Made by a program: the position numbers and the translations under genes. Positions 1 to 50,728 of a stretch of 50,728 bases of DNA are shown one piece after another. This DNA comes from Oscillospiraceae bacterium (GTDB taxonomy: Bacteria > Bacillota > Clostridia > Oscillospirales > CAG-272), in assembly GCA_015063455.1 (NCBI GenBank), contig SVUC01000001.1, positions 1 through 50,728 of the forward strand. Reading direction: 5' to 3'. Within the stretch, counting starts at the first letter, position 1. The number at the start of each line of letters is the position of its first letter. The notes beneath the pieces are model-generated. The model was not told the DNA's origin and searched no databases. It saw only the letters and a list, made by a program, of their open reading frames with translations.

Positions 1-515
1 GGTGAGAAAATGAAACTCGATCCCAAAGAAATCCAAAGGCAGCAGACCTTTGATAGCTTCTGCAAGAAGGTATTGAAGCACGAGGCCGCAAACGGACACC
101 GGGAGATCAATCGGAGGGCACTTGTGGAAATACCTATGAGCGAACTACCGGAAGAAGCTATGGAACAGCTTGCGGTGTACGATGAATATCCCTGGGACTA
201 CACATCGTTTCAAGTTGGAAATGAGACTGTGTATGTCAAGCATGAACGTTTGGCCGAGGCGTTGGCTGCCATTCCTGAAAAGGAACGCAATATCATCCTT
301 ATGTATTGGTTCCTGGATATGGCAGACCGTGAGATCGCTACCCATCTGGGCATAGCGAGGCGAACGGTCAATACCCATCGGCAAAAAGGTTACGATCTGC
401 TGAAAAAGCTGATGGGAGGTGAAGCGGATGAATAATACTGCTAAAGAACCTTGCCTGATACCCTATCCGGTGATTGAAGCTGCAATCAGCGGTGATACAG
501 ACGCGGTAAATAATG
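1..515 (+). mobile_element. Edge or remnant of a Tn916-family-like ICE regulatory module (sigma-like gene plus truncated HTH gene)
   Basis: Hand counts give roughly 45-57% G+C over the first ~500 nt. This drops abruptly to very AT-rich sequence after ~515. The two genes resemble, from memory, the small sigma-like and HTH pair found near the integrase end of Tn916-like ICEs. No integrase or att site is visible in the window. Confidence 0.4.
10..435 (+). CDS. Small sigma-70 region-4-like DNA-binding protein (ICE ORF7-like)
   Basis: 141 aa ORF. The C-terminal part 'ERNIILMYWFLDMADREIATHLGIARRTVNTHRQKGYDLLKKL' looks like a sigma-70 region 4 / LuxR-type HTH. A GGTGAG Shine-Dalgarno (SD) sequence lies upstream. 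The stop overlaps the next ATG (ATGA coupling). Confidence 0.6.
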   Translation: MKLDPKEIQRQQTFDSFCKKVLKHEAANGHREINRRALVEIPMSELPEEAMEQLAVYDEYPWDYTSFQVGNETVYVKHERLAEALAAIPEKERNIILMYWFLDMADREIATHLGIARRTVNTHRQKGYDLLKKLMGGEADE

Positions 516-556
516 AAGCAAATGATTTTGAAACCACCTCTACGATGGTGATATAA
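428..556 (+). pseudogene. Truncated ICE helix-turn-helix (ORF8-like) gene remnant, 42 codons
   Basis: It translates to 'MNNTAKEPCLIPYPVIEAAISGDTDAVNN...'. The first ~29 aa match my recollection of the N-terminus of the protein that follows the sigma-like gene in Tn916-like elements. The reading frame then runs into AT-rich unrelated sequence and stops. It is not in the supplied ORF track because it is too short. Confidence 0.35.
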
Positions 557-634
557 TTATATTTTTTGATGTCAATTTTATATTATTAGTGGAAAAAACG
601 TGTTATAATTATAAAAGTAAAGGAGGTATATCAA

Positions 635-2566
635 ATGGAATTCTTAAAATCACAAAACCTTTTTCATTTTCACTATGATGGTAAACCGTTTTCAGAATTA
701 AAGTACACTGTATCTAAAACTGTTGAAGGCAACGTTGTTACATCAGAGTATATTTTTGAAGATGGACTCAAGATCACAAACATTGCAACAAAACACGAAG
801 ACAACCTTTATGAGTGGGTAAACTGGCTCGAAAACATTTCAGACGGTCCTACAAAACAGATCACATCATTCACAGATAGTTTTATTTCTATGCCTCTTCC
901 TAAGAGTATTCCCGTACCGACTGAGCTTGGTTATTCTCCAATAAATAATAATGCAATACTGTACTCACCCAAGGGTTCATGTTGGGCATATGATGAATTC
1001 GGCGGTAATCCCGTTTCACTTACCAAGGGAAATTCGAGAAAGATTTATGCTTCAGCCGGAAGATGCAGCGCGGCAAATGCGCCGTTCTTTAATGTACACT
1101 GTCTCGGAAAAGGTTATATTTTTGCAATCGGCTGGACAGGATTCTGGAAATGTACAGTTGAACGTACAGATGAAGGTGTTGATATCAGAACAAAGATCAA
1201 CTCCACAAACTTCCATCTTCTTCCCGGTGAAAAGTTCCGTACAAGTTCATTTGTAATTATGTCTTATGAGGGAACAGTTGCGGAATCTCAGAATCAGTGG
1301 CGCCGTTGTGTAAAAAAGCATTTCTCTCTGATCGGTCAGGAAGGACGAGAACAGTATGGACCACTTAGCGCAGGTATTTGGGGCGGAATGAGAAGCGCAT
1401 CCGTGATCGAGAGAGTTGAAACATTCAAAAAATATGATCTTCCTTATGATTTTGTCTGGATGGATGCAGGTTGGTACGGGCGTGATACAAAACCGACCCC
1501 CAACGAATTTGATACAGAATGGGCTCAGCATACAGGAGATTGGTGCGTCAGCCCGCTTATCCACACGAATAATCTGAAGGATGTCTCAAAAGCTATCCAT
1601 AATGCCGGAATGAAGTTCCTTCTCTGGTTTGAGCCTGAGCGTGTTCCTCCGACAGCACCGATCATTAGTGAACATCCGGAATATTTCCTTGAGATAAAGA
1701 ACGAGAATTATCTTCTCAATCTCGGAGATCCTGTTGCTTGGCAGTATTGCTTTGATACGATTTCCGGTCTTATCGAAGAAATAGGTCTCGACGGTTACAG
1801 ACAAGACTTTAACTATGATCCTATGGCTGCATGGGAGAGTACAGATTCTGAAGGAAGAAACGGCATAACAGAAATTAAGCATATCAACGGTCTGTATCGT
1901 TATTGGGATGCTCTTCTTGAAAAGTTCCCGCACCTTCTTATAGATAACTGTGCTTCCGGCGGAACAAGAATTGATATTGAAACGATACGACGTTCAATTC
2001 CTCTTTGGAGAAGTGACGTTCAGTGTACTGCGGACTACCCCGAAATTATGTCTCAGTGTCACAACCGTTCATACAGTTATTGGCTCCCCTATTCAGGTAC
2101 AGGAAGCGGCAGACCTTGTAATCAATACCGTATCAGAAGTGCTCACGCTCCGGCAATGGCAAATCAGACACCGTGGAGCGAAAGTGAAAAATTCGGTGAT
2201 GACGAAAACCAAATGCTCATGCTCAAGAAATATCTTGATGAATACAAGACTGTTCGTCCGTATTTGAGCGAAGATTTCTATCCGCTTACTGATCTCAGCA
2301 ACAGTGAGAATGTGTGGTCAGCAATCCAGTATAACCGTCCCGAGCAGAATGACGGTATTCTTGAAGTTTATCGCCGTAAGACTTCTCCCTATGAAACAGC
2401 AATTTTCAAACTGTACGGATTAGATAAATCATCAAACTATATCTTCAGGGATGCTGATGATAACAGTGAGGTTGCCTTAAGCGGAGCAGAGCTTCTCGAA
2501 CACGGTTTATCTGTTACGATTAAAGAACAATTCTCGTCAAAGATATATTTTTACAAAAAAGCCTAA
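635..2566 (+). CDS. Glycoside hydrolase, GH36/clan GH-D alpha-galactosidase-like
   Basis: 643 aa. Motifs 'FVWMDAGWYG', 'FLLWFEPERV', 'GYRQDFNYDP', 'IDNCASGGTRID' and 'LWRSDVQ' parallel the GH36/GH27 (beta/alpha)8 catalytic blocks. AAGGAGG SD at 620-626. TGtTATAAT extended -10 at 601-609. Confidence 0.7.
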   Translation: MEFLKSQNLFHFHYDGKPFSELKYTVSKTVEGNVVTSEYIFEDGLKITNIATKHEDNLYEWVNWLENISDGPTKQITSFTDSFISMPLPKSIPVPTELGYSPINNNAILYSPKGSCWAYDEFGGNPVSLTKGNSRKIYASAGRCSAANAPFFNVHCLGKGYIFAIGWTGFWKCTVERTDEGVDIRTKINSTNFHLLPGEKFRTSSFVIMSYEGTVAESQNQWRRCVKKHFSLIGQEGREQYGPLSAGIWGGMRSASVIERVETFKKYDLPYDFVWMDAGWYGRDTKPTPNEFDTEWAQHTGDWCVSPLIHTNNLKDVSKAIHNAGMKFLLWFEPERVPPTAPIISEHPEYFLEIKNENYLLNLGDPVAWQYCFDTISGLIEEIGLDGYRQDFNYDPMAAWESTDSEGRNGITEIKHINGLYRYWDALLEKFPHLLIDNCASGGTRIDIETIRRSIPLWRSDVQCTADYPEIMSQCHNRSYSYWLPYSGTGSGRPCNQYRIRSAHAPAMANQTPWSESEKFGDDENQMLMLKKYLDEYKTVRPYLSEDFYPLTDLSNSENVWSAIQYNRPEQNDGILEVYRRKTSPYETAIFKLYGLDKSSNYIFRDADDNSEVALSGAELLEHGLSVTIKEQFSSKIYFYKKA

Positions 2567-2603
2567 TTCTTTTCTGCAGCTCAAATTATAAGGTTAATAA
2601 AAA

Positions 2604-2653
2604 AGATACTCGTAATCCAAACATTAATTTGTATGGATATACGAGTATTTTTT
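2604..2653. terminator. Bidirectional rho-independent terminator between the GH36 gene and the tRNA
   Basis: Long hairpin 'agatactcgtaatccaaaca...tgtatggatatacgagtat', flanked by an A-run on the 5' side and a T-run on the 3' side. Confidence 0.6.
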
Positions 2654-2654
2654 A

Positions 2655-2728
2655 CATCCCGGATTGGAGTCGAACCAACGGCCTGTCGCTTAGGAGGCGA
2701 CCGCTCTATCCTACTGAGCTACCGGGAC
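2655..2728 (-). tRNA. tRNA-Arg (anticodon CCT)
   Basis: The reverse complement folds by hand into a cloverleaf. Acceptor GTCCCGG/CCGGGAT, D-arm GCTC/GAGC, anticodon stem GTCGC/GCGAC with loop CTCCTAA (anticodon CCT), T-arm GTTGG-TTCGACT-CCAAT, discriminator G. No CCA is encoded. Confidence 0.9.
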
Positions 2729-2758
2729 ATATAACATAATTACGAGGAATGTGTTGAT

Positions 2759-2787
2759 ATTATATCATACGGTGAAAAAAATTGCAA
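2759..2787 (-). promoter_or_regulatory. Sigma-A-type promoter for tRNA-Arg (TTGCAA-17-TATAAT)
   Basis: On the minus strand, TTGCAA (2782-2787), an exact 17 nt spacer, and TATAAT (2759-2764), about 30 nt upstream of the tRNA 5' end. Confidence 0.5.
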
Positions 2788-2791
2788 GAAG

Positions 2792-2828
2792 AAAAAAGAT
2801 ATATTTCAGCTTAGAACATATCTTTTTT
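2792..2828. terminator. Rho-independent terminator downstream of the leaderless NPP-LamG paralogue
   Basis: Perfect 11 bp stem aaaaaagatat / atatctttttt with a 15 nt loop. U-runs are available in both orientations. Confidence 0.6.
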
Positions 2829-2886
2829 CTCTGCATTATCTTATGATTTTATAAATTTTTATAAATTCTTTTATGAAAAAACTTGC

Positions 2887-4443
2887 TCAGTTCTCCACAT
2901 TCTCAACACCGTAGTGCTTGGCAAGAGCTTTTATCTGTTCATCGGAAAGAACACCCTCGATGAGTAAGAATTCGTCAAGAGTACCCGAGAGACTGCTCAT
3001 TGTTGCAGAGGCGTCTTCACCGATACAGATTCGGCCGCAGCCTTCAAAGCCACCCTCTTTAACAGAATCGGGAAGCTCTTCTGCGATAAACTCACCAAAG
3101 TCGAACGCGAATTTCTGTTCTTGTTTTTCAAGATCAATTATATGCATAAGGTGCATCCAGCCGTCTTGATAGTCTACTGGGAGGACGACCTTAGAGCTGA
3201 TTATATCGTATGTACCGATGTTGCATCTGACGACCTTCGGCTGAAGGATCATTACAAATCCGGGATTTCTCTTGTTTGAGTTGTCCTTGTTTGCAAATAT
3301 TGCACAATCCTTGTAAACGCCGCCTGTTTTCAGCCAACAGCAAATGGTAATGCTTTTTTTGCCGATATCTATGCCGGAAAGGGTAAGATAACCGTCGTCA
3401 AGCTTGATTCCGTCTCCGTTGTATCCCTTGACATAGTAGAATTTTCCGTCACTTTTTTCGACTACAGCGGGACCGATAGCATTTTCCTCTGATCCATCAA
3501 GCGGGAGATACGCAAGGATTCGATCTTTTCCGACAATGTCTGCAATTACAGAATGATCGGGAGTTTCAGAAGGCTCGCGGTGGCGGAAGCTTGCAACGCT
3601 GTAGGTGGGCTCGAATACAGGACGTTCTTTTGCTGTGACACCTTTGAAAAGTCCTGACGGTACACGGGATGTCCAGGTTTCAGGCTGACTGTATCCAAAT
3701 GCGTGTGCGATGATCGCGGGAGTATCGCGTATCTCCATATCCACGATCGTACCGTGTTCTACAGTTTTTCCGACAGAGGCAAACATTACATAGAGCTCTT
3801 CTTTTGATAATCCGCCGTGACTTGTACCTTTTCCGCCGTGGTCAGCAGTAACGATAAACAGTGTATCGTCAATAAATCCGCGGCTCTCATACATTGCGTA
3901 AATCTTTCCGATACATTCATCAATCGTCGAGATCTGATTTAAGTGTCCCTCCGTACCGTAGCCGTAATTGTGTCCCGCGCTGTCCACAGAGTCAAATTGA
4001 ACAAAAATGAATTTCGGGTCATTTTGTGCAATGTAGTCACAGATCTTGTCTGTCAGCTCGATGTCACCGCCGTGATCCTTGTGTACTCCTAAATTATCCT
4101 CAACAATCCCCACATTAATAGGATTCCAGCAGGTGAATGAGCCCAAGGACGCGTCAGGATCATTTTCTCTGATAACACGGAAGATACTCGGGAAGATTGA
4201 GTCTGTCGGATAAGGTCTTACCGAAACAACAGTATTGGTGAGGCGGTGAATTTCAGGCTTTACACCCAAAAGCATAGCACCCCAACATTCAGCACTGATC
4301 GTCGGTTCAGCGGTAAGTGCATCATAAGTTACAGCACCGCTCTTGAAAATCTTGTCAATATTCGGAGTATCTGCATTTCTGAAATACGCACCTGCACCAT
4401 CAACGCCGATTACAATGGCACGCTTGTATATTGAATTTTCCAT
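2887..4443 (-). CDS. Leaderless (predicted cytoplasmic) paralogue of the array family: AP-superfamily NPP-like domain plus LamG-like domain
   Basis: 518 aa. It starts 'MENSIYKRAIVIGVDGAGAYF', exactly at the start of the catalytic domain in the lipoprotein copies. It shares 'PTISAECWG', 'FVQFDSVDSAGH', 'LFIVTADHGGKGTSHGG', 'GWMHL' and 'LDEFLLIEGVLSDEQIKALAKHY'. GAGGA SD upstream. Confidence 0.85.
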   Translation of the reverse strand: MENSIYKRAIVIGVDGAGAYFRNADTPNIDKIFKSGAVTYDALTAEPTISAECWGAMLLGVKPEIHRLTNTVVSVRPYPTDSIFPSIFRVIRENDPDASLGSFTCWNPINVGIVEDNLGVHKDHGGDIELTDKICDYIAQNDPKFIFVQFDSVDSAGHNYGYGTEGHLNQISTIDECIGKIYAMYESRGFIDDTLFIVTADHGGKGTSHGGLSKEELYVMFASVGKTVEHGTIVDMEIRDTPAIIAHAFGYSQPETWTSRVPSGLFKGVTAKERPVFEPTYSVASFRHREPSETPDHSVIADIVGKDRILAYLPLDGSEENAIGPAVVEKSDGKFYYVKGYNGDGIKLDDGYLTLSGIDIGKKSITICCWLKTGGVYKDCAIFANKDNSNKRNPGFVMILQPKVVRCNIGTYDIISSKVVLPVDYQDGWMHLMHIIDLEKQEQKFAFDFGEFIAEELPDSVKEGGFEGCGRICIGEDASATMSSLSGTLDEFLLIEGVLSDEQIKALAKHYGVENVEN

Positions 4444-4653
4444 ATTTATCCTCGCTTTGTTTTTCTGAATTGATATGCTTTTGTCAAACTCAATTCAAAA
4501 TATTTGCTCTGTAGAATATCGTACCATAAAAGAATGTGTTTTTCAATAAGTTTGAGAAAAAATATTCTTTTTTTGATTTGTGATTATTTTATAGAAATTG
4601 GCTTTTTGATCTTAATTTCTTTTTTCAGAAAATATTTTTTGTTTTCTAAATAT

Positions 4654-4687
4654 TGCGACAAGATTCACACGTCTATGGTGCTATAAT
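4654..4687 (+). promoter_or_regulatory. Candidate spoIIA operon promoter: extended -10 (TGcTATAAT) with a Spo0A-box-like TGTCGCA over the -35 region
   Basis: TGC-TATAAT at 4679-4687, 37 nt upstream of the spoIIAA ATG. The reverse-strand sequence TGTCGCA at 4654-4660 is one mismatch from the 0A box TGNCGAA. I found no convincing sigma-H -35/-10 pair. Confidence 0.3.
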
Positions 4688-4723
4688 ACAAACAGAAACA
4701 AAAATAAACTACGGAGAAAAGAA

Positions 4724-5053
4724 ATGACAGAACAAAGTACAGGAATTAAAAGTATAACGTCAGGGAAAACGCTTACGGTATTTCTCGACGGTGACATCGA
4801 TCATCACAATGCGAGAATGATAAGAAGTAAGATCGACACAAAAATATATATACAGCGTCCGGACGAGCTCATTCTTGATTTGTCCCGCGTATGCTTTATG
4901 GACAGCTCGGGACTTGGGCTGATCCTCGGAAGGTACACAAAAGCGGTTGAGCTTGGAATAGTTTTCAAGGTAGTAAATCCGACTCCGCAGATCAGAAAGA
5001 TACTCGATCTTGCAGGAACAGAACGACTTATAAAAATTGAGCAATATCAGTGA
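4724..5053 (+). CDS. spoIIAA: Anti-sigma-F factor antagonist (STAS domain)
   Basis: 109 aa. It carries the 'FMDSSGLGLILGRY' phosphorylatable-Ser motif and is the first gene of the spoIIAA-spoIIAB-sigF order. Confidence 0.9.
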   Translation: MTEQSTGIKSITSGKTLTVFLDGDIDHHNARMIRSKIDTKIYIQRPDELILDLSRVCFMDSSGLGLILGRYTKAVELGIVFKVVNPTPQIRKILDLAGTERLIKIEQYQ

Positions 5054-5061
5054 GGTGAGAG

Positions 5062-5514
5062 ATGTCAAAAAATACATTAATCAATCAAACAAAGATCGTA
5101 TTTCCGTCCTATTCAGCCAATGAGGCGTTTGCCCGATCTGCTGCCGCCTCATTCGTATCGCAAATGAATCCGACATACGATGAGCTCTCGGACATCAAAT
5201 GCGCTGTGTCCGAGGCTGTAACGAACGCAATTGTACACGCATACAGAGATGTACTTGGCGACGTTACTCTGATAATGAAAATGTACGATAACCGTCTGTT
5301 TTACGCTGAAATACGTGACAGAGGATGCGGTATTCCCGACGTCGAAGAGGCAATGCGTCCGCTTTTTACTACAGATCCTGAAAACGAGCGAAGCGGAATG
5401 GGATTTACAATAATCGACAATTTTATGGATTCTCTGAAGGTGACATCGGCTGTAAACAAAGGCACGAAGATCGTTATAACCAAGAAGCTCTCGCTCCTCC
5501 CGATACAGAAGTAG
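5062..5514 (+). CDS. spoIIAB: Anti-sigma-F factor / serine protein kinase
   Basis: 150 aa with HATPase_c-like motifs 'EAVTNAIVHAY', 'DRGCGI' and 'GMGFTI'. Its position in the operon also fits. Confidence 0.9.
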   Translation: MSKNTLINQTKIVFPSYSANEAFARSAAASFVSQMNPTYDELSDIKCAVSEAVTNAIVHAYRDVLGDVTLIMKMYDNRLFYAEIRDRGCGIPDVEEAMRPLFTTDPENERSGMGFTIIDNFMDSLKVTSAVNKGTKIVITKKLSLLPIQK

Positions 5515-5555
5515 TACATAGCGGTATGCCGCAAATCAAAAAATCGGGGGATAAT

Positions 5556-6296
5556 ATGGTACGCGGAGAATACAAAAATAAAGCCGCCCACAATGAAATA
5601 ATGGCGGCTCTTATGGACTATTCAAATGGGGACACATCAGCAGAGGAAAGATTAATGCAGATGAACAGCGGTCTTGTGAACGGTATTGCACACAGGTTCA
5701 AAGGCCGCGGCACAGATTTTGAAGACCTCGTTCAAATAGGATCAATAGGACTTCTGAAGGCGATACGGAGCTTCGATATGTCGCGTGGAAACGCGTTTTC
5801 GACATATGCGGTTCCTCTCATTATAGGTGAGATCAGACGGTTCCTGCGCGATGACGGTGAGATCAAAGTGAGCAGAATAATGAAAAGACTCGGTGGAGCT
5901 CTGATGTATGAGAGAGAAAGGTATATAGCCGAAAACGGAAATGAACCGCGCCTTGAGGAGCTTGCTGAGAGAGTCGGTGTGTCAGTTGAAGATGCGGTAC
6001 GCGCACTCGATTCGGCATCTCCCGTTCGATCTCTTTCTGAAGTGATCGGAGACGACGATTTCTCGCTCGAGGATGTAATTCCATCGTCAGATGATAACCT
6101 TGGAAAAATGCTTGAAAAGGTCGCTCTCAGTGAAACAATAAGAACACTGCCGCCTTTGTGGAGACAAATAATCGTTTTCAGATACTATAACGAATACTCT
6201 CAACAACAGACGGCAGATGCACTTGGACTTACACAGGTTAAAATTTCTCGTGAAGAAAAGAAAATAATGGGTGTTCTTCGGGAAGCACTCGCCTGA
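5556..6296 (+). CDS. sigF: Sporulation sigma factor F
   Basis: 'DLVQIGSIGLLKAIRSFD', 'FSTYAVPLIIGEIRRFLRDDGEIKVSR' and the region 4 block 'QQQTADALGLTQVKISREEKKI' closely match SigF. I chose the start at the ATG with a GGGGGA SD. The ORF extends to 5526. Confidence 0.9.
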   Translation: MVRGEYKNKAAHNEIMAALMDYSNGDTSAEERLMQMNSGLVNGIAHRFKGRGTDFEDLVQIGSIGLLKAIRSFDMSRGNAFSTYAVPLIIGEIRRFLRDDGEIKVSRIMKRLGGALMYERERYIAENGNEPRLEELAERVGVSVEDAVRALDSASPVRSLSEVIGDDDFSLEDVIPSSDDNLGKMLEKVALSETIRTLPPLWRQIIVFRYYNEYSQQQTADALGLTQVKISREEKKIMGVLREALA

Positions 6297-6298
6297 CC

Positions 6299-6712
6299 TT
6301 ATTCAAAAAGGGAGGCAATATAGCTGAGGTCAAGGGTGTGACCGATTGAAGAAAATCTGTATTTCCCGATATTGAATGCGGTCGCTGAACAAATCTCAAC
6401 TGATACACTCTCGTATTTCGAATAGAAGGTAACAACGAAAACAGGATCAAGATCGTCTGTTATATTGTGACGAGAGCATTCAATACCGCTCAGCTGAAGG
6501 TAAATGTTGCTGATCTCAGATGGTGTTGTAAACTTTATTACTTCATTTGTTGCCGTGTTTTTTACTGTAACCGAGTCGGTATATGGCATATGAGTTGTTT
6601 CGTCAAGCATCGGCGGGAAATAATCCTCGAGCATATGAGTCTTCAGAGAAATACATGAAACAGTCGAAAGACAAAGCAGAACGAGCATGATTATTGAAAG
6701 TACCTTTTTCAT
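6299..6712 (-). CDS. Hypothetical lipoprotein
   Basis: 137 aa. Signal peptide 'MKKVLSIIMLVLLCLSTVSC' with a lipobox Cys. I do not recognise a family. It converges on sigF with a 2 nt gap. Confidence 0.55.
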   Translation of the reverse strand: MKKVLSIIMLVLLCLSTVSCISLKTHMLEDYFPPMLDETTHMPYTDSVTVKNTATNEVIKFTTPSEISNIYLQLSGIECSRHNITDDLDPVFVVTFYSKYESVSVEICSATAFNIGKYRFSSIGHTLDLSYIASLFE

Positions 6713-6818
6713 ACTGTCAATTCCTTTCGTATTTAATTTCTTTACAAAAATATTATACAGTAAATATATGAAAAAAACAATTATTTGATAAAAATTTCTT
6801 TAATTTCAGATTGATTTA

Positions 6819-6827
6819 TGGTATAAT
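6819..6827 (+). promoter_or_regulatory. Extended -10 promoter element (TGgTATAAT) upstream of polA
   Basis: TG at 6819-6820 and TATAAT at 6822-6827, about 35 nt upstream of the polA ATG. Confidence 0.4.
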
Positions 6828-6861
6828 CAAAACATATAATTACGAAAATATAGGATTTTAT

Positions 6862-9387
6862 ATGAAAAAGTTCTTGATACTTGACGGAAACAGTATAATT
6901 AATCGAGCGTTTTACGGGATTCGTCCCCTTTCAACCAAAAGCGGTATTCCGACTAACGCTATATACGGATTTCTGACTATCATTAAAAAGCACCTCGATT
7001 CTCTGCAGCCCGACTATATTGCGTGTGCATTTGACGTGCATCAGCCGACTTTTCGTCATCTCGAATATTCAGAGTATAAAGGAAACCGAAAGGGAATGCC
7101 CGATGAGCTTAGAGCGCAGATGCCGTACGCTAAGCGAGCTGCCGCTGCACTCGGATTTCTTGTGATCGAATGTCCCGGTTTTGAGGCGGATGACGTGATC
7201 GGTACAGCAGCAAAAATGGCGGATGACAGAGGAGATATTCAAACTTATATTCTCACAGGCGACCGCGATTCACTTCAGCTTATTGATAATACAACATCTG
7301 TAATTCTTGCCAAAACAAAGGAAGATATAGTTTTCGACGAAGCGAGATTTGTTGAAGAATACGGAATTAAGCCAGGTCAGTTTGTTGATGTCAAGGCACT
7401 TATGGGGGATTCATCCGACAATATTCCCGGTGTTGCGGGAATCGGAGAAAAAACAGCACTCAAATTGATCTCAGCAGCCGAGACACTCGATAAGCTTTAC
7501 GCTGATGAAACATTCTTCGGTCAAAGCGCCTCTGTATGCAAAAAGCTTGCAGACGGACGAGAAGCTGCATTTATGTCACGGAAGCTTGCCGAGATATGCC
7601 GCAGCGCGCCTATCGTATCTTCCGATGAAATATTTGCGTCAAGAGATGTTGACAGTGCAGAATTCTTGAATCTTTGTGATGAACTTGAGTTCAGCGGAAT
7701 GGCAAAGAGATTCGGAATAGATAAATCTGAGATGCAGGAAGACACCGACACTTCAGCAAAAATTGAGAAGAAAATTGAGCTGATAAGTGACCTGCGAGCT
7801 CTCAATTCGGACCGCCTTGCTGCGATATTTTTATCAGAAAATGAATTTGCTGCTTATGACGGCGGAGAGATGATATACCACTGCACAGACGTCTCGAGAG
7901 ACGATGTTATAGAGTTTATCAGAAATAACAGTTTCGTATGCCATGATTATAAAGGACTTCTCAGGTTACTCCACATAAGCGGAGATAGCGTCTCCTGCGT
8001 GTACGATACAATGCTTGCCGCATATTTTCTGAATCCCGGAAAGAGTAAGTATCTTCTCAGCGATACCGCCAAAGAATACCTGTCTGTTGAATGTGAATCT
8101 GTTCCCGATTCCGCAGCGGCGATATATGAGCTTTACCTTGAAACATCAAAGCTTCTCGACGAGTACGGAATGGCAGATCTGATGCACGATATAGAAATAC
8201 CTCTGTCATCTGTTCTTGCGGAAATGGAGGAGCGGGGCTTTAAGATCAATCCCGATGGAATCCGAAAATATTCCGATATGCTCCTGATGAACGAAAACGC
8301 TCTTGCAGATTCAATCTGGCTTCAGGCAGGGCACCAGTTCAATATAAATTCTCCGAAACAGCTAGGTGAAGTTTTGTTTGAGGAGATCGGTCTTCCTGCT
8401 GGAAAGAAAACGAAAAAAGGCTACTCAACTGATGCCGAAACGCTTGAAAGTCTAAGACCGTATCATACGATCATCGCAGATATCCTACTTTACCGTCAGA
8501 TTGCCAAGCTTCGAGGAACATATGGTGACTCTCTCATTAACCAGGCTGATGAAAACGGAAGGATCCACACAAAGCTCAATCAAACAGGTACAGCAACGGG
8601 ACGTCTTGCGTCGAGCGATCCTAACCTGCAGAATATTCCAGTAAGAATGGAAATTGGCAGGGAACTCAGAAAATACTTCATCACAGACGATGGATACGTT
8701 CTTGTCGATGCTGACTATTCACAGATCGAGCTCAGAATTCTCGCGGCACTTTCAAAAGATGAAGTAATGAGTAAAGCATTTATCTCAGGTGAGGATATTC
8801 ACACCTCTGTAGCATCACAGGTGTTTGGAGTCGATGTGGATGATGTGACACCAGATATGAGACGTCGTGCAAAAGCTGTCAATTTCGGTATTGTTTACGG
8901 AATCGGAGAGTTCTCACTTGCGAAAGATCTCGGTGTAACGCGAAAGGTTGCAAAGGAATATATTGAGAATTACCTCGCAACATACAGCAACGTTGATAAA
9001 TACCTTAAAAATACAATAGAAGAAGCTAAGCGTGAAGGATATACCACAACAAAATTCGGAAGACGCAGAAATATCCCCGAGCTGAAATCGACGAACAGAA
9101 TTCTCCGCGGATTTGGAGAGAGAGTTGCAATGAACAGCCCTATACAGGGGACAGCGGCTGATGTAATCAAGATCGCAATGATAAACGTTCACCGAGCTCT
9201 TAAGGACGAGGGAATTGACGCCCACCTTATTATGCAGGTACACGACGAGCTGATCGTTGAGGCAAAAGAAGATTGCGCTGACCGTGCTGCCGAGATCCTT
9301 GTGCGCGAAATGGAAAATGCAGTGAAGCTTACAGTTCCTCTAGTTGCAGATTGCGGAGTAGGAACATCGTGGTTTGAAGCAAAATAA
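6862..9387 (+). CDS. polA: DNA polymerase I
   Basis: 5' nuclease N-terminus 'LILDGNSIINRAFYG...GDRDSLQL...GDSSDNIPGVAGIGEKTA'. Polymerase motifs 'LVDADYSQIELRILA', 'RRRAKAVNFGIVYG' and 'QVHDELIVE'. Start set at MKKFLILDG. The ORF extends to 6811. Confidence 0.95.
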   Translation: MKKFLILDGNSIINRAFYGIRPLSTKSGIPTNAIYGFLTIIKKHLDSLQPDYIACAFDVHQPTFRHLEYSEYKGNRKGMPDELRAQMPYAKRAAAALGFLVIECPGFEADDVIGTAAKMADDRGDIQTYILTGDRDSLQLIDNTTSVILAKTKEDIVFDEARFVEEYGIKPGQFVDVKALMGDSSDNIPGVAGIGEKTALKLISAAETLDKLYADETFFGQSASVCKKLADGREAAFMSRKLAEICRSAPIVSSDEIFASRDVDSAEFLNLCDELEFSGMAKRFGIDKSEMQEDTDTSAKIEKKIELISDLRALNSDRLAAIFLSENEFAAYDGGEMIYHCTDVSRDDVIEFIRNNSFVCHDYKGLLRLLHISGDSVSCVYDTMLAAYFLNPGKSKYLLSDTAKEYLSVECESVPDSAAAIYELYLETSKLLDEYGMADLMHDIEIPLSSVLAEMEERGFKINPDGIRKYSDMLLMNENALADSIWLQAGHQFNINSPKQLGEVLFEEIGLPAGKKTKKGYSTDAETLESLRPYHTIIADILLYRQIAKLRGTYGDSLINQADENGRIHTKLNQTGTATGRLASSDPNLQNIPVRMEIGRELRKYFITDDGYVLVDADYSQIELRILAALSKDEVMSKAFISGEDIHTSVASQVFGVDVDDVTPDMRRRAKAVNFGIVYGIGEFSLAKDLGVTRKVAKEYIENYLATYSNVDKYLKNTIEEAKREGYTTTKFGRRRNIPELKSTNRILRGFGERVAMNSPIQGTAADVIKIAMINVHRALKDEGIDAHLIMQVHDELIVEAKEDCADRAAEILVREMENAVKLTVPLVADCGVGTSWFEAK

Positions 9388-9392
9388 AAACA

Positions 9393-9426
9393 AAAAGACC
9401 GTGTTTTAGCGAATGCGGTCTTTTTA
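9393..9426 (+). terminator. Rho-independent terminator after polA
   Basis: aaaaagaccg...cggtcttttt hairpin followed by a T-run. Confidence 0.7.
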
Positions 9427-9440
9427 TTTGGTGGGTAATA

Positions 9441-9469
9441 TTGAAAACTCAGACATAATATGCTACAAT
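9441..9469 (+). promoter_or_regulatory. Sigma-A-type promoter for the ABC exporter pair (TTGAAA-17-TGcTACAAT)
   Basis: TTGAAA 9441-9446, a 17 nt spacer containing a TGn extension, and TACAAT 9464-9469. Confidence 0.5.
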
Positions 9470-9505
9470 AACTACTGAAAAATTATTTCGAAAGGCAGAT
9501 AAAAA

Positions 9506-11227
9506 TTGAAGAATCTTTTCAAATACCTCCGATCATATACGCTCGAATCTATACTCGGACCGCTTTTTAAGCTTCTTGAGGCAATGTTTGAGCTGTTTGT
9601 TCCGCTTGTGGTTGCAGATATCATTGACTACGGAATACAAAATAACGATACAAATTATATCGTAAAACAGTTCGCAATACTTGTGCTTCTCAGCGTTATA
9701 GGTATCGTCTGTTCTATTACAGCGCAGTATTTTGCTGCTCGTGCATCTGTCGGATGTACGTCAAAGCTGAGGTATTCACTTTTTACGCATATCGGTAAGC
9801 TGTCGTTCTCGGACATAGATAGGGTCGGAATACCGACTCTTATAACACGTCTCACAGGGGACCTCAATCAAGTACAGAGCGGCGTTAATCTTGCACTCAG
9901 ACTCCTTTTGCGTTCACCCTTCGTTGTGTTCGGTGCAACGGTGATGGCATTTATGATCGACGTCAGATCGGCACTTATATTCCTCGGCGTTATAGCTGTT
10001 CTTATGGCGATCGTGTTCGGAATTATGCTCGGATCTGTACCTGCATACAAGAAAGTGCAAAGTGTACTCGATTCTCTCACCGGAACAACACGCGAAAACC
10101 TCACAGGCTCACGTGTCATCCGTGCATTCGGAATGCAGGACGACGAAAGGGAAAAGTTCTCAGAATATAACAGCGAGTTGAGTCACCGTCAGCAGTTTGC
10201 GGGAAAAATCTCCGCACTTATGAATCCGCTGACCCTTGTTATTCTGAACTTCGGAATCGTTCTTCTTCTTCAGTATTCGGGAATAAAAGTGAATTCTGGA
10301 GATCTCACAACAGGTGAAGTAGTTGCGCTTTACAATTATATGACGCAGATCCTTGTTGAGCTTGTAAAGTTTGCAAGCTTAATAATCACCATAAGTAAGT
10401 CAATCTCCTGTATGAAACGAATTAATGAGGTCCTCGTAACAGAGCCCGCGATGACATTCCCAGAAGTTTCAGCAAATGAAATCATCTCAGCACCTGCCGT
10501 TGAGTTTGATTCTGTATCCCTTAAGTATTCAACTGCTGCTGAGGAGTCTCTCTCGAATATTTCATTTAAGATTGACCGAGGCGAAACTGTCGGAATTATC
10601 GGCGGAACGGGCTGCGGAAAAACGTCACTTGTCAACCTCATTGTCCGTTTTTATGATGCAACGGAAGGACGTGTTCTTGTAAACGGAGTTGACGTTCGGG
10701 ATTACACCGCATGGGATCTTAGGGGTAAGATCGGATATGTACTGCAGAGAGCAACTCTGTTCGGCGGGACTATACGGGACAATCTTCTCTGGGGGCGTGA
10801 GAATGCCGATGACGAAGAAATTATGGAAGCGGTACGTTCTGCACAGGGCACTGATGTAATAGCTTCAAAAAACGAAGGACTTGACGCAACTGTAGCACAA
10901 AACGGCAAGAATTTCTCGGGTGGTCAGCGTCAGAGACTCACAATAGCGAGAGCTCTTGTAAGACGTCCTGAGATACTTATACTTGATGACAGTGCATCCG
11001 CGCTTGATTTTGCGACAGATGCGGCACTCCGCAAAGAACTTAAATCCCTCGACTACGGCCCGACGACAATCATAGTTTCACAGAGAACATCTTCGATCAT
11101 GCACGCAGATAAAATCATAGTTCTCGATGATGGTGAGATTACGGGAATTGGTACACACACAGATCTTCTTGAAAACTGTGACGTATACCGCGAGATCTAT
11201 GAATCACAGTATAAAAAGGAGGTGTGA
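9506..11227 (+). CDS. ABC exporter permease/ATPase fusion, subunit with degenerate catalytic site
   Basis: 573 aa with an N-terminal 6-TM domain. Walker A 'GGTGCGKTS', signature 'FSGGQRQR', Walker B 'ILILDD' with Asp (codon 10988-10990) where the catalytic Glu normally sits. TTG start with a GAAAGG SD. Confidence 0.9.
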   Translation: MKNLFKYLRSYTLESILGPLFKLLEAMFELFVPLVVADIIDYGIQNNDTNYIVKQFAILVLLSVIGIVCSITAQYFAARASVGCTSKLRYSLFTHIGKLSFSDIDRVGIPTLITRLTGDLNQVQSGVNLALRLLLRSPFVVFGATVMAFMIDVRSALIFLGVIAVLMAIVFGIMLGSVPAYKKVQSVLDSLTGTTRENLTGSRVIRAFGMQDDEREKFSEYNSELSHRQQFAGKISALMNPLTLVILNFGIVLLLQYSGIKVNSGDLTTGEVVALYNYMTQILVELVKFASLIITISKSISCMKRINEVLVTEPAMTFPEVSANEIISAPAVEFDSVSLKYSTAAEESLSNISFKIDRGETVGIIGGTGCGKTSLVNLIVRFYDATEGRVLVNGVDVRDYTAWDLRGKIGYVLQRATLFGGTIRDNLLWGRENADDEEIMEAVRSAQGTDVIASKNEGLDATVAQNGKNFSGGQRQRLTIARALVRRPEILILDDSASALDFATDAALRKELKSLDYGPTTIIVSQRTSSIMHADKIIVLDDGEITGIGTHTDLLENCDVYREIYESQYKKEV

Positions 11228-11229
11228 GT

Positions 11230-12981
11230 ATGGCTCAGAAAAAGAACAAGATCAAAAAAGAGACCTTCGCCCGTCTCCTCAAATATCTGAAAAAATATAT
11301 TCCTCTGATTTCTCTCACGATCCTGTTGTCCGCTGTGACAGTTATTCTCCAGCTATATATTCCGATACTTTGCGGGCGTGCGATCGACTTTATGCTTGGC
11401 GCAGGGGATGTTGATTTTGACGCAATCGCAGAAAATCTTGTGAAAATTGCTGTCGCAGCATCGGTGTGTGGAATTTTGAGCTGGGTAATGAATACGATCA
11501 ATAATAAGATCACGTACTCAGTTATCAAAGATGTACGCCGTGATGCTTTCGACACTATTACACATCTTCCTCTTTCCTATATAGACTCACACCCGCACGG
11601 AGAAACCGTAAGCAAAGTTATCGCAGACGTTGATTCATTTGCTGACGGACTTCTTCTCGGATTTACACAGCTTTTCTCGGGCATTGTGACGATCGTTACT
11701 ACCCTCGTGTTTATGCTTATGATAAACGCACCTATCACTGCTGTTGTGGTAGTTTTGACACCCCTTTCATTGCTTGTTGCATCGTTTATTGCAAAGAAAA
11801 CATATAAAATGTTCAGACTTCAGTCTGAAACAAGGGGGGAGCTTACAGGACATATAAATGAAACTGTAAGCGGTCAGATGGTTGTCCGTGCGTTCTCACA
11901 GGAAGAAAACGCAAACGAAAAGTTTGAAGATATCAATACAAGACTTGAAAAGTGCTCACTCAGAGCGATATTCTTCTCATCTCTTACAAATCCTTTAACG
12001 AGATTCATTAACAATCTTGTTTATGCCGCAGTCTGCCTGACAGGTGCATTTGCAGCTGTAAAAGGACTGATGACAGTCGGTGGACTCACAAGCTTTCTCG
12101 CGTATGCAAATAAATATACAGGTCCGTTCAATGAGATCTCAGGCGTTATAACTGAGCTTCAGAACGCACTCGCGTGTGCTGAGAGAATATTTGACTTGAT
12201 CGACGAGACGCCAGAGATTCCTGACAAGAAAGGTGCAGCCGTTCTTGAGAATGTAAGCGGAGAAGTGTCTCTCGAGAATGTTGAGTTCTCATACACACCT
12301 GACCGTGAGCTTATCAAAGATCTGAATCTGAAAATAAAACCGGGTGAAAAGGCCGCAATCGTCGGTCCGACAGGATGCGGAAAAACGACTATCATCAATC
12401 TTCTGATGCGTTTTTATGACGTGAATGACGGCAGAATATCTGTAGACGAAAATGATATCAGAGATGTGAAAAGAAGATCTCTTCAGAGCACCTACGGAAT
12501 GGTTCTTCAGGATACGTGGATAATGCGCGGAACTGTCAGAGATAACATTAAAATGGGACGCGATGCTACTGACGAAGAAGTTATCGCCGCCGCAAAAGCA
12601 TCGCACGCTCACAGCTTTATCAGACGTCTCCCGAACGGATACGATACTGTCATCAGCGATGACGGCGGAATGCTCTCAGCCGGTCAAAGACAGCTTTTGT
12701 GTATAGCGAGAGTAATGCTTGCGATCCCACCTATGCTTATTCTTGACGAGGCAACGTCGTCTATCGACACGAGAACAGAGCTGAAGATTCAAAAAGCGTT
12801 TGACAGATTGACTGAAGGAAGAACGAGCTTTATCGTTGCTCACAGACTTTCAACGATCAGAGAGGCTGACGTCATACTTGTAATGAAGGACGGCAAGATC
12901 ATTGAAACAGGATGCCACGATGAACTTGTGAAAAAAGACGGCTTCTACGCAAAGCTTTGGGGAAGTCAGTTTGATATGTAA
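11230..12981 (+). CDS. ABC exporter permease/ATPase fusion, canonical subunit
   Basis: Walker A 'GPTGCGKTT', signature 'LSAGQRQL', Walker B plus catalytic Glu 'MLILDEATS', H-loop 'VAHRLST'. It overlaps the upstream gene's stop. ATG at 11230, or GTG at 11224. Confidence 0.9.
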   Translation: MAQKKNKIKKETFARLLKYLKKYIPLISLTILLSAVTVILQLYIPILCGRAIDFMLGAGDVDFDAIAENLVKIAVAASVCGILSWVMNTINNKITYSVIKDVRRDAFDTITHLPLSYIDSHPHGETVSKVIADVDSFADGLLLGFTQLFSGIVTIVTTLVFMLMINAPITAVVVVLTPLSLLVASFIAKKTYKMFRLQSETRGELTGHINETVSGQMVVRAFSQEENANEKFEDINTRLEKCSLRAIFFSSLTNPLTRFINNLVYAAVCLTGAFAAVKGLMTVGGLTSFLAYANKYTGPFNEISGVITELQNALACAERIFDLIDETPEIPDKKGAAVLENVSGEVSLENVEFSYTPDRELIKDLNLKIKPGEKAAIVGPTGCGKTTIINLLMRFYDVNDGRISVDENDIRDVKRRSLQSTYGMVLQDTWIMRGTVRDNIKMGRDATDEEVIAAAKASHAHSFIRRLPNGYDTVISDDGGMLSAGQRQLLCIARVMLAIPPMLILDEATSSIDTRTELKIQKAFDRLTEGRTSFIVAHRLSTIREADVILVMKDGKIIETGCHDELVKKDGFYAKLWGSQFDM

Positions 12982-12988
12982 AATTAAA

Positions 12989-13030
12989 TGCCGCACATTA
13001 TCACATAAATAGTGTGCGGCAGATTTTATT
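12989..13030. terminator. Bidirectional terminator between the ABC operon and the acyltransferase gene
   Basis: Perfect 9 bp stem tgccgcaca / tgtgcggca (12989-12997 / 13013-13021) followed by gattttatttt. Confidence 0.7.
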
Positions 13031-14141
13031 TTAACTGTAACTTTTTCTTTTTAAGGTACCCGCTGACCGTTTTCCAAATTGCCGAGAGGCTGAATGAAAT
13101 TACAAGGGTAGCTATTATAGTCAGCGTCAGATATACACCTACAGATACAATCCTTAAAACAGGTGTGAGAATATGCCTTGAGAAAGCAAGAACTATTATG
13201 TGAATAAGATAAACCGAGAATGTAAGTGAAGACAGATACGCTGAGATTTTTGTGAGCCGCGGATGTTTTTGTGCAAAGTCTTGAGAAAAAAGTGCCTTTG
13301 CACAGACAAAAACCGCCGCTGCTTCAAGATAGTGATTTATTGTATATCCACCGTTCCAGATGAATTTTCTCTCAATGAGAATATTGTTTCCGTTGAGAAC
13401 AGAGAAAGAAACAAATGACGCAATTCCCAAAAGAATTATTACCGTACCGAGCGGTTTTTTGATTCTGTAATGTCCTAAAATGTATCCGAGAAGGGCATAT
13501 CCAAAATATCCTGTAATACCGTCATCGGAAAGATAAAAATATAGACTATCACCTACAATTGCATTGATGAACGGTTTGATCGTTACTTGAAATGTAAAGA
13601 GAAAGAGAAGCATCAATGTAAGGAGTACTTGGTGACGTTTGCCTTCGCAGGACTTTAATATCATTTTTATAAACGGAAAAAGAAGATACATCAGGAAAAT
13701 TGAGTAGAAATACCAAAGATGATGAGCAGTTCCTTTGTTGAAAAATTGCTTAATAAAAAGAAAAGAGAATACAGGCTCGCCAAGCAGCAAACGATAATAA
13801 ACATAATACAAAATGGATGCCGCAAGGAACGGAATAATAAGCTTTGAAAATCTTTTTTTATAAAATAAAAAAACATCTTCGGTCTTCGGATCAGACAGAA
13901 GCAGGTAACCGCTGAGCATAAAAAACAGGGGAACACCGACTCGTGTGATCTCATTTATAAAAACTGTGATCCACCACAAATCTGCTCCGTAATTGGCAGG
14001 GGTCGTGAAATATGTATTTATTCCGTGAAGTGTGATGACGAGGATTGATGCAATAATACGAAGAATATCGGGATAAAGCTCCCGCTTATTGTTGGCTGTA
14101 CTATAATCAATAGAGTTCAAGCTTGTCTCCTTGTTTGTCAT
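13026..14141 (-). CDS. Membrane acyltransferase family 3 (O-acyltransferase-like)
   Basis: Polytopic membrane protein. 'LRIIASILVITLHG...' and 'GVPLFFMLSGYLL' are typical Acyl_transf_3 N-terminal blocks. The start is trimmed to MTNKE to avoid overlap with the LysR gene, and it remains uncertain. Confidence 0.7.
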   Translation of the reverse strand: MTNKETSLNSIDYSTANNKRELYPDILRIIASILVITLHGINTYFTTPANYGADLWWITVFINEITRVGVPLFFMLSGYLLLSDPKTEDVFLFYKKRFSKLIIPFLAASILYYVYYRLLLGEPVFSFLFIKQFFNKGTAHHLWYFYSIFLMYLLFPFIKMILKSCEGKRHQVLLTLMLLFLFTFQVTIKPFINAIVGDSLYFYLSDDGITGYFGYALLGYILGHYRIKKPLGTVIILLGIASFVSFSVLNGNNILIERKFIWNGGYTINHYLEAAAVFVCAKALFSQDFAQKHPRLTKISAYLSSLTFSVYLIHIIVLAFSRHILTPVLRIVSVGVYLTLTIIATLVISFSLSAIWKTVSGYLKKKKLQLK

Positions 14142-14175
14142 AATTCGAAAAACGTGCACCGGAGATGATATACTG

Positions 14176-15054
14176 TCAGCAATAGAATGAATATTCACCA
14201 AAATCGTCACGAATAAACGAAATGAATTTTTGCACGATTGGTGACAGGGGGACATCATTGCGATATGCTACACATAAAGTTGATTCTATTGTCGGATCGA
14301 GAGGAAGGGACATAATTCCATACGGATTATTCTTTATGAGATTTGTCGGAAGAATTCCTACACCCATCCCGTTTGAAATCATTTTGATTGCGGACGGTAT
14401 GTCATACAAAGTGTATTTTATCTGTGGCGTGATATATGCCTTAGCAATTGCAACTTTCAGATTTTCCGCAACGCCGTTGTAATCAATAATTATAGATTCA
14501 TTTTCGAGATCACCCAGACTTACCGACTTGTAATTAGAAAAATAATGATCTCTGTTAAAGGCAACGGAGTAATGGTCGGTTACAATGTGCTCGGTCGATA
14601 TTGAGGGAAATTCGCAGTGATTAATAAATGCAATTGAAATCTCACCCTGAAGAAGCATATCGGTCAACTGGTATGAGTAGTCCTGCTTGATTATGAATCT
14701 TACACCTGTATGTATGTCAGAGAAATCCTTGACGAGAGCTGATAAATAGGATTTCGATATCTCAGACGATATTCCGATCCTGATCTCGCCTGATTCAAAA
14801 GTAGTAAACTCCATAACCTTTTCGGTAAGAAGACGGTAGTTTGAGACCATATTTTTAATAATCGGAAAAAGTGCAACTCCCTCGGGAGTCAAACGAACAC
14901 CAGACCGTGAGCGAATAACAAGGGTGATTTTGAATTCTTCTTCAAGGGATTTTATCATCTGGCTGACTGCAGCCTGAGTATAACCGAGGACATCGGCAGC
15001 TCGTGTAAAACTTCCCAGCTCAACGATTTTACAAAGAGCAAGATATCTGACCAT
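14176..15054 (-). CDS. LysR-family transcriptional regulator
   Basis: N-terminal HTH 'LALCKIVELGSFTRAADVLGYTQAAVSQMIKSLEEEF' followed by a LysR substrate-binding-type C-terminal domain. 292 aa. Confidence 0.9.
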   Translation of the reverse strand: MVRYLALCKIVELGSFTRAADVLGYTQAAVSQMIKSLEEEFKITLVIRSRSGVRLTPEGVALFPIIKNMVSNYRLLTEKVMEFTTFESGEIRIGISSEISKSYLSALVKDFSDIHTGVRFIIKQDYSYQLTDMLLQGEISIAFINHCEFPSISTEHIVTDHYSVAFNRDHYFSNYKSVSLGDLENESIIIDYNGVAENLKVAIAKAYITPQIKYTLYDIPSAIKMISNGMGVGILPTNLIKNNPYGIMSLPLDPTIESTLCVAYRNDVPLSPIVQKFISFIRDDFGEYSFYC

Positions 15055-15169
15055 ATTAACCTACCCGAAGATTTTGCATAAATTTTTCTTAATTAACACA
15101 CTGTAATTTCAAATATTATTATATTACTTTGTATCAAAAAAGTCAATAACATACGGAATCATAGGATAT

Positions 15170-15198
15170 AAAACATTATTTTACAATTATAATGTTTT
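15170..15198. promoter_or_regulatory. Perfect 10 bp inverted repeat (aaaacattat-N9-ataatgtttt), candidate operator
   Basis: Read directly from the sequence, about 115 nt upstream of the LysR start in an otherwise featureless AT-rich spacer. Confidence 0.3.
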
Positions 15199-15341
15199 AT
15201 TATCATACATATTATCAAATTATATAATATCACATCTTCGAGAAGTTTTCAATGAATTTTCTCTTTCTTACTGTAGCAGGTTGGTTGACAAATTTTAGAA
15301 CTATCTTGAGATAATCAAAAAAACAATCCTCAAATTACCAT

Positions 15342-15371
15342 TCATAATTACGCAACTTGACGTTCATAATA
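15342..15371 (+). promoter_or_regulatory. Candidate forespore (sigma-G/F-like) promoter for the SASP gene
   Basis: TCATA-18 nt-CATAATA resembles the GHATR-18-CATxHTA consensus, apart from the first base. It lies ~70 nt upstream of the SASP ATG. Confidence 0.3.
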
Positions 15372-15439
15372 TTAACGCGAGAGAGAAAAAGATTCCCTCG
15401 CTTAATAAAACAAACTAAAAAATGAATGGAGAAAAAATT

Positions 15440-15646
15440 ATGTCACAGAGAAATACAAACAAGATCGTAGTACCCGAAGCAAAGGCTGCAATGGAACAGT
15501 TTAAGATGGAAGCAGCAAACGAAGTTGGTGTAAATCTTCAGAAGGGTTATAACGGTAACCTCACATCCCGCGAAGCAGGCTCTGTAGGCGGTCAGATGGT
15601 TAAGAAGATGATCGAAAAGTACGAAAACGACATCTCCGCAAAATAA
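15440..15646 (+). CDS. Alpha/beta-type small acid-soluble spore protein
   Basis: 68 aa. 'KFEIA'-like block 'EQFKMEAANEVGV' and 'LTSREAGSVGGQMVKKMIE' are hallmark alpha/beta SASP motifs. Start set at MSQRN. Confidence 0.9.
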   Translation: MSQRNTNKIVVPEAKAAMEQFKMEAANEVGVNLQKGYNGNLTSREAGSVGGQMVKKMIEKYENDISAK

Positions 15647-15726
15647 GTAATTTTGAACACAAAACAACGTGTTGATATCGTTTGATCGAGTAGTAATTTG
15701 ATCACATTCGATTGATCCACAAATTA

Positions 15727-15776
15727 AAAAGCGGTTTTACTTCTCAAATGATTGGGAAGCAAGACCGCTTTGTTTT
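15727..15776. terminator. Bidirectional terminator between the SASP gene and trmO
   Basis: aaagcggt...accgcttt stem with an internal cttc/gaag pairing. A-run upstream and tttgttttt downstream. Confidence 0.6.
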
Positions 15777-16465
15777 TATACTTTTTTAATTGAAATAACA
15801 CTCAGAACTTTTTCTTCAACCTTGAACTGAACGTCAAACCCTGCGAATGTGAGACCATAGATCCTGCCGTCATCCTGATAAGAGGGACGAGGATCGTCTT
15901 CGAGAAGCTTTTTCAGTGCGTTGATTTTTTCCTCAGACATTGACGACTTAACTTCATCCGAAATAACAATATCAAGTTTTTTGCCGAGGACATCAACGGA
16001 GAAGCCACCCGAGGCATCTGCAATGCAGTCCGCGTGAGGAAGATACGGCTTGATATCATAGATAGGGGTCAGATCAGCCATATCAATTCCCGAAACTATG
16101 ATAACCGTTCCGCTGTCTTCGGTTTCTTCAATACTCAGAATTTTTACGCACGAGAGACCGATAGGATTCGGTCGGTTTGGCGATCTTGTGGCAAATACAC
16201 CAATACGAGTGTTACCACCAAGGCGCGGCGGACGGACGGTCGGCGACCATTTTCTGTCATCTGAAGAGGAAGCAAATCCTAGAGAAAAACCCCAGATTAC
16301 CCATAAGTGAGAGAATCCTTCAAGACCTCGCAGAGCATCTGAATTTCGGTACTTCGGCTCAAATACAATTTTTCCGACAAGCTCGGGTACAAGTCCGCTT
16401 TGCCGCGGGATTCCGAATTTTTCGGGAAAATCTGTTCTGATTTTTGCAATTACGTCAAGCTGCAT
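15776..16465 (-). CDS. trmO: tRNA (m6t6A37) methyltransferase TrmO / TsaA-YaeB family
   Basis: 'PRQSGLV', 'LEGFSHLWVIWGFS' and 'FATRSPNRPNPIGLS' are TsaA-like blocks. Start set at the ATG with a GGAGA SD. A TTG lies further upstream at 16486. Confidence 0.8.
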   Translation of the reverse strand: MQLDVIAKIRTDFPEKFGIPRQSGLVPELVGKIVFEPKYRNSDALRGLEGFSHLWVIWGFSLGFASSSDDRKWSPTVRPPRLGGNTRIGVFATRSPNRPNPIGLSCVKILSIEETEDSGTVIIVSGIDMADLTPIYDIKPYLPHADCIADASGGFSVDVLGKKLDIVISDEVKSSMSEEKINALKKLLEDDPRPSYQDDGRIYGLTFAGFDVQFKVEEKVLSVISIKKV

Positions 16466-16495
16466 TGTAATCTCCTGATAGAGCAATGCTTAAAA

Positions 16496-16948
16496 TTAAG
16501 CACCGAACTGTGAGTTGTAGTCGTCTTTTTTCTGAAACTGAGTTTCATATTTCTTTTCAGCAGCACGAAGGTCTGCGGTAAGATATCTGTAGCAACCGAC
16601 AATGGCGGTGAAAATTACATACGCAAACGTATAGATAAGAAGCACCATCAAAACATTTCCGCCGTTGTTTTTGTACCCGCCCCACAGGACAAAAACTATG
16701 TAAAAACATAGGGTTGTTACGATAAAATGAATAAGAAGTCTGAGTGAGAACACAAGCTTTTCTGAGAACAAAAACTGATTTGCCGCCGAGAGAACAAGAG
16801 AGAACACCAGCAAAGCTAAAACCATATTGAGAGTTGGTACCCAGGCTGAGTTAACGAATACACCGAGCAGGAACACGGCGGTAATAAGAAATGTGTAAAT
16901 CACACACGCAGAGGTAAGAATCTTTTTGATAAAAATATAATTCTTCAA
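16496..16948 (-). CDS. Hypothetical integral membrane protein (about 4 TM helices)
   Basis: 150 aa, strongly hydrophobic. TTG start preceded by a GAGGA SD. No family recognised with confidence. Confidence 0.5.
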   Translation of the reverse strand: MKNYIFIKKILTSACVIYTFLITAVFLLGVFVNSAWVPTLNMVLALLVFSLVLSAANQFLFSEKLVFSLRLLIHFIVTTLCFYIVFVLWGGYKNNGGNVLMVLLIYTFAYVIFTAIVGCYRYLTADLRAAEKKYETQFQKKDDYNSQFGA

Positions 16949-17206
16949 AATGCAATCCTCGAATCTGATTATTTACCTTATAATATCATAAAACAGTTAA
17001 TAAATTATAGATTTCGATGGAATTTTCGGTAAATAATGATCTGTGTGAATATACATACTTCGGAAGAATACAAATTTATGCAATTTTTGTGTGAAAATAA
17101 AGAAAAAAGTCGTAATATCCTGCATATTTTAATTTTATATGTAATGTGTATATACATTCTGCTGTGCATAATGAATAAAACTTATGAATAATTGTATTGT
17201 TATCCA

Positions 17207-17235
17207 TTGACATACAGAAAAATATGTATTATAAT
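17207..17235 (+). promoter_or_regulatory. Consensus sigma-A promoter (TTGACA-17-TATAAT) for the nusB-led operon
   Basis: TTGACA 17207-17212, an exact 17 nt spacer, and TATAAT 17230-17235, about 90 nt upstream of the nusB ATG. Confidence 0.55.
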
Positions 17236-17325
17236 TAAATATGTATAAATAAAAGTATGCTCTCCGCTGAGTAAAGGCGGAAAAATATAAAAAACCGCGT
17301 GTATAGAGCGGTATGGGAGACAGCT

Positions 17326-17772
17326 ATGTCAGGTAAAACAAGATATTCAAGACATGAACTCAGAGAAGCGGCGTTTAAGATCCTTTTTGCAAGAGAATTT
17401 GACAAGGAAACAGAGCCCGCAGAATTTTATAATCTGTTTGTTGAAGACACCGAGCAGATTGACAATGAATTTGTTAAAAATACGTTTATCGGTGTAATAG
17501 AGAAAAATGCAGAAATTGACACCGAGATCGAATCATATTCTGCAAAATGGAAAATATCCCGTATGTCAACAGCATCAAGATCTGTGCTCAGACTTGCTGT
17601 TTATGAAATGCTCTATACCGATGTTCCGCCGAAGGTTGCGATTAACGAGGCGGTAGAGCTTGTCAAGATATACGATGAGGACAGCGCTCCATCTTTTGTA
17701 AACGGTATTCTCAATAAGATCGCGCGTGAGAGAGGCTTGATCGGAGATACAGCTCCTGCTACAGAGGAATAA
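17326..17772 (+). CDS. nusB: Transcription antitermination factor NusB
   Basis: 'SRHELREAAFKILF', 'RMSTASRSVLRLAVYEMLY...DVPPKVAINEAVELVK' and 'FVNGILNKI' are NusB blocks. GGGAGA SD. Confidence 0.9.
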   Translation: MSGKTRYSRHELREAAFKILFAREFDKETEPAEFYNLFVEDTEQIDNEFVKNTFIGVIEKNAEIDTEIESYSAKWKISRMSTASRSVLRLAVYEMLYTDVPPKVAINEAVELVKIYDEDSAPSFVNGILNKIARERGLIGDTAPATEE

Positions 17773-17773
17773 A

Positions 17774-18751
17774 ATGCTTTTTCTCGGGATCGATACAAGT
17801 AACTATACAACATCTGCTGCAATCTGCGACGAGGACGCGAACATTCTTGCCAATGTAAAGGTTCCGCTTCCTGTTCGTGAGGGTGAGAGAGGACTCAGAC
17901 AAAGTGATGCTGTATTTCATCATGTGAAGAACCTTCCGCTTGCCGCAGAAAGACTGAAAGAGATGCTTTCTGCGTCGGATGAGAGAATAGCAGCAGTAGG
18001 ATGCTCTGTCTCTCCGAGAGATACGGAGGGATCGTATATGCCGTGTTTTCTTTCTGGTCTGGCATCAGCAGAGATGATTTCAGCAACTCACGGGATAAAT
18101 CTCTATCGTGTGTCACATCAGAGAGGTCACATTATGGCTGCTCTTTTGTCAGCTTGCCGAAACTCGGGTGAAAATCCTGAGGAAATGATGAAGCAAAACT
18201 TTATTGCTTTCCACGTTTCCGGTGGTACAACAGATGTCCTTTTGTGTGAGCCTGATCAAGAGCTTGTTTTCAAGGTAACTCAGATCGGCGGATCACGGGA
18301 TATCAATGCAGGACAGGCGATCGACAGAACTGGTGTGCGTATGGGACTTCATTTCCCGTGCGGTGCAGAAATGGATAAAGCCGCATTGACATACGAGGGA
18401 AAACTGAATTCTCCGAAATTGTCGGTATCAGGTACTTGGTGTAATCTTTCGGGACTTGAAAACAAATCCGCAGAGCTTTATCAAAAAAAAGAAGATATTG
18501 CCCAAACATCCGCATATACTCTTGATTTTATTGCAAAAACTCTCGAAAAAATCACCAAAAACGCGATAGAACAGTATGGCTCTCTCCCAATCATATACGC
18601 GGGTGGTGTGATGAGCTCATCTTATATCAGAAAAACATTATCCCAATACGGTATGTTTGCGGACGCACAGTATTCATCAGATAATGCAGCGGGAGTTGCA
18701 GCTCTCGCATCTGTAATCTACAGAAGAGAAAAGAATAATGAACAATATTGA
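17774..18751 (+). CDS. Kae1/TsaD-like (peptidase M22, ASKHA fold) family protein
   Basis: 'LGIDTSNYTTSAAI', 'VSPRDTEGSYMPCF', 'SHQRGHI' and 'FHVSGGTTDV' resemble the glycoprotease/ASKHA family. The exact function is unclear. Confidence 0.5.
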   Translation: MLFLGIDTSNYTTSAAICDEDANILANVKVPLPVREGERGLRQSDAVFHHVKNLPLAAERLKEMLSASDERIAAVGCSVSPRDTEGSYMPCFLSGLASAEMISATHGINLYRVSHQRGHIMAALLSACRNSGENPEEMMKQNFIAFHVSGGTTDVLLCEPDQELVFKVTQIGGSRDINAGQAIDRTGVRMGLHFPCGAEMDKAALTYEGKLNSPKLSVSGTWCNLSGLENKSAELYQKKEDIAQTSAYTLDFIAKTLEKITKNAIEQYGSLPIIYAGGVMSSSYIRKTLSQYGMFADAQYSSDNAAGVAALASVIYRREKNNEQY

Positions 18752-19991
18752 TGGTATGAATATATCTCCCGACAGATTTCCGGGAGCTTTGACGGTAACT
18801 CAGCTCAACGAGTATGTTAAAAGAATAATCGAAACAACTCCGCAGCTTACCGATGTATATGTCAAAGGCGAAATATCGAATTTCAAGAATCACTACAGTA
18901 CGGGACACTTCTATTTTACACTCAAAGATGAGGGCGGACAACTAAGAGCAGTAATGTTCAAGTCATCCGCGTCAAAAATGAAGTTCATTCCGGAAGACGG
19001 TATGAAGGTCACTGCACACGGCAGAATATCCGCATTTGTTCGTGACGGTACATATCAGATATACTGTGATTCTATGGAGCCCGACGGAGTCGGGGCACTT
19101 TATGTTGCATTTGAACAGCTCAAAAAGAAGCTCGAATATGAAGGCCTTTTCGATCAGTCGAGAAAGAAGCCTCTTCCCAAAATCCCGCGCAGAGTAGGAA
19201 TTATTACGTCCGCAACCGGTGCGGCGATCAGAGATATGATAAACGTATGCGGAAGACGTTTTCCGTATGCGAAGCTCGTTCTATATCCCTCGCTTGTTCA
19301 GGGACCTGACGCACCGCCGCAGCTTATCGCGGGCATGAATTATTTCAACGCTACAAAAAGCGTTGACGTAATCATAATCGGACGAGGTGGCGGATCTATT
19401 GAGGACCTGTGGGCTTTCAATGATGAAGGGCTTGCGAGAGTCGTCGCATCTTCTCAGATTCCCGTAATTTCTGCAGTAGGACACGAAACGGACTTTACAA
19501 TATGCGATTTTGTCGCAGATAAACGTGCGCCGACCCCTTCAGCAGCTGCCGAGCTTGCCGTTCCCGAAACAAATGAGCTCAAGAGGAAGATCTCAAATAT
19601 CATTACACGCGAAGCTGATGTTATCTCAATGATGCTCAGACAGCACCGCGAAAAGCTTTCTTCACTCTCTAAGAATCGTGCAATGACAAACCCAATGAAT
19701 TTTATAGATGACAGACGAATGAGTACAGATCTTTTGTATGACCGTCTTGTCAGAGCAGAGTCGCGTGTCATTGAAATGAAAAAGGCTGATATGGGAAAGG
19801 AAGCGGGAAAGCTCAATGCATTAAATCCGCTGTCAGTGATATCAAGAGGGTACAGCGCTGTTTACAAGGATGACGGATCGCTTGTAAAGAAGATCGACGA
19901 CGTTGCTGTCGGAGATAAGATCGAATTCAAAACTATCGGCGGCGAAGCTTTATGCACCGTCGAAGAAATTAAGAAAACAGATATGAATTAA
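18738..19991 (+). CDS. xseA: Exodeoxyribonuclease VII large subunit
   Basis: OB-fold N-terminus 'VKGEISNFKNHYSTGHFYFTLKD', then 'IGIITSATGAAIRD', 'IIIGRGGGSIEDLWAFN' and 'PVISAVGHETDFT'. Confidence 0.9.
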   Translation: MNNIDGMNISPDRFPGALTVTQLNEYVKRIIETTPQLTDVYVKGEISNFKNHYSTGHFYFTLKDEGGQLRAVMFKSSASKMKFIPEDGMKVTAHGRISAFVRDGTYQIYCDSMEPDGVGALYVAFEQLKKKLEYEGLFDQSRKKPLPKIPRRVGIITSATGAAIRDMINVCGRRFPYAKLVLYPSLVQGPDAPPQLIAGMNYFNATKSVDVIIIGRGGGSIEDLWAFNDEGLARVVASSQIPVISAVGHETDFTICDFVADKRAPTPSAAAELAVPETNELKRKISNIITREADVISMMLRQHREKLSSLSKNRAMTNPMNFIDDRRMSTDLLYDRLVRAESRVIEMKKADMGKEAGKLNALNPLSVISRGYSAVYKDDGSLVKKIDDVAVGDKIEFKTIGGEALCTVEEIKKTDMN

Positions 19992-20014
19992 TCATTCATT
20001 GAGGATAAATAGAT

Positions 20015-20239
20015 ATGGAAAATAATGAAATGACCTTTGAGGTCGCAATTGCAAGGCTTGAAGAGATCGTTAGAATGCTTGAGGGCGGCAATGCACCTCT
20101 TGACCAGTCACTTGCAATGTTTGAAGAAGGGGTTGCACTTGTCAAGCTTTGCAACTCACGTCTTGATACAGCAGAACAGAAAGTAAAGATTCTGACCTCC
20201 GCAGGAGACGGTACTCTTGTGGAAGCAGACATGAAATGA
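20015..20239 (+). CDS. xseB: Exodeoxyribonuclease VII small subunit
   Basis: 74 aa. 'FEVAIARLEEIVRMLEGGNAPLDQSLAMFEEGVALVKLC' is a typical XseB sequence. Confidence 0.9.
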   Translation: MENNEMTFEVAIARLEEIVRMLEGGNAPLDQSLAMFEEGVALVKLCNSRLDTAEQKVKILTSAGDGTLVEADMK

Positions 20240-20266
20240 ACACAGAATAACGAAAGATGTGTGATA

Positions 20267-21163
20267 ATGGATAATACTGCAACAAATTTGGTAGAAAACG
20301 CTCTTCGTGAAGCAGCGGAAAAAGTAGAGCTCGCTCTCGCAGGATATCTCTCTGAAGCATACACGGGAAACACTGTTGTGGCCGAGGCTATGAGATATTC
20401 AACTCTCGGCGGAGGAAAGAGAATTCGTGCATTTTTAGTGCTTGAATTCTGCAGATTGTTCGGTGGGAAAGAGGAAGCGGCAATGCCGTTTGCCTGTGCA
20501 CTCGAATGTGTTCACGCATATTCACTTATTCACGATGATCTTCCGTGTATGGATGACGATGATCTCAGACGGGGCAAGCCATCGTGCCATAAGAAATTCG
20601 GAGAGGCAGAAGCTCTTCTTGCGGGTGACGGACTTCTCACCCTTGCATTTGAGATTGCTGCATCAAATGTATACGTTTCTCATAAATCTGTCAGACTTGC
20701 AATTTCAGAGCTTGCACACGAAGCAGGCGCTGTTGGTATGGTCGGCGGGCAGACACTTGATCTTCAGGGAAACGTAAGTACATACGCTGATCTTAAAGAG
20801 ATCTATCTTAAGAAAACAAGTGCTCTCATTCGTGCAGCGTGCCTTCTCGGGTATTTTGCAGCTTGTGATAAGCCTTCAAAGCGCGATATCGACAGCATAG
20901 GATTGTACGCTGATGCAATAGGACTTGCATTCCAGATCCACGATGATATTCTTGACGTGAAGAGTGATACCGCAACTCTCGGAAAAGAAGTCGGAAGTGA
21001 TGAAAAGAACAATAAGAAGACATCACTGAAATTTATGAAGCTTGAGGATGCAGAGGAAGAAGAAACTCTTCTCACTCTTCTTGCGGTTGAAGCAATTTCC
21101 GAGTATCCGAAGAGTGAGATTCTTTGTAAGCTCGCTATTTGGCTTCTTTCAAGAAACAAATGA
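20267..21163 (+). CDS. ispA: Farnesyl/geranylgeranyl diphosphate synthase (polyprenyl synthetase)
   Basis: First and second Asp-rich motifs 'LIHDDLPCMDDDDLRRG' and 'FQIHDDILD'. Position after xseB matches the Bacillus/Clostridium gene order. Confidence 0.85.
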   Translation: MDNTATNLVENALREAAEKVELALAGYLSEAYTGNTVVAEAMRYSTLGGGKRIRAFLVLEFCRLFGGKEEAAMPFACALECVHAYSLIHDDLPCMDDDDLRRGKPSCHKKFGEAEALLAGDGLLTLAFEIAASNVYVSHKSVRLAISELAHEAGAVGMVGGQTLDLQGNVSTYADLKEIYLKKTSALIRAACLLGYFAACDKPSKRDIDSIGLYADAIGLAFQIHDDILDVKSDTATLGKEVGSDEKNNKKTSLKFMKLEDAEEEETLLTLLAVEAISEYPKSEILCKLAIWLLSRNK

Positions 21164-21933
21164 GACTTGATCTTTATTTGGCAAAAAACGGACTTGCGAA
21201 AAGCAGGAGCCGTGCCGCAGAGCTTATCTCAGGCGGATTCGTGACAGTTAATGGAATTGTTGTCACTAAAAATTCGTTTGACGTGGGCGATAACTCTTCA
21301 GTTTCAGTGATAGGTGAAGAGCACAGCTTTGTCGGACGAGGCGGAATGAAGCTTGATGCTGCCCTGGCTGAGTTCAAAATTGACGTAAGCGGGAAGATCT
21401 GTGCTGATATTGGAGCATCAACAGGTGGATTTACCGATTGCCTTCTCAGACGAGGTGCGTCGCACGTTTTCGCAGTTGATTCGGGACACGATCAGCTCGA
21501 TCTCTCCCTTAGAGAAGATACACGTGTAACAAATATTGAAAACTGCAACGCACGATATTTGACTAAGGAGATCATTCCCGAAAAATGCTCGATCGTTGTG
21601 TGTGACCTCTCCTTTATTTCGCAATCGCTGGTTATTCCTGCGATAAGCCGAATCATTGCTGACGGCGGATATTTTGTATCACTTATAAAGCCGCAGTTTG
21701 AGTGCGGAAGAGAAGCACTCGGAAAAGGCGGCATCGTCAAAGATAAAAAGCAGCATTTGGCTGCAATCAGAAAAATACTTGAGGCGGCAGCAGAAAATAA
21801 CCTTGCACCTCAAAAAATTATGAAATCTCCGATCAAAGGCGGAGACGGTAATACTGAATTTTTGTTTTTCGCGGTAAGCGGCGGCAAAGCTCAGGTTACA
21901 GAAAAAGACATCGGGGAGGCAGTTAATGAATAA
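21160..21933 (+). CDS. tlyA: TlyA-family rRNA (cytidine-2'-O)-methyltransferase
   Basis: S4 domain 'MRLDLYLAKNGLAKSRSRAAELI', SAM motif 'CADIGASTGGFTD' and 'DLSFIS'. ATGA overlap with the ispA stop. Confidence 0.85.
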   Translation: MRLDLYLAKNGLAKSRSRAAELISGGFVTVNGIVVTKNSFDVGDNSSVSVIGEEHSFVGRGGMKLDAALAEFKIDVSGKICADIGASTGGFTDCLLRRGASHVFAVDSGHDQLDLSLREDTRVTNIENCNARYLTKEIIPEKCSIVVCDLSFISQSLVIPAISRIIADGGYFVSLIKPQFECGREALGKGGIVKDKKQHLAAIRKILEAAAENNLAPQKIMKSPIKGGDGNTEFLFFAVSGGKAQVTEKDIGEAVNE

Positions 21934-22792
21934 GATAAAAAATTTCATACTGATACCCAATACATCCAAAAAGATTCCAAAAGAGAATATTGCTTCACTG
22001 ATAGAACGAATCATATCGGCGGGCGGCACAATATACGTTTTCCGTGACGAATTTGATGATTGCGCTTCGGATAAGGTAAAGAGTATTTCTTCTGATTCTG
22101 AAATCTCGGCGTGTCAAGCCGCAATTGTACTCGGGGGAGACGGTTCAATAATCGAGGCCGCTCACAGACTTCTCGAATATCAGATGCCCATTATTGGTAT
22201 CAATTTCGGACACGTTGGTTTTCTCAGTGAACTCGAAATTAATGAAACAGCTCTTATAGATAAGCTTATCAGCGGTGAATATCTTGTAAGTGAGAGAATG
22301 ATGCTTGATGCATCCGTGATCGATAAAAACGGAGAGGTCAGAGTAAATTTTACAGTTCTCAATGACCTTGTTCTCACAAACGGTCCGGTTTCGAGGCTTA
22401 TTAAATTCGATGTGTGCTGTGACGGAATCAAAATTGAGACCTGCCGTGCTGACGGAACGATAATTTCAACCCCGACAGGTTCAACCGCATATTCTTTGTC
22501 GGCAGGCGGCCCTATTCTCGAGCCGTCACTTGAAGGAATATGCCTCACCCCTATATGTCCGCATACTCTCAACAGCAGACCTGTAATTTTTCGCGCAGAT
22601 TCAACAATAACGATAAATAACATTATTGATAATAATTCCACGGTATTTTTTAATGCAGACGGACGTGACGTTCTCCGTATTTACCAAGGTGATTCGATTG
22701 AAATACGCCGTTCGGAATATAAAACAAAGCTTATCCGCGTAAAAGAAGGCGGATTCCTCGGCGTGCTTCATACAAAGCTGTCCGAAAATTAA
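21926..22792 (+). CDS. nadK: NAD kinase
   Basis: 'VLGGDGSII', 'GINFGHVGFL' and 'ADGTIISTPTGSTAYSLSAGGPI' motifs. Confidence 0.9.
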   Translation: MNKIKNFILIPNTSKKIPKENIASLIERIISAGGTIYVFRDEFDDCASDKVKSISSDSEISACQAAIVLGGDGSIIEAAHRLLEYQMPIIGINFGHVGFLSELEINETALIDKLISGEYLVSERMMLDASVIDKNGEVRVNFTVLNDLVLTNGPVSRLIKFDVCCDGIKIETCRADGTIISTPTGSTAYSLSAGGPILEPSLEGICLTPICPHTLNSRPVIFRADSTITINNIIDNNSTVFFNADGRDVLRIYQGDSIEIRRSEYKTKLIRVKEGGFLGVLHTKLSEN

Positions 22793-22845
22793 TCTGTTAA
22801 CAAATATTTTCAATATAACCGGATTTCCGGTCGAAAGGGACTGAC

Positions 22846-23298
22846 ATGAAAGTAAAGAGACACAACAAAATACTCGAGATAATCGAGAATTACAACATCG
22901 AAACTCAGGAGGAGCTGATCGCTAAGCTCAAGCTTGCAGGATTTGATGTAACACAGGCAACAATATCGAGAGATATCAGAGAGCTCAAGCTTCTCAAGCA
23001 GATGTCAGATATGGGTACATACAAATATGTTGTTCCGAAGAATAACTCGGGAGAACATCACCATGTGTACAGCCGTGCTATTGCAAGCTCGATAAAGAGT
23101 GTTGATTCGTCATATAACGATATCGTTATCAAGACATATCCCGGTATGGCTCAGGCAGTTGCTGCAGGAGTTGATTCTCTTCACGAGACAGATATTCTCG
23201 GATGCGTAGCGGGGGATGACTGTATCATTATTGTAACCCGTGATACAGAATCTGCCATCGCAATAGCACACAGAATTACAAAACTCATTAATTCGTAA
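22846..23298 (+). CDS. argR: Arginine repressor
   Basis: 'RHNKILEIIENYNIETQEELIAKLKLAGFDVTQATISRDIRELKL' and the C-terminal block 'GCVAGDDCIIIV'. Confidence 0.9.
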   Translation: MKVKRHNKILEIIENYNIETQEELIAKLKLAGFDVTQATISRDIRELKLLKQMSDMGTYKYVVPKNNSGEHHHVYSRAIASSIKSVDSSYNDIVIKTYPGMAQAVAAGVDSLHETDILGCVAGDDCIIIVTRDTESAIAIAHRITKLINS

Positions 23299-23327
23299 TT
23301 ATTAAAACTTGATCGGAGTGAAAAGAT

Positions 23328-25034
23328 ATGCTTTGGAACTTGTATATAGAAAATATCGCCGTTGCAAAGCAGCTTGATATTGAGTTCAATGACGGATTTA
23401 CCGTTTTGACGGGACAAACCGGTGCGGGCAAATCTATTATAATAGACAGTCTTCTTCTCCTATGCGGAGCAAAAAACGGACGTGAGCTTATCAGAACAGG
23501 CGAGGAACGCGCTTATGTTTCTGCAATATTTCACACCTCTGACTCTGAGAAGATGCGGCTTGAAGCACTTGGATATTCACCTGATGAAAACGGTGAGATT
23601 CAGGTTTCCCGTCAGATAAACTCAGACGGAAGATCTGTCGCTAAGATAGGAAAGCGTTCTGTGCCTCTTTCTGCGCTAAAGGAAATTTCACAGATACTTA
23701 TCAATATTCAGACTCAGACAGAACGAAGCGCATTTGCTGATAAATCGACGTATGTTTCGCTCATAGATATGTTTGCGGATTCCGCAGAAGAATTACGCGA
23801 ATATTCCGAGCACTATTCCGTCCTCACTGAAGTGAGAGGTAAGATCGACGAGTTGAAATCCGCGATGAAAGAGCGCGATATAATGCTCGATATCCTTCGC
23901 TATCAGAAAAAAGAGATCGAGTCCGCAAAGCTGACCGCTGACGATGAAGAAGAGAGACTGATCCGCCTCAGAAATAAGTTGAAATCTGCTGAGAGGGTTT
24001 CAAAATATGCGGGCGTCGTCACAAAAGCACTCGCCTACAGTGAAAAGGGCGCGACTGTCGTGTATCTTCTTGAACGTGCAGAAGCGGCGCTGACTCAGCT
24101 TTCTGATGTGGTCGAGGGGGCAGACGAGATGATCGCCAAGCTCTCAAACTTCAGATACGAAGTTATTGATATTGCAGAGCAGATCAAGGATGCGTTTGAT
24201 GATGAGATTCTTGAAAATCCTGCTGAGAAGCTGACACAGATCGAATCGAGACTGTCTCTCATAGAACGTCTTGAAAAGAAATACGGCGCAACGATTCCCG
24301 AGATCAAAGCAAAGAGAGCAGAGATCGCGGCGCGAATAGCCGATCTTGAAGAAGGCGATATTAAGCTTACAGAGCTTGAAAGGGAGCTTTCGGCAATTAA
24401 AGAAAAGGCTGCACAAGCGGCAGCGAAGCTATCTGCAAAAAGATCATCTGCCGCAGCAAAGCTTGCAGACGAGATCGCAGGATCACTCAAATTCCTTGAT
24501 ATGCCGAAGGTCAGATTCAAGATATCAGTCGTTCCTGTGAGAGAAAAAACAGGTGAGCCTGTTTTCAAGGCTGACGGATGCGACGACGTCGATTTTCTCA
24601 TCTCGGTCAACGTTGGGGAGGAAATGCAGTCTCTCGGTAAGGTATCCTCGGGCGGAGAGCTCTCACGAATTACTTTGGCGATAAAGACCGCGCTCGCTGA
24701 AAAAAATGATTCCGGAACACTTGTGTTCGATGAAATCGACGCGGGTGTATCAGGCGGAACATCTGAGAGGATCGGTATTATGCTCGACCGACTCGGAAAA
24801 AATGCACAGGTGATCTCGGTAACCCATTCACCTCAGATAGCATCTATCGCATCAACTCATTTCCTTATAAGTAAGAGAGAAATTGACGGAAGAACCGAAA
24901 GCTCTGTCAGAGAGATTACAGGCGATGAAAGAACAGCGGAGATCGCACGAATAATCGGCGGAATATCGGTAACAGAAAAGCAAACAGCAGCCGCACAGGA
25001 AATGCTGAATAAAAACGTAAACAATTTCAATTAA
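23328..25034 (+). CDS. recN: DNA repair protein RecN
   Basis: Walker A 'GQTGAGKSI', a long coiled-coil middle region, then 'SGGELSRITLAIK' and 'LVFDEIDAGVSG'. Confidence 0.95.
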   Translation: MLWNLYIENIAVAKQLDIEFNDGFTVLTGQTGAGKSIIIDSLLLLCGAKNGRELIRTGEERAYVSAIFHTSDSEKMRLEALGYSPDENGEIQVSRQINSDGRSVAKIGKRSVPLSALKEISQILINIQTQTERSAFADKSTYVSLIDMFADSAEELREYSEHYSVLTEVRGKIDELKSAMKERDIMLDILRYQKKEIESAKLTADDEEERLIRLRNKLKSAERVSKYAGVVTKALAYSEKGATVVYLLERAEAALTQLSDVVEGADEMIAKLSNFRYEVIDIAEQIKDAFDDEILENPAEKLTQIESRLSLIERLEKKYGATIPEIKAKRAEIAARIADLEEGDIKLTELERELSAIKEKAAQAAAKLSAKRSSAAAKLADEIAGSLKFLDMPKVRFKISVVPVREKTGEPVFKADGCDDVDFLISVNVGEEMQSLGKVSSGGELSRITLAIKTALAEKNDSGTLVFDEIDAGVSGGTSERIGIMLDRLGKNAQVISVTHSPQIASIASTHFLISKREIDGRTESSVREITGDERTAEIARIIGGISVTEKQTAAAQEMLNKNVNNFN

Positions 25035-25055
25035 CAATAAAAACAGGAGTAAAAA

Positions 25056-26282
25056 ATGACACTTTTTGACGAACTTAAAGCGCGTGGTCTTATCGCGCAG
25101 ATGACAGACGAAGAACAGATCAAGGACCTTATCAATAACGGTAAGGCAACATTCTATATCGGATTTGACCCGACTGCAGACTCACTTCACGTAGGTCACT
25201 TTATGGCACTCTGCCTCATGAAGAGACTTCAGATGGCGGGTAACCGTCCCATCGCCCTCATCGGCGGCGGAACAGCAATGATCGGTGACCCCTCAGGAAG
25301 AACAGATATGCGTTCTATGATGACTCGCGAAACTATTCAGCATAACTGTGATTGCTTTAAAAAGCAGATGGAACGCTTTATCGAATTTGGTGAAGGTAAG
25401 GCAATGATGGTTAACAATGCCGATTGGCTTCTCGACCTCAATTATATTGATGTTCTTCGCGAAGTTGGTGCTTGTTTCTCAGTAAATAATATGCTCAGAG
25501 CAGAATGCTATAAGCAGAGAATGGAAAAGGGACTTTCTTTCCTTGAATTCAACTACATGATCATGCAGTCATACGACTTCTACTACCTCTACAAGAACTA
25601 CAACTGTAACTTCCAGTTTGGCGGTAACGATCAGTGGTCTAATATGCTCGGCGGTACTGAGCTTATCAGAAGAAAGCTTGGAGAAGACGCTCACGCTATG
25701 ACAATCACTCTTCTTCTCAACTCCGAAGGAAAGAAGATGGGTAAAACAGCATCCGGTGCAGTATGGCTCGATCCTAATAAGACATCTCCCTTCGATTTCT
25801 ACCAGTACTGGAGAAATGTTGCAGACTCCGATGTGCTCAAGTGTATCCGTATGCTCACATTCCTTCCTATCGAAGAGATCGACGCAATGGATTCCTGGGA
25901 AGGAAGCCAGCTCAATACAGCTAAAGAGATCCTCGCATACGAGCTTACAAAGCTTGTTCACGGTGAAGAAGAAGCTGCAAAAGCTCAGGCTGCTGCAAAA
26001 GCTCTCTTTGCAAACGGCGGTATGAATACTGAAAATATGCCCACAACAACTCTTTCCGCAGAAGACTTTACAGATGGTAAGATCCTCGTTATTGATATGC
26101 TTCTCAAGTCCAAGCTCGCTGCATCTAAGTCTGAAGCAAGACGACTTATCCAGCAGGGCGGCGTATTCGTTGCTGATGTGAAGACTGATTCTCTCGATGC
26201 CACAGTAGAAGAATCTGCATTTGATGGTGACGGTATTATCGTTAAGAAGGGTAAGAAGACCTTCCACAAGTTTACAAAGTAA
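25056..26282 (+). CDS. tyrS: Tyrosine--tRNA ligase
   Basis: HIGH motif 'SLHVGH', 'KMGKT' (KMSKS) motif, 'GGNDQW', and a C-terminal S4-like domain 'SEARRLIQQGGV'. Confidence 0.95.
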   Translation: MTLFDELKARGLIAQMTDEEQIKDLINNGKATFYIGFDPTADSLHVGHFMALCLMKRLQMAGNRPIALIGGGTAMIGDPSGRTDMRSMMTRETIQHNCDCFKKQMERFIEFGEGKAMMVNNADWLLDLNYIDVLREVGACFSVNNMLRAECYKQRMEKGLSFLEFNYMIMQSYDFYYLYKNYNCNFQFGGNDQWSNMLGGTELIRRKLGEDAHAMTITLLLNSEGKKMGKTASGAVWLDPNKTSPFDFYQYWRNVADSDVLKCIRMLTFLPIEEIDAMDSWEGSQLNTAKEILAYELTKLVHGEEEAAKAQAAAKALFANGGMNTENMPTTTLSAEDFTDGKILVIDMLLKSKLAASKSEARRLIQQGGVFVADVKTDSLDATVEESAFDGDGIIVKKGKKTFHKFTK

Positions 26283-26291
26283 TTGCTATCT

Positions 26292-26990
26292 ATGAAAAAA
26301 TATGAATATCTTCTGTTCGATGCCGACAATACTCTCCTTGATTTTTCAAAGGCTGAATACCTTGCTTTTCGTGAGACGTGCTCGGCATCGGGCATAGAAT
26401 TCTCGGAAGAACTTTATTCAACATATTCCGAGATAAACGACAGCCTTTGGAAGAAGATAGAAAAAAAAGAAATCACACTCGATTTTCTGAAGCTTGAGAG
26501 ATTCAGACTATTGCTTCGTTCAATTGGAAACGAGGAATGTGAAGAAACTCTCAAAAAGGCAGGAGAGATGCGTGACCTGTATATTGAATCTCTCGCTGAG
26601 CAGTCGTGCCTTATCGACGGCGCTGAGGAATGTGTTGCGGCTCTTTCGAAAAAATATAAAATGTATATCGTTACGAACGGAATCGCAAAAATCCAGCGAA
26701 AGAGATTTTTCGCATCTTCAATAAAGCAGTACTTTAGTGAGATATTTATTTCGGAAGAAATCGGAGCTGCAAAGCCCTCACCGCTGTTTTTCGATCAGGT
26801 CCTTGAGAGGATCGGAGAGAGCGACAGATCAAAATATCTCGTTATTGGGGATTCACTCACGTCAGATTGCGACGGTGCGATAGGATACGGGATTGATATT
26901 TGTCGGTACAATCCGAATAATTTGCCTGACAATGGCAGAAAACTTACATATAATATAGAGAAGCTCTCAGAGCTTAACGAAATATTATAA
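26292..26990 (+). CDS. HAD-superfamily hydrolase, YjjG-like nucleotidase family
   Basis: 'LLFDADNTLLDF' (DxD motif I), 'IVTNG', 'GAAKPSP' and 'VIGDSLTSDCDGA'. Confidence 0.7.
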   Translation: MKKYEYLLFDADNTLLDFSKAEYLAFRETCSASGIEFSEELYSTYSEINDSLWKKIEKKEITLDFLKLERFRLLLRSIGNEECEETLKKAGEMRDLYIESLAEQSCLIDGAEECVAALSKKYKMYIVTNGIAKIQRKRFFASSIKQYFSEIFISEEIGAAKPSPLFFDQVLERIGESDRSKYLVIGDSLTSDCDGAIGYGIDICRYNPNNLPDNGRKLTYNIEKLSELNEIL

Positions 26991-27001
26991 CGGAGGCGCG
27001 A

Positions 27002-27937
27002 ATGACTGAAAATTTAACAGCTCTTGCATCATTGATACAGGAGTACAATAATGAACAGATAAACGCCGATCAAAAAATTGAAATTAAATACAGCGAACCA
27101 ATGAGCCGTCATACATCTTTTCGTATTGGCGGCATCGCTGATTTATATCTGATTCCGCAAAGTATGTCATCTTTTGTTGATCTCTGCGGAATGGTAAAGA
27201 AAACCGGTGCAAAATACTATATTCTCGGAAACGGATCAAATGTTTTGTTCGCAGATGAAGGATACGCGGGTGCCGTTATTTCAACAGCTAACCTTTGCAG
27301 GATTTCTGTTGACGGAAACCGGGTCGAAGCTGAATCAGGTGCGCTCCTGAATCTTGTGTGTAAGGCAGTGCGTGATCACTCGCTCACGGGTATGGAGTTT
27401 GCATATGGGATCCCCGGCAGCGTTGGCGGAGCCGTGTTTATGAATGCAGGAGCATATAATAAAGAGATCGCGTGTGTACTCAAAGAAAGTACATATCTCG
27501 ATATGTCAGATTTCAGCGTTCATACAATCACAAACGCTGAACATAACTTCGGATATAGAGAGAGCGTATACAGATCGAATAATTATCTGATCCTCTCGGC
27601 TGTCTTTGAACTTGAATTGGGGAATAAAGAGGTTATTTCCGATACGATGAACGATTATATGAATCGCAGAATATCTAAGCAGCCCCTTGATTACCCGAGT
27701 GCCGGAAGTATTTTCAAAAGATATCCCGGAAGGTATACGTCACAGATGATCGATGAATGCGGGCTGAAGGGATATCAGATTGGCGGGGCACAGGTTTCAG
27801 AGAAGCACGCGGGATTTATAATCAATCGCGGCGGGGCTACCGCTGAAGATGTTCTTGCGCTTGTTGATCATATTAAAAAGTGCGTATATGATAAATTCGA
27901 GTGTAAGATCGAGTGCGAAGTCATTCAGGTAAAATAG
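27002..27937 (+). CDS. murB: UDP-N-acetylenolpyruvoylglucosamine reductase
   Basis: 'HTSFRIGG', 'ILGNGSNVL', 'GIPGSVGGAVFMNAGAY', 'PSAGSIFK' and 'GGAQVSEKHAGFIIN'. Confidence 0.9.
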   Translation: MTENLTALASLIQEYNNEQINADQKIEIKYSEPMSRHTSFRIGGIADLYLIPQSMSSFVDLCGMVKKTGAKYYILGNGSNVLFADEGYAGAVISTANLCRISVDGNRVEAESGALLNLVCKAVRDHSLTGMEFAYGIPGSVGGAVFMNAGAYNKEIACVLKESTYLDMSDFSVHTITNAEHNFGYRESVYRSNNYLILSAVFELELGNKEVISDTMNDYMNRRISKQPLDYPSAGSIFKRYPGRYTSQMIDECGLKGYQIGGAQVSEKHAGFIINRGGATAEDVLALVDHIKKCVYDKFECKIECEVIQVK

Positions 27938-27940
27938 AAA

Positions 27941-28669
27941 ATGGAATCCTTTTCAAAAAAAGTCAAAACGCAGATCGAGAATGACGAAATAAAGAAAAAG
28001 TGCTGCAGACGGATTTTTACATCAATTCTTGAACTCAGATCAGAGAAAAAGAACGATCTGACAGATAAGATCTCAGAGATATACAAGAATATAAAGTGTG
28101 AGAACTGTACAGTTTCATTCTTGAAGGCGATTTTTGTGCTCTACGGATCGGTGACAGATCCCGAGAAAACATACCATCTCGATTTTTCGTTTTCACACGA
28201 GAGAATGTGCGAACTCATCGAATCTGTTCTCGCAGATTTTGGTTGTGATTTCAAGAGAACAGTCAGAAAAGATAAGTTTGTTTTGTATATCAAAGACAGC
28301 TCCGCGATTGAGGAATTTTTTGTATCGATCGGAGCAAATGCCGCAGCATTTGATATTATGAACGTGAAGATAGTTCACGAATTCAGAAATTCGGTAAACA
28401 GACAGGTCAACTGCGATACCGCAAATATTGAAAAGCAGCTTCAGGCGGTAAAAAAATATACAGACGCGATAGGTAAGCTTATCGAGACCGGAAAAATTGA
28501 TTCACTCCCAACAGAACTCAGAGAAACAGCTGTCCTCAGATATGAGAACGACCAGCTGAGTCTCACAGACCTTGGAAAGCTGCTAAATCCGCAGGTCTCA
28601 AAATCGGGAATAAAACACCGACTCGATAAAATCCTCGCTCTTGCCGAGGAGCTATTAAAAACAGATTAA
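27941..28669 (+). CDS. whiA: WhiA-like DNA-binding protein, unusually short (242 aa)
   Basis: 'FLKAIFVLYGSVTDPEKTYHLDF', 'NSVNRQVNCDTANIEKQ' and the C-terminal HTH 'LSLTDLGKLLNPQVSKSGIKHRLDKI' match WhiA. The N-terminal region is much shorter than the ~310 aa proteins I recall. Confidence 0.7.
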   Translation: MESFSKKVKTQIENDEIKKKCCRRIFTSILELRSEKKNDLTDKISEIYKNIKCENCTVSFLKAIFVLYGSVTDPEKTYHLDFSFSHERMCELIESVLADFGCDFKRTVRKDKFVLYIKDSSAIEEFFVSIGANAAAFDIMNVKIVHEFRNSVNRQVNCDTANIEKQLQAVKKYTDAIGKLIETGKIDSLPTELRETAVLRYENDQLSLTDLGKLLNPQVSKSGIKHRLDKILALAEELLKTD

Positions 28670-28682
28670 ATCAGGAGGAAAT

Positions 28683-31600
28683 ATGGGCTCTTTCGTTCAT
28701 CTGCATCTTCATAGTGAATACAGCTTGCTCGACGGAGCCTGCCGTATTTCCGATATACCAAAAGCCGCTAAATTAGCGGGACAGAACGCCGTAGCAATAA
28801 CCGATCACGGAGTCATGTACGGCGTTGTCGACTTTTATAAAGCCTGCAAAAAAGAAGGAATAAAACCCATCATCGGATGTGAGGTTTACGTTGCAAGACG
28901 AAGTATGTACGACAAGGAACGAGAATTTGACTCGGGAAGCGCACACCTTGTTCTTCTCGTGAAGAATAAAAAGGGGTGGGATAATCTCATTACCCTCGTT
29001 TCAAAGGGATTTATTGACGGATTCTATTCAAGACCTCGCATTGATAACGAGCTTCTCGAGAAACATTCAGAGGGACTTGTGTGTCTCTCGGCTTGCCTTG
29101 CGGGGTATATTCCTCGCTGTATCGTAGCAGGTGAATACGAAAAAGCTGAAGAATATGCAAGACACCTCGACGGAATATTCGGACGAGGAAATTTCTATCT
29201 TGAGCTCCAGGATCACGGACTTCGAGATGATGACGTGGTGTGCGAAGGAATCAGAAGAATATCCGAGAAAACGGGTATTCCTATGGTCGCAACCAACGAC
29301 GTGCATTATATTAAAAAATCCGATTCTGAAACACAAGCGATCTTGATGTGCATACAGACGAACAACGTCATTACAGACGGTAAGCCGATCGGATTTGAAA
29401 CAGACGAATTCTATTTCAAGAATACTTTTGAGATGGAAAAGCTTTTCTCGGCGTACGCAGATGCGTGTGAAAACACACAGAAGATCGCGGATATGTGCGA
29501 ATTTGATTTTGAATTCGGCAAGACAAAATTGCCTCGTTATAAGCCCGAGAACGGTATGCATCCCGATGAATACTTAAAGAAACTTGCGTATGACGGACTT
29601 GAGAAAAAATCCGCAGACGGTCACATAGTGTTTGATGATAAGAGACCGCGCAAAGTTTACGTAGAACGAATAGAATACGAGCTTTCTGTTATCGCAAAAA
29701 TGGGGTACAGCGAGTATTATCTTATCGTTTGGGATTTTGTTAATCATTCAAAAGAGTGCGGAATTCCGGTCGGACCGGGACGAGGATCAGGTGCGGGAAG
29801 TATAGTTGCATATCTTGTCGGTATCACCGATATAGATTCCATCAAATTCGATCTTTTGTTCGAGAGATTCCTCAACCCCGAAAGAGTCAGTATGCCTGAC
29901 TTCGATATCGACTTCTGCTATGACAGACGCGACGAAGCGATCGAATATGTTAGGGACAAATACGGCGACGATCATACAGCACAGATCGTTACGTTCGGAA
30001 CTCTTGCGGCAAAAGCGGCAGTACGAGATGTCGGACGCGCACTCGGAATGTCATATAGCGAGGTCGATGTAGTAGCTAAGTTAATTCCGCAGGAGCTTGG
30101 AATCACTCTTGAAAAGGCTATGAATAATAAGGATCTTCGTGCAATGTACGATGACGATGACCGTGTCCGTAAGCTCATAGATACAGCATCAGCTCTTGAG
30201 GGAATGCCCCGACACGCATCTACACACGCGGCAGGCGTAGTTATAACCGAAGATCCCGTTACATCGTACGTTCCCGTATCAACAAATAACGGAGTGATAG
30301 TCACTCAGTTTGATATGGACACAATAGCTGAGCTCGGACTTCTCAAATTCGACTTCCTCGCGCTCAGATATCTTACAATTATAAATAATGCAGAGCTTCA
30401 GATCAGGGAAAACAACCCCGATTTTGATCTTACAAAGGTTGACATATCTGATCCGCAGACATACGATACGATCTCATCCGGCAGATGCGACGGCGTTTTT
30501 CAGCTTGAATCTGCAGGAATGAGACAAATGCTGACACAGCTCAAGCCTCGGTGCCTCGACGACATTATTGCCGCGATCGCGCTTTACCGTCCCGGCCCGA
30601 TGGATTCAATTCCGAAATATATTGAAGCAAGACACGATAAATCGAAGATCAAATACTGTACACCGAGGCTTGCGCCGATACTTGATGTGACCTATGGATG
30701 TATCGTATATCAGGAACAGGTAATGCAGATATTCCGTGAGATCGCGGGATACTCTTTCGGTCACGCTGACGTTGTACGCCGTGCGATCTCCAAGAAGAAG
30801 CAGGATGTCCTCGACGGCGAGAGACAGGCGTTTATCGACGGTGCAGTATCTCAAGGAATCGCTGAAGAAGATGCGGTGACTCTTTTTGAAGATATCGTAA
30901 GCTTCGCAAATTATGCGTTCAATAAAAGTCACGCAGCAGCATACGCTGTACTTTCATTTAGAACAGCATACCTCAAAACTCATTATCCGCGAGAATACGA
31001 GAGCGCACTTCTCACATCCGTCATGTCGTCAACCGATAAGCTTGCAGAGTATATTGCCGATTGCTCAAAGCAGAGGATCAAGATACTTCCGCCCGATATA
31101 AACCGAAGCTACTCATCCTTCCACGTTGAGGGGGATGCGATCAGATTCGGACTTGCGGCAATGAAAAATGTAAGTCAGTCGTTTATAGATCAAATCGTTC
31201 GCGAAAGACAACTTCGCGGAGAATTCGAAGATTTTGACGATTTTATCGACCGTACATCCGAGATAGGAATGAACAAACGACAGCTTGAGGTTCTGATTAA
31301 ATCGGGATCACTTGATTCTCTCGGAATCGCAAGGAGCAGACTTCTCGCTGTTTACGAAACGGTTCTTGACAAAAAAAGCGGTCCTTCATCCGATGTGATC
31401 GAAGGACAGATCGGACTTTTCGATCTTGAAACATCAGTCTCAGTACCGAAAAAAGCGAGAATAGAATTCCCGCAGATCGACGAGTTTTCTGCAAAAGAAA
31501 AGCTCTTTTATGAAAAAGAAAGCTGCGGACTATATTTGTCAGGACATATTCTCGATGACTACAAGATTCACGAATCTGTTATCTCACCCACGAAAATATC

Positions 31601-32285
31601 GGATATAAGAGCATCATTCAGAGAAGACGAAGTAGACGGAGAGAGTGAGGTCTCTGTTGGAGATCAGCTCAGTCCGAATGTTCCTCAATTTAGCGATAAG
31701 AGTCTTGTGACGATCGCGGGAATAATCACAAAGAAAACGAATAAGCAAACAAAAAACGGAGATCAGATGGCTTTTGTCAACATTGAGGACAGAACATCAT
31801 CGATCGAGTTGATCGTTTTTCCGAAAGTACTTGCAAAGTACGTCCACCTGCTTCTTGTAGATTCTCTTGTTGCTGTCAGAGGACGAATCAGCGTAAGAGA
31901 AGATGAAGATGTGAAAATTCTTATTGATACTGTAATTCCATTGGTACAGGACAGCGAAAAGGATAAGATTCCGACTCAAGATCAGCTTGAGGGCGATAAA
32001 TCGGCAGAGAATAAGAGCTCTGATGTGCAGACTGAAATCGCGAAGAAAGTATCACCTCAGCCGACGCAGATAAAGAAGATCTACCTTCGCACACCGAGTG
32101 CTGATTCTCAGGAATATAAACGTTCACGTGCGATATGCGAGATCTTCTCAGGATCGGTACAGGCTGTATTTTATGTCTCGGATAAAAAAGAATATCTCGA
32201 AGATAAGCTTTATATTTCCGCAAACGAATTTGTTATCGGTGAACTCAGAGAGATTCTCGGAGACGATAACGTTGTCGTAAGATAA
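28683..32285 (+). CDS. dnaE: DNA polymerase III alpha subunit (DnaE type)
   Basis: PHP domain 'HLHLHSEYSLLDG', 'GPGRGSGAGSIVAY', 'PDFDIDF', 'FQLESAGM' and 'FNKSHAAAY'. 1200 aa. Confidence 0.95.
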   Translation: MGSFVHLHLHSEYSLLDGACRISDIPKAAKLAGQNAVAITDHGVMYGVVDFYKACKKEGIKPIIGCEVYVARRSMYDKEREFDSGSAHLVLLVKNKKGWDNLITLVSKGFIDGFYSRPRIDNELLEKHSEGLVCLSACLAGYIPRCIVAGEYEKAEEYARHLDGIFGRGNFYLELQDHGLRDDDVVCEGIRRISEKTGIPMVATNDVHYIKKSDSETQAILMCIQTNNVITDGKPIGFETDEFYFKNTFEMEKLFSAYADACENTQKIADMCEFDFEFGKTKLPRYKPENGMHPDEYLKKLAYDGLEKKSADGHIVFDDKRPRKVYVERIEYELSVIAKMGYSEYYLIVWDFVNHSKECGIPVGPGRGSGAGSIVAYLVGITDIDSIKFDLLFERFLNPERVSMPDFDIDFCYDRRDEAIEYVRDKYGDDHTAQIVTFGTLAAKAAVRDVGRALGMSYSEVDVVAKLIPQELGITLEKAMNNKDLRAMYDDDDRVRKLIDTASALEGMPRHASTHAAGVVITEDPVTSYVPVSTNNGVIVTQFDMDTIAELGLLKFDFLALRYLTIINNAELQIRENNPDFDLTKVDISDPQTYDTISSGRCDGVFQLESAGMRQMLTQLKPRCLDDIIAAIALYRPGPMDSIPKYIEARHDKSKIKYCTPRLAPILDVTYGCIVYQEQVMQIFREIAGYSFGHADVVRRAISKKKQDVLDGERQAFIDGAVSQGIAEEDAVTLFEDIVSFANYAFNKSHAAAYAVLSFRTAYLKTHYPREYESALLTSVMSSTDKLAEYIADCSKQRIKILPPDINRSYSSFHVEGDAIRFGLAAMKNVSQSFIDQIVRERQLRGEFEDFDDFIDRTSEIGMNKRQLEVLIKSGSLDSLGIARSRLLAVYETVLDKKSGPSSDVIEGQIGLFDLETSVSVPKKARIEFPQIDEFSAKEKLFYEKESCGLYLSGHILDDYKIHESVISPTKISDIRASFREDEVDGESEVSVGDQLSPNVPQFSDKSLVTIAGIITKKTNKQTKNGDQMAFVNIEDRTSSIELIVFPKVLAKYVHLLLVDSLVAVRGRISVREDEDVKILIDTVIPLVQDSEKDKIPTQDQLEGDKSAENKSSDVQTEIAKKVSPQPTQIKKIYLRTPSADSQEYKRSRAICEIFSGSVQAVFYVSDKKEYLEDKLYISANEFVIGELREILGDDNVVVR

Positions 32286-32405
32286 TTACCGATGAAAATT
32301 AACAGTATAGATCAAAAAATCAGACTCTGTTAATATCGGATTCAAAAATTAAGAGTATAATTTATGCAGGAAAAGAAAAATAAGTAACGAAAGGTCAGAT
32401 GCTTG

Positions 32406-35252
32406 ATGAATCAAAATGGCAGAGCACGCGTGAATTGGGGAATGGAAACGCTCAGAGTCCTCGGTATCATTGCAAAAGTGCTCCTCAGAGTGTTGTCGTA
32501 TTTCTTCAATATTCTTATGACAGTTCTTCTGATCGGATTGATCACGGGAATAATCGTAGGAACAGTATTTATTATTTACGTCAACAATTATCTTGATCTT
32601 GAGATAGATCCCAATACTATTGTCCAAGTCAATAAAGACTCAATAACCCGTGTTTACTATATGGATTATGAGACAGAGGAGGACAGAATAAACCGTAACG
32701 GAACACCTGTTGAGATAGAAGATCAAAGATTGTCCGGCGGTGAAAATACGATTGCCGTATCGTATAGTCAGCTTCCCGAGATGCTGAAAAAAGCATTTAT
32801 TGCAATTGAGGACAAGCGTTTCTTGAAGCACAATGGCGTTGACTGGATCACAACAGGAAAAGCTGTGTTTAAGTATTTCTTTGGCGGTGACGGCGGCGGA
32901 TCGACTATCACTCAGCAGCTGATTAAAAATGTCACAGGTGAAAACGAGGTTACGATCCAGCGAAAGGTTGAGGAGATCTTCCGTGCGATCAACCTTGAAA
33001 AAGTAAAGAGTAAAGAAGAGATCCTTGAGGCATATATGAATATCATATACCTCGGGAATAACTGCGATGGCGTACAGGCTGCAGCAAACTATTATTTCAA
33101 CAAAGACGTATCAGAGCTTTCACTTGTTGAATGTGCAGCGATTGCTTCTATAGTAAAGAACCCTTCGCAGTACGAGCCGAAATATCACGACGAGGATAGA
33201 ATCGTTACCGTAAACGGTAAAGAAATTCTTCGTGAAGGTAACAAATCAAGACGTGCTGACGTTCTTTGGACAATGTGGCGCGAGGGATATATTACCGAGG
33301 CAGAACGTGATGCTGCGTGCGAGGAAGAGCTTGTTATTGCTTCTCATAACGATGATGAAGAAAACAAACTCGGACCTGGAATGACTCTTTATAATTGGTA
33401 CACCGAGTCGCTTATTACAAATCTCATCAAGGATTTTATGGAACTGTATAATATTGAAGAGACTGCTGCAAGTCAGATGGTATTCTACAGTGGACTTAAG
33501 ATCTATACACCTATGGATCCCGAAGTTCAGAATATTGTTGAGATGGTATACGAAAATCCCGATGAGTATTTCATGTCTGTCGGAAAGGGAATTCTGCCGG
33601 AGTCAGCGTGTGTTGTTACTCATCCATATACTAATGATGTTCTCGCAATCGTAGGAGGAAAGGGAGAGAAGACACTTAATCGAGGTACAAACCGTGCATA
33701 CGGTAAATTTGCAGTAAGACCGCCGGGATCGTCCATCAAACCTCTGTCTGTGTACGCTCCCGCACTCGATGCAGGACTGATCACATATGGATCTGTAATT
33801 GATGATACACCTCTTTATTTCAATGAAAAAGAACTTGTAGCTGCCACAGAAGACACCGAAGCCGTAATCGAATACAAGCCTTACCCCGAAAACTATCCGA
33901 ATGTCTATAAGGGACTCACAACGATCAACAGCGCGATCACCCGTTCTGTAAACACGATCGCTATGAAAGTTCTTCAGATGTACGGAATAGATAATTCCTT
34001 CAACTTTATGAAAAACGAGCTTGGTTTTGACAGCCTTATAGAAGTCGGAACTAACTCGAACGGCGAGACTTATACAGACCGCGGACTTGCTGCTCTTGCT
34101 CTCGGTCAGCCGAACCGCGGTGTTACTCTCGTCGAGATGACAGGTGCTTACTCGATCTTCCTAAATAAAGGTGTCTACAGCGATCCCAAGCTTTATCTTT
34201 ATGTTGAAGATGTTGACGGAAACGTTATTCTCGACAATACAGACGATGAAGTTAATATCGTTATCAGCGAAGAAACCGCTTCAATTATGACCGTAATGCT
34301 CCAGAAGGTTATGAATGAAGGTACAGGTACAGCGTGCCAGCTCAGATGGTCAGTTGATGTAGCTGGTAAAACCGGTACAACAACAGCGGACTTTGACAGA
34401 TACTTCGTTGGATATACACCTTATTATGTTTGTGGTGTGTGGACAGGTTATGACAACCCTCAGTCTCTCAGTTCATTCGGACTTAGCCCCTCACTTCACG
34501 TTTGGGATAAAGTTATGACACTTCTTCACGAGGATAAAATTGCAAAAGCAACAGCAGGAACCGAACCCCTCAAAAAGTTTGAATTGGCACCCGGTGTAAT
34601 TCAGGTAACTTATTGTAAGGATTCCGGACTCCTCTGTACAGATGCGTGTGCACTTGACCCGAGAGGCTCGAGATCAGAGGTTGGATATTTCACAAGAGAA
34701 ACAGCTCCTAAGGAATACTGTGAGACTCACGTTGTAGTATTGCGCGATACTTCCAAAAACCTCATTGCAAGCCCAAACTGTAATCCCGAGAACTGTGTAG
34801 AGGTTGCACTGATCAGAGTTGAGGACAGAAGCTTCCCGAAGCAGATATACGTTGAAGATGCTCAGTACGTTTACCGCGAGATGCCGTCAAGCGTCAAGCC
34901 GGGCGGCTGGTGGGGAGATCCATTCTTCATCAATATGCTCGATGAAGATGAATACTGCGGAACTTCGCATATGTCAACACCTTATAACGCATATTGCTAT
35001 CACCACTGCGATTATCGTCCGTGGGGAGGAAATCCACCTGCTGAAAACAGCGGATATACTCCTCCTGATGTCGATACTCCCGAGCCGGATGATACAACAG
35101 ATACAGCTCCGCCCGACGATGATTTCGGTGACGAGGATAACATCTACGATACCGACGAAACAGAAGATGACGTTGATGAAACATTAAACCTGTTCGATGA
35201 CGAGGAAGATGACGACAGAAACTTCTGGGACGATTGGTTCGACAGGGATTAG
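32406..35252 (+). CDS. Class A (PBP1A-type) bifunctional penicillin-binding protein with a Cys-rich and acidic C-terminal extension
   Basis: Glycosyltransferase motifs 'EDKRFLKHNGVD', 'GGSTITQQ' and 'RKVEE'. Transpeptidase motifs 'SSIKP', 'SVN' and 'KTGTT'. N-terminal TM anchor. Confidence 0.9.
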   Translation: MNQNGRARVNWGMETLRVLGIIAKVLLRVLSYFFNILMTVLLIGLITGIIVGTVFIIYVNNYLDLEIDPNTIVQVNKDSITRVYYMDYETEEDRINRNGTPVEIEDQRLSGGENTIAVSYSQLPEMLKKAFIAIEDKRFLKHNGVDWITTGKAVFKYFFGGDGGGSTITQQLIKNVTGENEVTIQRKVEEIFRAINLEKVKSKEEILEAYMNIIYLGNNCDGVQAAANYYFNKDVSELSLVECAAIASIVKNPSQYEPKYHDEDRIVTVNGKEILREGNKSRRADVLWTMWREGYITEAERDAACEEELVIASHNDDEENKLGPGMTLYNWYTESLITNLIKDFMELYNIEETAASQMVFYSGLKIYTPMDPEVQNIVEMVYENPDEYFMSVGKGILPESACVVTHPYTNDVLAIVGGKGEKTLNRGTNRAYGKFAVRPPGSSIKPLSVYAPALDAGLITYGSVIDDTPLYFNEKELVAATEDTEAVIEYKPYPENYPNVYKGLTTINSAITRSVNTIAMKVLQMYGIDNSFNFMKNELGFDSLIEVGTNSNGETYTDRGLAALALGQPNRGVTLVEMTGAYSIFLNKGVYSDPKLYLYVEDVDGNVILDNTDDEVNIVISEETASIMTVMLQKVMNEGTGTACQLRWSVDVAGKTGTTTADFDRYFVGYTPYYVCGVWTGYDNPQSLSSFGLSPSLHVWDKVMTLLHEDKIAKATAGTEPLKKFELAPGVIQVTYCKDSGLLCTDACALDPRGSRSEVGYFTRETAPKEYCETHVVVLRDTSKNLIASPNCNPENCVEVALIRVEDRSFPKQIYVEDAQYVYREMPSSVKPGGWWGDPFFINMLDEDEYCGTSHMSTPYNAYCYHHCDYRPWGGNPPAENSGYTPPDVDTPEPDDTTDTAPPDDDFGDEDNIYDTDETEDDVDETLNLFDDEEDDDRNFWDDWFDRD

Positions 35253-35261
35253 AATAAAAGC

Positions 35262-35306
35262 AAAAATCACCTCATAAAATGCCTATGGGGTGATTTTTTG
35301 TTTTTT
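35262..35306 (+). terminator. Rho-independent terminator after the PBP gene
   Basis: aaaatcacctcata...tatggggtgatttt hairpin followed by ttttgtttttt. Confidence 0.6.
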
Positions 35307-35822
35307 AGGAAAATTTCCAGATCAGTCAGATGTGAATTAAATATTATTCTGAGTAATATTCCGCTAATAAGTCTCGCTGCATTTTTGTGCTGTATCGGCG
35401 GAATAATTCTTTGGATAAACGGCGGAAGTACGTGGTATATATTAAAGAACAGCTTAAGCGAAAGATATTTGTTTTCACAAACGGGTATTTTCCTGCTGAA
35501 TTGTCTAACATACGGAATATATGGATGCCTCATTGCAAGTATGTTTCTATATACCAAAAGAAGAGTTATAGAAGTTAATAAAGGATTGGTTGTATTTTTA
35601 CTGACTGTTTTATCATACCTATCATTGCTGTTATGGTATGTTATTCTTTTCTGTACTAGGCTTTCATTGTTTTCATTGGTTTTCCTCGCCATATCCATTG
35701 TGTTGAAAATTACCTGTATCATATATGCAAAAAGAATATATGTTCTTTTGTTCACAATCTTATTATTACTTACCGGCCTTGAATGTGTATTTGTGTTCTT
35801 TAGCTGCCGTGTGATTTTTTAG
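35298..35822 (+). CDS. Hypothetical polytopic membrane protein (about 5 TM), very AT-rich gene
   Basis: The 174 aa product is dominated by hydrophobic helices. The competing antisense ORF (35267-35755) looks random. The TTG start sits in the terminator T-run, with GGGGTGA five nt upstream, so the start is uncertain. Confidence 0.4.
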   Translation: MFFRKISRSVRCELNIILSNIPLISLAAFLCCIGGIILWINGGSTWYILKNSLSERYLFSQTGIFLLNCLTYGIYGCLIASMFLYTKRRVIEVNKGLVVFLLTVLSYLSLLLWYVILFCTRLSLFSLVFLAISIVLKITCIIYAKRIYVLLFTILLLLTGLECVFVFFSCRVIF

Positions 35823-35851
35823 AAATGTAGTATAATAATTGAAACATCCTA

Positions 35852-35880
35852 TTGACAATTATAAACCAATATTGTATAAT
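35852..35880 (+). promoter_or_regulatory. Consensus sigma-A promoter (TTGACA-17-TATAAT)
   Basis: TTGACA 35852-35857, a 17 nt spacer, and TATAAT 35875-35880, 35 nt upstream of the lipoprotein ATG. Confidence 0.55.
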
Positions 35881-35915
35881 GAATTTGATCTTATATCTGC
35901 TTATGGAGGTAAAAA

Positions 35916-36353
35916 ATGAAAAAGATCAAATATTTTGCTTTCGCAGTAGCTATGCTTATGCTCTGTATGTCAGTTGTATCTTGCGGTTCCGCAAGCAAAA
36001 AGGTTGAGACAACATTCACAGTTTCACTTGTCCTCAATGATGCACCGTACATCGACGGTTATACTTACACCATTAAGAGAAGTGAAGATGATCCCGCAAC
36101 GATTCTTGATGCTGTTCGTGAAGCTCTTCAGGCAGTTGATGTTGAGACAACAATAGATGAAAGCGGCTTCCTCGCTAATGTTATTGTTGATGGAACAGTT
36201 TACGCGAACTTTGCAACGGAAGAAGAATATGTTTATTCGTGGATCTATACTGTAGACGGTCAGTCAGCCCCCGGCAAAGCAAGCGATGTACAGATTAAAG
36301 AAGGCTGGCATATCATTTATACTTATACAAAGGCTCCGCTTGAGGAAGAATAA
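35916..36353 (+). CDS. Small lipoprotein, DUF4430-like (transcobalamin-like beta-grasp) domain
   Basis: Signal peptide 'MKKIKYFAFAVAMLMLCMSVVSCGS' with a lipobox. The C-terminal block 'YSWIYTVDGQSAPGKASDVQIKEGWHIIYTY' resembles the DUF4430 signature as I recall it. Confidence 0.6.
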   Translation: MKKIKYFAFAVAMLMLCMSVVSCGSASKKVETTFTVSLVLNDAPYIDGYTYTIKRSEDDPATILDAVREALQAVDVETTIDESGFLANVIVDGTVYANFATEEEYVYSWIYTVDGQSAPGKASDVQIKEGWHIIYTYTKAPLEEE

Positions 36354-36371
36354 TTAAAAAAATTATTTCGT

Positions 36372-36411
36372 AAAAAATACCGCAGTATCAAACTGCGGTA
36401 TTACTTTTTTT
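36372..36411. terminator. Bidirectional terminator between the lipoprotein gene and cysK
   Basis: Perfect 11 bp stem aataccgcagt / actgcggtatt with a 5 nt loop. A-run upstream and T-run downstream. Confidence 0.75.
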
Positions 36412-37337
36412 CAAAATAAGTCAGATGATAAGTATCTCTCACCTGTGTCCGGGAGAAGAACAACAATGTTGCGCCCTTCATATTCATCGAGCTTTGCGAG
36501 TTCTATTGCGGCGGAAAGAGCAGCACCCGAGGAGATCCCAACGAGGATCCCTTCATTTTTTCCGAGATTTCGTGCAGCATCATATGCGTCATCTGCTGAG
36601 ACTTTCATTATTTTGTCAATTATTTTGACGTTTAAAATTGACGGGATAAAACCGGCTCCGATCCCTTGTAATTTGTGAGGACCTGCAGAGTCTCCCGATA
36701 GAACGGCAGATGTGTCGGGCTCAATTCCAACAATTTCTATCTGATCGTTCTGTGACTTGAGATATTCAGCAGTACCTGTGATAGTCCCACCTGTTCCGAT
36801 CCCTGCTACAAAAACATCAACACGACCGTCTGTATCCTCCCAGATTTCAGGCCCCGTTGTCATTCTGTGTGCAGCGGGGTTTGCAGGATTAGTAAATTGT
36901 CCCGCTATAAAAGCGGAAGGAAGCTGAGTGGCAAGCTCTTCAGCTTTTTTTATTGCCCCGCTCATTCCGAGCTTACCGTCAGTCAGGACAAGTTCTGCAC
37001 CATAGGCAGTCATAAGCTTGCGCCGTTCAATTGACATTGTGTCAGGCATAACAATAATTACTTTGTAACCGCGTGATGCGGCAACCGCTGCGAGCCCTAT
37101 ACCTGTGTTTCCTGATGTGGGCTCTATGATTACGGTATCCGGTTTGATGAGTCCGTGCGCTTCCGCATCTTCAATAAGAGATTTTCCGACACGGTCTTTT
37201 ACAGATCCCGCAGGATTCATAAATTCAAGCTTAGCTATTATGTTTGCCTTGAGTGCGTATTTTTCTTTAGTGTTGGTGAGTGAGAGCAGGGGAGTTTTTC
37301 CAATTATCTCAGCTACAGAAGTATAAATTTTTGCCAT
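36411..37337 (-). CDS. cysK: Cysteine synthase A (O-acetylserine sulfhydrylase)
   Basis: PLP-lysine block 'MNPAGSVKDR', then 'EPTSGNTGIGLA', 'GIGTGGTITG' and 'GISSGAA'. Start set at MAKIY. An alternative ATG lies at 37349. Confidence 0.9.
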   Translation of the reverse strand: MAKIYTSVAEIIGKTPLLSLTNTKEKYALKANIIAKLEFMNPAGSVKDRVGKSLIEDAEAHGLIKPDTVIIEPTSGNTGIGLAAVAASRGYKVIIVMPDTMSIERRKLMTAYGAELVLTDGKLGMSGAIKKAEELATQLPSAFIAGQFTNPANPAAHRMTTGPEIWEDTDGRVDVFVAGIGTGGTITGTAEYLKSQNDQIEIVGIEPDTSAVLSGDSAGPHKLQGIGAGFIPSILNVKIIDKIMKVSADDAYDAARNLGKNEGILVGISSGAALSAAIELAKLDEYEGRNIVVLLPDTGERYLSSDLF

Positions 37338-37370
37338 AAGATTTACCATCCGAATGAATTCAGTAAAAAA

Positions 37371-37399
37371 ATTATATCATTCAAATTTTTTCTTGTCAA
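37371..37399 (-). promoter_or_regulatory. Consensus sigma-A promoter for cysK (TTGACA-17-TATAAT on the minus strand)
   Basis: The minus strand reads TTGACA (37394-37399), an exact 17 nt spacer, and TATAAT (37371-37376). The leader is short, leaving no room for a riboswitch or T-box. Confidence 0.55.
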
Positions 37400-37452
37400 T
37401 AGAAAAAAGAATTTATAGTGAAATCTTACGCTTTATTTTGTTATATTATTGC

Positions 37453-37481
37453 TTGACAAATAAAGAGAAGGATGATATAAT
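37453..37481 (+). promoter_or_regulatory. Consensus sigma-A promoter at the head of the NPP-LamG lipoprotein array
   Basis: TTGACA 37453-37458, an exact 17 nt spacer, and TATAAT 37476-37481, about 100 nt upstream of the first array gene. Confidence 0.6.
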
Positions 37482-37587
37482 CATTTTAGTGAAAAAATGT
37501 AAAAAGTTGATAAAATTAATGTAGATGTTTGGTAATTATTTAACTTAATTAATAAAATTGCATTATAATTAACATTGGAAACTTGAG

Positions 37588-39315
37588 ATGAAAAGAACAA
37601 CTTTAACAATTATTCTTTTTTTTATACTGTGTGCATCTCTTCCGGCGTGTTCGAATGATCAAATAAATACCAATCAGGATAAAACGTCAGAATCCCTTAT
37701 TAGTGAGCAGATCGATTCCGAAGGCTCAAGTGAATCTCCGGCTGAAACTGAACTGCCTGTCACTGTTGATTCTGTTTATGAGCGTGTTGTGATCATTGGC
37801 GTTGACGGTGGAGGCGCGTATTTCAAGTATGCCGATACACCAAATCTTGATAGAATTTTTGAAAATGGTGCTGTTACGTATACCGCATTGGTTTCGTATC
37901 CGTCTGTCAGCGCGCAGGGCTGGGGTTCGATTCTGCATGGAGTTACTCCCGATCTTCACAGACTAACGAATTCTGTTGTATCAGAAACACCTTATCCTGC
38001 CGACTCCCCGTTTCCTAGTATTTTTCGAGTTGTAAGAGAAAATGATCCTGATGCACTTCTTGCGTCTATCTGCAACTGGAATCCAATAAACTATGGAATT
38101 ATTGAAGATGATCTCGATGTATATAAAACCAAAGGCGGCAATGACGAAGAGGTTGCGGATAAAGTATGCGAATATATATCCGAGAACGACCCCAAGCTTC
38201 TTTTTGTACAGTTTGATCAGGTTGACGGCGCAGGAAAGTACGGATGGGGAAGTGAACCCTATCTTCAGCAGATCACAATTACAGACGAATATATCGGACG
38301 AATATATGATGCTTACGATGAGCGTGGCTTCCTTGATGAGACTCTTTTTATTGTTACCGTAGACCACGGCGGGATCAATACAGGACACGGCGGAAAAACA
38401 CCCGAGGAGCTCGAGGTTATGTATGCCGCGGTCGGAAAAACAGTTATTCCGGGAGCAGTTATAGATGATATGCACGTCTGCGACACCGCTTCGATCGTTA
38501 TGCACGCACTCGGATATGACGTTTCGGAAAACTGGACTTCGAGAATTCCCGGAAATCTCTTTGAGGGAGTAGAAGAGCAGGAAAGGCCGATCTACGTTCC
38601 AGAGCCATCTGAGAATAGAGCTCACCTAAACGAGCCGACACCTGATGCTCAAAGCGGAAGTTATCTCACAGATTTCATTCCCGAGGACAGAATACTTGCA
38701 TATTTGACTCTTGACGGTGACGGCACAGATGCTCTCGGCAAAACCAAGACAGAGGTTCACAATAATGTCAAGTTCGTTGAAGGGTATTACGGAAGCGCGG
38801 CAGTATTTGATGAAGGACACATTTCAGTAAGTCAGTTCGCTCCCGATAAATCGAGCTTTACGATTGCTGCTTGGATCAGAACAAAGGGTGTTGAGTCTGA
38901 TCCATCGATTTGCTCGAATAAAAAGTGGTCAAACGGAAATAATAACGGATTTGTTCTTGCGTTCAGGGATGCATATATCAAGTTTAATGCTGGAAACGGA
39001 AGCTCAAGAATGGATACAGACTATCCGCTTCCTTACGATTATTATGACGGATGGATGCACGTTATTTTTTCAGTTGACAGAGAAAATAATACCGTAAACT
39101 TTACTTACGATTTCGGGAAATTCAAAACTACACCTATTACGGATGAGTTGAAAGAATCATCTTTTAATGCGTACAGCGGCCTCAACATAGGTCAGGACGG
39201 AACAGGAGAATACCACAAAAATCTTACCGCAGCACTTGATGACTTTATCATTTTCGAGGGAGCGTTCACTGAAGAAGATGTTAAAGCACTCGCTGATTAC
39301 TACAAGACTGAATAA
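37588..39315 (+). CDS. Array copy 1: lipoprotein, acidic linker, AP-superfamily NPP-like domain (His of DxxGH replaced by Lys), LamG-like domain
   Basis: 575 aa. Lipobox 'ILCASLPAC'. Also 'VVIIGVDGGGAYF', 'YPSVSAQGWGS', 'FVQFDQVDGAGK' (K217, codon 38236-38238), 'LFIVTVDHGGINTGHGG', 'FTIAAWIRTKG', 'GWMHVIF', 'LNIGQDGTG' and 'LDDFIIFEGAFTEEDVKALADYY'. Confidence 0.85.
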   Translation: MKRTTLTIILFFILCASLPACSNDQINTNQDKTSESLISEQIDSEGSSESPAETELPVTVDSVYERVVIIGVDGGGAYFKYADTPNLDRIFENGAVTYTALVSYPSVSAQGWGSILHGVTPDLHRLTNSVVSETPYPADSPFPSIFRVVRENDPDALLASICNWNPINYGIIEDDLDVYKTKGGNDEEVADKVCEYISENDPKLLFVQFDQVDGAGKYGWGSEPYLQQITITDEYIGRIYDAYDERGFLDETLFIVTVDHGGINTGHGGKTPEELEVMYAAVGKTVIPGAVIDDMHVCDTASIVMHALGYDVSENWTSRIPGNLFEGVEEQERPIYVPEPSENRAHLNEPTPDAQSGSYLTDFIPEDRILAYLTLDGDGTDALGKTKTEVHNNVKFVEGYYGSAAVFDEGHISVSQFAPDKSSFTIAAWIRTKGVESDPSICSNKKWSNGNNNGFVLAFRDAYIKFNAGNGSSRMDTDYPLPYDYYDGWMHVIFSVDRENNTVNFTYDFGKFKTTPITDELKESSFNAYSGLNIGQDGTGEYHKNLTAALDDFIIFEGAFTEEDVKALADYYKTE

Positions 39316-39341
39316 TCATTTTAAGAAATTAATTAATCATT

Positions 39342-41102
39342 ATGGAAAAGTATTTGTCAATTATTTTAGTTTTTTGCCTGACTCTAACCTCGTTGTTTTC
39401 CTGCAATGACGGAAAAGTTGACAACGGAGAGTCAGATATCGAATCTGTTATTGATTCTGAAAGCGAATCTGAATCATCTGACGAAAGTAATTCTCAATTA
39501 TCTGAAGACTCCTCATCCGAATCTGATACGGAATTACCAGAGGAAGAACCTCTTCTTGCACAGTACGAACGGGTTGTAATAATCGGAGTTGACGGTGCAG
39601 GTGCATTTTTCAAAGATACAGATACGCCGAATATTGACAGGATCTTCGAAAACGGTGCTGTTACATATACTGCACAAACAGCCACTCCTTCGAACAGTGC
39701 ACAATGCTGGGGATCATTGCTTATCGGCGTAACTACAGAGTATCACCGACTTAATAACGATGTAGCAGGGACTTTCCCATACGATCCCGATTCCATTTTT
39801 CCGAGTATTTTCAGGCTTATTCGAGAAAAGTATCCCGACGCCCTCCTTGCATCATTTTGTAACTGGAACGAAATAAATAAGGGGATCATTGAAAACAATC
39901 TTCGTGTTTATAAAGAGACAGGCAATGATTACCAGGTTACGCAAAAGATCTGCACATATCTTCAGAAAAACGATCCTAAGCTTTTATTTGTTCAGTTCGA
40001 CGCTGTTGACGGAGCAGGTCACAGCTCAGGGTACGGAAGTGCGAGACATCTTGCAGAGATCACAATGGTGGATACTTATATCGGTCAGATTTATGAAGCA
40101 TACAACGCCAAAGGTGTTCTTGATTCCACACTTTTTATTGTAACCGCGGACCACGGCGGAACATCGAGCGGATACCACGGAGGACCATCCCCCGAGGAAA
40201 TGAACATAATGTATGCAGTAGTCGGAAAGACAATCACAAAAGGTACGATCGGAGATATGTCAATTCGTGATAACGCTGCTATTGTTGCGTATGCACTGGG
40301 GATTGAGCCGCCGAAGAACTGGACCGCACGAATTCCGGGTGGCGTTTTTGAGGGTGTTGACGAACAAGAAAGACCTGTGTACATTCCACAGACAAGTGAA
40401 TCAAGACTTCACGAAAGCGTGCCCACACCGGCCATTGACAGCGGAAGATATCTCACAGATTTTATCTCATCTGACAGAATACGTGCTTATCTTACTCTCG
40501 ACGAAACTGAAGCTGATGCACTCGGTAAGCTCACAACTACAGTAGACAATAGGATCGATTACATCGAGGGTTACTACGGCGAGGCAGCATCATTTATGAA
40601 TGGCTATATTTCACTTAATGACTATGCTCCCGGAACTTCAAGCTTCACAATAGCATTTTGGTTTAAGACAACAGGAGTAGAAACAAAGAACTGTATTCTT
40701 TCTAATAAGAATTATAAAAACAGCAGCAGCCAAGGTTATTCAATTTCTCTCGATCAAAACGGCCTTCAGTTTAATTTTGGCAGCGGATCAGCAGGAATGG
40801 AGTCGGAGTATCCACTTCCTTCAGATTTTTATGACGGATGGATACACGTTACGCTTGTTGTAAACCGAGAAGCAAATATTATTCGGTATTCATACGATTT
40901 TGGAAACTTTACTAACGTAAGAATTCCGCAAGAATTGAGAAACTCCTCGTTTGACGGATACAGTGATCTCAATATAGGTCGTGACGGAACAGGTTCGTAT
41001 GCCTCACGTCTGTCCGCAGTTCTCGATGACATAATAATCTTTGATGGGGTACTGACAAGTGATGATCTCAAGTCTCTTTCGGAATATTATGCCGCAGATT
41101 AA
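39342..41102 (+). CDS. Array copy 2: lipoprotein NPP-like plus LamG-like protein
   Basis: 586 aa. Lipobox 'LTSLFSC', Ser/Glu/Asp linker, 'VVIIGVDGAGAFF', 'TPSNSAQCWGS', 'FVQFDAVDGAGH', 'LFIVTADHGGTSSGYHGG', 'GWIHVTL' and 'LDDIIIFDGVLTSDDL'. No recognisable SD in the 26 nt gap upstream. Confidence 0.85.
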   Translation: MEKYLSIILVFCLTLTSLFSCNDGKVDNGESDIESVIDSESESESSDESNSQLSEDSSSESDTELPEEEPLLAQYERVVIIGVDGAGAFFKDTDTPNIDRIFENGAVTYTAQTATPSNSAQCWGSLLIGVTTEYHRLNNDVAGTFPYDPDSIFPSIFRLIREKYPDALLASFCNWNEINKGIIENNLRVYKETGNDYQVTQKICTYLQKNDPKLLFVQFDAVDGAGHSSGYGSARHLAEITMVDTYIGQIYEAYNAKGVLDSTLFIVTADHGGTSSGYHGGPSPEEMNIMYAVVGKTITKGTIGDMSIRDNAAIVAYALGIEPPKNWTARIPGGVFEGVDEQERPVYIPQTSESRLHESVPTPAIDSGRYLTDFISSDRIRAYLTLDETEADALGKLTTTVDNRIDYIEGYYGEAASFMNGYISLNDYAPGTSSFTIAFWFKTTGVETKNCILSNKNYKNSSSQGYSISLDQNGLQFNFGSGSAGMESEYPLPSDFYDGWIHVTLVVNREANIIRYSYDFGNFTNVRIPQELRNSSFDGYSDLNIGRDGTGSYASRLSAVLDDIIIFDGVLTSDDLKSLSEYYAAD

Positions 41103-41156
41103 AATAAAGTCCATAATTCAGTTTATCTGATAAATTTTATAAATTTTGGAGGTTTT

Positions 41157-42962
41157 ATGAAAAAGTATTTGGCAATCCTTTTAGTACTGTGTTTGACATT
41201 CACTTCGATGTTCGCGTGCTCAAATACAGACAACGAATCAGGCAATGATTCGAATGACGACGTGAATGTTGAGACACCAAGCGATTCAGACAGCTCATCC
41301 GATACCCCTGATGAGACCGATCCCGATGAACCGGTCGATTCAGAATCGGACGAACCTGTCGAATCTCCTACTGAATCTGAGACAGAAGAACCCGAAGAAG
41401 AGCCTCTCGTAGCTCTCTATGATAGAGTTGTTCTCATTGGTGTTGACGGCGCCGGATCTTTCTTCCAGAACACACCGACTCCGAACATTGATAAGATCTT
41501 TGCAAACGGTGCTGTTACATATACCGCACAGACCGCTACTCCTTCTATCAGTGCACAGAGCTGGGGATCTCTCCTTCTCGGTGTAACTCCCGATCTTCAC
41601 AGACTTACAAACGGTATTGTAGGCTCAACACCTTATGATGTTGATTCCATCTTCCCGAGTATTTTCCGTGTTATACGCGAAAATGATCCTGACGCAGTTC
41701 TCGCATCATTCTGTAACTGGAATCCTATTAACGTAGGTATTATTGAAGATAACCTTGGTGTAATTAAGGATTCGGGAAATGACGCACAAGTTACAAAGAA
41801 GGCTTGTGATTTCATCGCGCAAAACGATCCTAAGCTCCTCTTCGTACACTTTGACCAGGTAGATGGTGCAGGACACGGCTCAGGTTACGGTAGTTCCAAG
41901 CACTTGAACCAGATCACAATTTCTGACGGATATATCGGTCAGATCTATAATGCACTTGAACAAAGAGGTTTCCTTGAAACCACTCTCTTCATCGTAACAG
42001 CTGACCACGGCGGAACACCCGGTGGTTCTCACGGTGGATCTACTCCCGAAGAAATGAACATTATGTATGCAGCTATTGGACATAATATCGTTCCCGGCGG
42101 AACAATTCCGGATATGCAGATCCGCGATAACGCATCCATTATTATGTATGCACTTGGTTACAAGCAGCCGAGCACTTGGACATCCAGAATTCCCGGTGAT
42201 TTCTTTGTAGGCGTTGATGAACAGGAAAGACCTGAATTTGTTCCCGAACCTTCAGAAAATCGTAAGCACGAAAACGAACCCACACCTACCGCTGACAGCG
42301 GAGAATACCTCACAGACTTTATTTCCTCCGACAGAGTTCTTGCATACCTCACTCTCGACGGAAATGAAACAGATGCTCTTGGTAAGGTAACAACAGCTGC
42401 AAATAATAAGATCTATTATATTGAAGGTTATTACGGCGAAGCAGCACAGCTTGATGATGGATATATTTCAATCAATGACTATGCTCCCGGAAATTCAAGC
42501 TTTACATTATCGTTCTGGTTCAAGACAAGCGGCGTATCAAGTGACCCGTGTCTCGTTTCCAATAAGAAATGGCAGAGTGGAGGAAATCCCGGATACGTTC
42601 TCTCTCTCCGTCCGACTGATGTAAAATTCAACCTTGGTAACGGATCCTCAAGAATGGATACAGAATACTCTCTCCCTCTTGACTTCTATCACGGATGGGT
42701 ACATGTAATTTTAGCAGTTGACAGAGACGCAGGTTCAGTTAGTTTCTGGTATGACTTCAGTAATCCTATCACAACAGGTATTTCCGATAGTCTCAAGAAT
42801 GTTTCCTTTGATTCATTTAATGTTTTGAATCTCGGTCAGGACGGAACCGGAAATTACTCAGAGCCTCTTACAGCTACAATGGATGAATTTATCATCTTCG
42901 ACGGTGCATTCACACAGGGAGATGTTGATGCACTTGCAGCATACTACAAAATTGAAAAGTAA
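41157..42962 (+). CDS. Array copy 3: lipoprotein NPP-like plus LamG-like protein
   Basis: 601 aa. Lipobox 'FTSMFAC', the longest acidic linker, 'VVLIGVDGAGSFF', 'TPSISAQSWGS', 'FVHFDQVDGAGH', 'LFIVTADHGGTPGGSHGG', 'GWVHVIL' and 'MDEFIIFDGAFTQGDV'. GGAGG SD. Confidence 0.9.
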   Translation: MKKYLAILLVLCLTFTSMFACSNTDNESGNDSNDDVNVETPSDSDSSSDTPDETDPDEPVDSESDEPVESPTESETEEPEEEPLVALYDRVVLIGVDGAGSFFQNTPTPNIDKIFANGAVTYTAQTATPSISAQSWGSLLLGVTPDLHRLTNGIVGSTPYDVDSIFPSIFRVIRENDPDAVLASFCNWNPINVGIIEDNLGVIKDSGNDAQVTKKACDFIAQNDPKLLFVHFDQVDGAGHGSGYGSSKHLNQITISDGYIGQIYNALEQRGFLETTLFIVTADHGGTPGGSHGGSTPEEMNIMYAAIGHNIVPGGTIPDMQIRDNASIIMYALGYKQPSTWTSRIPGDFFVGVDEQERPEFVPEPSENRKHENEPTPTADSGEYLTDFISSDRVLAYLTLDGNETDALGKVTTAANNKIYYIEGYYGEAAQLDDGYISINDYAPGNSSFTLSFWFKTSGVSSDPCLVSNKKWQSGGNPGYVLSLRPTDVKFNLGNGSSRMDTEYSLPLDFYHGWVHVILAVDRDAGSVSFWYDFSNPITTGISDSLKNVSFDSFNVLNLGQDGTGNYSEPLTATMDEFIIFDGAFTQGDVDALAAYYKIEK

Positions 42963-42981
42963 GATTTAAGAATAGAATTGA

Positions 42982-43012
42982 TATTTGTGCTGAAGAAAAT
43001 TCAGCACAAATA
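42982..43012 (+). terminator. Perfect 13 bp stem-loop inside the array (between copies 3 and 4): possible attenuator, partial terminator or RNA processing/stability element
   Basis: tatttgtgctgaa-gaaaa-ttcagcacaaata read directly from the sequence. Only a weak T-tract follows (actattgtc). Confidence 0.45.
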
Positions 43013-43044
43013 CTATTGTCTAAGATTATCCAAGGAGTTACAAG

Positions 43045-44808
43045 ATGAAAAAAATTCTCGCACTGATTCTTACACTTTTTATGATAACTTCTGCATTTGT
43101 CTCCTGCTCAAACGATCAGAACGAATCGGAAAGTAATCCAAACGAATCGAACGGTGATTCGAATGAACCGATTGAGACACCCGATGAATCCGAATCTGAC
43201 ACTGAATCAGAATCGGAAACTGAAACTGAAACTGAAATAGAAGATCCCGTAGTAATAGAAGCACCGTATAAAAGAGTAATCGTTATCGGTGTCGACGGGG
43301 CGGGTGCATACTTTAAGAGAACCGATACCCCTAACATCGACAGAATTTTTGAGGGAGGCGCTGTTACTTATGAAGCTGTTACAGCAACACCTTCCATCAG
43401 TGCACAAAGCTGGGGTGAGATCCTGATCGGTGTAACTGCAGACGTACATAAGCTTTCAAATTCAATAGTCGGATCAAGACGTTATGATACTGAATCACTC
43501 TTCCCGACAATGTTCAGAGCTGTTCGGGAAAATGATCCTGAGGCTACACTTGCATCATTCTGTAATTGGGATCCTATTAACTATGGTATTATTGAAGAAA
43601 ATCTTGGTGTATATAAAGCATCGGGAAGTGACGCCGAAGTTACAAAGAAGGTTTGCAAATTTGTTGCAGAAAACGATCCTAAGCTCGTGTTTGTTCAGTT
43701 TGATGAATGTGACGGCGTGGGACATAGTAAGGGATTTGGTTTCCCGGATCAGCTCAAGCAGATTACCGTAACTGACGGTTACATTGGTCAGATATATGAT
43801 GCTTATGTTGAGAGAGGCTTTATTGATGAAACTCTGTTTATCGTAACAGCCGACCACGGCGGAAACAGCACAGGTCACGGCGGCTCAACATACGATGAAA
43901 TGCACGTTATGTACGCCGCTGCAGGTCACACAGTTGTTCCCGGAACTATCGGTGAGATGTCAGTACGAGATAATGCTGCAATAGTTTTGCACGCACTCGG
44001 ATATACTCAGCCTGCAACCTGGACTGCAAGAATTCCCGCAAATCTTTTTGAAGGTGTAGAAGTGCAGGAAAGACCTACGTATGAAATTCCTACACTTAGT
44101 GAAAACCGCAATCATGTAAATGCGCCCACTCCTGCAGTGGATAGCGGTGAATATTTAACAGATATCTTTAACATTGATGATATTTACGCATATCTCACAA
44201 TGGATGGAAATGACCTTGACGCACTTGGAAAAGTAACAACCGAAACCAAAAAGAAGGTTTATTATGTAGAGGGTTATTACGGAGAAGGCGCAGTTCTTGA
44301 AGACGGATATATCCGAATGAAAGATTATTATCCCGAGAACAACAGCTTTACAATGTCTTTCTGGCTTAAAACTCCCGGTTGTGCAGATGATCCTTCAATG
44401 ATCTCGAATAAGTATTGGCGCAACGGAGCTTCACAGGGTTATGCATTCTTTATGAGAGGATATGATCTTGGATTTAATATCGGAAATAATGAAAATAGCT
44501 ATGAAGCTTGTTTCTCGTTGCCGTCAGACTTTGCGAACGGTTGGATGCATATTCTCCTAACGGTTGACAGAGAAAACGCAAAGATCGGACTTTCGTATGA
44601 CTTTGGGGAACTCGAATTTATAAATATTCCGGAAAAATTCAAGGATGTTTCACTTAAAGGTTTCAGAAATCACCTCAATATAGGACAAGACGGTTCTGGA
44701 GCTTATTCAAGCGTCGTTCCCGGTGTTTATGATGAATTCATAATCTTCAACGGCGCATTCACACAGGAAGATGTTGATAAACTCGCATCTTATTACAAAG
44801 TACAGTGA
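43045..44808 (+). CDS. Array copy 4: lipoprotein NPP-like plus LamG-like protein
   Basis: 587 aa. Lipobox 'TSAFVSC', 'VIVIGVDGAGAYF', 'TPSISAQSWGE', 'FVQFDECDGVGH', 'LFIVTADHGGNSTGHGG', 'GWMHILL' and 'YDEFIIFNGAFTQEDV'. AAGGAG SD. Confidence 0.9.
   Translation: MKKILALILTLFMITSAFVSCSNDQNESESNPNESNGDSNEPIETPDESESDTESESETETETEIEDPVVIEAPYKRVIVIGVDGAGAYFKRTDTPNIDRIFEGGAVTYEAVTATPSISAQSWGEILIGVTADVHKLSNSIVGSRRYDTESLFPTMFRAVRENDPEATLASFCNWDPINYGIIEENLGVYKASGSDAEVTKKVCKFVAENDPKLVFVQFDECDGVGHSKGFGFPDQLKQITVTDGYIGQIYDAYVERGFIDETLFIVTADHGGNSTGHGGSTYDEMHVMYAAAGHTVVPGTIGEMSVRDNAAIVLHALGYTQPATWTARIPANLFEGVEVQERPTYEIPTLSENRNHVNAPTPAVDSGEYLTDIFNIDDIYAYLTMDGNDLDALGKVTTETKKKVYYVEGYYGEGAVLEDGYIRMKDYYPENNSFTMSFWLKTPGCADDPSMISNKYWRNGASQGYAFFMRGYDLGFNIGNNENSYEACFSLPSDFANGWMHILLTVDRENAKIGLSYDFGELEFINIPEKFKDVSLKGFRNHLNIGQDGSGAYSSVVPGVYDEFIIFNGAFTQEDVDKLASYYKVQ
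43216..43239 (+). repeat. Hexanucleotide (GAAACT)3 plus a partial unit inside the acidic linker of copy 4 (encodes ETETETEI)
   Basis: Read directly: gaaact gaaact gaaact gaaata. It is embedded in a wider GAA/GAT/TCN-rich low-complexity tract (about 43110-43250). Confidence 0.7.
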
Positions 44809-44836
44809 TTCATAATCTATTTGTATAGGTGAACAA

Positions 44837-46579
44837 ATGAAAAAAATACTCGCAATTATTCTTGCTCTTGCAATGATGACAGTATCATTTATGTCATGCT
44901 CAAACGATCAGAATGAATCTGATAACGACAGTAACAATCCGAATGAATCCGTAAACAATCCGGACGAATCTGAATCAGATGATCCTGCAGAGGAGTCTGA
45001 ATCGCAGATCGAAGACCCTGTAACCGCAGAAGCACCGTATAAAAGAGTAATCGTTATCGGTGTTGATGGTGCAGGTGCATACTTCAATAGAACTGACACT
45101 CCGAATATCGACAGAATTTTTGAGGGCGGTGCTGTTACATACGAAGCTGTAACAGCAACACCTTCAATCAGCGCACAGTGTTGGGGTGAAATTTTGCTCG
45201 GTATAACAGCCGATGTCCATAAGCTTACAAACTCCACAGCGGCATACATTCCTTATAATCCTGAGTCGATATTCCCGTCGATCTTCAGAGTAGTACGTGA
45301 AAATGATCCTGAAGCAACCATTGCATCTTTTTGTAACTGGGATACTATCAACTGCGGTTTCATTGAAGATAATATCGGTGTATACAAAACTTCAGGTAAT
45401 GATGCCAATATTGCACAGAAGGTTTGCGATTTCGTTGCAGAAAATGATCCTAAGCTTGTATTCATACAGTTCGACGAAGTAGATGGCGCGGGTCATAATG
45501 AGGGCTTTGGCGGTGAAGAACAGCTCGAACAGATCACAGTAACTGACGGATATATCGGTCAGATCTACGACGCGTATGCAGCCAAGGGATATATCGAAGA
45601 TACACTCTTTATCGTTACAGCTGACCATGGCGGAAATGGAAATGACCACGGCGGTGATACATTCGACGAAATGCACGTTATGTACGCGGCAGCAGGTCAT
45701 ACAGTTGTATCGGGGACTATCGGTGAGATGTCAGTACGTGATAACGCCGCAATCGTTATGCACGCACTCGGATATTCCTGCCCTGAAACATGGACCGCAA
45801 GAGTTCCCGGAAACCTCTTTGAAGGTGTAGAAGAGCAGGAAAGACCTTCTTATGAGGTCCACGCAATGAGTGAAAACCGCAATCATGCAAGTGAGCCCAC
45901 ACCTGCTATTGACAGCGGAAAGTTTATTACTGATTACTTCAGCTCAGATGATATTTACGCATATCTTACTTTGGACGGAACTGATCTCGACGCACTTGAG
46001 AAAGTTACAACCGAGACAAAGAAAAATGTAACATATGCGGAAGGTTATTACGGCCAGGGTGCTGTCCTTGAAGAAGGATTCATCCAGATAAAAGAATATT
46101 ATCCTGAAAATAACAGTTTCACAGCATCTCTTTGGATCAATACAACAGGTTCAATTGATGACCCCGCACTCTTCTCCAACAAGTATTGGAGTAAGGGTAA
46201 CTCCATCGGCTATGCGTTTTATATTACAGGAAATAATGTTGGATTTAACATCGGCAACGGAAAATACTGTTACGACGCAATGTTCTATCCGCCTGCTGAT
46301 TTCGATAAAGGCTGGATGCACATAATTCTTACGGTAGACAGAGAAGCCGGAACAGTTGGTATTTCCTTCGATTTCGGCGAGATGCAGGTTGTTGAGCTTC
46401 CAGACCAATATAAAGATATTTCACTCAAGGGACCCAAGAATCATCTCACTCTCGGGCAGGACGGAGCAGGAACTTATCCGTATGTTGTGCCCGGTGTCTA
46501 TGATGAATTTATGATGTTCAACAGAGTATTCACACAGGAAGATGTTGCAAAGCTTGCTGAATATTATAACGCACAGTAA
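44837..46579 (+). CDS. Array copy 5: lipoprotein NPP-like plus LamG-like protein
   Basis: 580 aa and closest to copy 4. The 35 nt run gaagcaccgtataaaagagtaatcgttatcggtgt is identical at 43258-43292 and 45029-45063. Also 'FIQFDEVDGAGH' and 'LFIVTADHGGNGNDHGG'. AGGTGA SD. Confidence 0.9.
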   Translation: MKKILAIILALAMMTVSFMSCSNDQNESDNDSNNPNESVNNPDESESDDPAEESESQIEDPVTAEAPYKRVIVIGVDGAGAYFNRTDTPNIDRIFEGGAVTYEAVTATPSISAQCWGEILLGITADVHKLTNSTAAYIPYNPESIFPSIFRVVRENDPEATIASFCNWDTINCGFIEDNIGVYKTSGNDANIAQKVCDFVAENDPKLVFIQFDEVDGAGHNEGFGGEEQLEQITVTDGYIGQIYDAYAAKGYIEDTLFIVTADHGGNGNDHGGDTFDEMHVMYAAAGHTVVSGTIGEMSVRDNAAIVMHALGYSCPETWTARVPGNLFEGVEEQERPSYEVHAMSENRNHASEPTPAIDSGKFITDYFSSDDIYAYLTLDGTDLDALEKVTTETKKNVTYAEGYYGQGAVLEEGFIQIKEYYPENNSFTASLWINTTGSIDDPALFSNKYWSKGNSIGYAFYITGNNVGFNIGNGKYCYDAMFYPPADFDKGWMHIILTVDREAGTVGISFDFGEMQVVELPDQYKDISLKGPKNHLTLGQDGAGTYPYVVPGVYDEFMMFNRVFTQEDVAKLAEYYNAQ

Positions 46580-46654
46580 TAGAACGCTGACTTTTAAGTT
46601 TGACTCAATAATCTAGTTTTGAAATCATTTTGTGAAGTGTAAGGTGGCATTATT

Positions 46655-46921
46655 ATGAAAAAGATATTGTCAATGATCCTCGTGCTTGTGATGCTTACAA
46701 CATTGTTTGCGTCATGCTCGAATGATCAGAATAAAGCGGAAAGTAAGAATAACGAATCAATAAACGATCAAACAGAATCCGATACTACACTCGAAGATAC
46801 AGAATCCGAGACAGAAGAAGATACCGAGGAATCTGAAACCGAAATCGAAGAGCCGGTTGTACTCGAACCACCGTATAAACGTGTAGTTTTGATCGGAGTT
46901 GACGGTGCAGGTGCATTCTTC
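46655..46921 (+). repeat. Direct repeat, copy A (5' end of array gene 6), near-identical to 47734-48000
   Basis: My manual alignment finds about 16 mismatches in 267 nt, with exact runs of 33-35 nt. Identity falls sharply after this tract. Confidence 0.75.
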
Positions 46922-47677
46922 AAAAAAGCAGAAACACCGAACATTGATAGAATTTTTGAAAACGGTGCAGTTACTTATGATGCTGTTACAGCGACTCCGT
47001 CAGTTAGTGCACAGTGCTGGGGATCACTTCTTCATGGTGTTCCCGCTGATATACATCGCCTTACATTCTCTATTATTGATAATTATCCTTACGGTACTGT
47101 TTCAAGAATTCCTAGCATATTCCAAGTCGTGCGTGATAATGATTCCGAAGCACTTCTTGCATCTATCGTTAACTGGATTCCTATCAATAGAGGCGTTGTT
47201 GAAGATGGAATCGGTATACATAAGGATACCGGAGACGATCAGCAGGTAACAGATAAAGTTTGTAAATACCTGAAGGAACACGATCCAAAACTTTTATTCG
47301 TTCATTTTGACAGTGTTGATGGCGCAGGACATAATGATGGTTACGGGAGTAACGACCACCTTAAACAGATAAAGGTTATTGATGGATACATCGGATTAAT
47401 ATACAGTGTGCTTGAAAACAGAGGAATGCTTGATGATACTTTGTTCATAGTAACTACAGACCACGGTGGAACCCCCGATGGCACACACGGTGAAGATACA
47501 GATGCAGAGATGAAAATTATGTACGCTGCTGTTGGGCACAGTGTTCAAAAAGGTGGGAAAATAGGTGAAATGTCTATCTGGGATAATGCGGCTGTAATCG
47601 CGTATGCGCTCGGATATGAAGCACCTGAAAAATGGACCTCAAAAATTCCTAACGGACTTTTTCAAGAAATCGAATAA
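46655..47677 (+). CDS. Array copy 6: truncated paralogue (signal peptide, linker, NPP-like domain only, no LamG module), possibly decaying
   Basis: 340 aa. It ends '...KIPNGLFQEIE' followed by tandem stops TAA TAG, at the point where the other copies continue 'LFEGVEEQERP...'. Substitutions occur at positions otherwise conserved in the array: 'NWIPIN', 'SIWDNAA' and 'THGED'. Confidence 0.8.
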   Translation: MKKILSMILVLVMLTTLFASCSNDQNKAESKNNESINDQTESDTTLEDTESETEEDTEESETEIEEPVVLEPPYKRVVLIGVDGAGAFFKKAETPNIDRIFENGAVTYDAVTATPSVSAQCWGSLLHGVPADIHRLTFSIIDNYPYGTVSRIPSIFQVVRDNDSEALLASIVNWIPINRGVVEDGIGIHKDTGDDQQVTDKVCKYLKEHDPKLLFVHFDSVDGAGHNDGYGSNDHLKQIKVIDGYIGLIYSVLENRGMLDDTLFIVTTDHGGTPDGTHGEDTDAEMKIMYAAVGHSVQKGGKIGEMSIWDNAAVIAYALGYEAPEKWTSKIPNGLFQEIE

Positions 47678-47733
47678 TAGAAAAACTCGAACTATTCAAA
47701 AAAGTATAGAAAAATATTTAAGGTGATATTATA

Positions 47734-48000
47734 ATGAAAAAAATATTGTCAATGATCCTCGTGCTTGTGATGCTTGCAACATTGTTTGCGTCATGCTCGA
47801 ATGATCAGAATGAATCGGAAAGTAAGAATAATGAATCAATAAACGATCAGAAAGAATCCGATACTACACCCGAAGATACAGAATCCGAGACCGAAGCAGA
47901 TACCGAGGAATCTGAAACTGAAATAGAAGAACCGGTTGTACTCGAACCTCCGTATAAACGCGTAGTTTTGATCGGAGTTGACGGTGCTGGTGCATTCTTC
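47734..48000 (+). repeat. Direct repeat, copy B (5' end of array gene 7)
   Basis: See the partner repeat at 46655-46921. The two copies are offset by 1079 nt. Confidence 0.75.
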
Positions 48001-49503
48001 CAGAAAACAGACACCCCAAATCTCGACAGGATTTTTGAGAACGGTGCCGTTACTTACGAAGCAATAACATCGACTCCTTCAATCAGTGCACAGTGCTGGG
48101 GTTCCCTCATTCACGGTGTTACCGCAGATGTACACAGACTTACAAACTCTATTGCTGAAAAGCATCCCTATGGTATAAGCTCGAGAATCCCAAGTATATT
48201 CAGCGTTGTACGTGAAAACGATCCCGAAGCTGTTCTTGCATCAATCTGTAACTGGAATCCAATTAATATTGGTATTGTAGAAGATGATATTGGTATACAC
48301 AAAGATACCGGTAACGACTCAAAGGTTACATATAAAGTTTGTAAATACCTGCAGAAAAATGATCCTAAACTCCTGTTCGTTCACTTTGACAGCGTTGACG
48401 GCGCAGGTCATGCCGATGGATACGGAAGCAAAAAGCATCTGCAGCAGATCACTACGATTGACGGATATATCGGAACGATATACGGCGTTCTCGATTCACT
48501 TGATATGCTTGAAGATACACTCTTCATTGTTACCACGGACCACGGAGGAACACCCGAGGGTTCACATGGTGGAGACACAGATGCAGAAATGAAGATCATG
48601 TATGCTGCTATTGGACACAATGTTCAAAAGGGAAGTACGATCGGTGAAATGTCAATTCGTGACAACGCGGCGATTGTTATGTATGCTCTTGGCTATGACG
48701 TAGCAGATGAATGGACTTCAAGAATTCCGGGCGGACTTTTCGAGGGAGTTGAGGAGCAGGAGAGACCGATATATACACCTCCGGGGGTAGTTCTTCCTGA
48801 GAGAGATTATGAGAGCCAGCCAACTCCCGCGGCAGGAAGCGGAGAGCATATTACCGATTTCTTCAGTGAAGAAAATATTGCAGCGTACCTTACACTTGAC
48901 GGTGATGCGAGCGATTCAATGGGCAAAGTGGCTACAGAACCAAACGGCAAGCTCTATTACGTTGAAGGCTACTACGGTCAGGGAACAGCGTTTGACGACG
49001 GATATATCACCCTCAAGGATTATAAGCCCGGCTCAAAGGATTTCTCTATTGCGTTTTGGCTGAAAACAAGCGGACTAAAAGGTGAGCAGGCGTTGTTCTC
49101 AAATAAGGACATCTCGGTAGGAAAGAACGCTGGATTTACTTTGTCGTTAAAGCCTGGTGCCCTAAAATTCAATACAGGAAACACTATCAGTGCAACAAAT
49201 TTCGAATATACAATGCCGGCGAACTATAAAGAAGGATGGGTGCACGTTGTTCTCTCAGTAAACAGAACATTCGGTTCGATCAGCGTTGCCTACGACTTTG
49301 GAGATTTCCAGAAATCAACTCTTAATTCCGCAATGAAATTTATGTCGTTCAACGCATTGGATCTTCTTAATATTGGACAGGACGGAACGGGTACATACGA
49401 GAATAAGCTGTCAGCAGCTATTGATGATATCATAATCTTCAATACTGCTCTAAAAGCTCAGGATCTCGCTCGTCTTTCAGATTACTATAACATAGAAGAA
49501 TAA
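47734..49503 (+). CDS. Array copy 7: lipoprotein NPP-like plus LamG-like protein
   Basis: 589 aa. Lipobox 'LFASC', 'VVLIGVDGAGAFF', 'TPSISAQCWGS', 'FVHFDSVDGAGH', 'LFIVTTDHGGTPEGSHGG', 'GWVHVVL' and 'IDDIIIFNTALKAQDL'. AAGGTGA SD. Confidence 0.9.
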   Translation: MKKILSMILVLVMLATLFASCSNDQNESESKNNESINDQKESDTTPEDTESETEADTEESETEIEEPVVLEPPYKRVVLIGVDGAGAFFQKTDTPNLDRIFENGAVTYEAITSTPSISAQCWGSLIHGVTADVHRLTNSIAEKHPYGISSRIPSIFSVVRENDPEAVLASICNWNPINIGIVEDDIGIHKDTGNDSKVTYKVCKYLQKNDPKLLFVHFDSVDGAGHADGYGSKKHLQQITTIDGYIGTIYGVLDSLDMLEDTLFIVTTDHGGTPEGSHGGDTDAEMKIMYAAIGHNVQKGSTIGEMSIRDNAAIVMYALGYDVADEWTSRIPGGLFEGVEEQERPIYTPPGVVLPERDYESQPTPAAGSGEHITDFFSEENIAAYLTLDGDASDSMGKVATEPNGKLYYVEGYYGQGTAFDDGYITLKDYKPGSKDFSIAFWLKTSGLKGEQALFSNKDISVGKNAGFTLSLKPGALKFNTGNTISATNFEYTMPANYKEGWVHVVLSVNRTFGSISVAYDFGDFQKSTLNSAMKFMSFNALDLLNIGQDGTGTYENKLSAAIDDIIIFNTALKAQDLARLSDYYNIEE

Positions 49504-49505
49504 TC

Positions 49506-49543
49506 AAAAAAACGGAAGGTTTTCATATAGCCTTCCGTTTTTC
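49506..49543 (+). terminator. Rho-independent terminator closing the array
   Basis: aaaaaacggaagg-ttttcatatag-ccttccgttttt, a GC-containing stem followed by a T-run. Confidence 0.75.
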
Positions 49544-49686
49544 TTTAGAAAGTAAAATATTTATCGAAAAAACAATGAAAATTAATATCTGATTTATGAT
49601 TGAATGTTATTATATGCATAGTGACTTTTCGATGTAAAGCTGTTTTATTTAATTGAAATATTAATGATGATCTGAGAGAGTCGGCT

Positions 49687-50728
49687 ATGCGTAAAATCAA
49701 AAAAACGAGAAGAAGAACCGATACAACCGTATACATTCTTTTGGGAATAATGATCGTGCTGTGTGCCGTAATTGTTTTTTTAGGAATGGCATATTTCAGT
49801 CAGATGAGGCTGAATCAGTTTTCGAAAAACATTACTTTTTCCGATAATTACTTTTTGCGGAATTATTCCTATGTTCACAATGAAAATGAAGTACCTCGCT
49901 CCAAAGAGTATTATACATTTAATGAAGCGGTCGAGATAGTAAAGTCACTTCTTGATGATTACGGCGTCCAATACGATACCTTTGATATGGAAATATTCTA
50001 TCATTATCATCCCGACAGAGAACTGACTGAAACAGACATATTCGGCTATTATTACAATATTATAAGGTCAATTTCAGATTCACACAACGGTACAGGATAT
50101 TTCTTGTTTTCCGAGCACATTGAGAATATAACAGGAATGTCACACGAGAACGATGATTATACATATCCTCGAGAGCTTGTTCTCGATCAGATCGCAAAGA
50201 TCGTAAAAGCATCATTTGAGTGGGCACCGGGACTTTTCATTGATAAATATGGTACAATCAGATACGATTTCTCAGAATATGGCGGTTATATTCATGAGGA
50301 AATGGAAGTAGTGAGTTATGTTGATCCTGCTTACTATGAACGTATCACAACAAAAGTTAATAATGTTTTGTACGAGGCTGAGCGGCTTATGGCTACCTCA
50401 GAAGCTTACGGAGCAGAGTACAATTTTGACAGTATAGCACGTCTTTATTACGACAGCGTCGCAGCTGCATATTTTCCTCCGATTGAGTATATATTGAGCA
50501 CAGAGGAAATCTTAAACGAAATATCCGGCGACGAATATGGAACAATCAAGCTGAAAATACTTGACGCCGAGCATATTTCACAGCTTCCCGAATATCCTAA
50601 CGGCTGTGAAGCGGTATCCGCAGTAATGATGCTCAGATATTTTGGATTTGATATTGATAAAACCGATTTTATAGATAATTATCTCGAAAAAGAAGAGGTT
50701 GATATACGTTGGGGAATTCGCTTCGGAC
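49687..50728 (+). CDS. Partial CDS (3' end outside the window): membrane-anchored protein ending in a peptidase C39-like (papain-fold) domain
   Basis: My own translation reads 'MRKIKKTRRRTDTTVYILLGIMIVLCAVIVFLGMAYF...' (N-terminal TM) through '...ISQLPEYPNGCEAVSAVMMLRYFGFDIDKTDFIDNYL', which resembles the Peptidase_C39_2 catalytic-Cys block. GAGAGAG SD. It is not in the ORF track because there is no stop in the window. Confidence 0.6.
   Translation, partial: MRKIKKTRRRTDTTVYILLGIMIVLCAVIVFLGMAYFSQMRLNQFSKNITFSDNYFLRNYSYVHNENEVPRSKEYYTFNEAVEIVKSLLDDYGVQYDTFDMEIFYHYHPDRELTETDIFGYYYNIIRSISDSHNGTGYFLFSEHIENITGMSHENDDYTYPRELVLDQIAKIVKASFEWAPGLFIDKYGTIRYDFSEYGGYIHEEMEVVSYVDPAYYERITTKVNNVLYEAERLMATSEAYGAEYNFDSIARLYYDSVAAAYFPPIEYILSTEEILNEISGDEYGTIKLKILDAEHISQLPEYPNGCEAVSAVMMLRYFGFDIDKTDFIDNYLEKEEVDIRWGIRFG

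Follow-up and report, generated by a model that had tools for sequence, protein, structure and literature searches.

What does a clostridial cell gain from seven consecutive genes encoding fusions of an alkaline-phosphatase (AP)-superfamily domain with a laminin G-like (LamG) domain, and which part does the LamG half play? We addressed this question in a contig of an Oscillospiraceae bacterium, of which the whole analyzed stretch of 50,728 nucleotides is referred to as the window, together with homologues from other genomes. The host genome is of the rumen-type Clostridia. The array comprises seven co-oriented genes (G1–G7; Table 1) separated, in order, by 26, 54, 82, 28, 75, and 56 nt, and an eighth paralogue (G0) is located apart from them. 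A first-pass annotation, made from the sequence alone, had described seven co-oriented reading frames 26–82 nt apart, preceded by a perfect promoter and followed by a strong terminator, and had counted eight paralogues. We recovered the gene coordinates exactly, the promoter (~107 nt upstream of G1), the terminator with its adjoining U-tract, and the eighth copy. Co-orientation, short gaps, upstream promoter, and downstream terminator are operon features, yet the array also contains an internal hairpin, with a possible role in RNA processing or stability or as a weak terminator within the array, and promoter-like sites at positions 46600, 47307, and 47707. Since the stem of the terminator is flanked by an A-tract as well as a U-tract, it could act bidirectionally; this element had escaped the pattern scan. 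An Rfam search of the leader upstream of G1 returned no riboswitch, and the leader fold is no better than that of shuffled sequences (z = −0.76). No obvious Shine-Dalgarno sequence was found in the gap upstream of G2.

Table 1. Genes, domains, and expression signals of the array and its eighth paralogue in the window.
Feature	Position	Strand	Description
G0	2887..4443	-	518 aa; leaderless eighth paralogue; catalytic domain + LamG module alone; full catalytic set
Second promoter	37399-37371	-	Perfect; points at cysK-like gene
Array promoter	37453..37481	+	Consensus sigma-70, TTGACA-17-TATAAT, extended -10 TG; 12/12 match
Array G1-G7	37588-49503	+	Seven co-oriented genes
G1	37588..39315	+	575 aa; lipoprotein signal, acidic linker, AP-superfamily catalytic domain, LamG
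G2	39342..41102	+	586 aa; complete architecture and catalytic set
G3	41157..42962	+	601 aa; reference copy
G3 catalytic domain	41418-42236	+	About residues 88-360
G3 LamG	42357-42950	+	About residues 401-598
G3-G4 intergenic hairpin	42982..43012	+	13-bp perfect hairpin without U-tail; dG -19.3, z -4.2
G4	43045..44808	+	587 aa; complete architecture and catalytic set
G5	44837..46579	+	580 aa; complete architecture and catalytic set
G6	46655..47677	+	340 aa; short form: lipoprotein signal, linker, catalytic domain
G7	47734..49503	+	589 aa; complete architecture and catalytic set
Intrinsic terminator	49508..49542	+	14-bp stem, A-tract and U-tract flanks; dG -18.4 kcal/mol, z -5.85

The N-termini of G1–G7 are rich in Lys and Arg, continue with a hydrophobic core, and reach a Cys at position 21 within loose lipoboxes (LPAC, LFSC, MFAC, FVSC, FMSC, and FASC), of which LPAC in G1 is atypical. 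By pattern inspection alone, we assign all seven as lipoproteins. The signal is followed by a D/E/S/T-rich linker, which spans 42–66 aa (40–70 aa in the first-pass annotation) with a D/E/S/T content of 54–67% and a net charge of −9 to −26. In an AlphaFold2 (AF2) model of G3 (pLDDT 89.4, pTM 0.83), residues 18–73 are disordered (pLDDT <50), and the N-terminal part comprising signal peptide, lipobox, and disordered linker extends to about residue 87. G0 has no signal peptide, and in-frame stops precede its ATG, so that the seven array proteins, but not the eighth copy, fit the description as surface lipoproteins.

The assignment of the N-terminal domain to the AP superfamily proved sound. Pfam Phosphodiest (PF01663) scores 54–70 bits in all seven array proteins (cutoff 23), with a match confined to profile positions 1 to ~224 of 342, and Metalloenzyme (PF01676) likewise exceeds its cutoff (29–40 bits vs 24.3). 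The Pfam Sulfatase score is weak and always far below that of Phosphodiest; three array proteins just reach its 25-bit cutoff. Foldseek places the catalytic half of the G3 model closest to nucleotide pyrophosphatases/phosphodiesterases (NPPs; probability 1.00, E ~1e-13), with TM scores of 0.52–0.57 when normalized to single-domain NPP targets. Across 61 family members, no variation occurs at D97, S132, D236, D283, H284, or H292, and at least 90% retain H240 and N152. D97, located in a GxDG motif where the first beta-strand ends, is present in all eight paralogues and aligns with the ‘ISIDG’ of NPPs, while D236/H240, D283/H284, and H292 are found in G2–G7 and G0. The expected catalytic motifs occur in the array products, except that G1 lacks H240, the His of DxxGH (GAG-K instead). 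S132 aligns with the nucleophile Thr90 of the Xanthomonas NPP and starts helix 132–141 in the model. N152 lies 20 residues past the nucleophile, compared to 21 for Asn111 of the Xanthomonas enzyme (Xac NPP), although the HMMER alignment stops one residue before it. Based on its conservation and on an alignment with iPGM, H292 is probably the sixth metal ligand.

How NPP-like, then, are these proteins? The bacterial Xanthomonas NPP (2gsn/7n1s) and the vertebrate ENPP4, ENPP5, and ENPP7 are the best Pfam, PDB-sequence, and Foldseek matches, and they have in common with the array family the six metal ligands, a nucleophile at the same helix N-terminus, an extracellular location, and the motifs GxDG, PS-x-[ST], G-x-x-P-x-x-H...N, [FY]-x-[DE]-x-x-D-x-x-GH, and DHG. 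The likeness is only partial: identity to NPPs is merely 12–15% (target-normalized TM ~0.55), the catalytic site reads ‘PSISAQ’ rather than ‘PSLTFP’, with Ser-Ala in place of Thr-aromatic, and DHG is separated from the last His by 7–8 residues (DHGGxxxx(x)HGG) rather than ~105, i.e., an NPP insertion of ~100 aa is missing. In addition, the family carries an obligate C-terminal LamG domain, unlike NPPs. As this insertion is absent, the C-terminal half of the catalytic domain can be aligned with iPGM without a break, from the DxxGH helix via DHG and a short His loop to the C-terminal helix, whereas alignments to NPPs end at DHG. The nucleophile of iPGM is also a Ser, and the score above the PF01676 cutoff is a further trait in common with iPGM and phosphopentomutase. 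The array family differs from the latter two in showing no evident inserted transferase or cap domain, in its NPP-like N-terminal motifs, in the export of seven of the eight window copies, and in NCBIfam equivalog scores of 16–26 bits against cutoffs of 256–330; G0 matches phosphopentomutase weakly (E 3e-6, far under cutoff). From these alignments, the catalytic core appears to be a hybrid: its nucleophile is Ser and its N-terminal motifs are NPP-like, but as in iPGM and phosphopentomutase it has no NPP insertion.

The C-terminal half had been described as a LamG/concanavalin A-like domain on every product, and we recovered the LamG motifs listed for it. This fold is supported by Laminin_G_3 (PF13385) scores of 40–48 bits in G1–G5 and G7 (cutoff 27.6), by the typical C-terminal ‘DE[FV]x[IL][FY]’ motif, by the all-beta character of G3 residues 413–582 in the model, and by Foldseek matches to the jelly rolls of the clostridial-neurotoxin HCN domain (BoNT/TeNT; PF07953) and NTNH (E ~2e-12), although here the jelly roll is joined to an enzyme and occurs without toxin context. 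It is present in all array proteins but one, G6, which has no Laminin_G_3 match and ends directly after the catalytic domain. In G3, the two halves are joined by a connector of residues 361–400. A permanently attached non-catalytic domain after a catalytic domain is also found in ENPP1–3, but this analogy is architectural only: the accessory domain is a LamG jelly roll, not nuclease-like, and long Foldseek alignments to ENPP1/3 (rmsd 13–17 Å) are meaningless outside the catalytic domain.

To place the array in a broader context, we examined the distribution of the fusion, whose expansion had initially been judged striking. It is in fact widespread, occurring in 492 clusters (50% identity, E ≤ 1e-30) and at no fewer than 454 loci of reference genomes from Clostridia, Bacteroidales, Planctomycetota, and Verrucomicrobiota, mostly ruminant- or herbivore-gut MAGs, and arrays with 6, 4, 3, 3, and 2 catalytic-domain copies exist elsewhere. 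The absence of a characterized member, in turn, was borne out: an NCBIfam search gave no characterized equivalent, the PDB holds no close relative by sequence, and literature searches for a characterized member or a paper on the fusion or array found nothing. By sequence, these proteins appear to constitute a large subfamily of the AP superfamily for which we found no characterized member. Its members come in lipoprotein, secreted, and leaderless forms, and the leaderless ones, presumably cytoplasmic, make up at least 27 of 147 representatives, in addition to G0. Catalytic domain and LamG are conserved as a single module of ~510 aa, since nearly all top representatives match the query from ~87 to 598 unbroken, whatever their architecture, and the additions in larger homologues are limited to extra LamG and Big_2 surface-scaffold domains. 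Because the same unit is found in leaderless proteins, LamG looks integral to the enzyme, and its earlier interpretation as a lectin-like surface targeting module was not supported. Short forms with a catalytic domain only, comparable to G6, recur in the family, so LamG is not strictly required.

The paralogues have diverged unevenly. Mean identity amounts to 63.5% in the catalytic domain compared to 41.6% in LamG, i.e., LamG diverges faster, and G0 shows 55–62% and just 30–34% identity to the array genes in the respective domains. With a dN/dS of 0.10–0.15 for all pairs and a dS >1 (saturated), the duplications are old and all copies are under purifying selection. Within LamG, polar residues are conserved among the 61 family members (N469, K470, W472, N492, R499, D501, and D562); these many invariant positions could stem from a shared ligand or from contacts in a structural interface rather than from variable specificity.

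Taken together, we favor, with a probability of roughly 0.55, the interpretation that the array encodes metallo-phosphoesterases of the cell surface in which LamG is a built-in domain for substrate binding. The chemistry class and the localization of the array proteins, the latter judged by sequence pattern, are well supported. In this model, the locus would provide a panel of binuclear-metal phosphoesterases at the cell surface. Each array protein would be exported and lipid-anchored at Cys21 on the outer membrane face of the monoderm Oscillospiraceae cell, with the acidic, disordered stalk keeping the enzyme off the membrane. By alignment, profile, and fold comparison, the ~275-aa catalytic domain has a complete AP-superfamily site, in which Asp97, Asp283, and His284 would form one metal site and Asp236, His240, and His292 the other; Ser132 would attack to give a covalent phospho-enzyme intermediate, and Asn152 would correspond in position to the Asn with which NPPs contact the phosphoryl group. 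The ~200-aa LamG domain, permanently joined via a well-ordered connector, would serve as a substrate-binding or specificity subunit instead of an optional anchor. Since the paralogues are old, under purifying selection, and most different in LamG, the array most likely gives the cell several different specificities with which to hydrolyze extracellular organophosphate esters. Polymers and head groups from plant and microbial biomass in the gut, either phosphodiester-linked or phosphorylated, are our best guess for the substrates. G0 would perform the same chemistry intracellularly, and the leaderless members, at least a quarter of the family, imply that surface polymers are not the sole substrates of the family. 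A conserved neighbor pointing to a substrate was sought around the family loci, and none was found.

An unlikely, though the best surviving, alternative is that the proteins scavenge phosphate in general, as ecto-phosphatases or nucleotide pyrophosphatases with a canonical NPP or PhoA/PhoD-like role. Nucleic acids and nucleotides would then be their source of Pi or nucleosides, and LamG would be structural support comparable to the non-catalytic nuclease-like domain of ENPP1–3. Their nearest relatives in sequence and structure, the extracellular location suggested by pattern, and the many invariant LamG residues, which suit a structural function, are all in line with such a role. However, Phe91 of Xac NPP, which follows Thr90, stacks on the base, and forms the nucleotide pocket, is replaced by Ala133, and the NPP insertion is missing. 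The window, in which housekeeping genes flank the array, contains no pst/phoU/phoR or nucleoside-transporter context, nor any other phosphate-regulon, transporter, or polysaccharide-utilization context, and the perfect -35/-10 elements suggest constitutive rather than Pho-activated expression. Moreover, eight old, separately maintained paralogues with a fast-diverging LamG are hard to reconcile with one generic substrate.

Considerably less probable is a function as phosphotransferases that would move a phospho-alcohol from a donor to an envelope glycan bound by LamG, thereby decorating the cell's own wall, with the paralogues serving different acceptors. LtaS, EptA/MCR-1, and BcsG are AP-fold phosphotransferases with a Ser or Thr nucleophile, and the array proteins resemble them in being AP folds anchored at the membrane surface, with a Ser nucleophile as in BcsG. 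One Bacteroidales clade also has envelope genes as neighbors (UndP-translocase-like and LPG_synthase_TM), but this context is confined to that clade. The array proteins have no polytopic membrane domain to reach lipid donors and a 42–66-aa stalk leading away from the membrane, leaderless cytoplasmic members exist, and the Pfam matches are to Phosphodiest and Metalloenzyme, with Sulfatase alone scoring, weakly, among the families that hold transferases. Least probable of all, and hardly credible, is that these are binding proteins or adhesins with an AP-like scaffold and a lectin-type LamG, for although G1 misses a metal-ligand His, the Asn is changed and LamG absent in G6, and larger homologues with LamG repeats and Big_2 resemble surface adhesin scaffolds, the catalytic residues are conserved across the family and the set is intact in six of the eight window copies, and the catalytic domain is the better-conserved half at a dN/dS of ~0.1.

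For our favored reading of surface phosphoesterases, the two deviating copies may have an impaired or different function: G1, without His240, and G6, which carries N152F and HGE for HGG and lacks LamG. The dN/dS of ~0.10 between G1 and G3 indicates that G1 is still under purifying selection. G4 and G5 are 69% identical. Over the 5' ~340 nt, G6 and G7 show ~95% identity, which points to gene conversion; dS is 0.27 at this end and 1.54 over the remainder, with a dN/dS of 0.11.

The first-pass annotation read the seven genes of the array (G1–G7, in order; G3 serves as reference copy for residue numbering) as lipoproteins that fuse an alkaline-phosphatase (AP) superfamily catalytic domain to a LamG jelly roll. 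All seven proteins match the Pfam profile Phosphodiest (PF01663; 54.7–70 bits, cutoff 23) and lie above the cutoff for Metalloenzyme (PF01676), and six of them match Laminin_G_3 (PF13385; 40–48 bits, cutoff 27.6). The fusion count is six of seven, rather than all seven as first described, because G6 is only 340 aa long and stops just past the catalytic domain. We built an AlphaFold2 model of G3 from a 61-sequence alignment (mean pLDDT 89.4, pTM 0.83), in which disorder is confined to the signal peptide and linker region. Using Foldseek against the PDB, the nearest relatives of the catalytic domain are nucleotide pyrophosphatases/phosphodiesterases (NPPs), namely Xanthomonas NPP (Xac NPP), ENPP4, ENPP5 and ENPP7 (E ~1e-13, 12–15% identity, TM ~0.55 per target), and those of the C-terminal domain are the LamG-like HCN domain of botulinum and tetanus neurotoxins and NTNH (E ~2e-12). 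D97, S132, D236, D283, H284 and H292 are invariant over 61 family members, H240 is kept in at least 90%, and HMMER places S132 opposite Thr90, the nucleophile of Xac NPP. Both domain assignments are therefore correct: the locus shows every defining feature of the AP superfamily that we tested, including an intact binuclear-metal site with a Ser nucleophile, and its Laminin_G_3 domain is genuine.

The label "NPP-like" stands for the N-terminal motifs only. The family shares with NPPs the GxDG motif, the nucleophile loop, G-x-x-P-x-x-H...N and [FY]-x-[DE]-x-x-D-x-x-GH. In contrast, its nucleophile is Ser instead of Thr, the next residue is Ala instead of an aromatic, the long NPP insertion is absent, and the last His follows DHG by 7–8 residues instead of ~105; in the strict sense the family thus fails as NPP on three features (Thr nucleophile, adjacent aromatic, long insertion). 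The Phosphodiest match ends at about profile position 224 of 342, and the family profile can be aligned with NPPs only as far as DHG. With cofactor-independent phosphoglycerate mutase (iPGM), on the other hand, the profile alignment continues without a break across DHG, the short His loop and the C-terminal helix. Alignment limits, spacing and motifs thus point to a compact AP core of ~275 aa, whose front half is NPP-like and whose back half resembles iPGM/phosphopentomutase (PPM). All NCBIfam scores fall well short of the model cutoffs, the only matches being sub-threshold ones to sulfatase, iPGM and PPM, and no solved structure, curated model or paper in the literature searchable without subscription covers the family, which is best described as a distinct, uncharacterised AP subfamily.

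The first impression that fusion and expansion are unique does not hold, since this architecture is widely distributed and arrays are found at further loci. A word-indexed search returned at least 997 matches, all generically named ("hypothetical protein", "alkaline phosphatase family protein"), and an exhaustive search yielded 492 representatives at 50% identity with E ≤ 1e-30 and 2,178 with E ≤ 1e-10. Nearly all top matches span query residues ~87–598 in one stretch; the two domains therefore form a single conserved module of ~510 aa. Proteins holding it range from ~510 to ~2,500 aa, the additional sequence of the long forms consisting of further LamG repeats and Big_2 domains. Leaders vary among 147 representatives (37 with signal peptide and lipobox, 38 with signal peptide only, at least 27 leaderless). 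At least 454 loci in GTDB species representatives encode a relative; the best 80 of these belong to Clostridia/Oscillospiraceae, Bacteroidales, Thermoguttaceae and other Planctomycetota, and one Verrucomicrobiota, with an explicit ruminant source named for at least 41 of the 80. Mis-binning is unlikely to account for this phylum spread, since several homologue-bearing contigs exceed 150 kb. Identities between phyla (47–57%) are no lower than those among the window paralogues, which fits horizontal spread within the habitat, as we infer.

A single copy is present in 77 of 83 loci. Arrays occur at L011 (6 catalytic domains spread over 5 genes), L060 (4), L074 and L075 (3 each) and L043 (2). In an Oscillospiraceae MAG (L011), five consecutive family genes encode 600, 613, 720, 578 and 905 aa, the last with two catalytic domains within one polypeptide. 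The composition of L060, from a Eubacteriales MAG, mirrors that of the window: tandem lipoprotein copies of 575 and 567 aa flank a catalytic-only copy of 337 aa, and a leaderless copy of 517 aa lies ~5 kb away, so that the long, short and leaderless forms may be a recurring set. We rejected the idea that the array arose in a recent burst within this lineage, because the window paralogues are as far from foreign homologues (49–57% identity to the best) as from their neighbours (49–59%) and dS is saturated (>1); dN/dS is 0.10–0.15, G1 and G6 included, showing purifying selection on all copies. The only younger pairs are G4/G5 (69%) and G6/G7 (78%). The first ~340 nt of G6/G7 are ~95% identical, with a dS of 0.27 versus 1.54 over the rest, which indicates recent gene conversion in the signal-peptide and linker region. 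Among the paralogues, LamG diverges faster than the catalytic domain (mean identity 41.6% versus 63.5%).

The seven co-oriented genes and their flanking signals were recovered as described (see table). The array promoter matches the consensus at 12 of 12 positions and carries a TG extension; it lies back to back with an equally perfect, TG-extended sigma-70 promoter for the cysK-like gene. Rfam gives no riboswitch match upstream of G1, and we rejected a structured leader there, as the predicted fold is no better than shuffles. The hairpin between G3 and G4 might divide the array into two units of transcription or of stability. G3–G7 have clear GGAGG/AAGGTG-type Shine-Dalgarno sites; that of G1 is weak and the gap upstream of G2 holds no recognisable one, which may reflect translational coupling or lower expression.

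Coordinates of the features discussed (in the window unless another locus is named)
Feature	Position	Strand	Details
tRNA-Arg (CCT)	2654–2729	minus	~160 nt downstream of the G0 stop; sole Rfam/ARAGORN match in the window
G0, eighth paralogue	2887–4443	minus	found by tblastn
SpoIIAB-like anti-sigma-F kinase and sigma-F-like genes	5062–6296		adjoin G0
Four ORFs	6299–6712; 16496–16948; 35298–36353		137–174 aa; no Pfam match
Promoter pair	37371–37481		in the 238-nt cysK–G1 intergenic region
Promoter of cysK-like gene	37399	minus	12/12
Array promoter	37453–37481	plus	TTGACA-17-TATAAT
Array, G1–G7	37588–49503	plus	gaps 26, 54, 82, 28, 75, 56 nt
Gap upstream of G2	39316–39341		26 nt
Hairpin between G3 and G4	42982–43012		perfect 13-bp stem, no U-tail; dG -19.3, z -4.2
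G6	46655–47677	plus	catalytic domain only
Terminator hairpin	49508–49542		14-bp stem, then U-tract; dG -18.4 kcal/mol, z -5.85 versus shuffles
Gene past the terminator	49687–50727		runs off the contig end
L060 array	JAZUKT010000095.1, 114–11596		
L011 array	SVSJ01000030.1, 5181–16360		
Phosphodiest/HAD-like lipoprotein pair	L028, 5603–8290; L008, 3185–4411		
Giant NAGPA protein	L081, 14702–21725		

By sequence pattern, all seven array products carry lipoprotein signals, as annotated: the n-region is basic, a hydrophobic core comes next, and Cys21 sits in a loose Firmicutes-type lipobox. There follows a disordered acidic stalk of 42–66 aa (54–67% D/E/S/T, net charge -9 to -26). The eighth paralogue was likewise found, as G0; it has neither signal peptide nor linker, and in-frame stops lie ahead of its ATG. 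Two array copies depart from the active-site pattern: in G1 the DxxGH motif no longer has its His, and in G6 Phe replaces the otherwise invariant Asn152, a change found in none of the other short forms compared. Short catalytic-only forms recur in other genomes with signal peptides, intact catalytic residues and the same end boundary; G6 (dN/dS 0.11) is thus more likely a variant kept by selection than a dead pseudogene.

Next to the array, phosphate regulon, transporter and glycan-utilisation genes are absent, and the remaining window genes are housekeeping or unrelated (GH36, SpoIIAB, sigma-F, PolA, two ABC exporters, acyltransferase, LysR, TrmO, NusB, TsaD-like, XseA, IspA, FtsJ-like, NadK, ArgR, RecN, TyrS, a HAD gene, MurB, WhiA, DnaE, class A PBP, CysK and a C39-like membrane protein, besides the tRNA gene). 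We further clustered 914 ORFs from 81 loci; every candidate neighbour occurs in at most 11 of the 81, those being single-clade synteny, and was rejected as a clue to the substrate. In Clostridia, the family gene often has as neighbours a DeoR regulator, a protein with two LamG domains and a lipoprotein of ~500 aa that could not be annotated; the DeoR/lipoprotein combination (10 instances) was set aside as a clue, the lipoprotein having no Pfam or PDB match and no permease genes accompanying it. Also rejected were EEP-family (endonuclease/exonuclease/phosphatase) genes, which adjoin three loci and are present in 5 of 81 and nowhere in the window, and an upstream Pot-like ABC transporter confined to two closely related MAGs.

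Taken together, the proteins would be surface-tethered metallo-phosphoesterases working via a phospho-Ser intermediate, with LamG as the putative substrate-binding or specificity part; the array would act on extracellular organophosphates of the gut with more than one specificity, and G0 would carry out the same chemistry inside the cell. As substrates, the sequence leaves room for mono- and diesters alike, be they glycans, lipid head groups or nucleotides. One rival explanation is generic phosphate or nucleotide scavenging, against which stands the lack of flanking phosphate regulon genes. Phosphotransfer onto envelope glycans is a second; envelope genes lie near the family gene in one Bacteroidales clade. 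Non-catalytic adhesins, which the ligand loss in G1 might suggest, are a third and sit poorly beside catalytic residues invariant over 61 members.

We put at roughly 15% the joint reading in which the fusion is a new functional class that cleaves phosphate esters in complex biopolymers, for example in capsular or teichoic-acid-like phosphodiester glycans, in phosphoglycans, or in the head groups of phospholipids and phosphonolipids. Horizontal transfer would have carried it through herbivore-gut bacteria in four or more phyla, its arrays would be specificity panels, the phosphoester counterpart of expanded carbohydrate-active enzyme families, and its compact NPP/iPGM hybrid core would mark a branch of the AP superfamily not recognised before. 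If the surface-phosphoesterase inference holds, this would be a large uncharacterised enzyme family of the rumen and herbivore hindgut, with hundreds of sequence clusters in four phyla. In these habitats the turnover of organophosphates such as nucleic acids, phospholipids and teichoic acids is large in quantity and poorly assigned to enzymes. As a biological system it is not of a new kind: the superfamily is well known, only this subfamily is unstudied, and the sequence alone demands no unusual mechanism. Although not unique, the family is large and concentrated in one type of habitat, and it constitutes a natural experiment in trimming and re-equipping the alkaline-phosphatase fold (NPP-like motifs, iPGM-like compact half, Ser nucleophile, obligate jelly-roll partner). 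For experiments, the paralogues are eight ready-made variants for specificity mapping, including natural LamG-less and metal-ligand-loss copies.

Some neighbouring genes merit mention in their own right. In the Bacteroidales clade, an ordinary Phosphodiest lipoprotein of ~407 aa adjoins a HAD-like lipoprotein of 481 aa (FDFDNT motif; PDB 4gxt at 8e-17, and weakly, at 2e-4, the phosphorylcholine phosphatase PchP). The pair, 1.6–5 kb from the LamG fusion gene, hints at phospho-head-group catabolism; as the HAD-like gene adjoins the ordinary gene instead of the fusion, we rejected it as a fusion partner and regard it as a weak hint only. Near another homologue, a giant protein (>4,600 aa) combines NAGPA, CotH kinase and Dockerin domains, NAGPA (GlcNAc-1-phosphodiester alpha-GlcNAcase) being another sugar-phosphodiester-type enzyme in that neighbourhood. 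Within the window, the SpoIIAB-like and sigma-F-like genes indicate a spore-forming lineage, two of the four Pfam-less ORFs lie between the class A PBP and cysK-like genes just upstream of the array region, and the product of the gene past the terminator is anchored in the membrane and has a C39-like peptidase domain.
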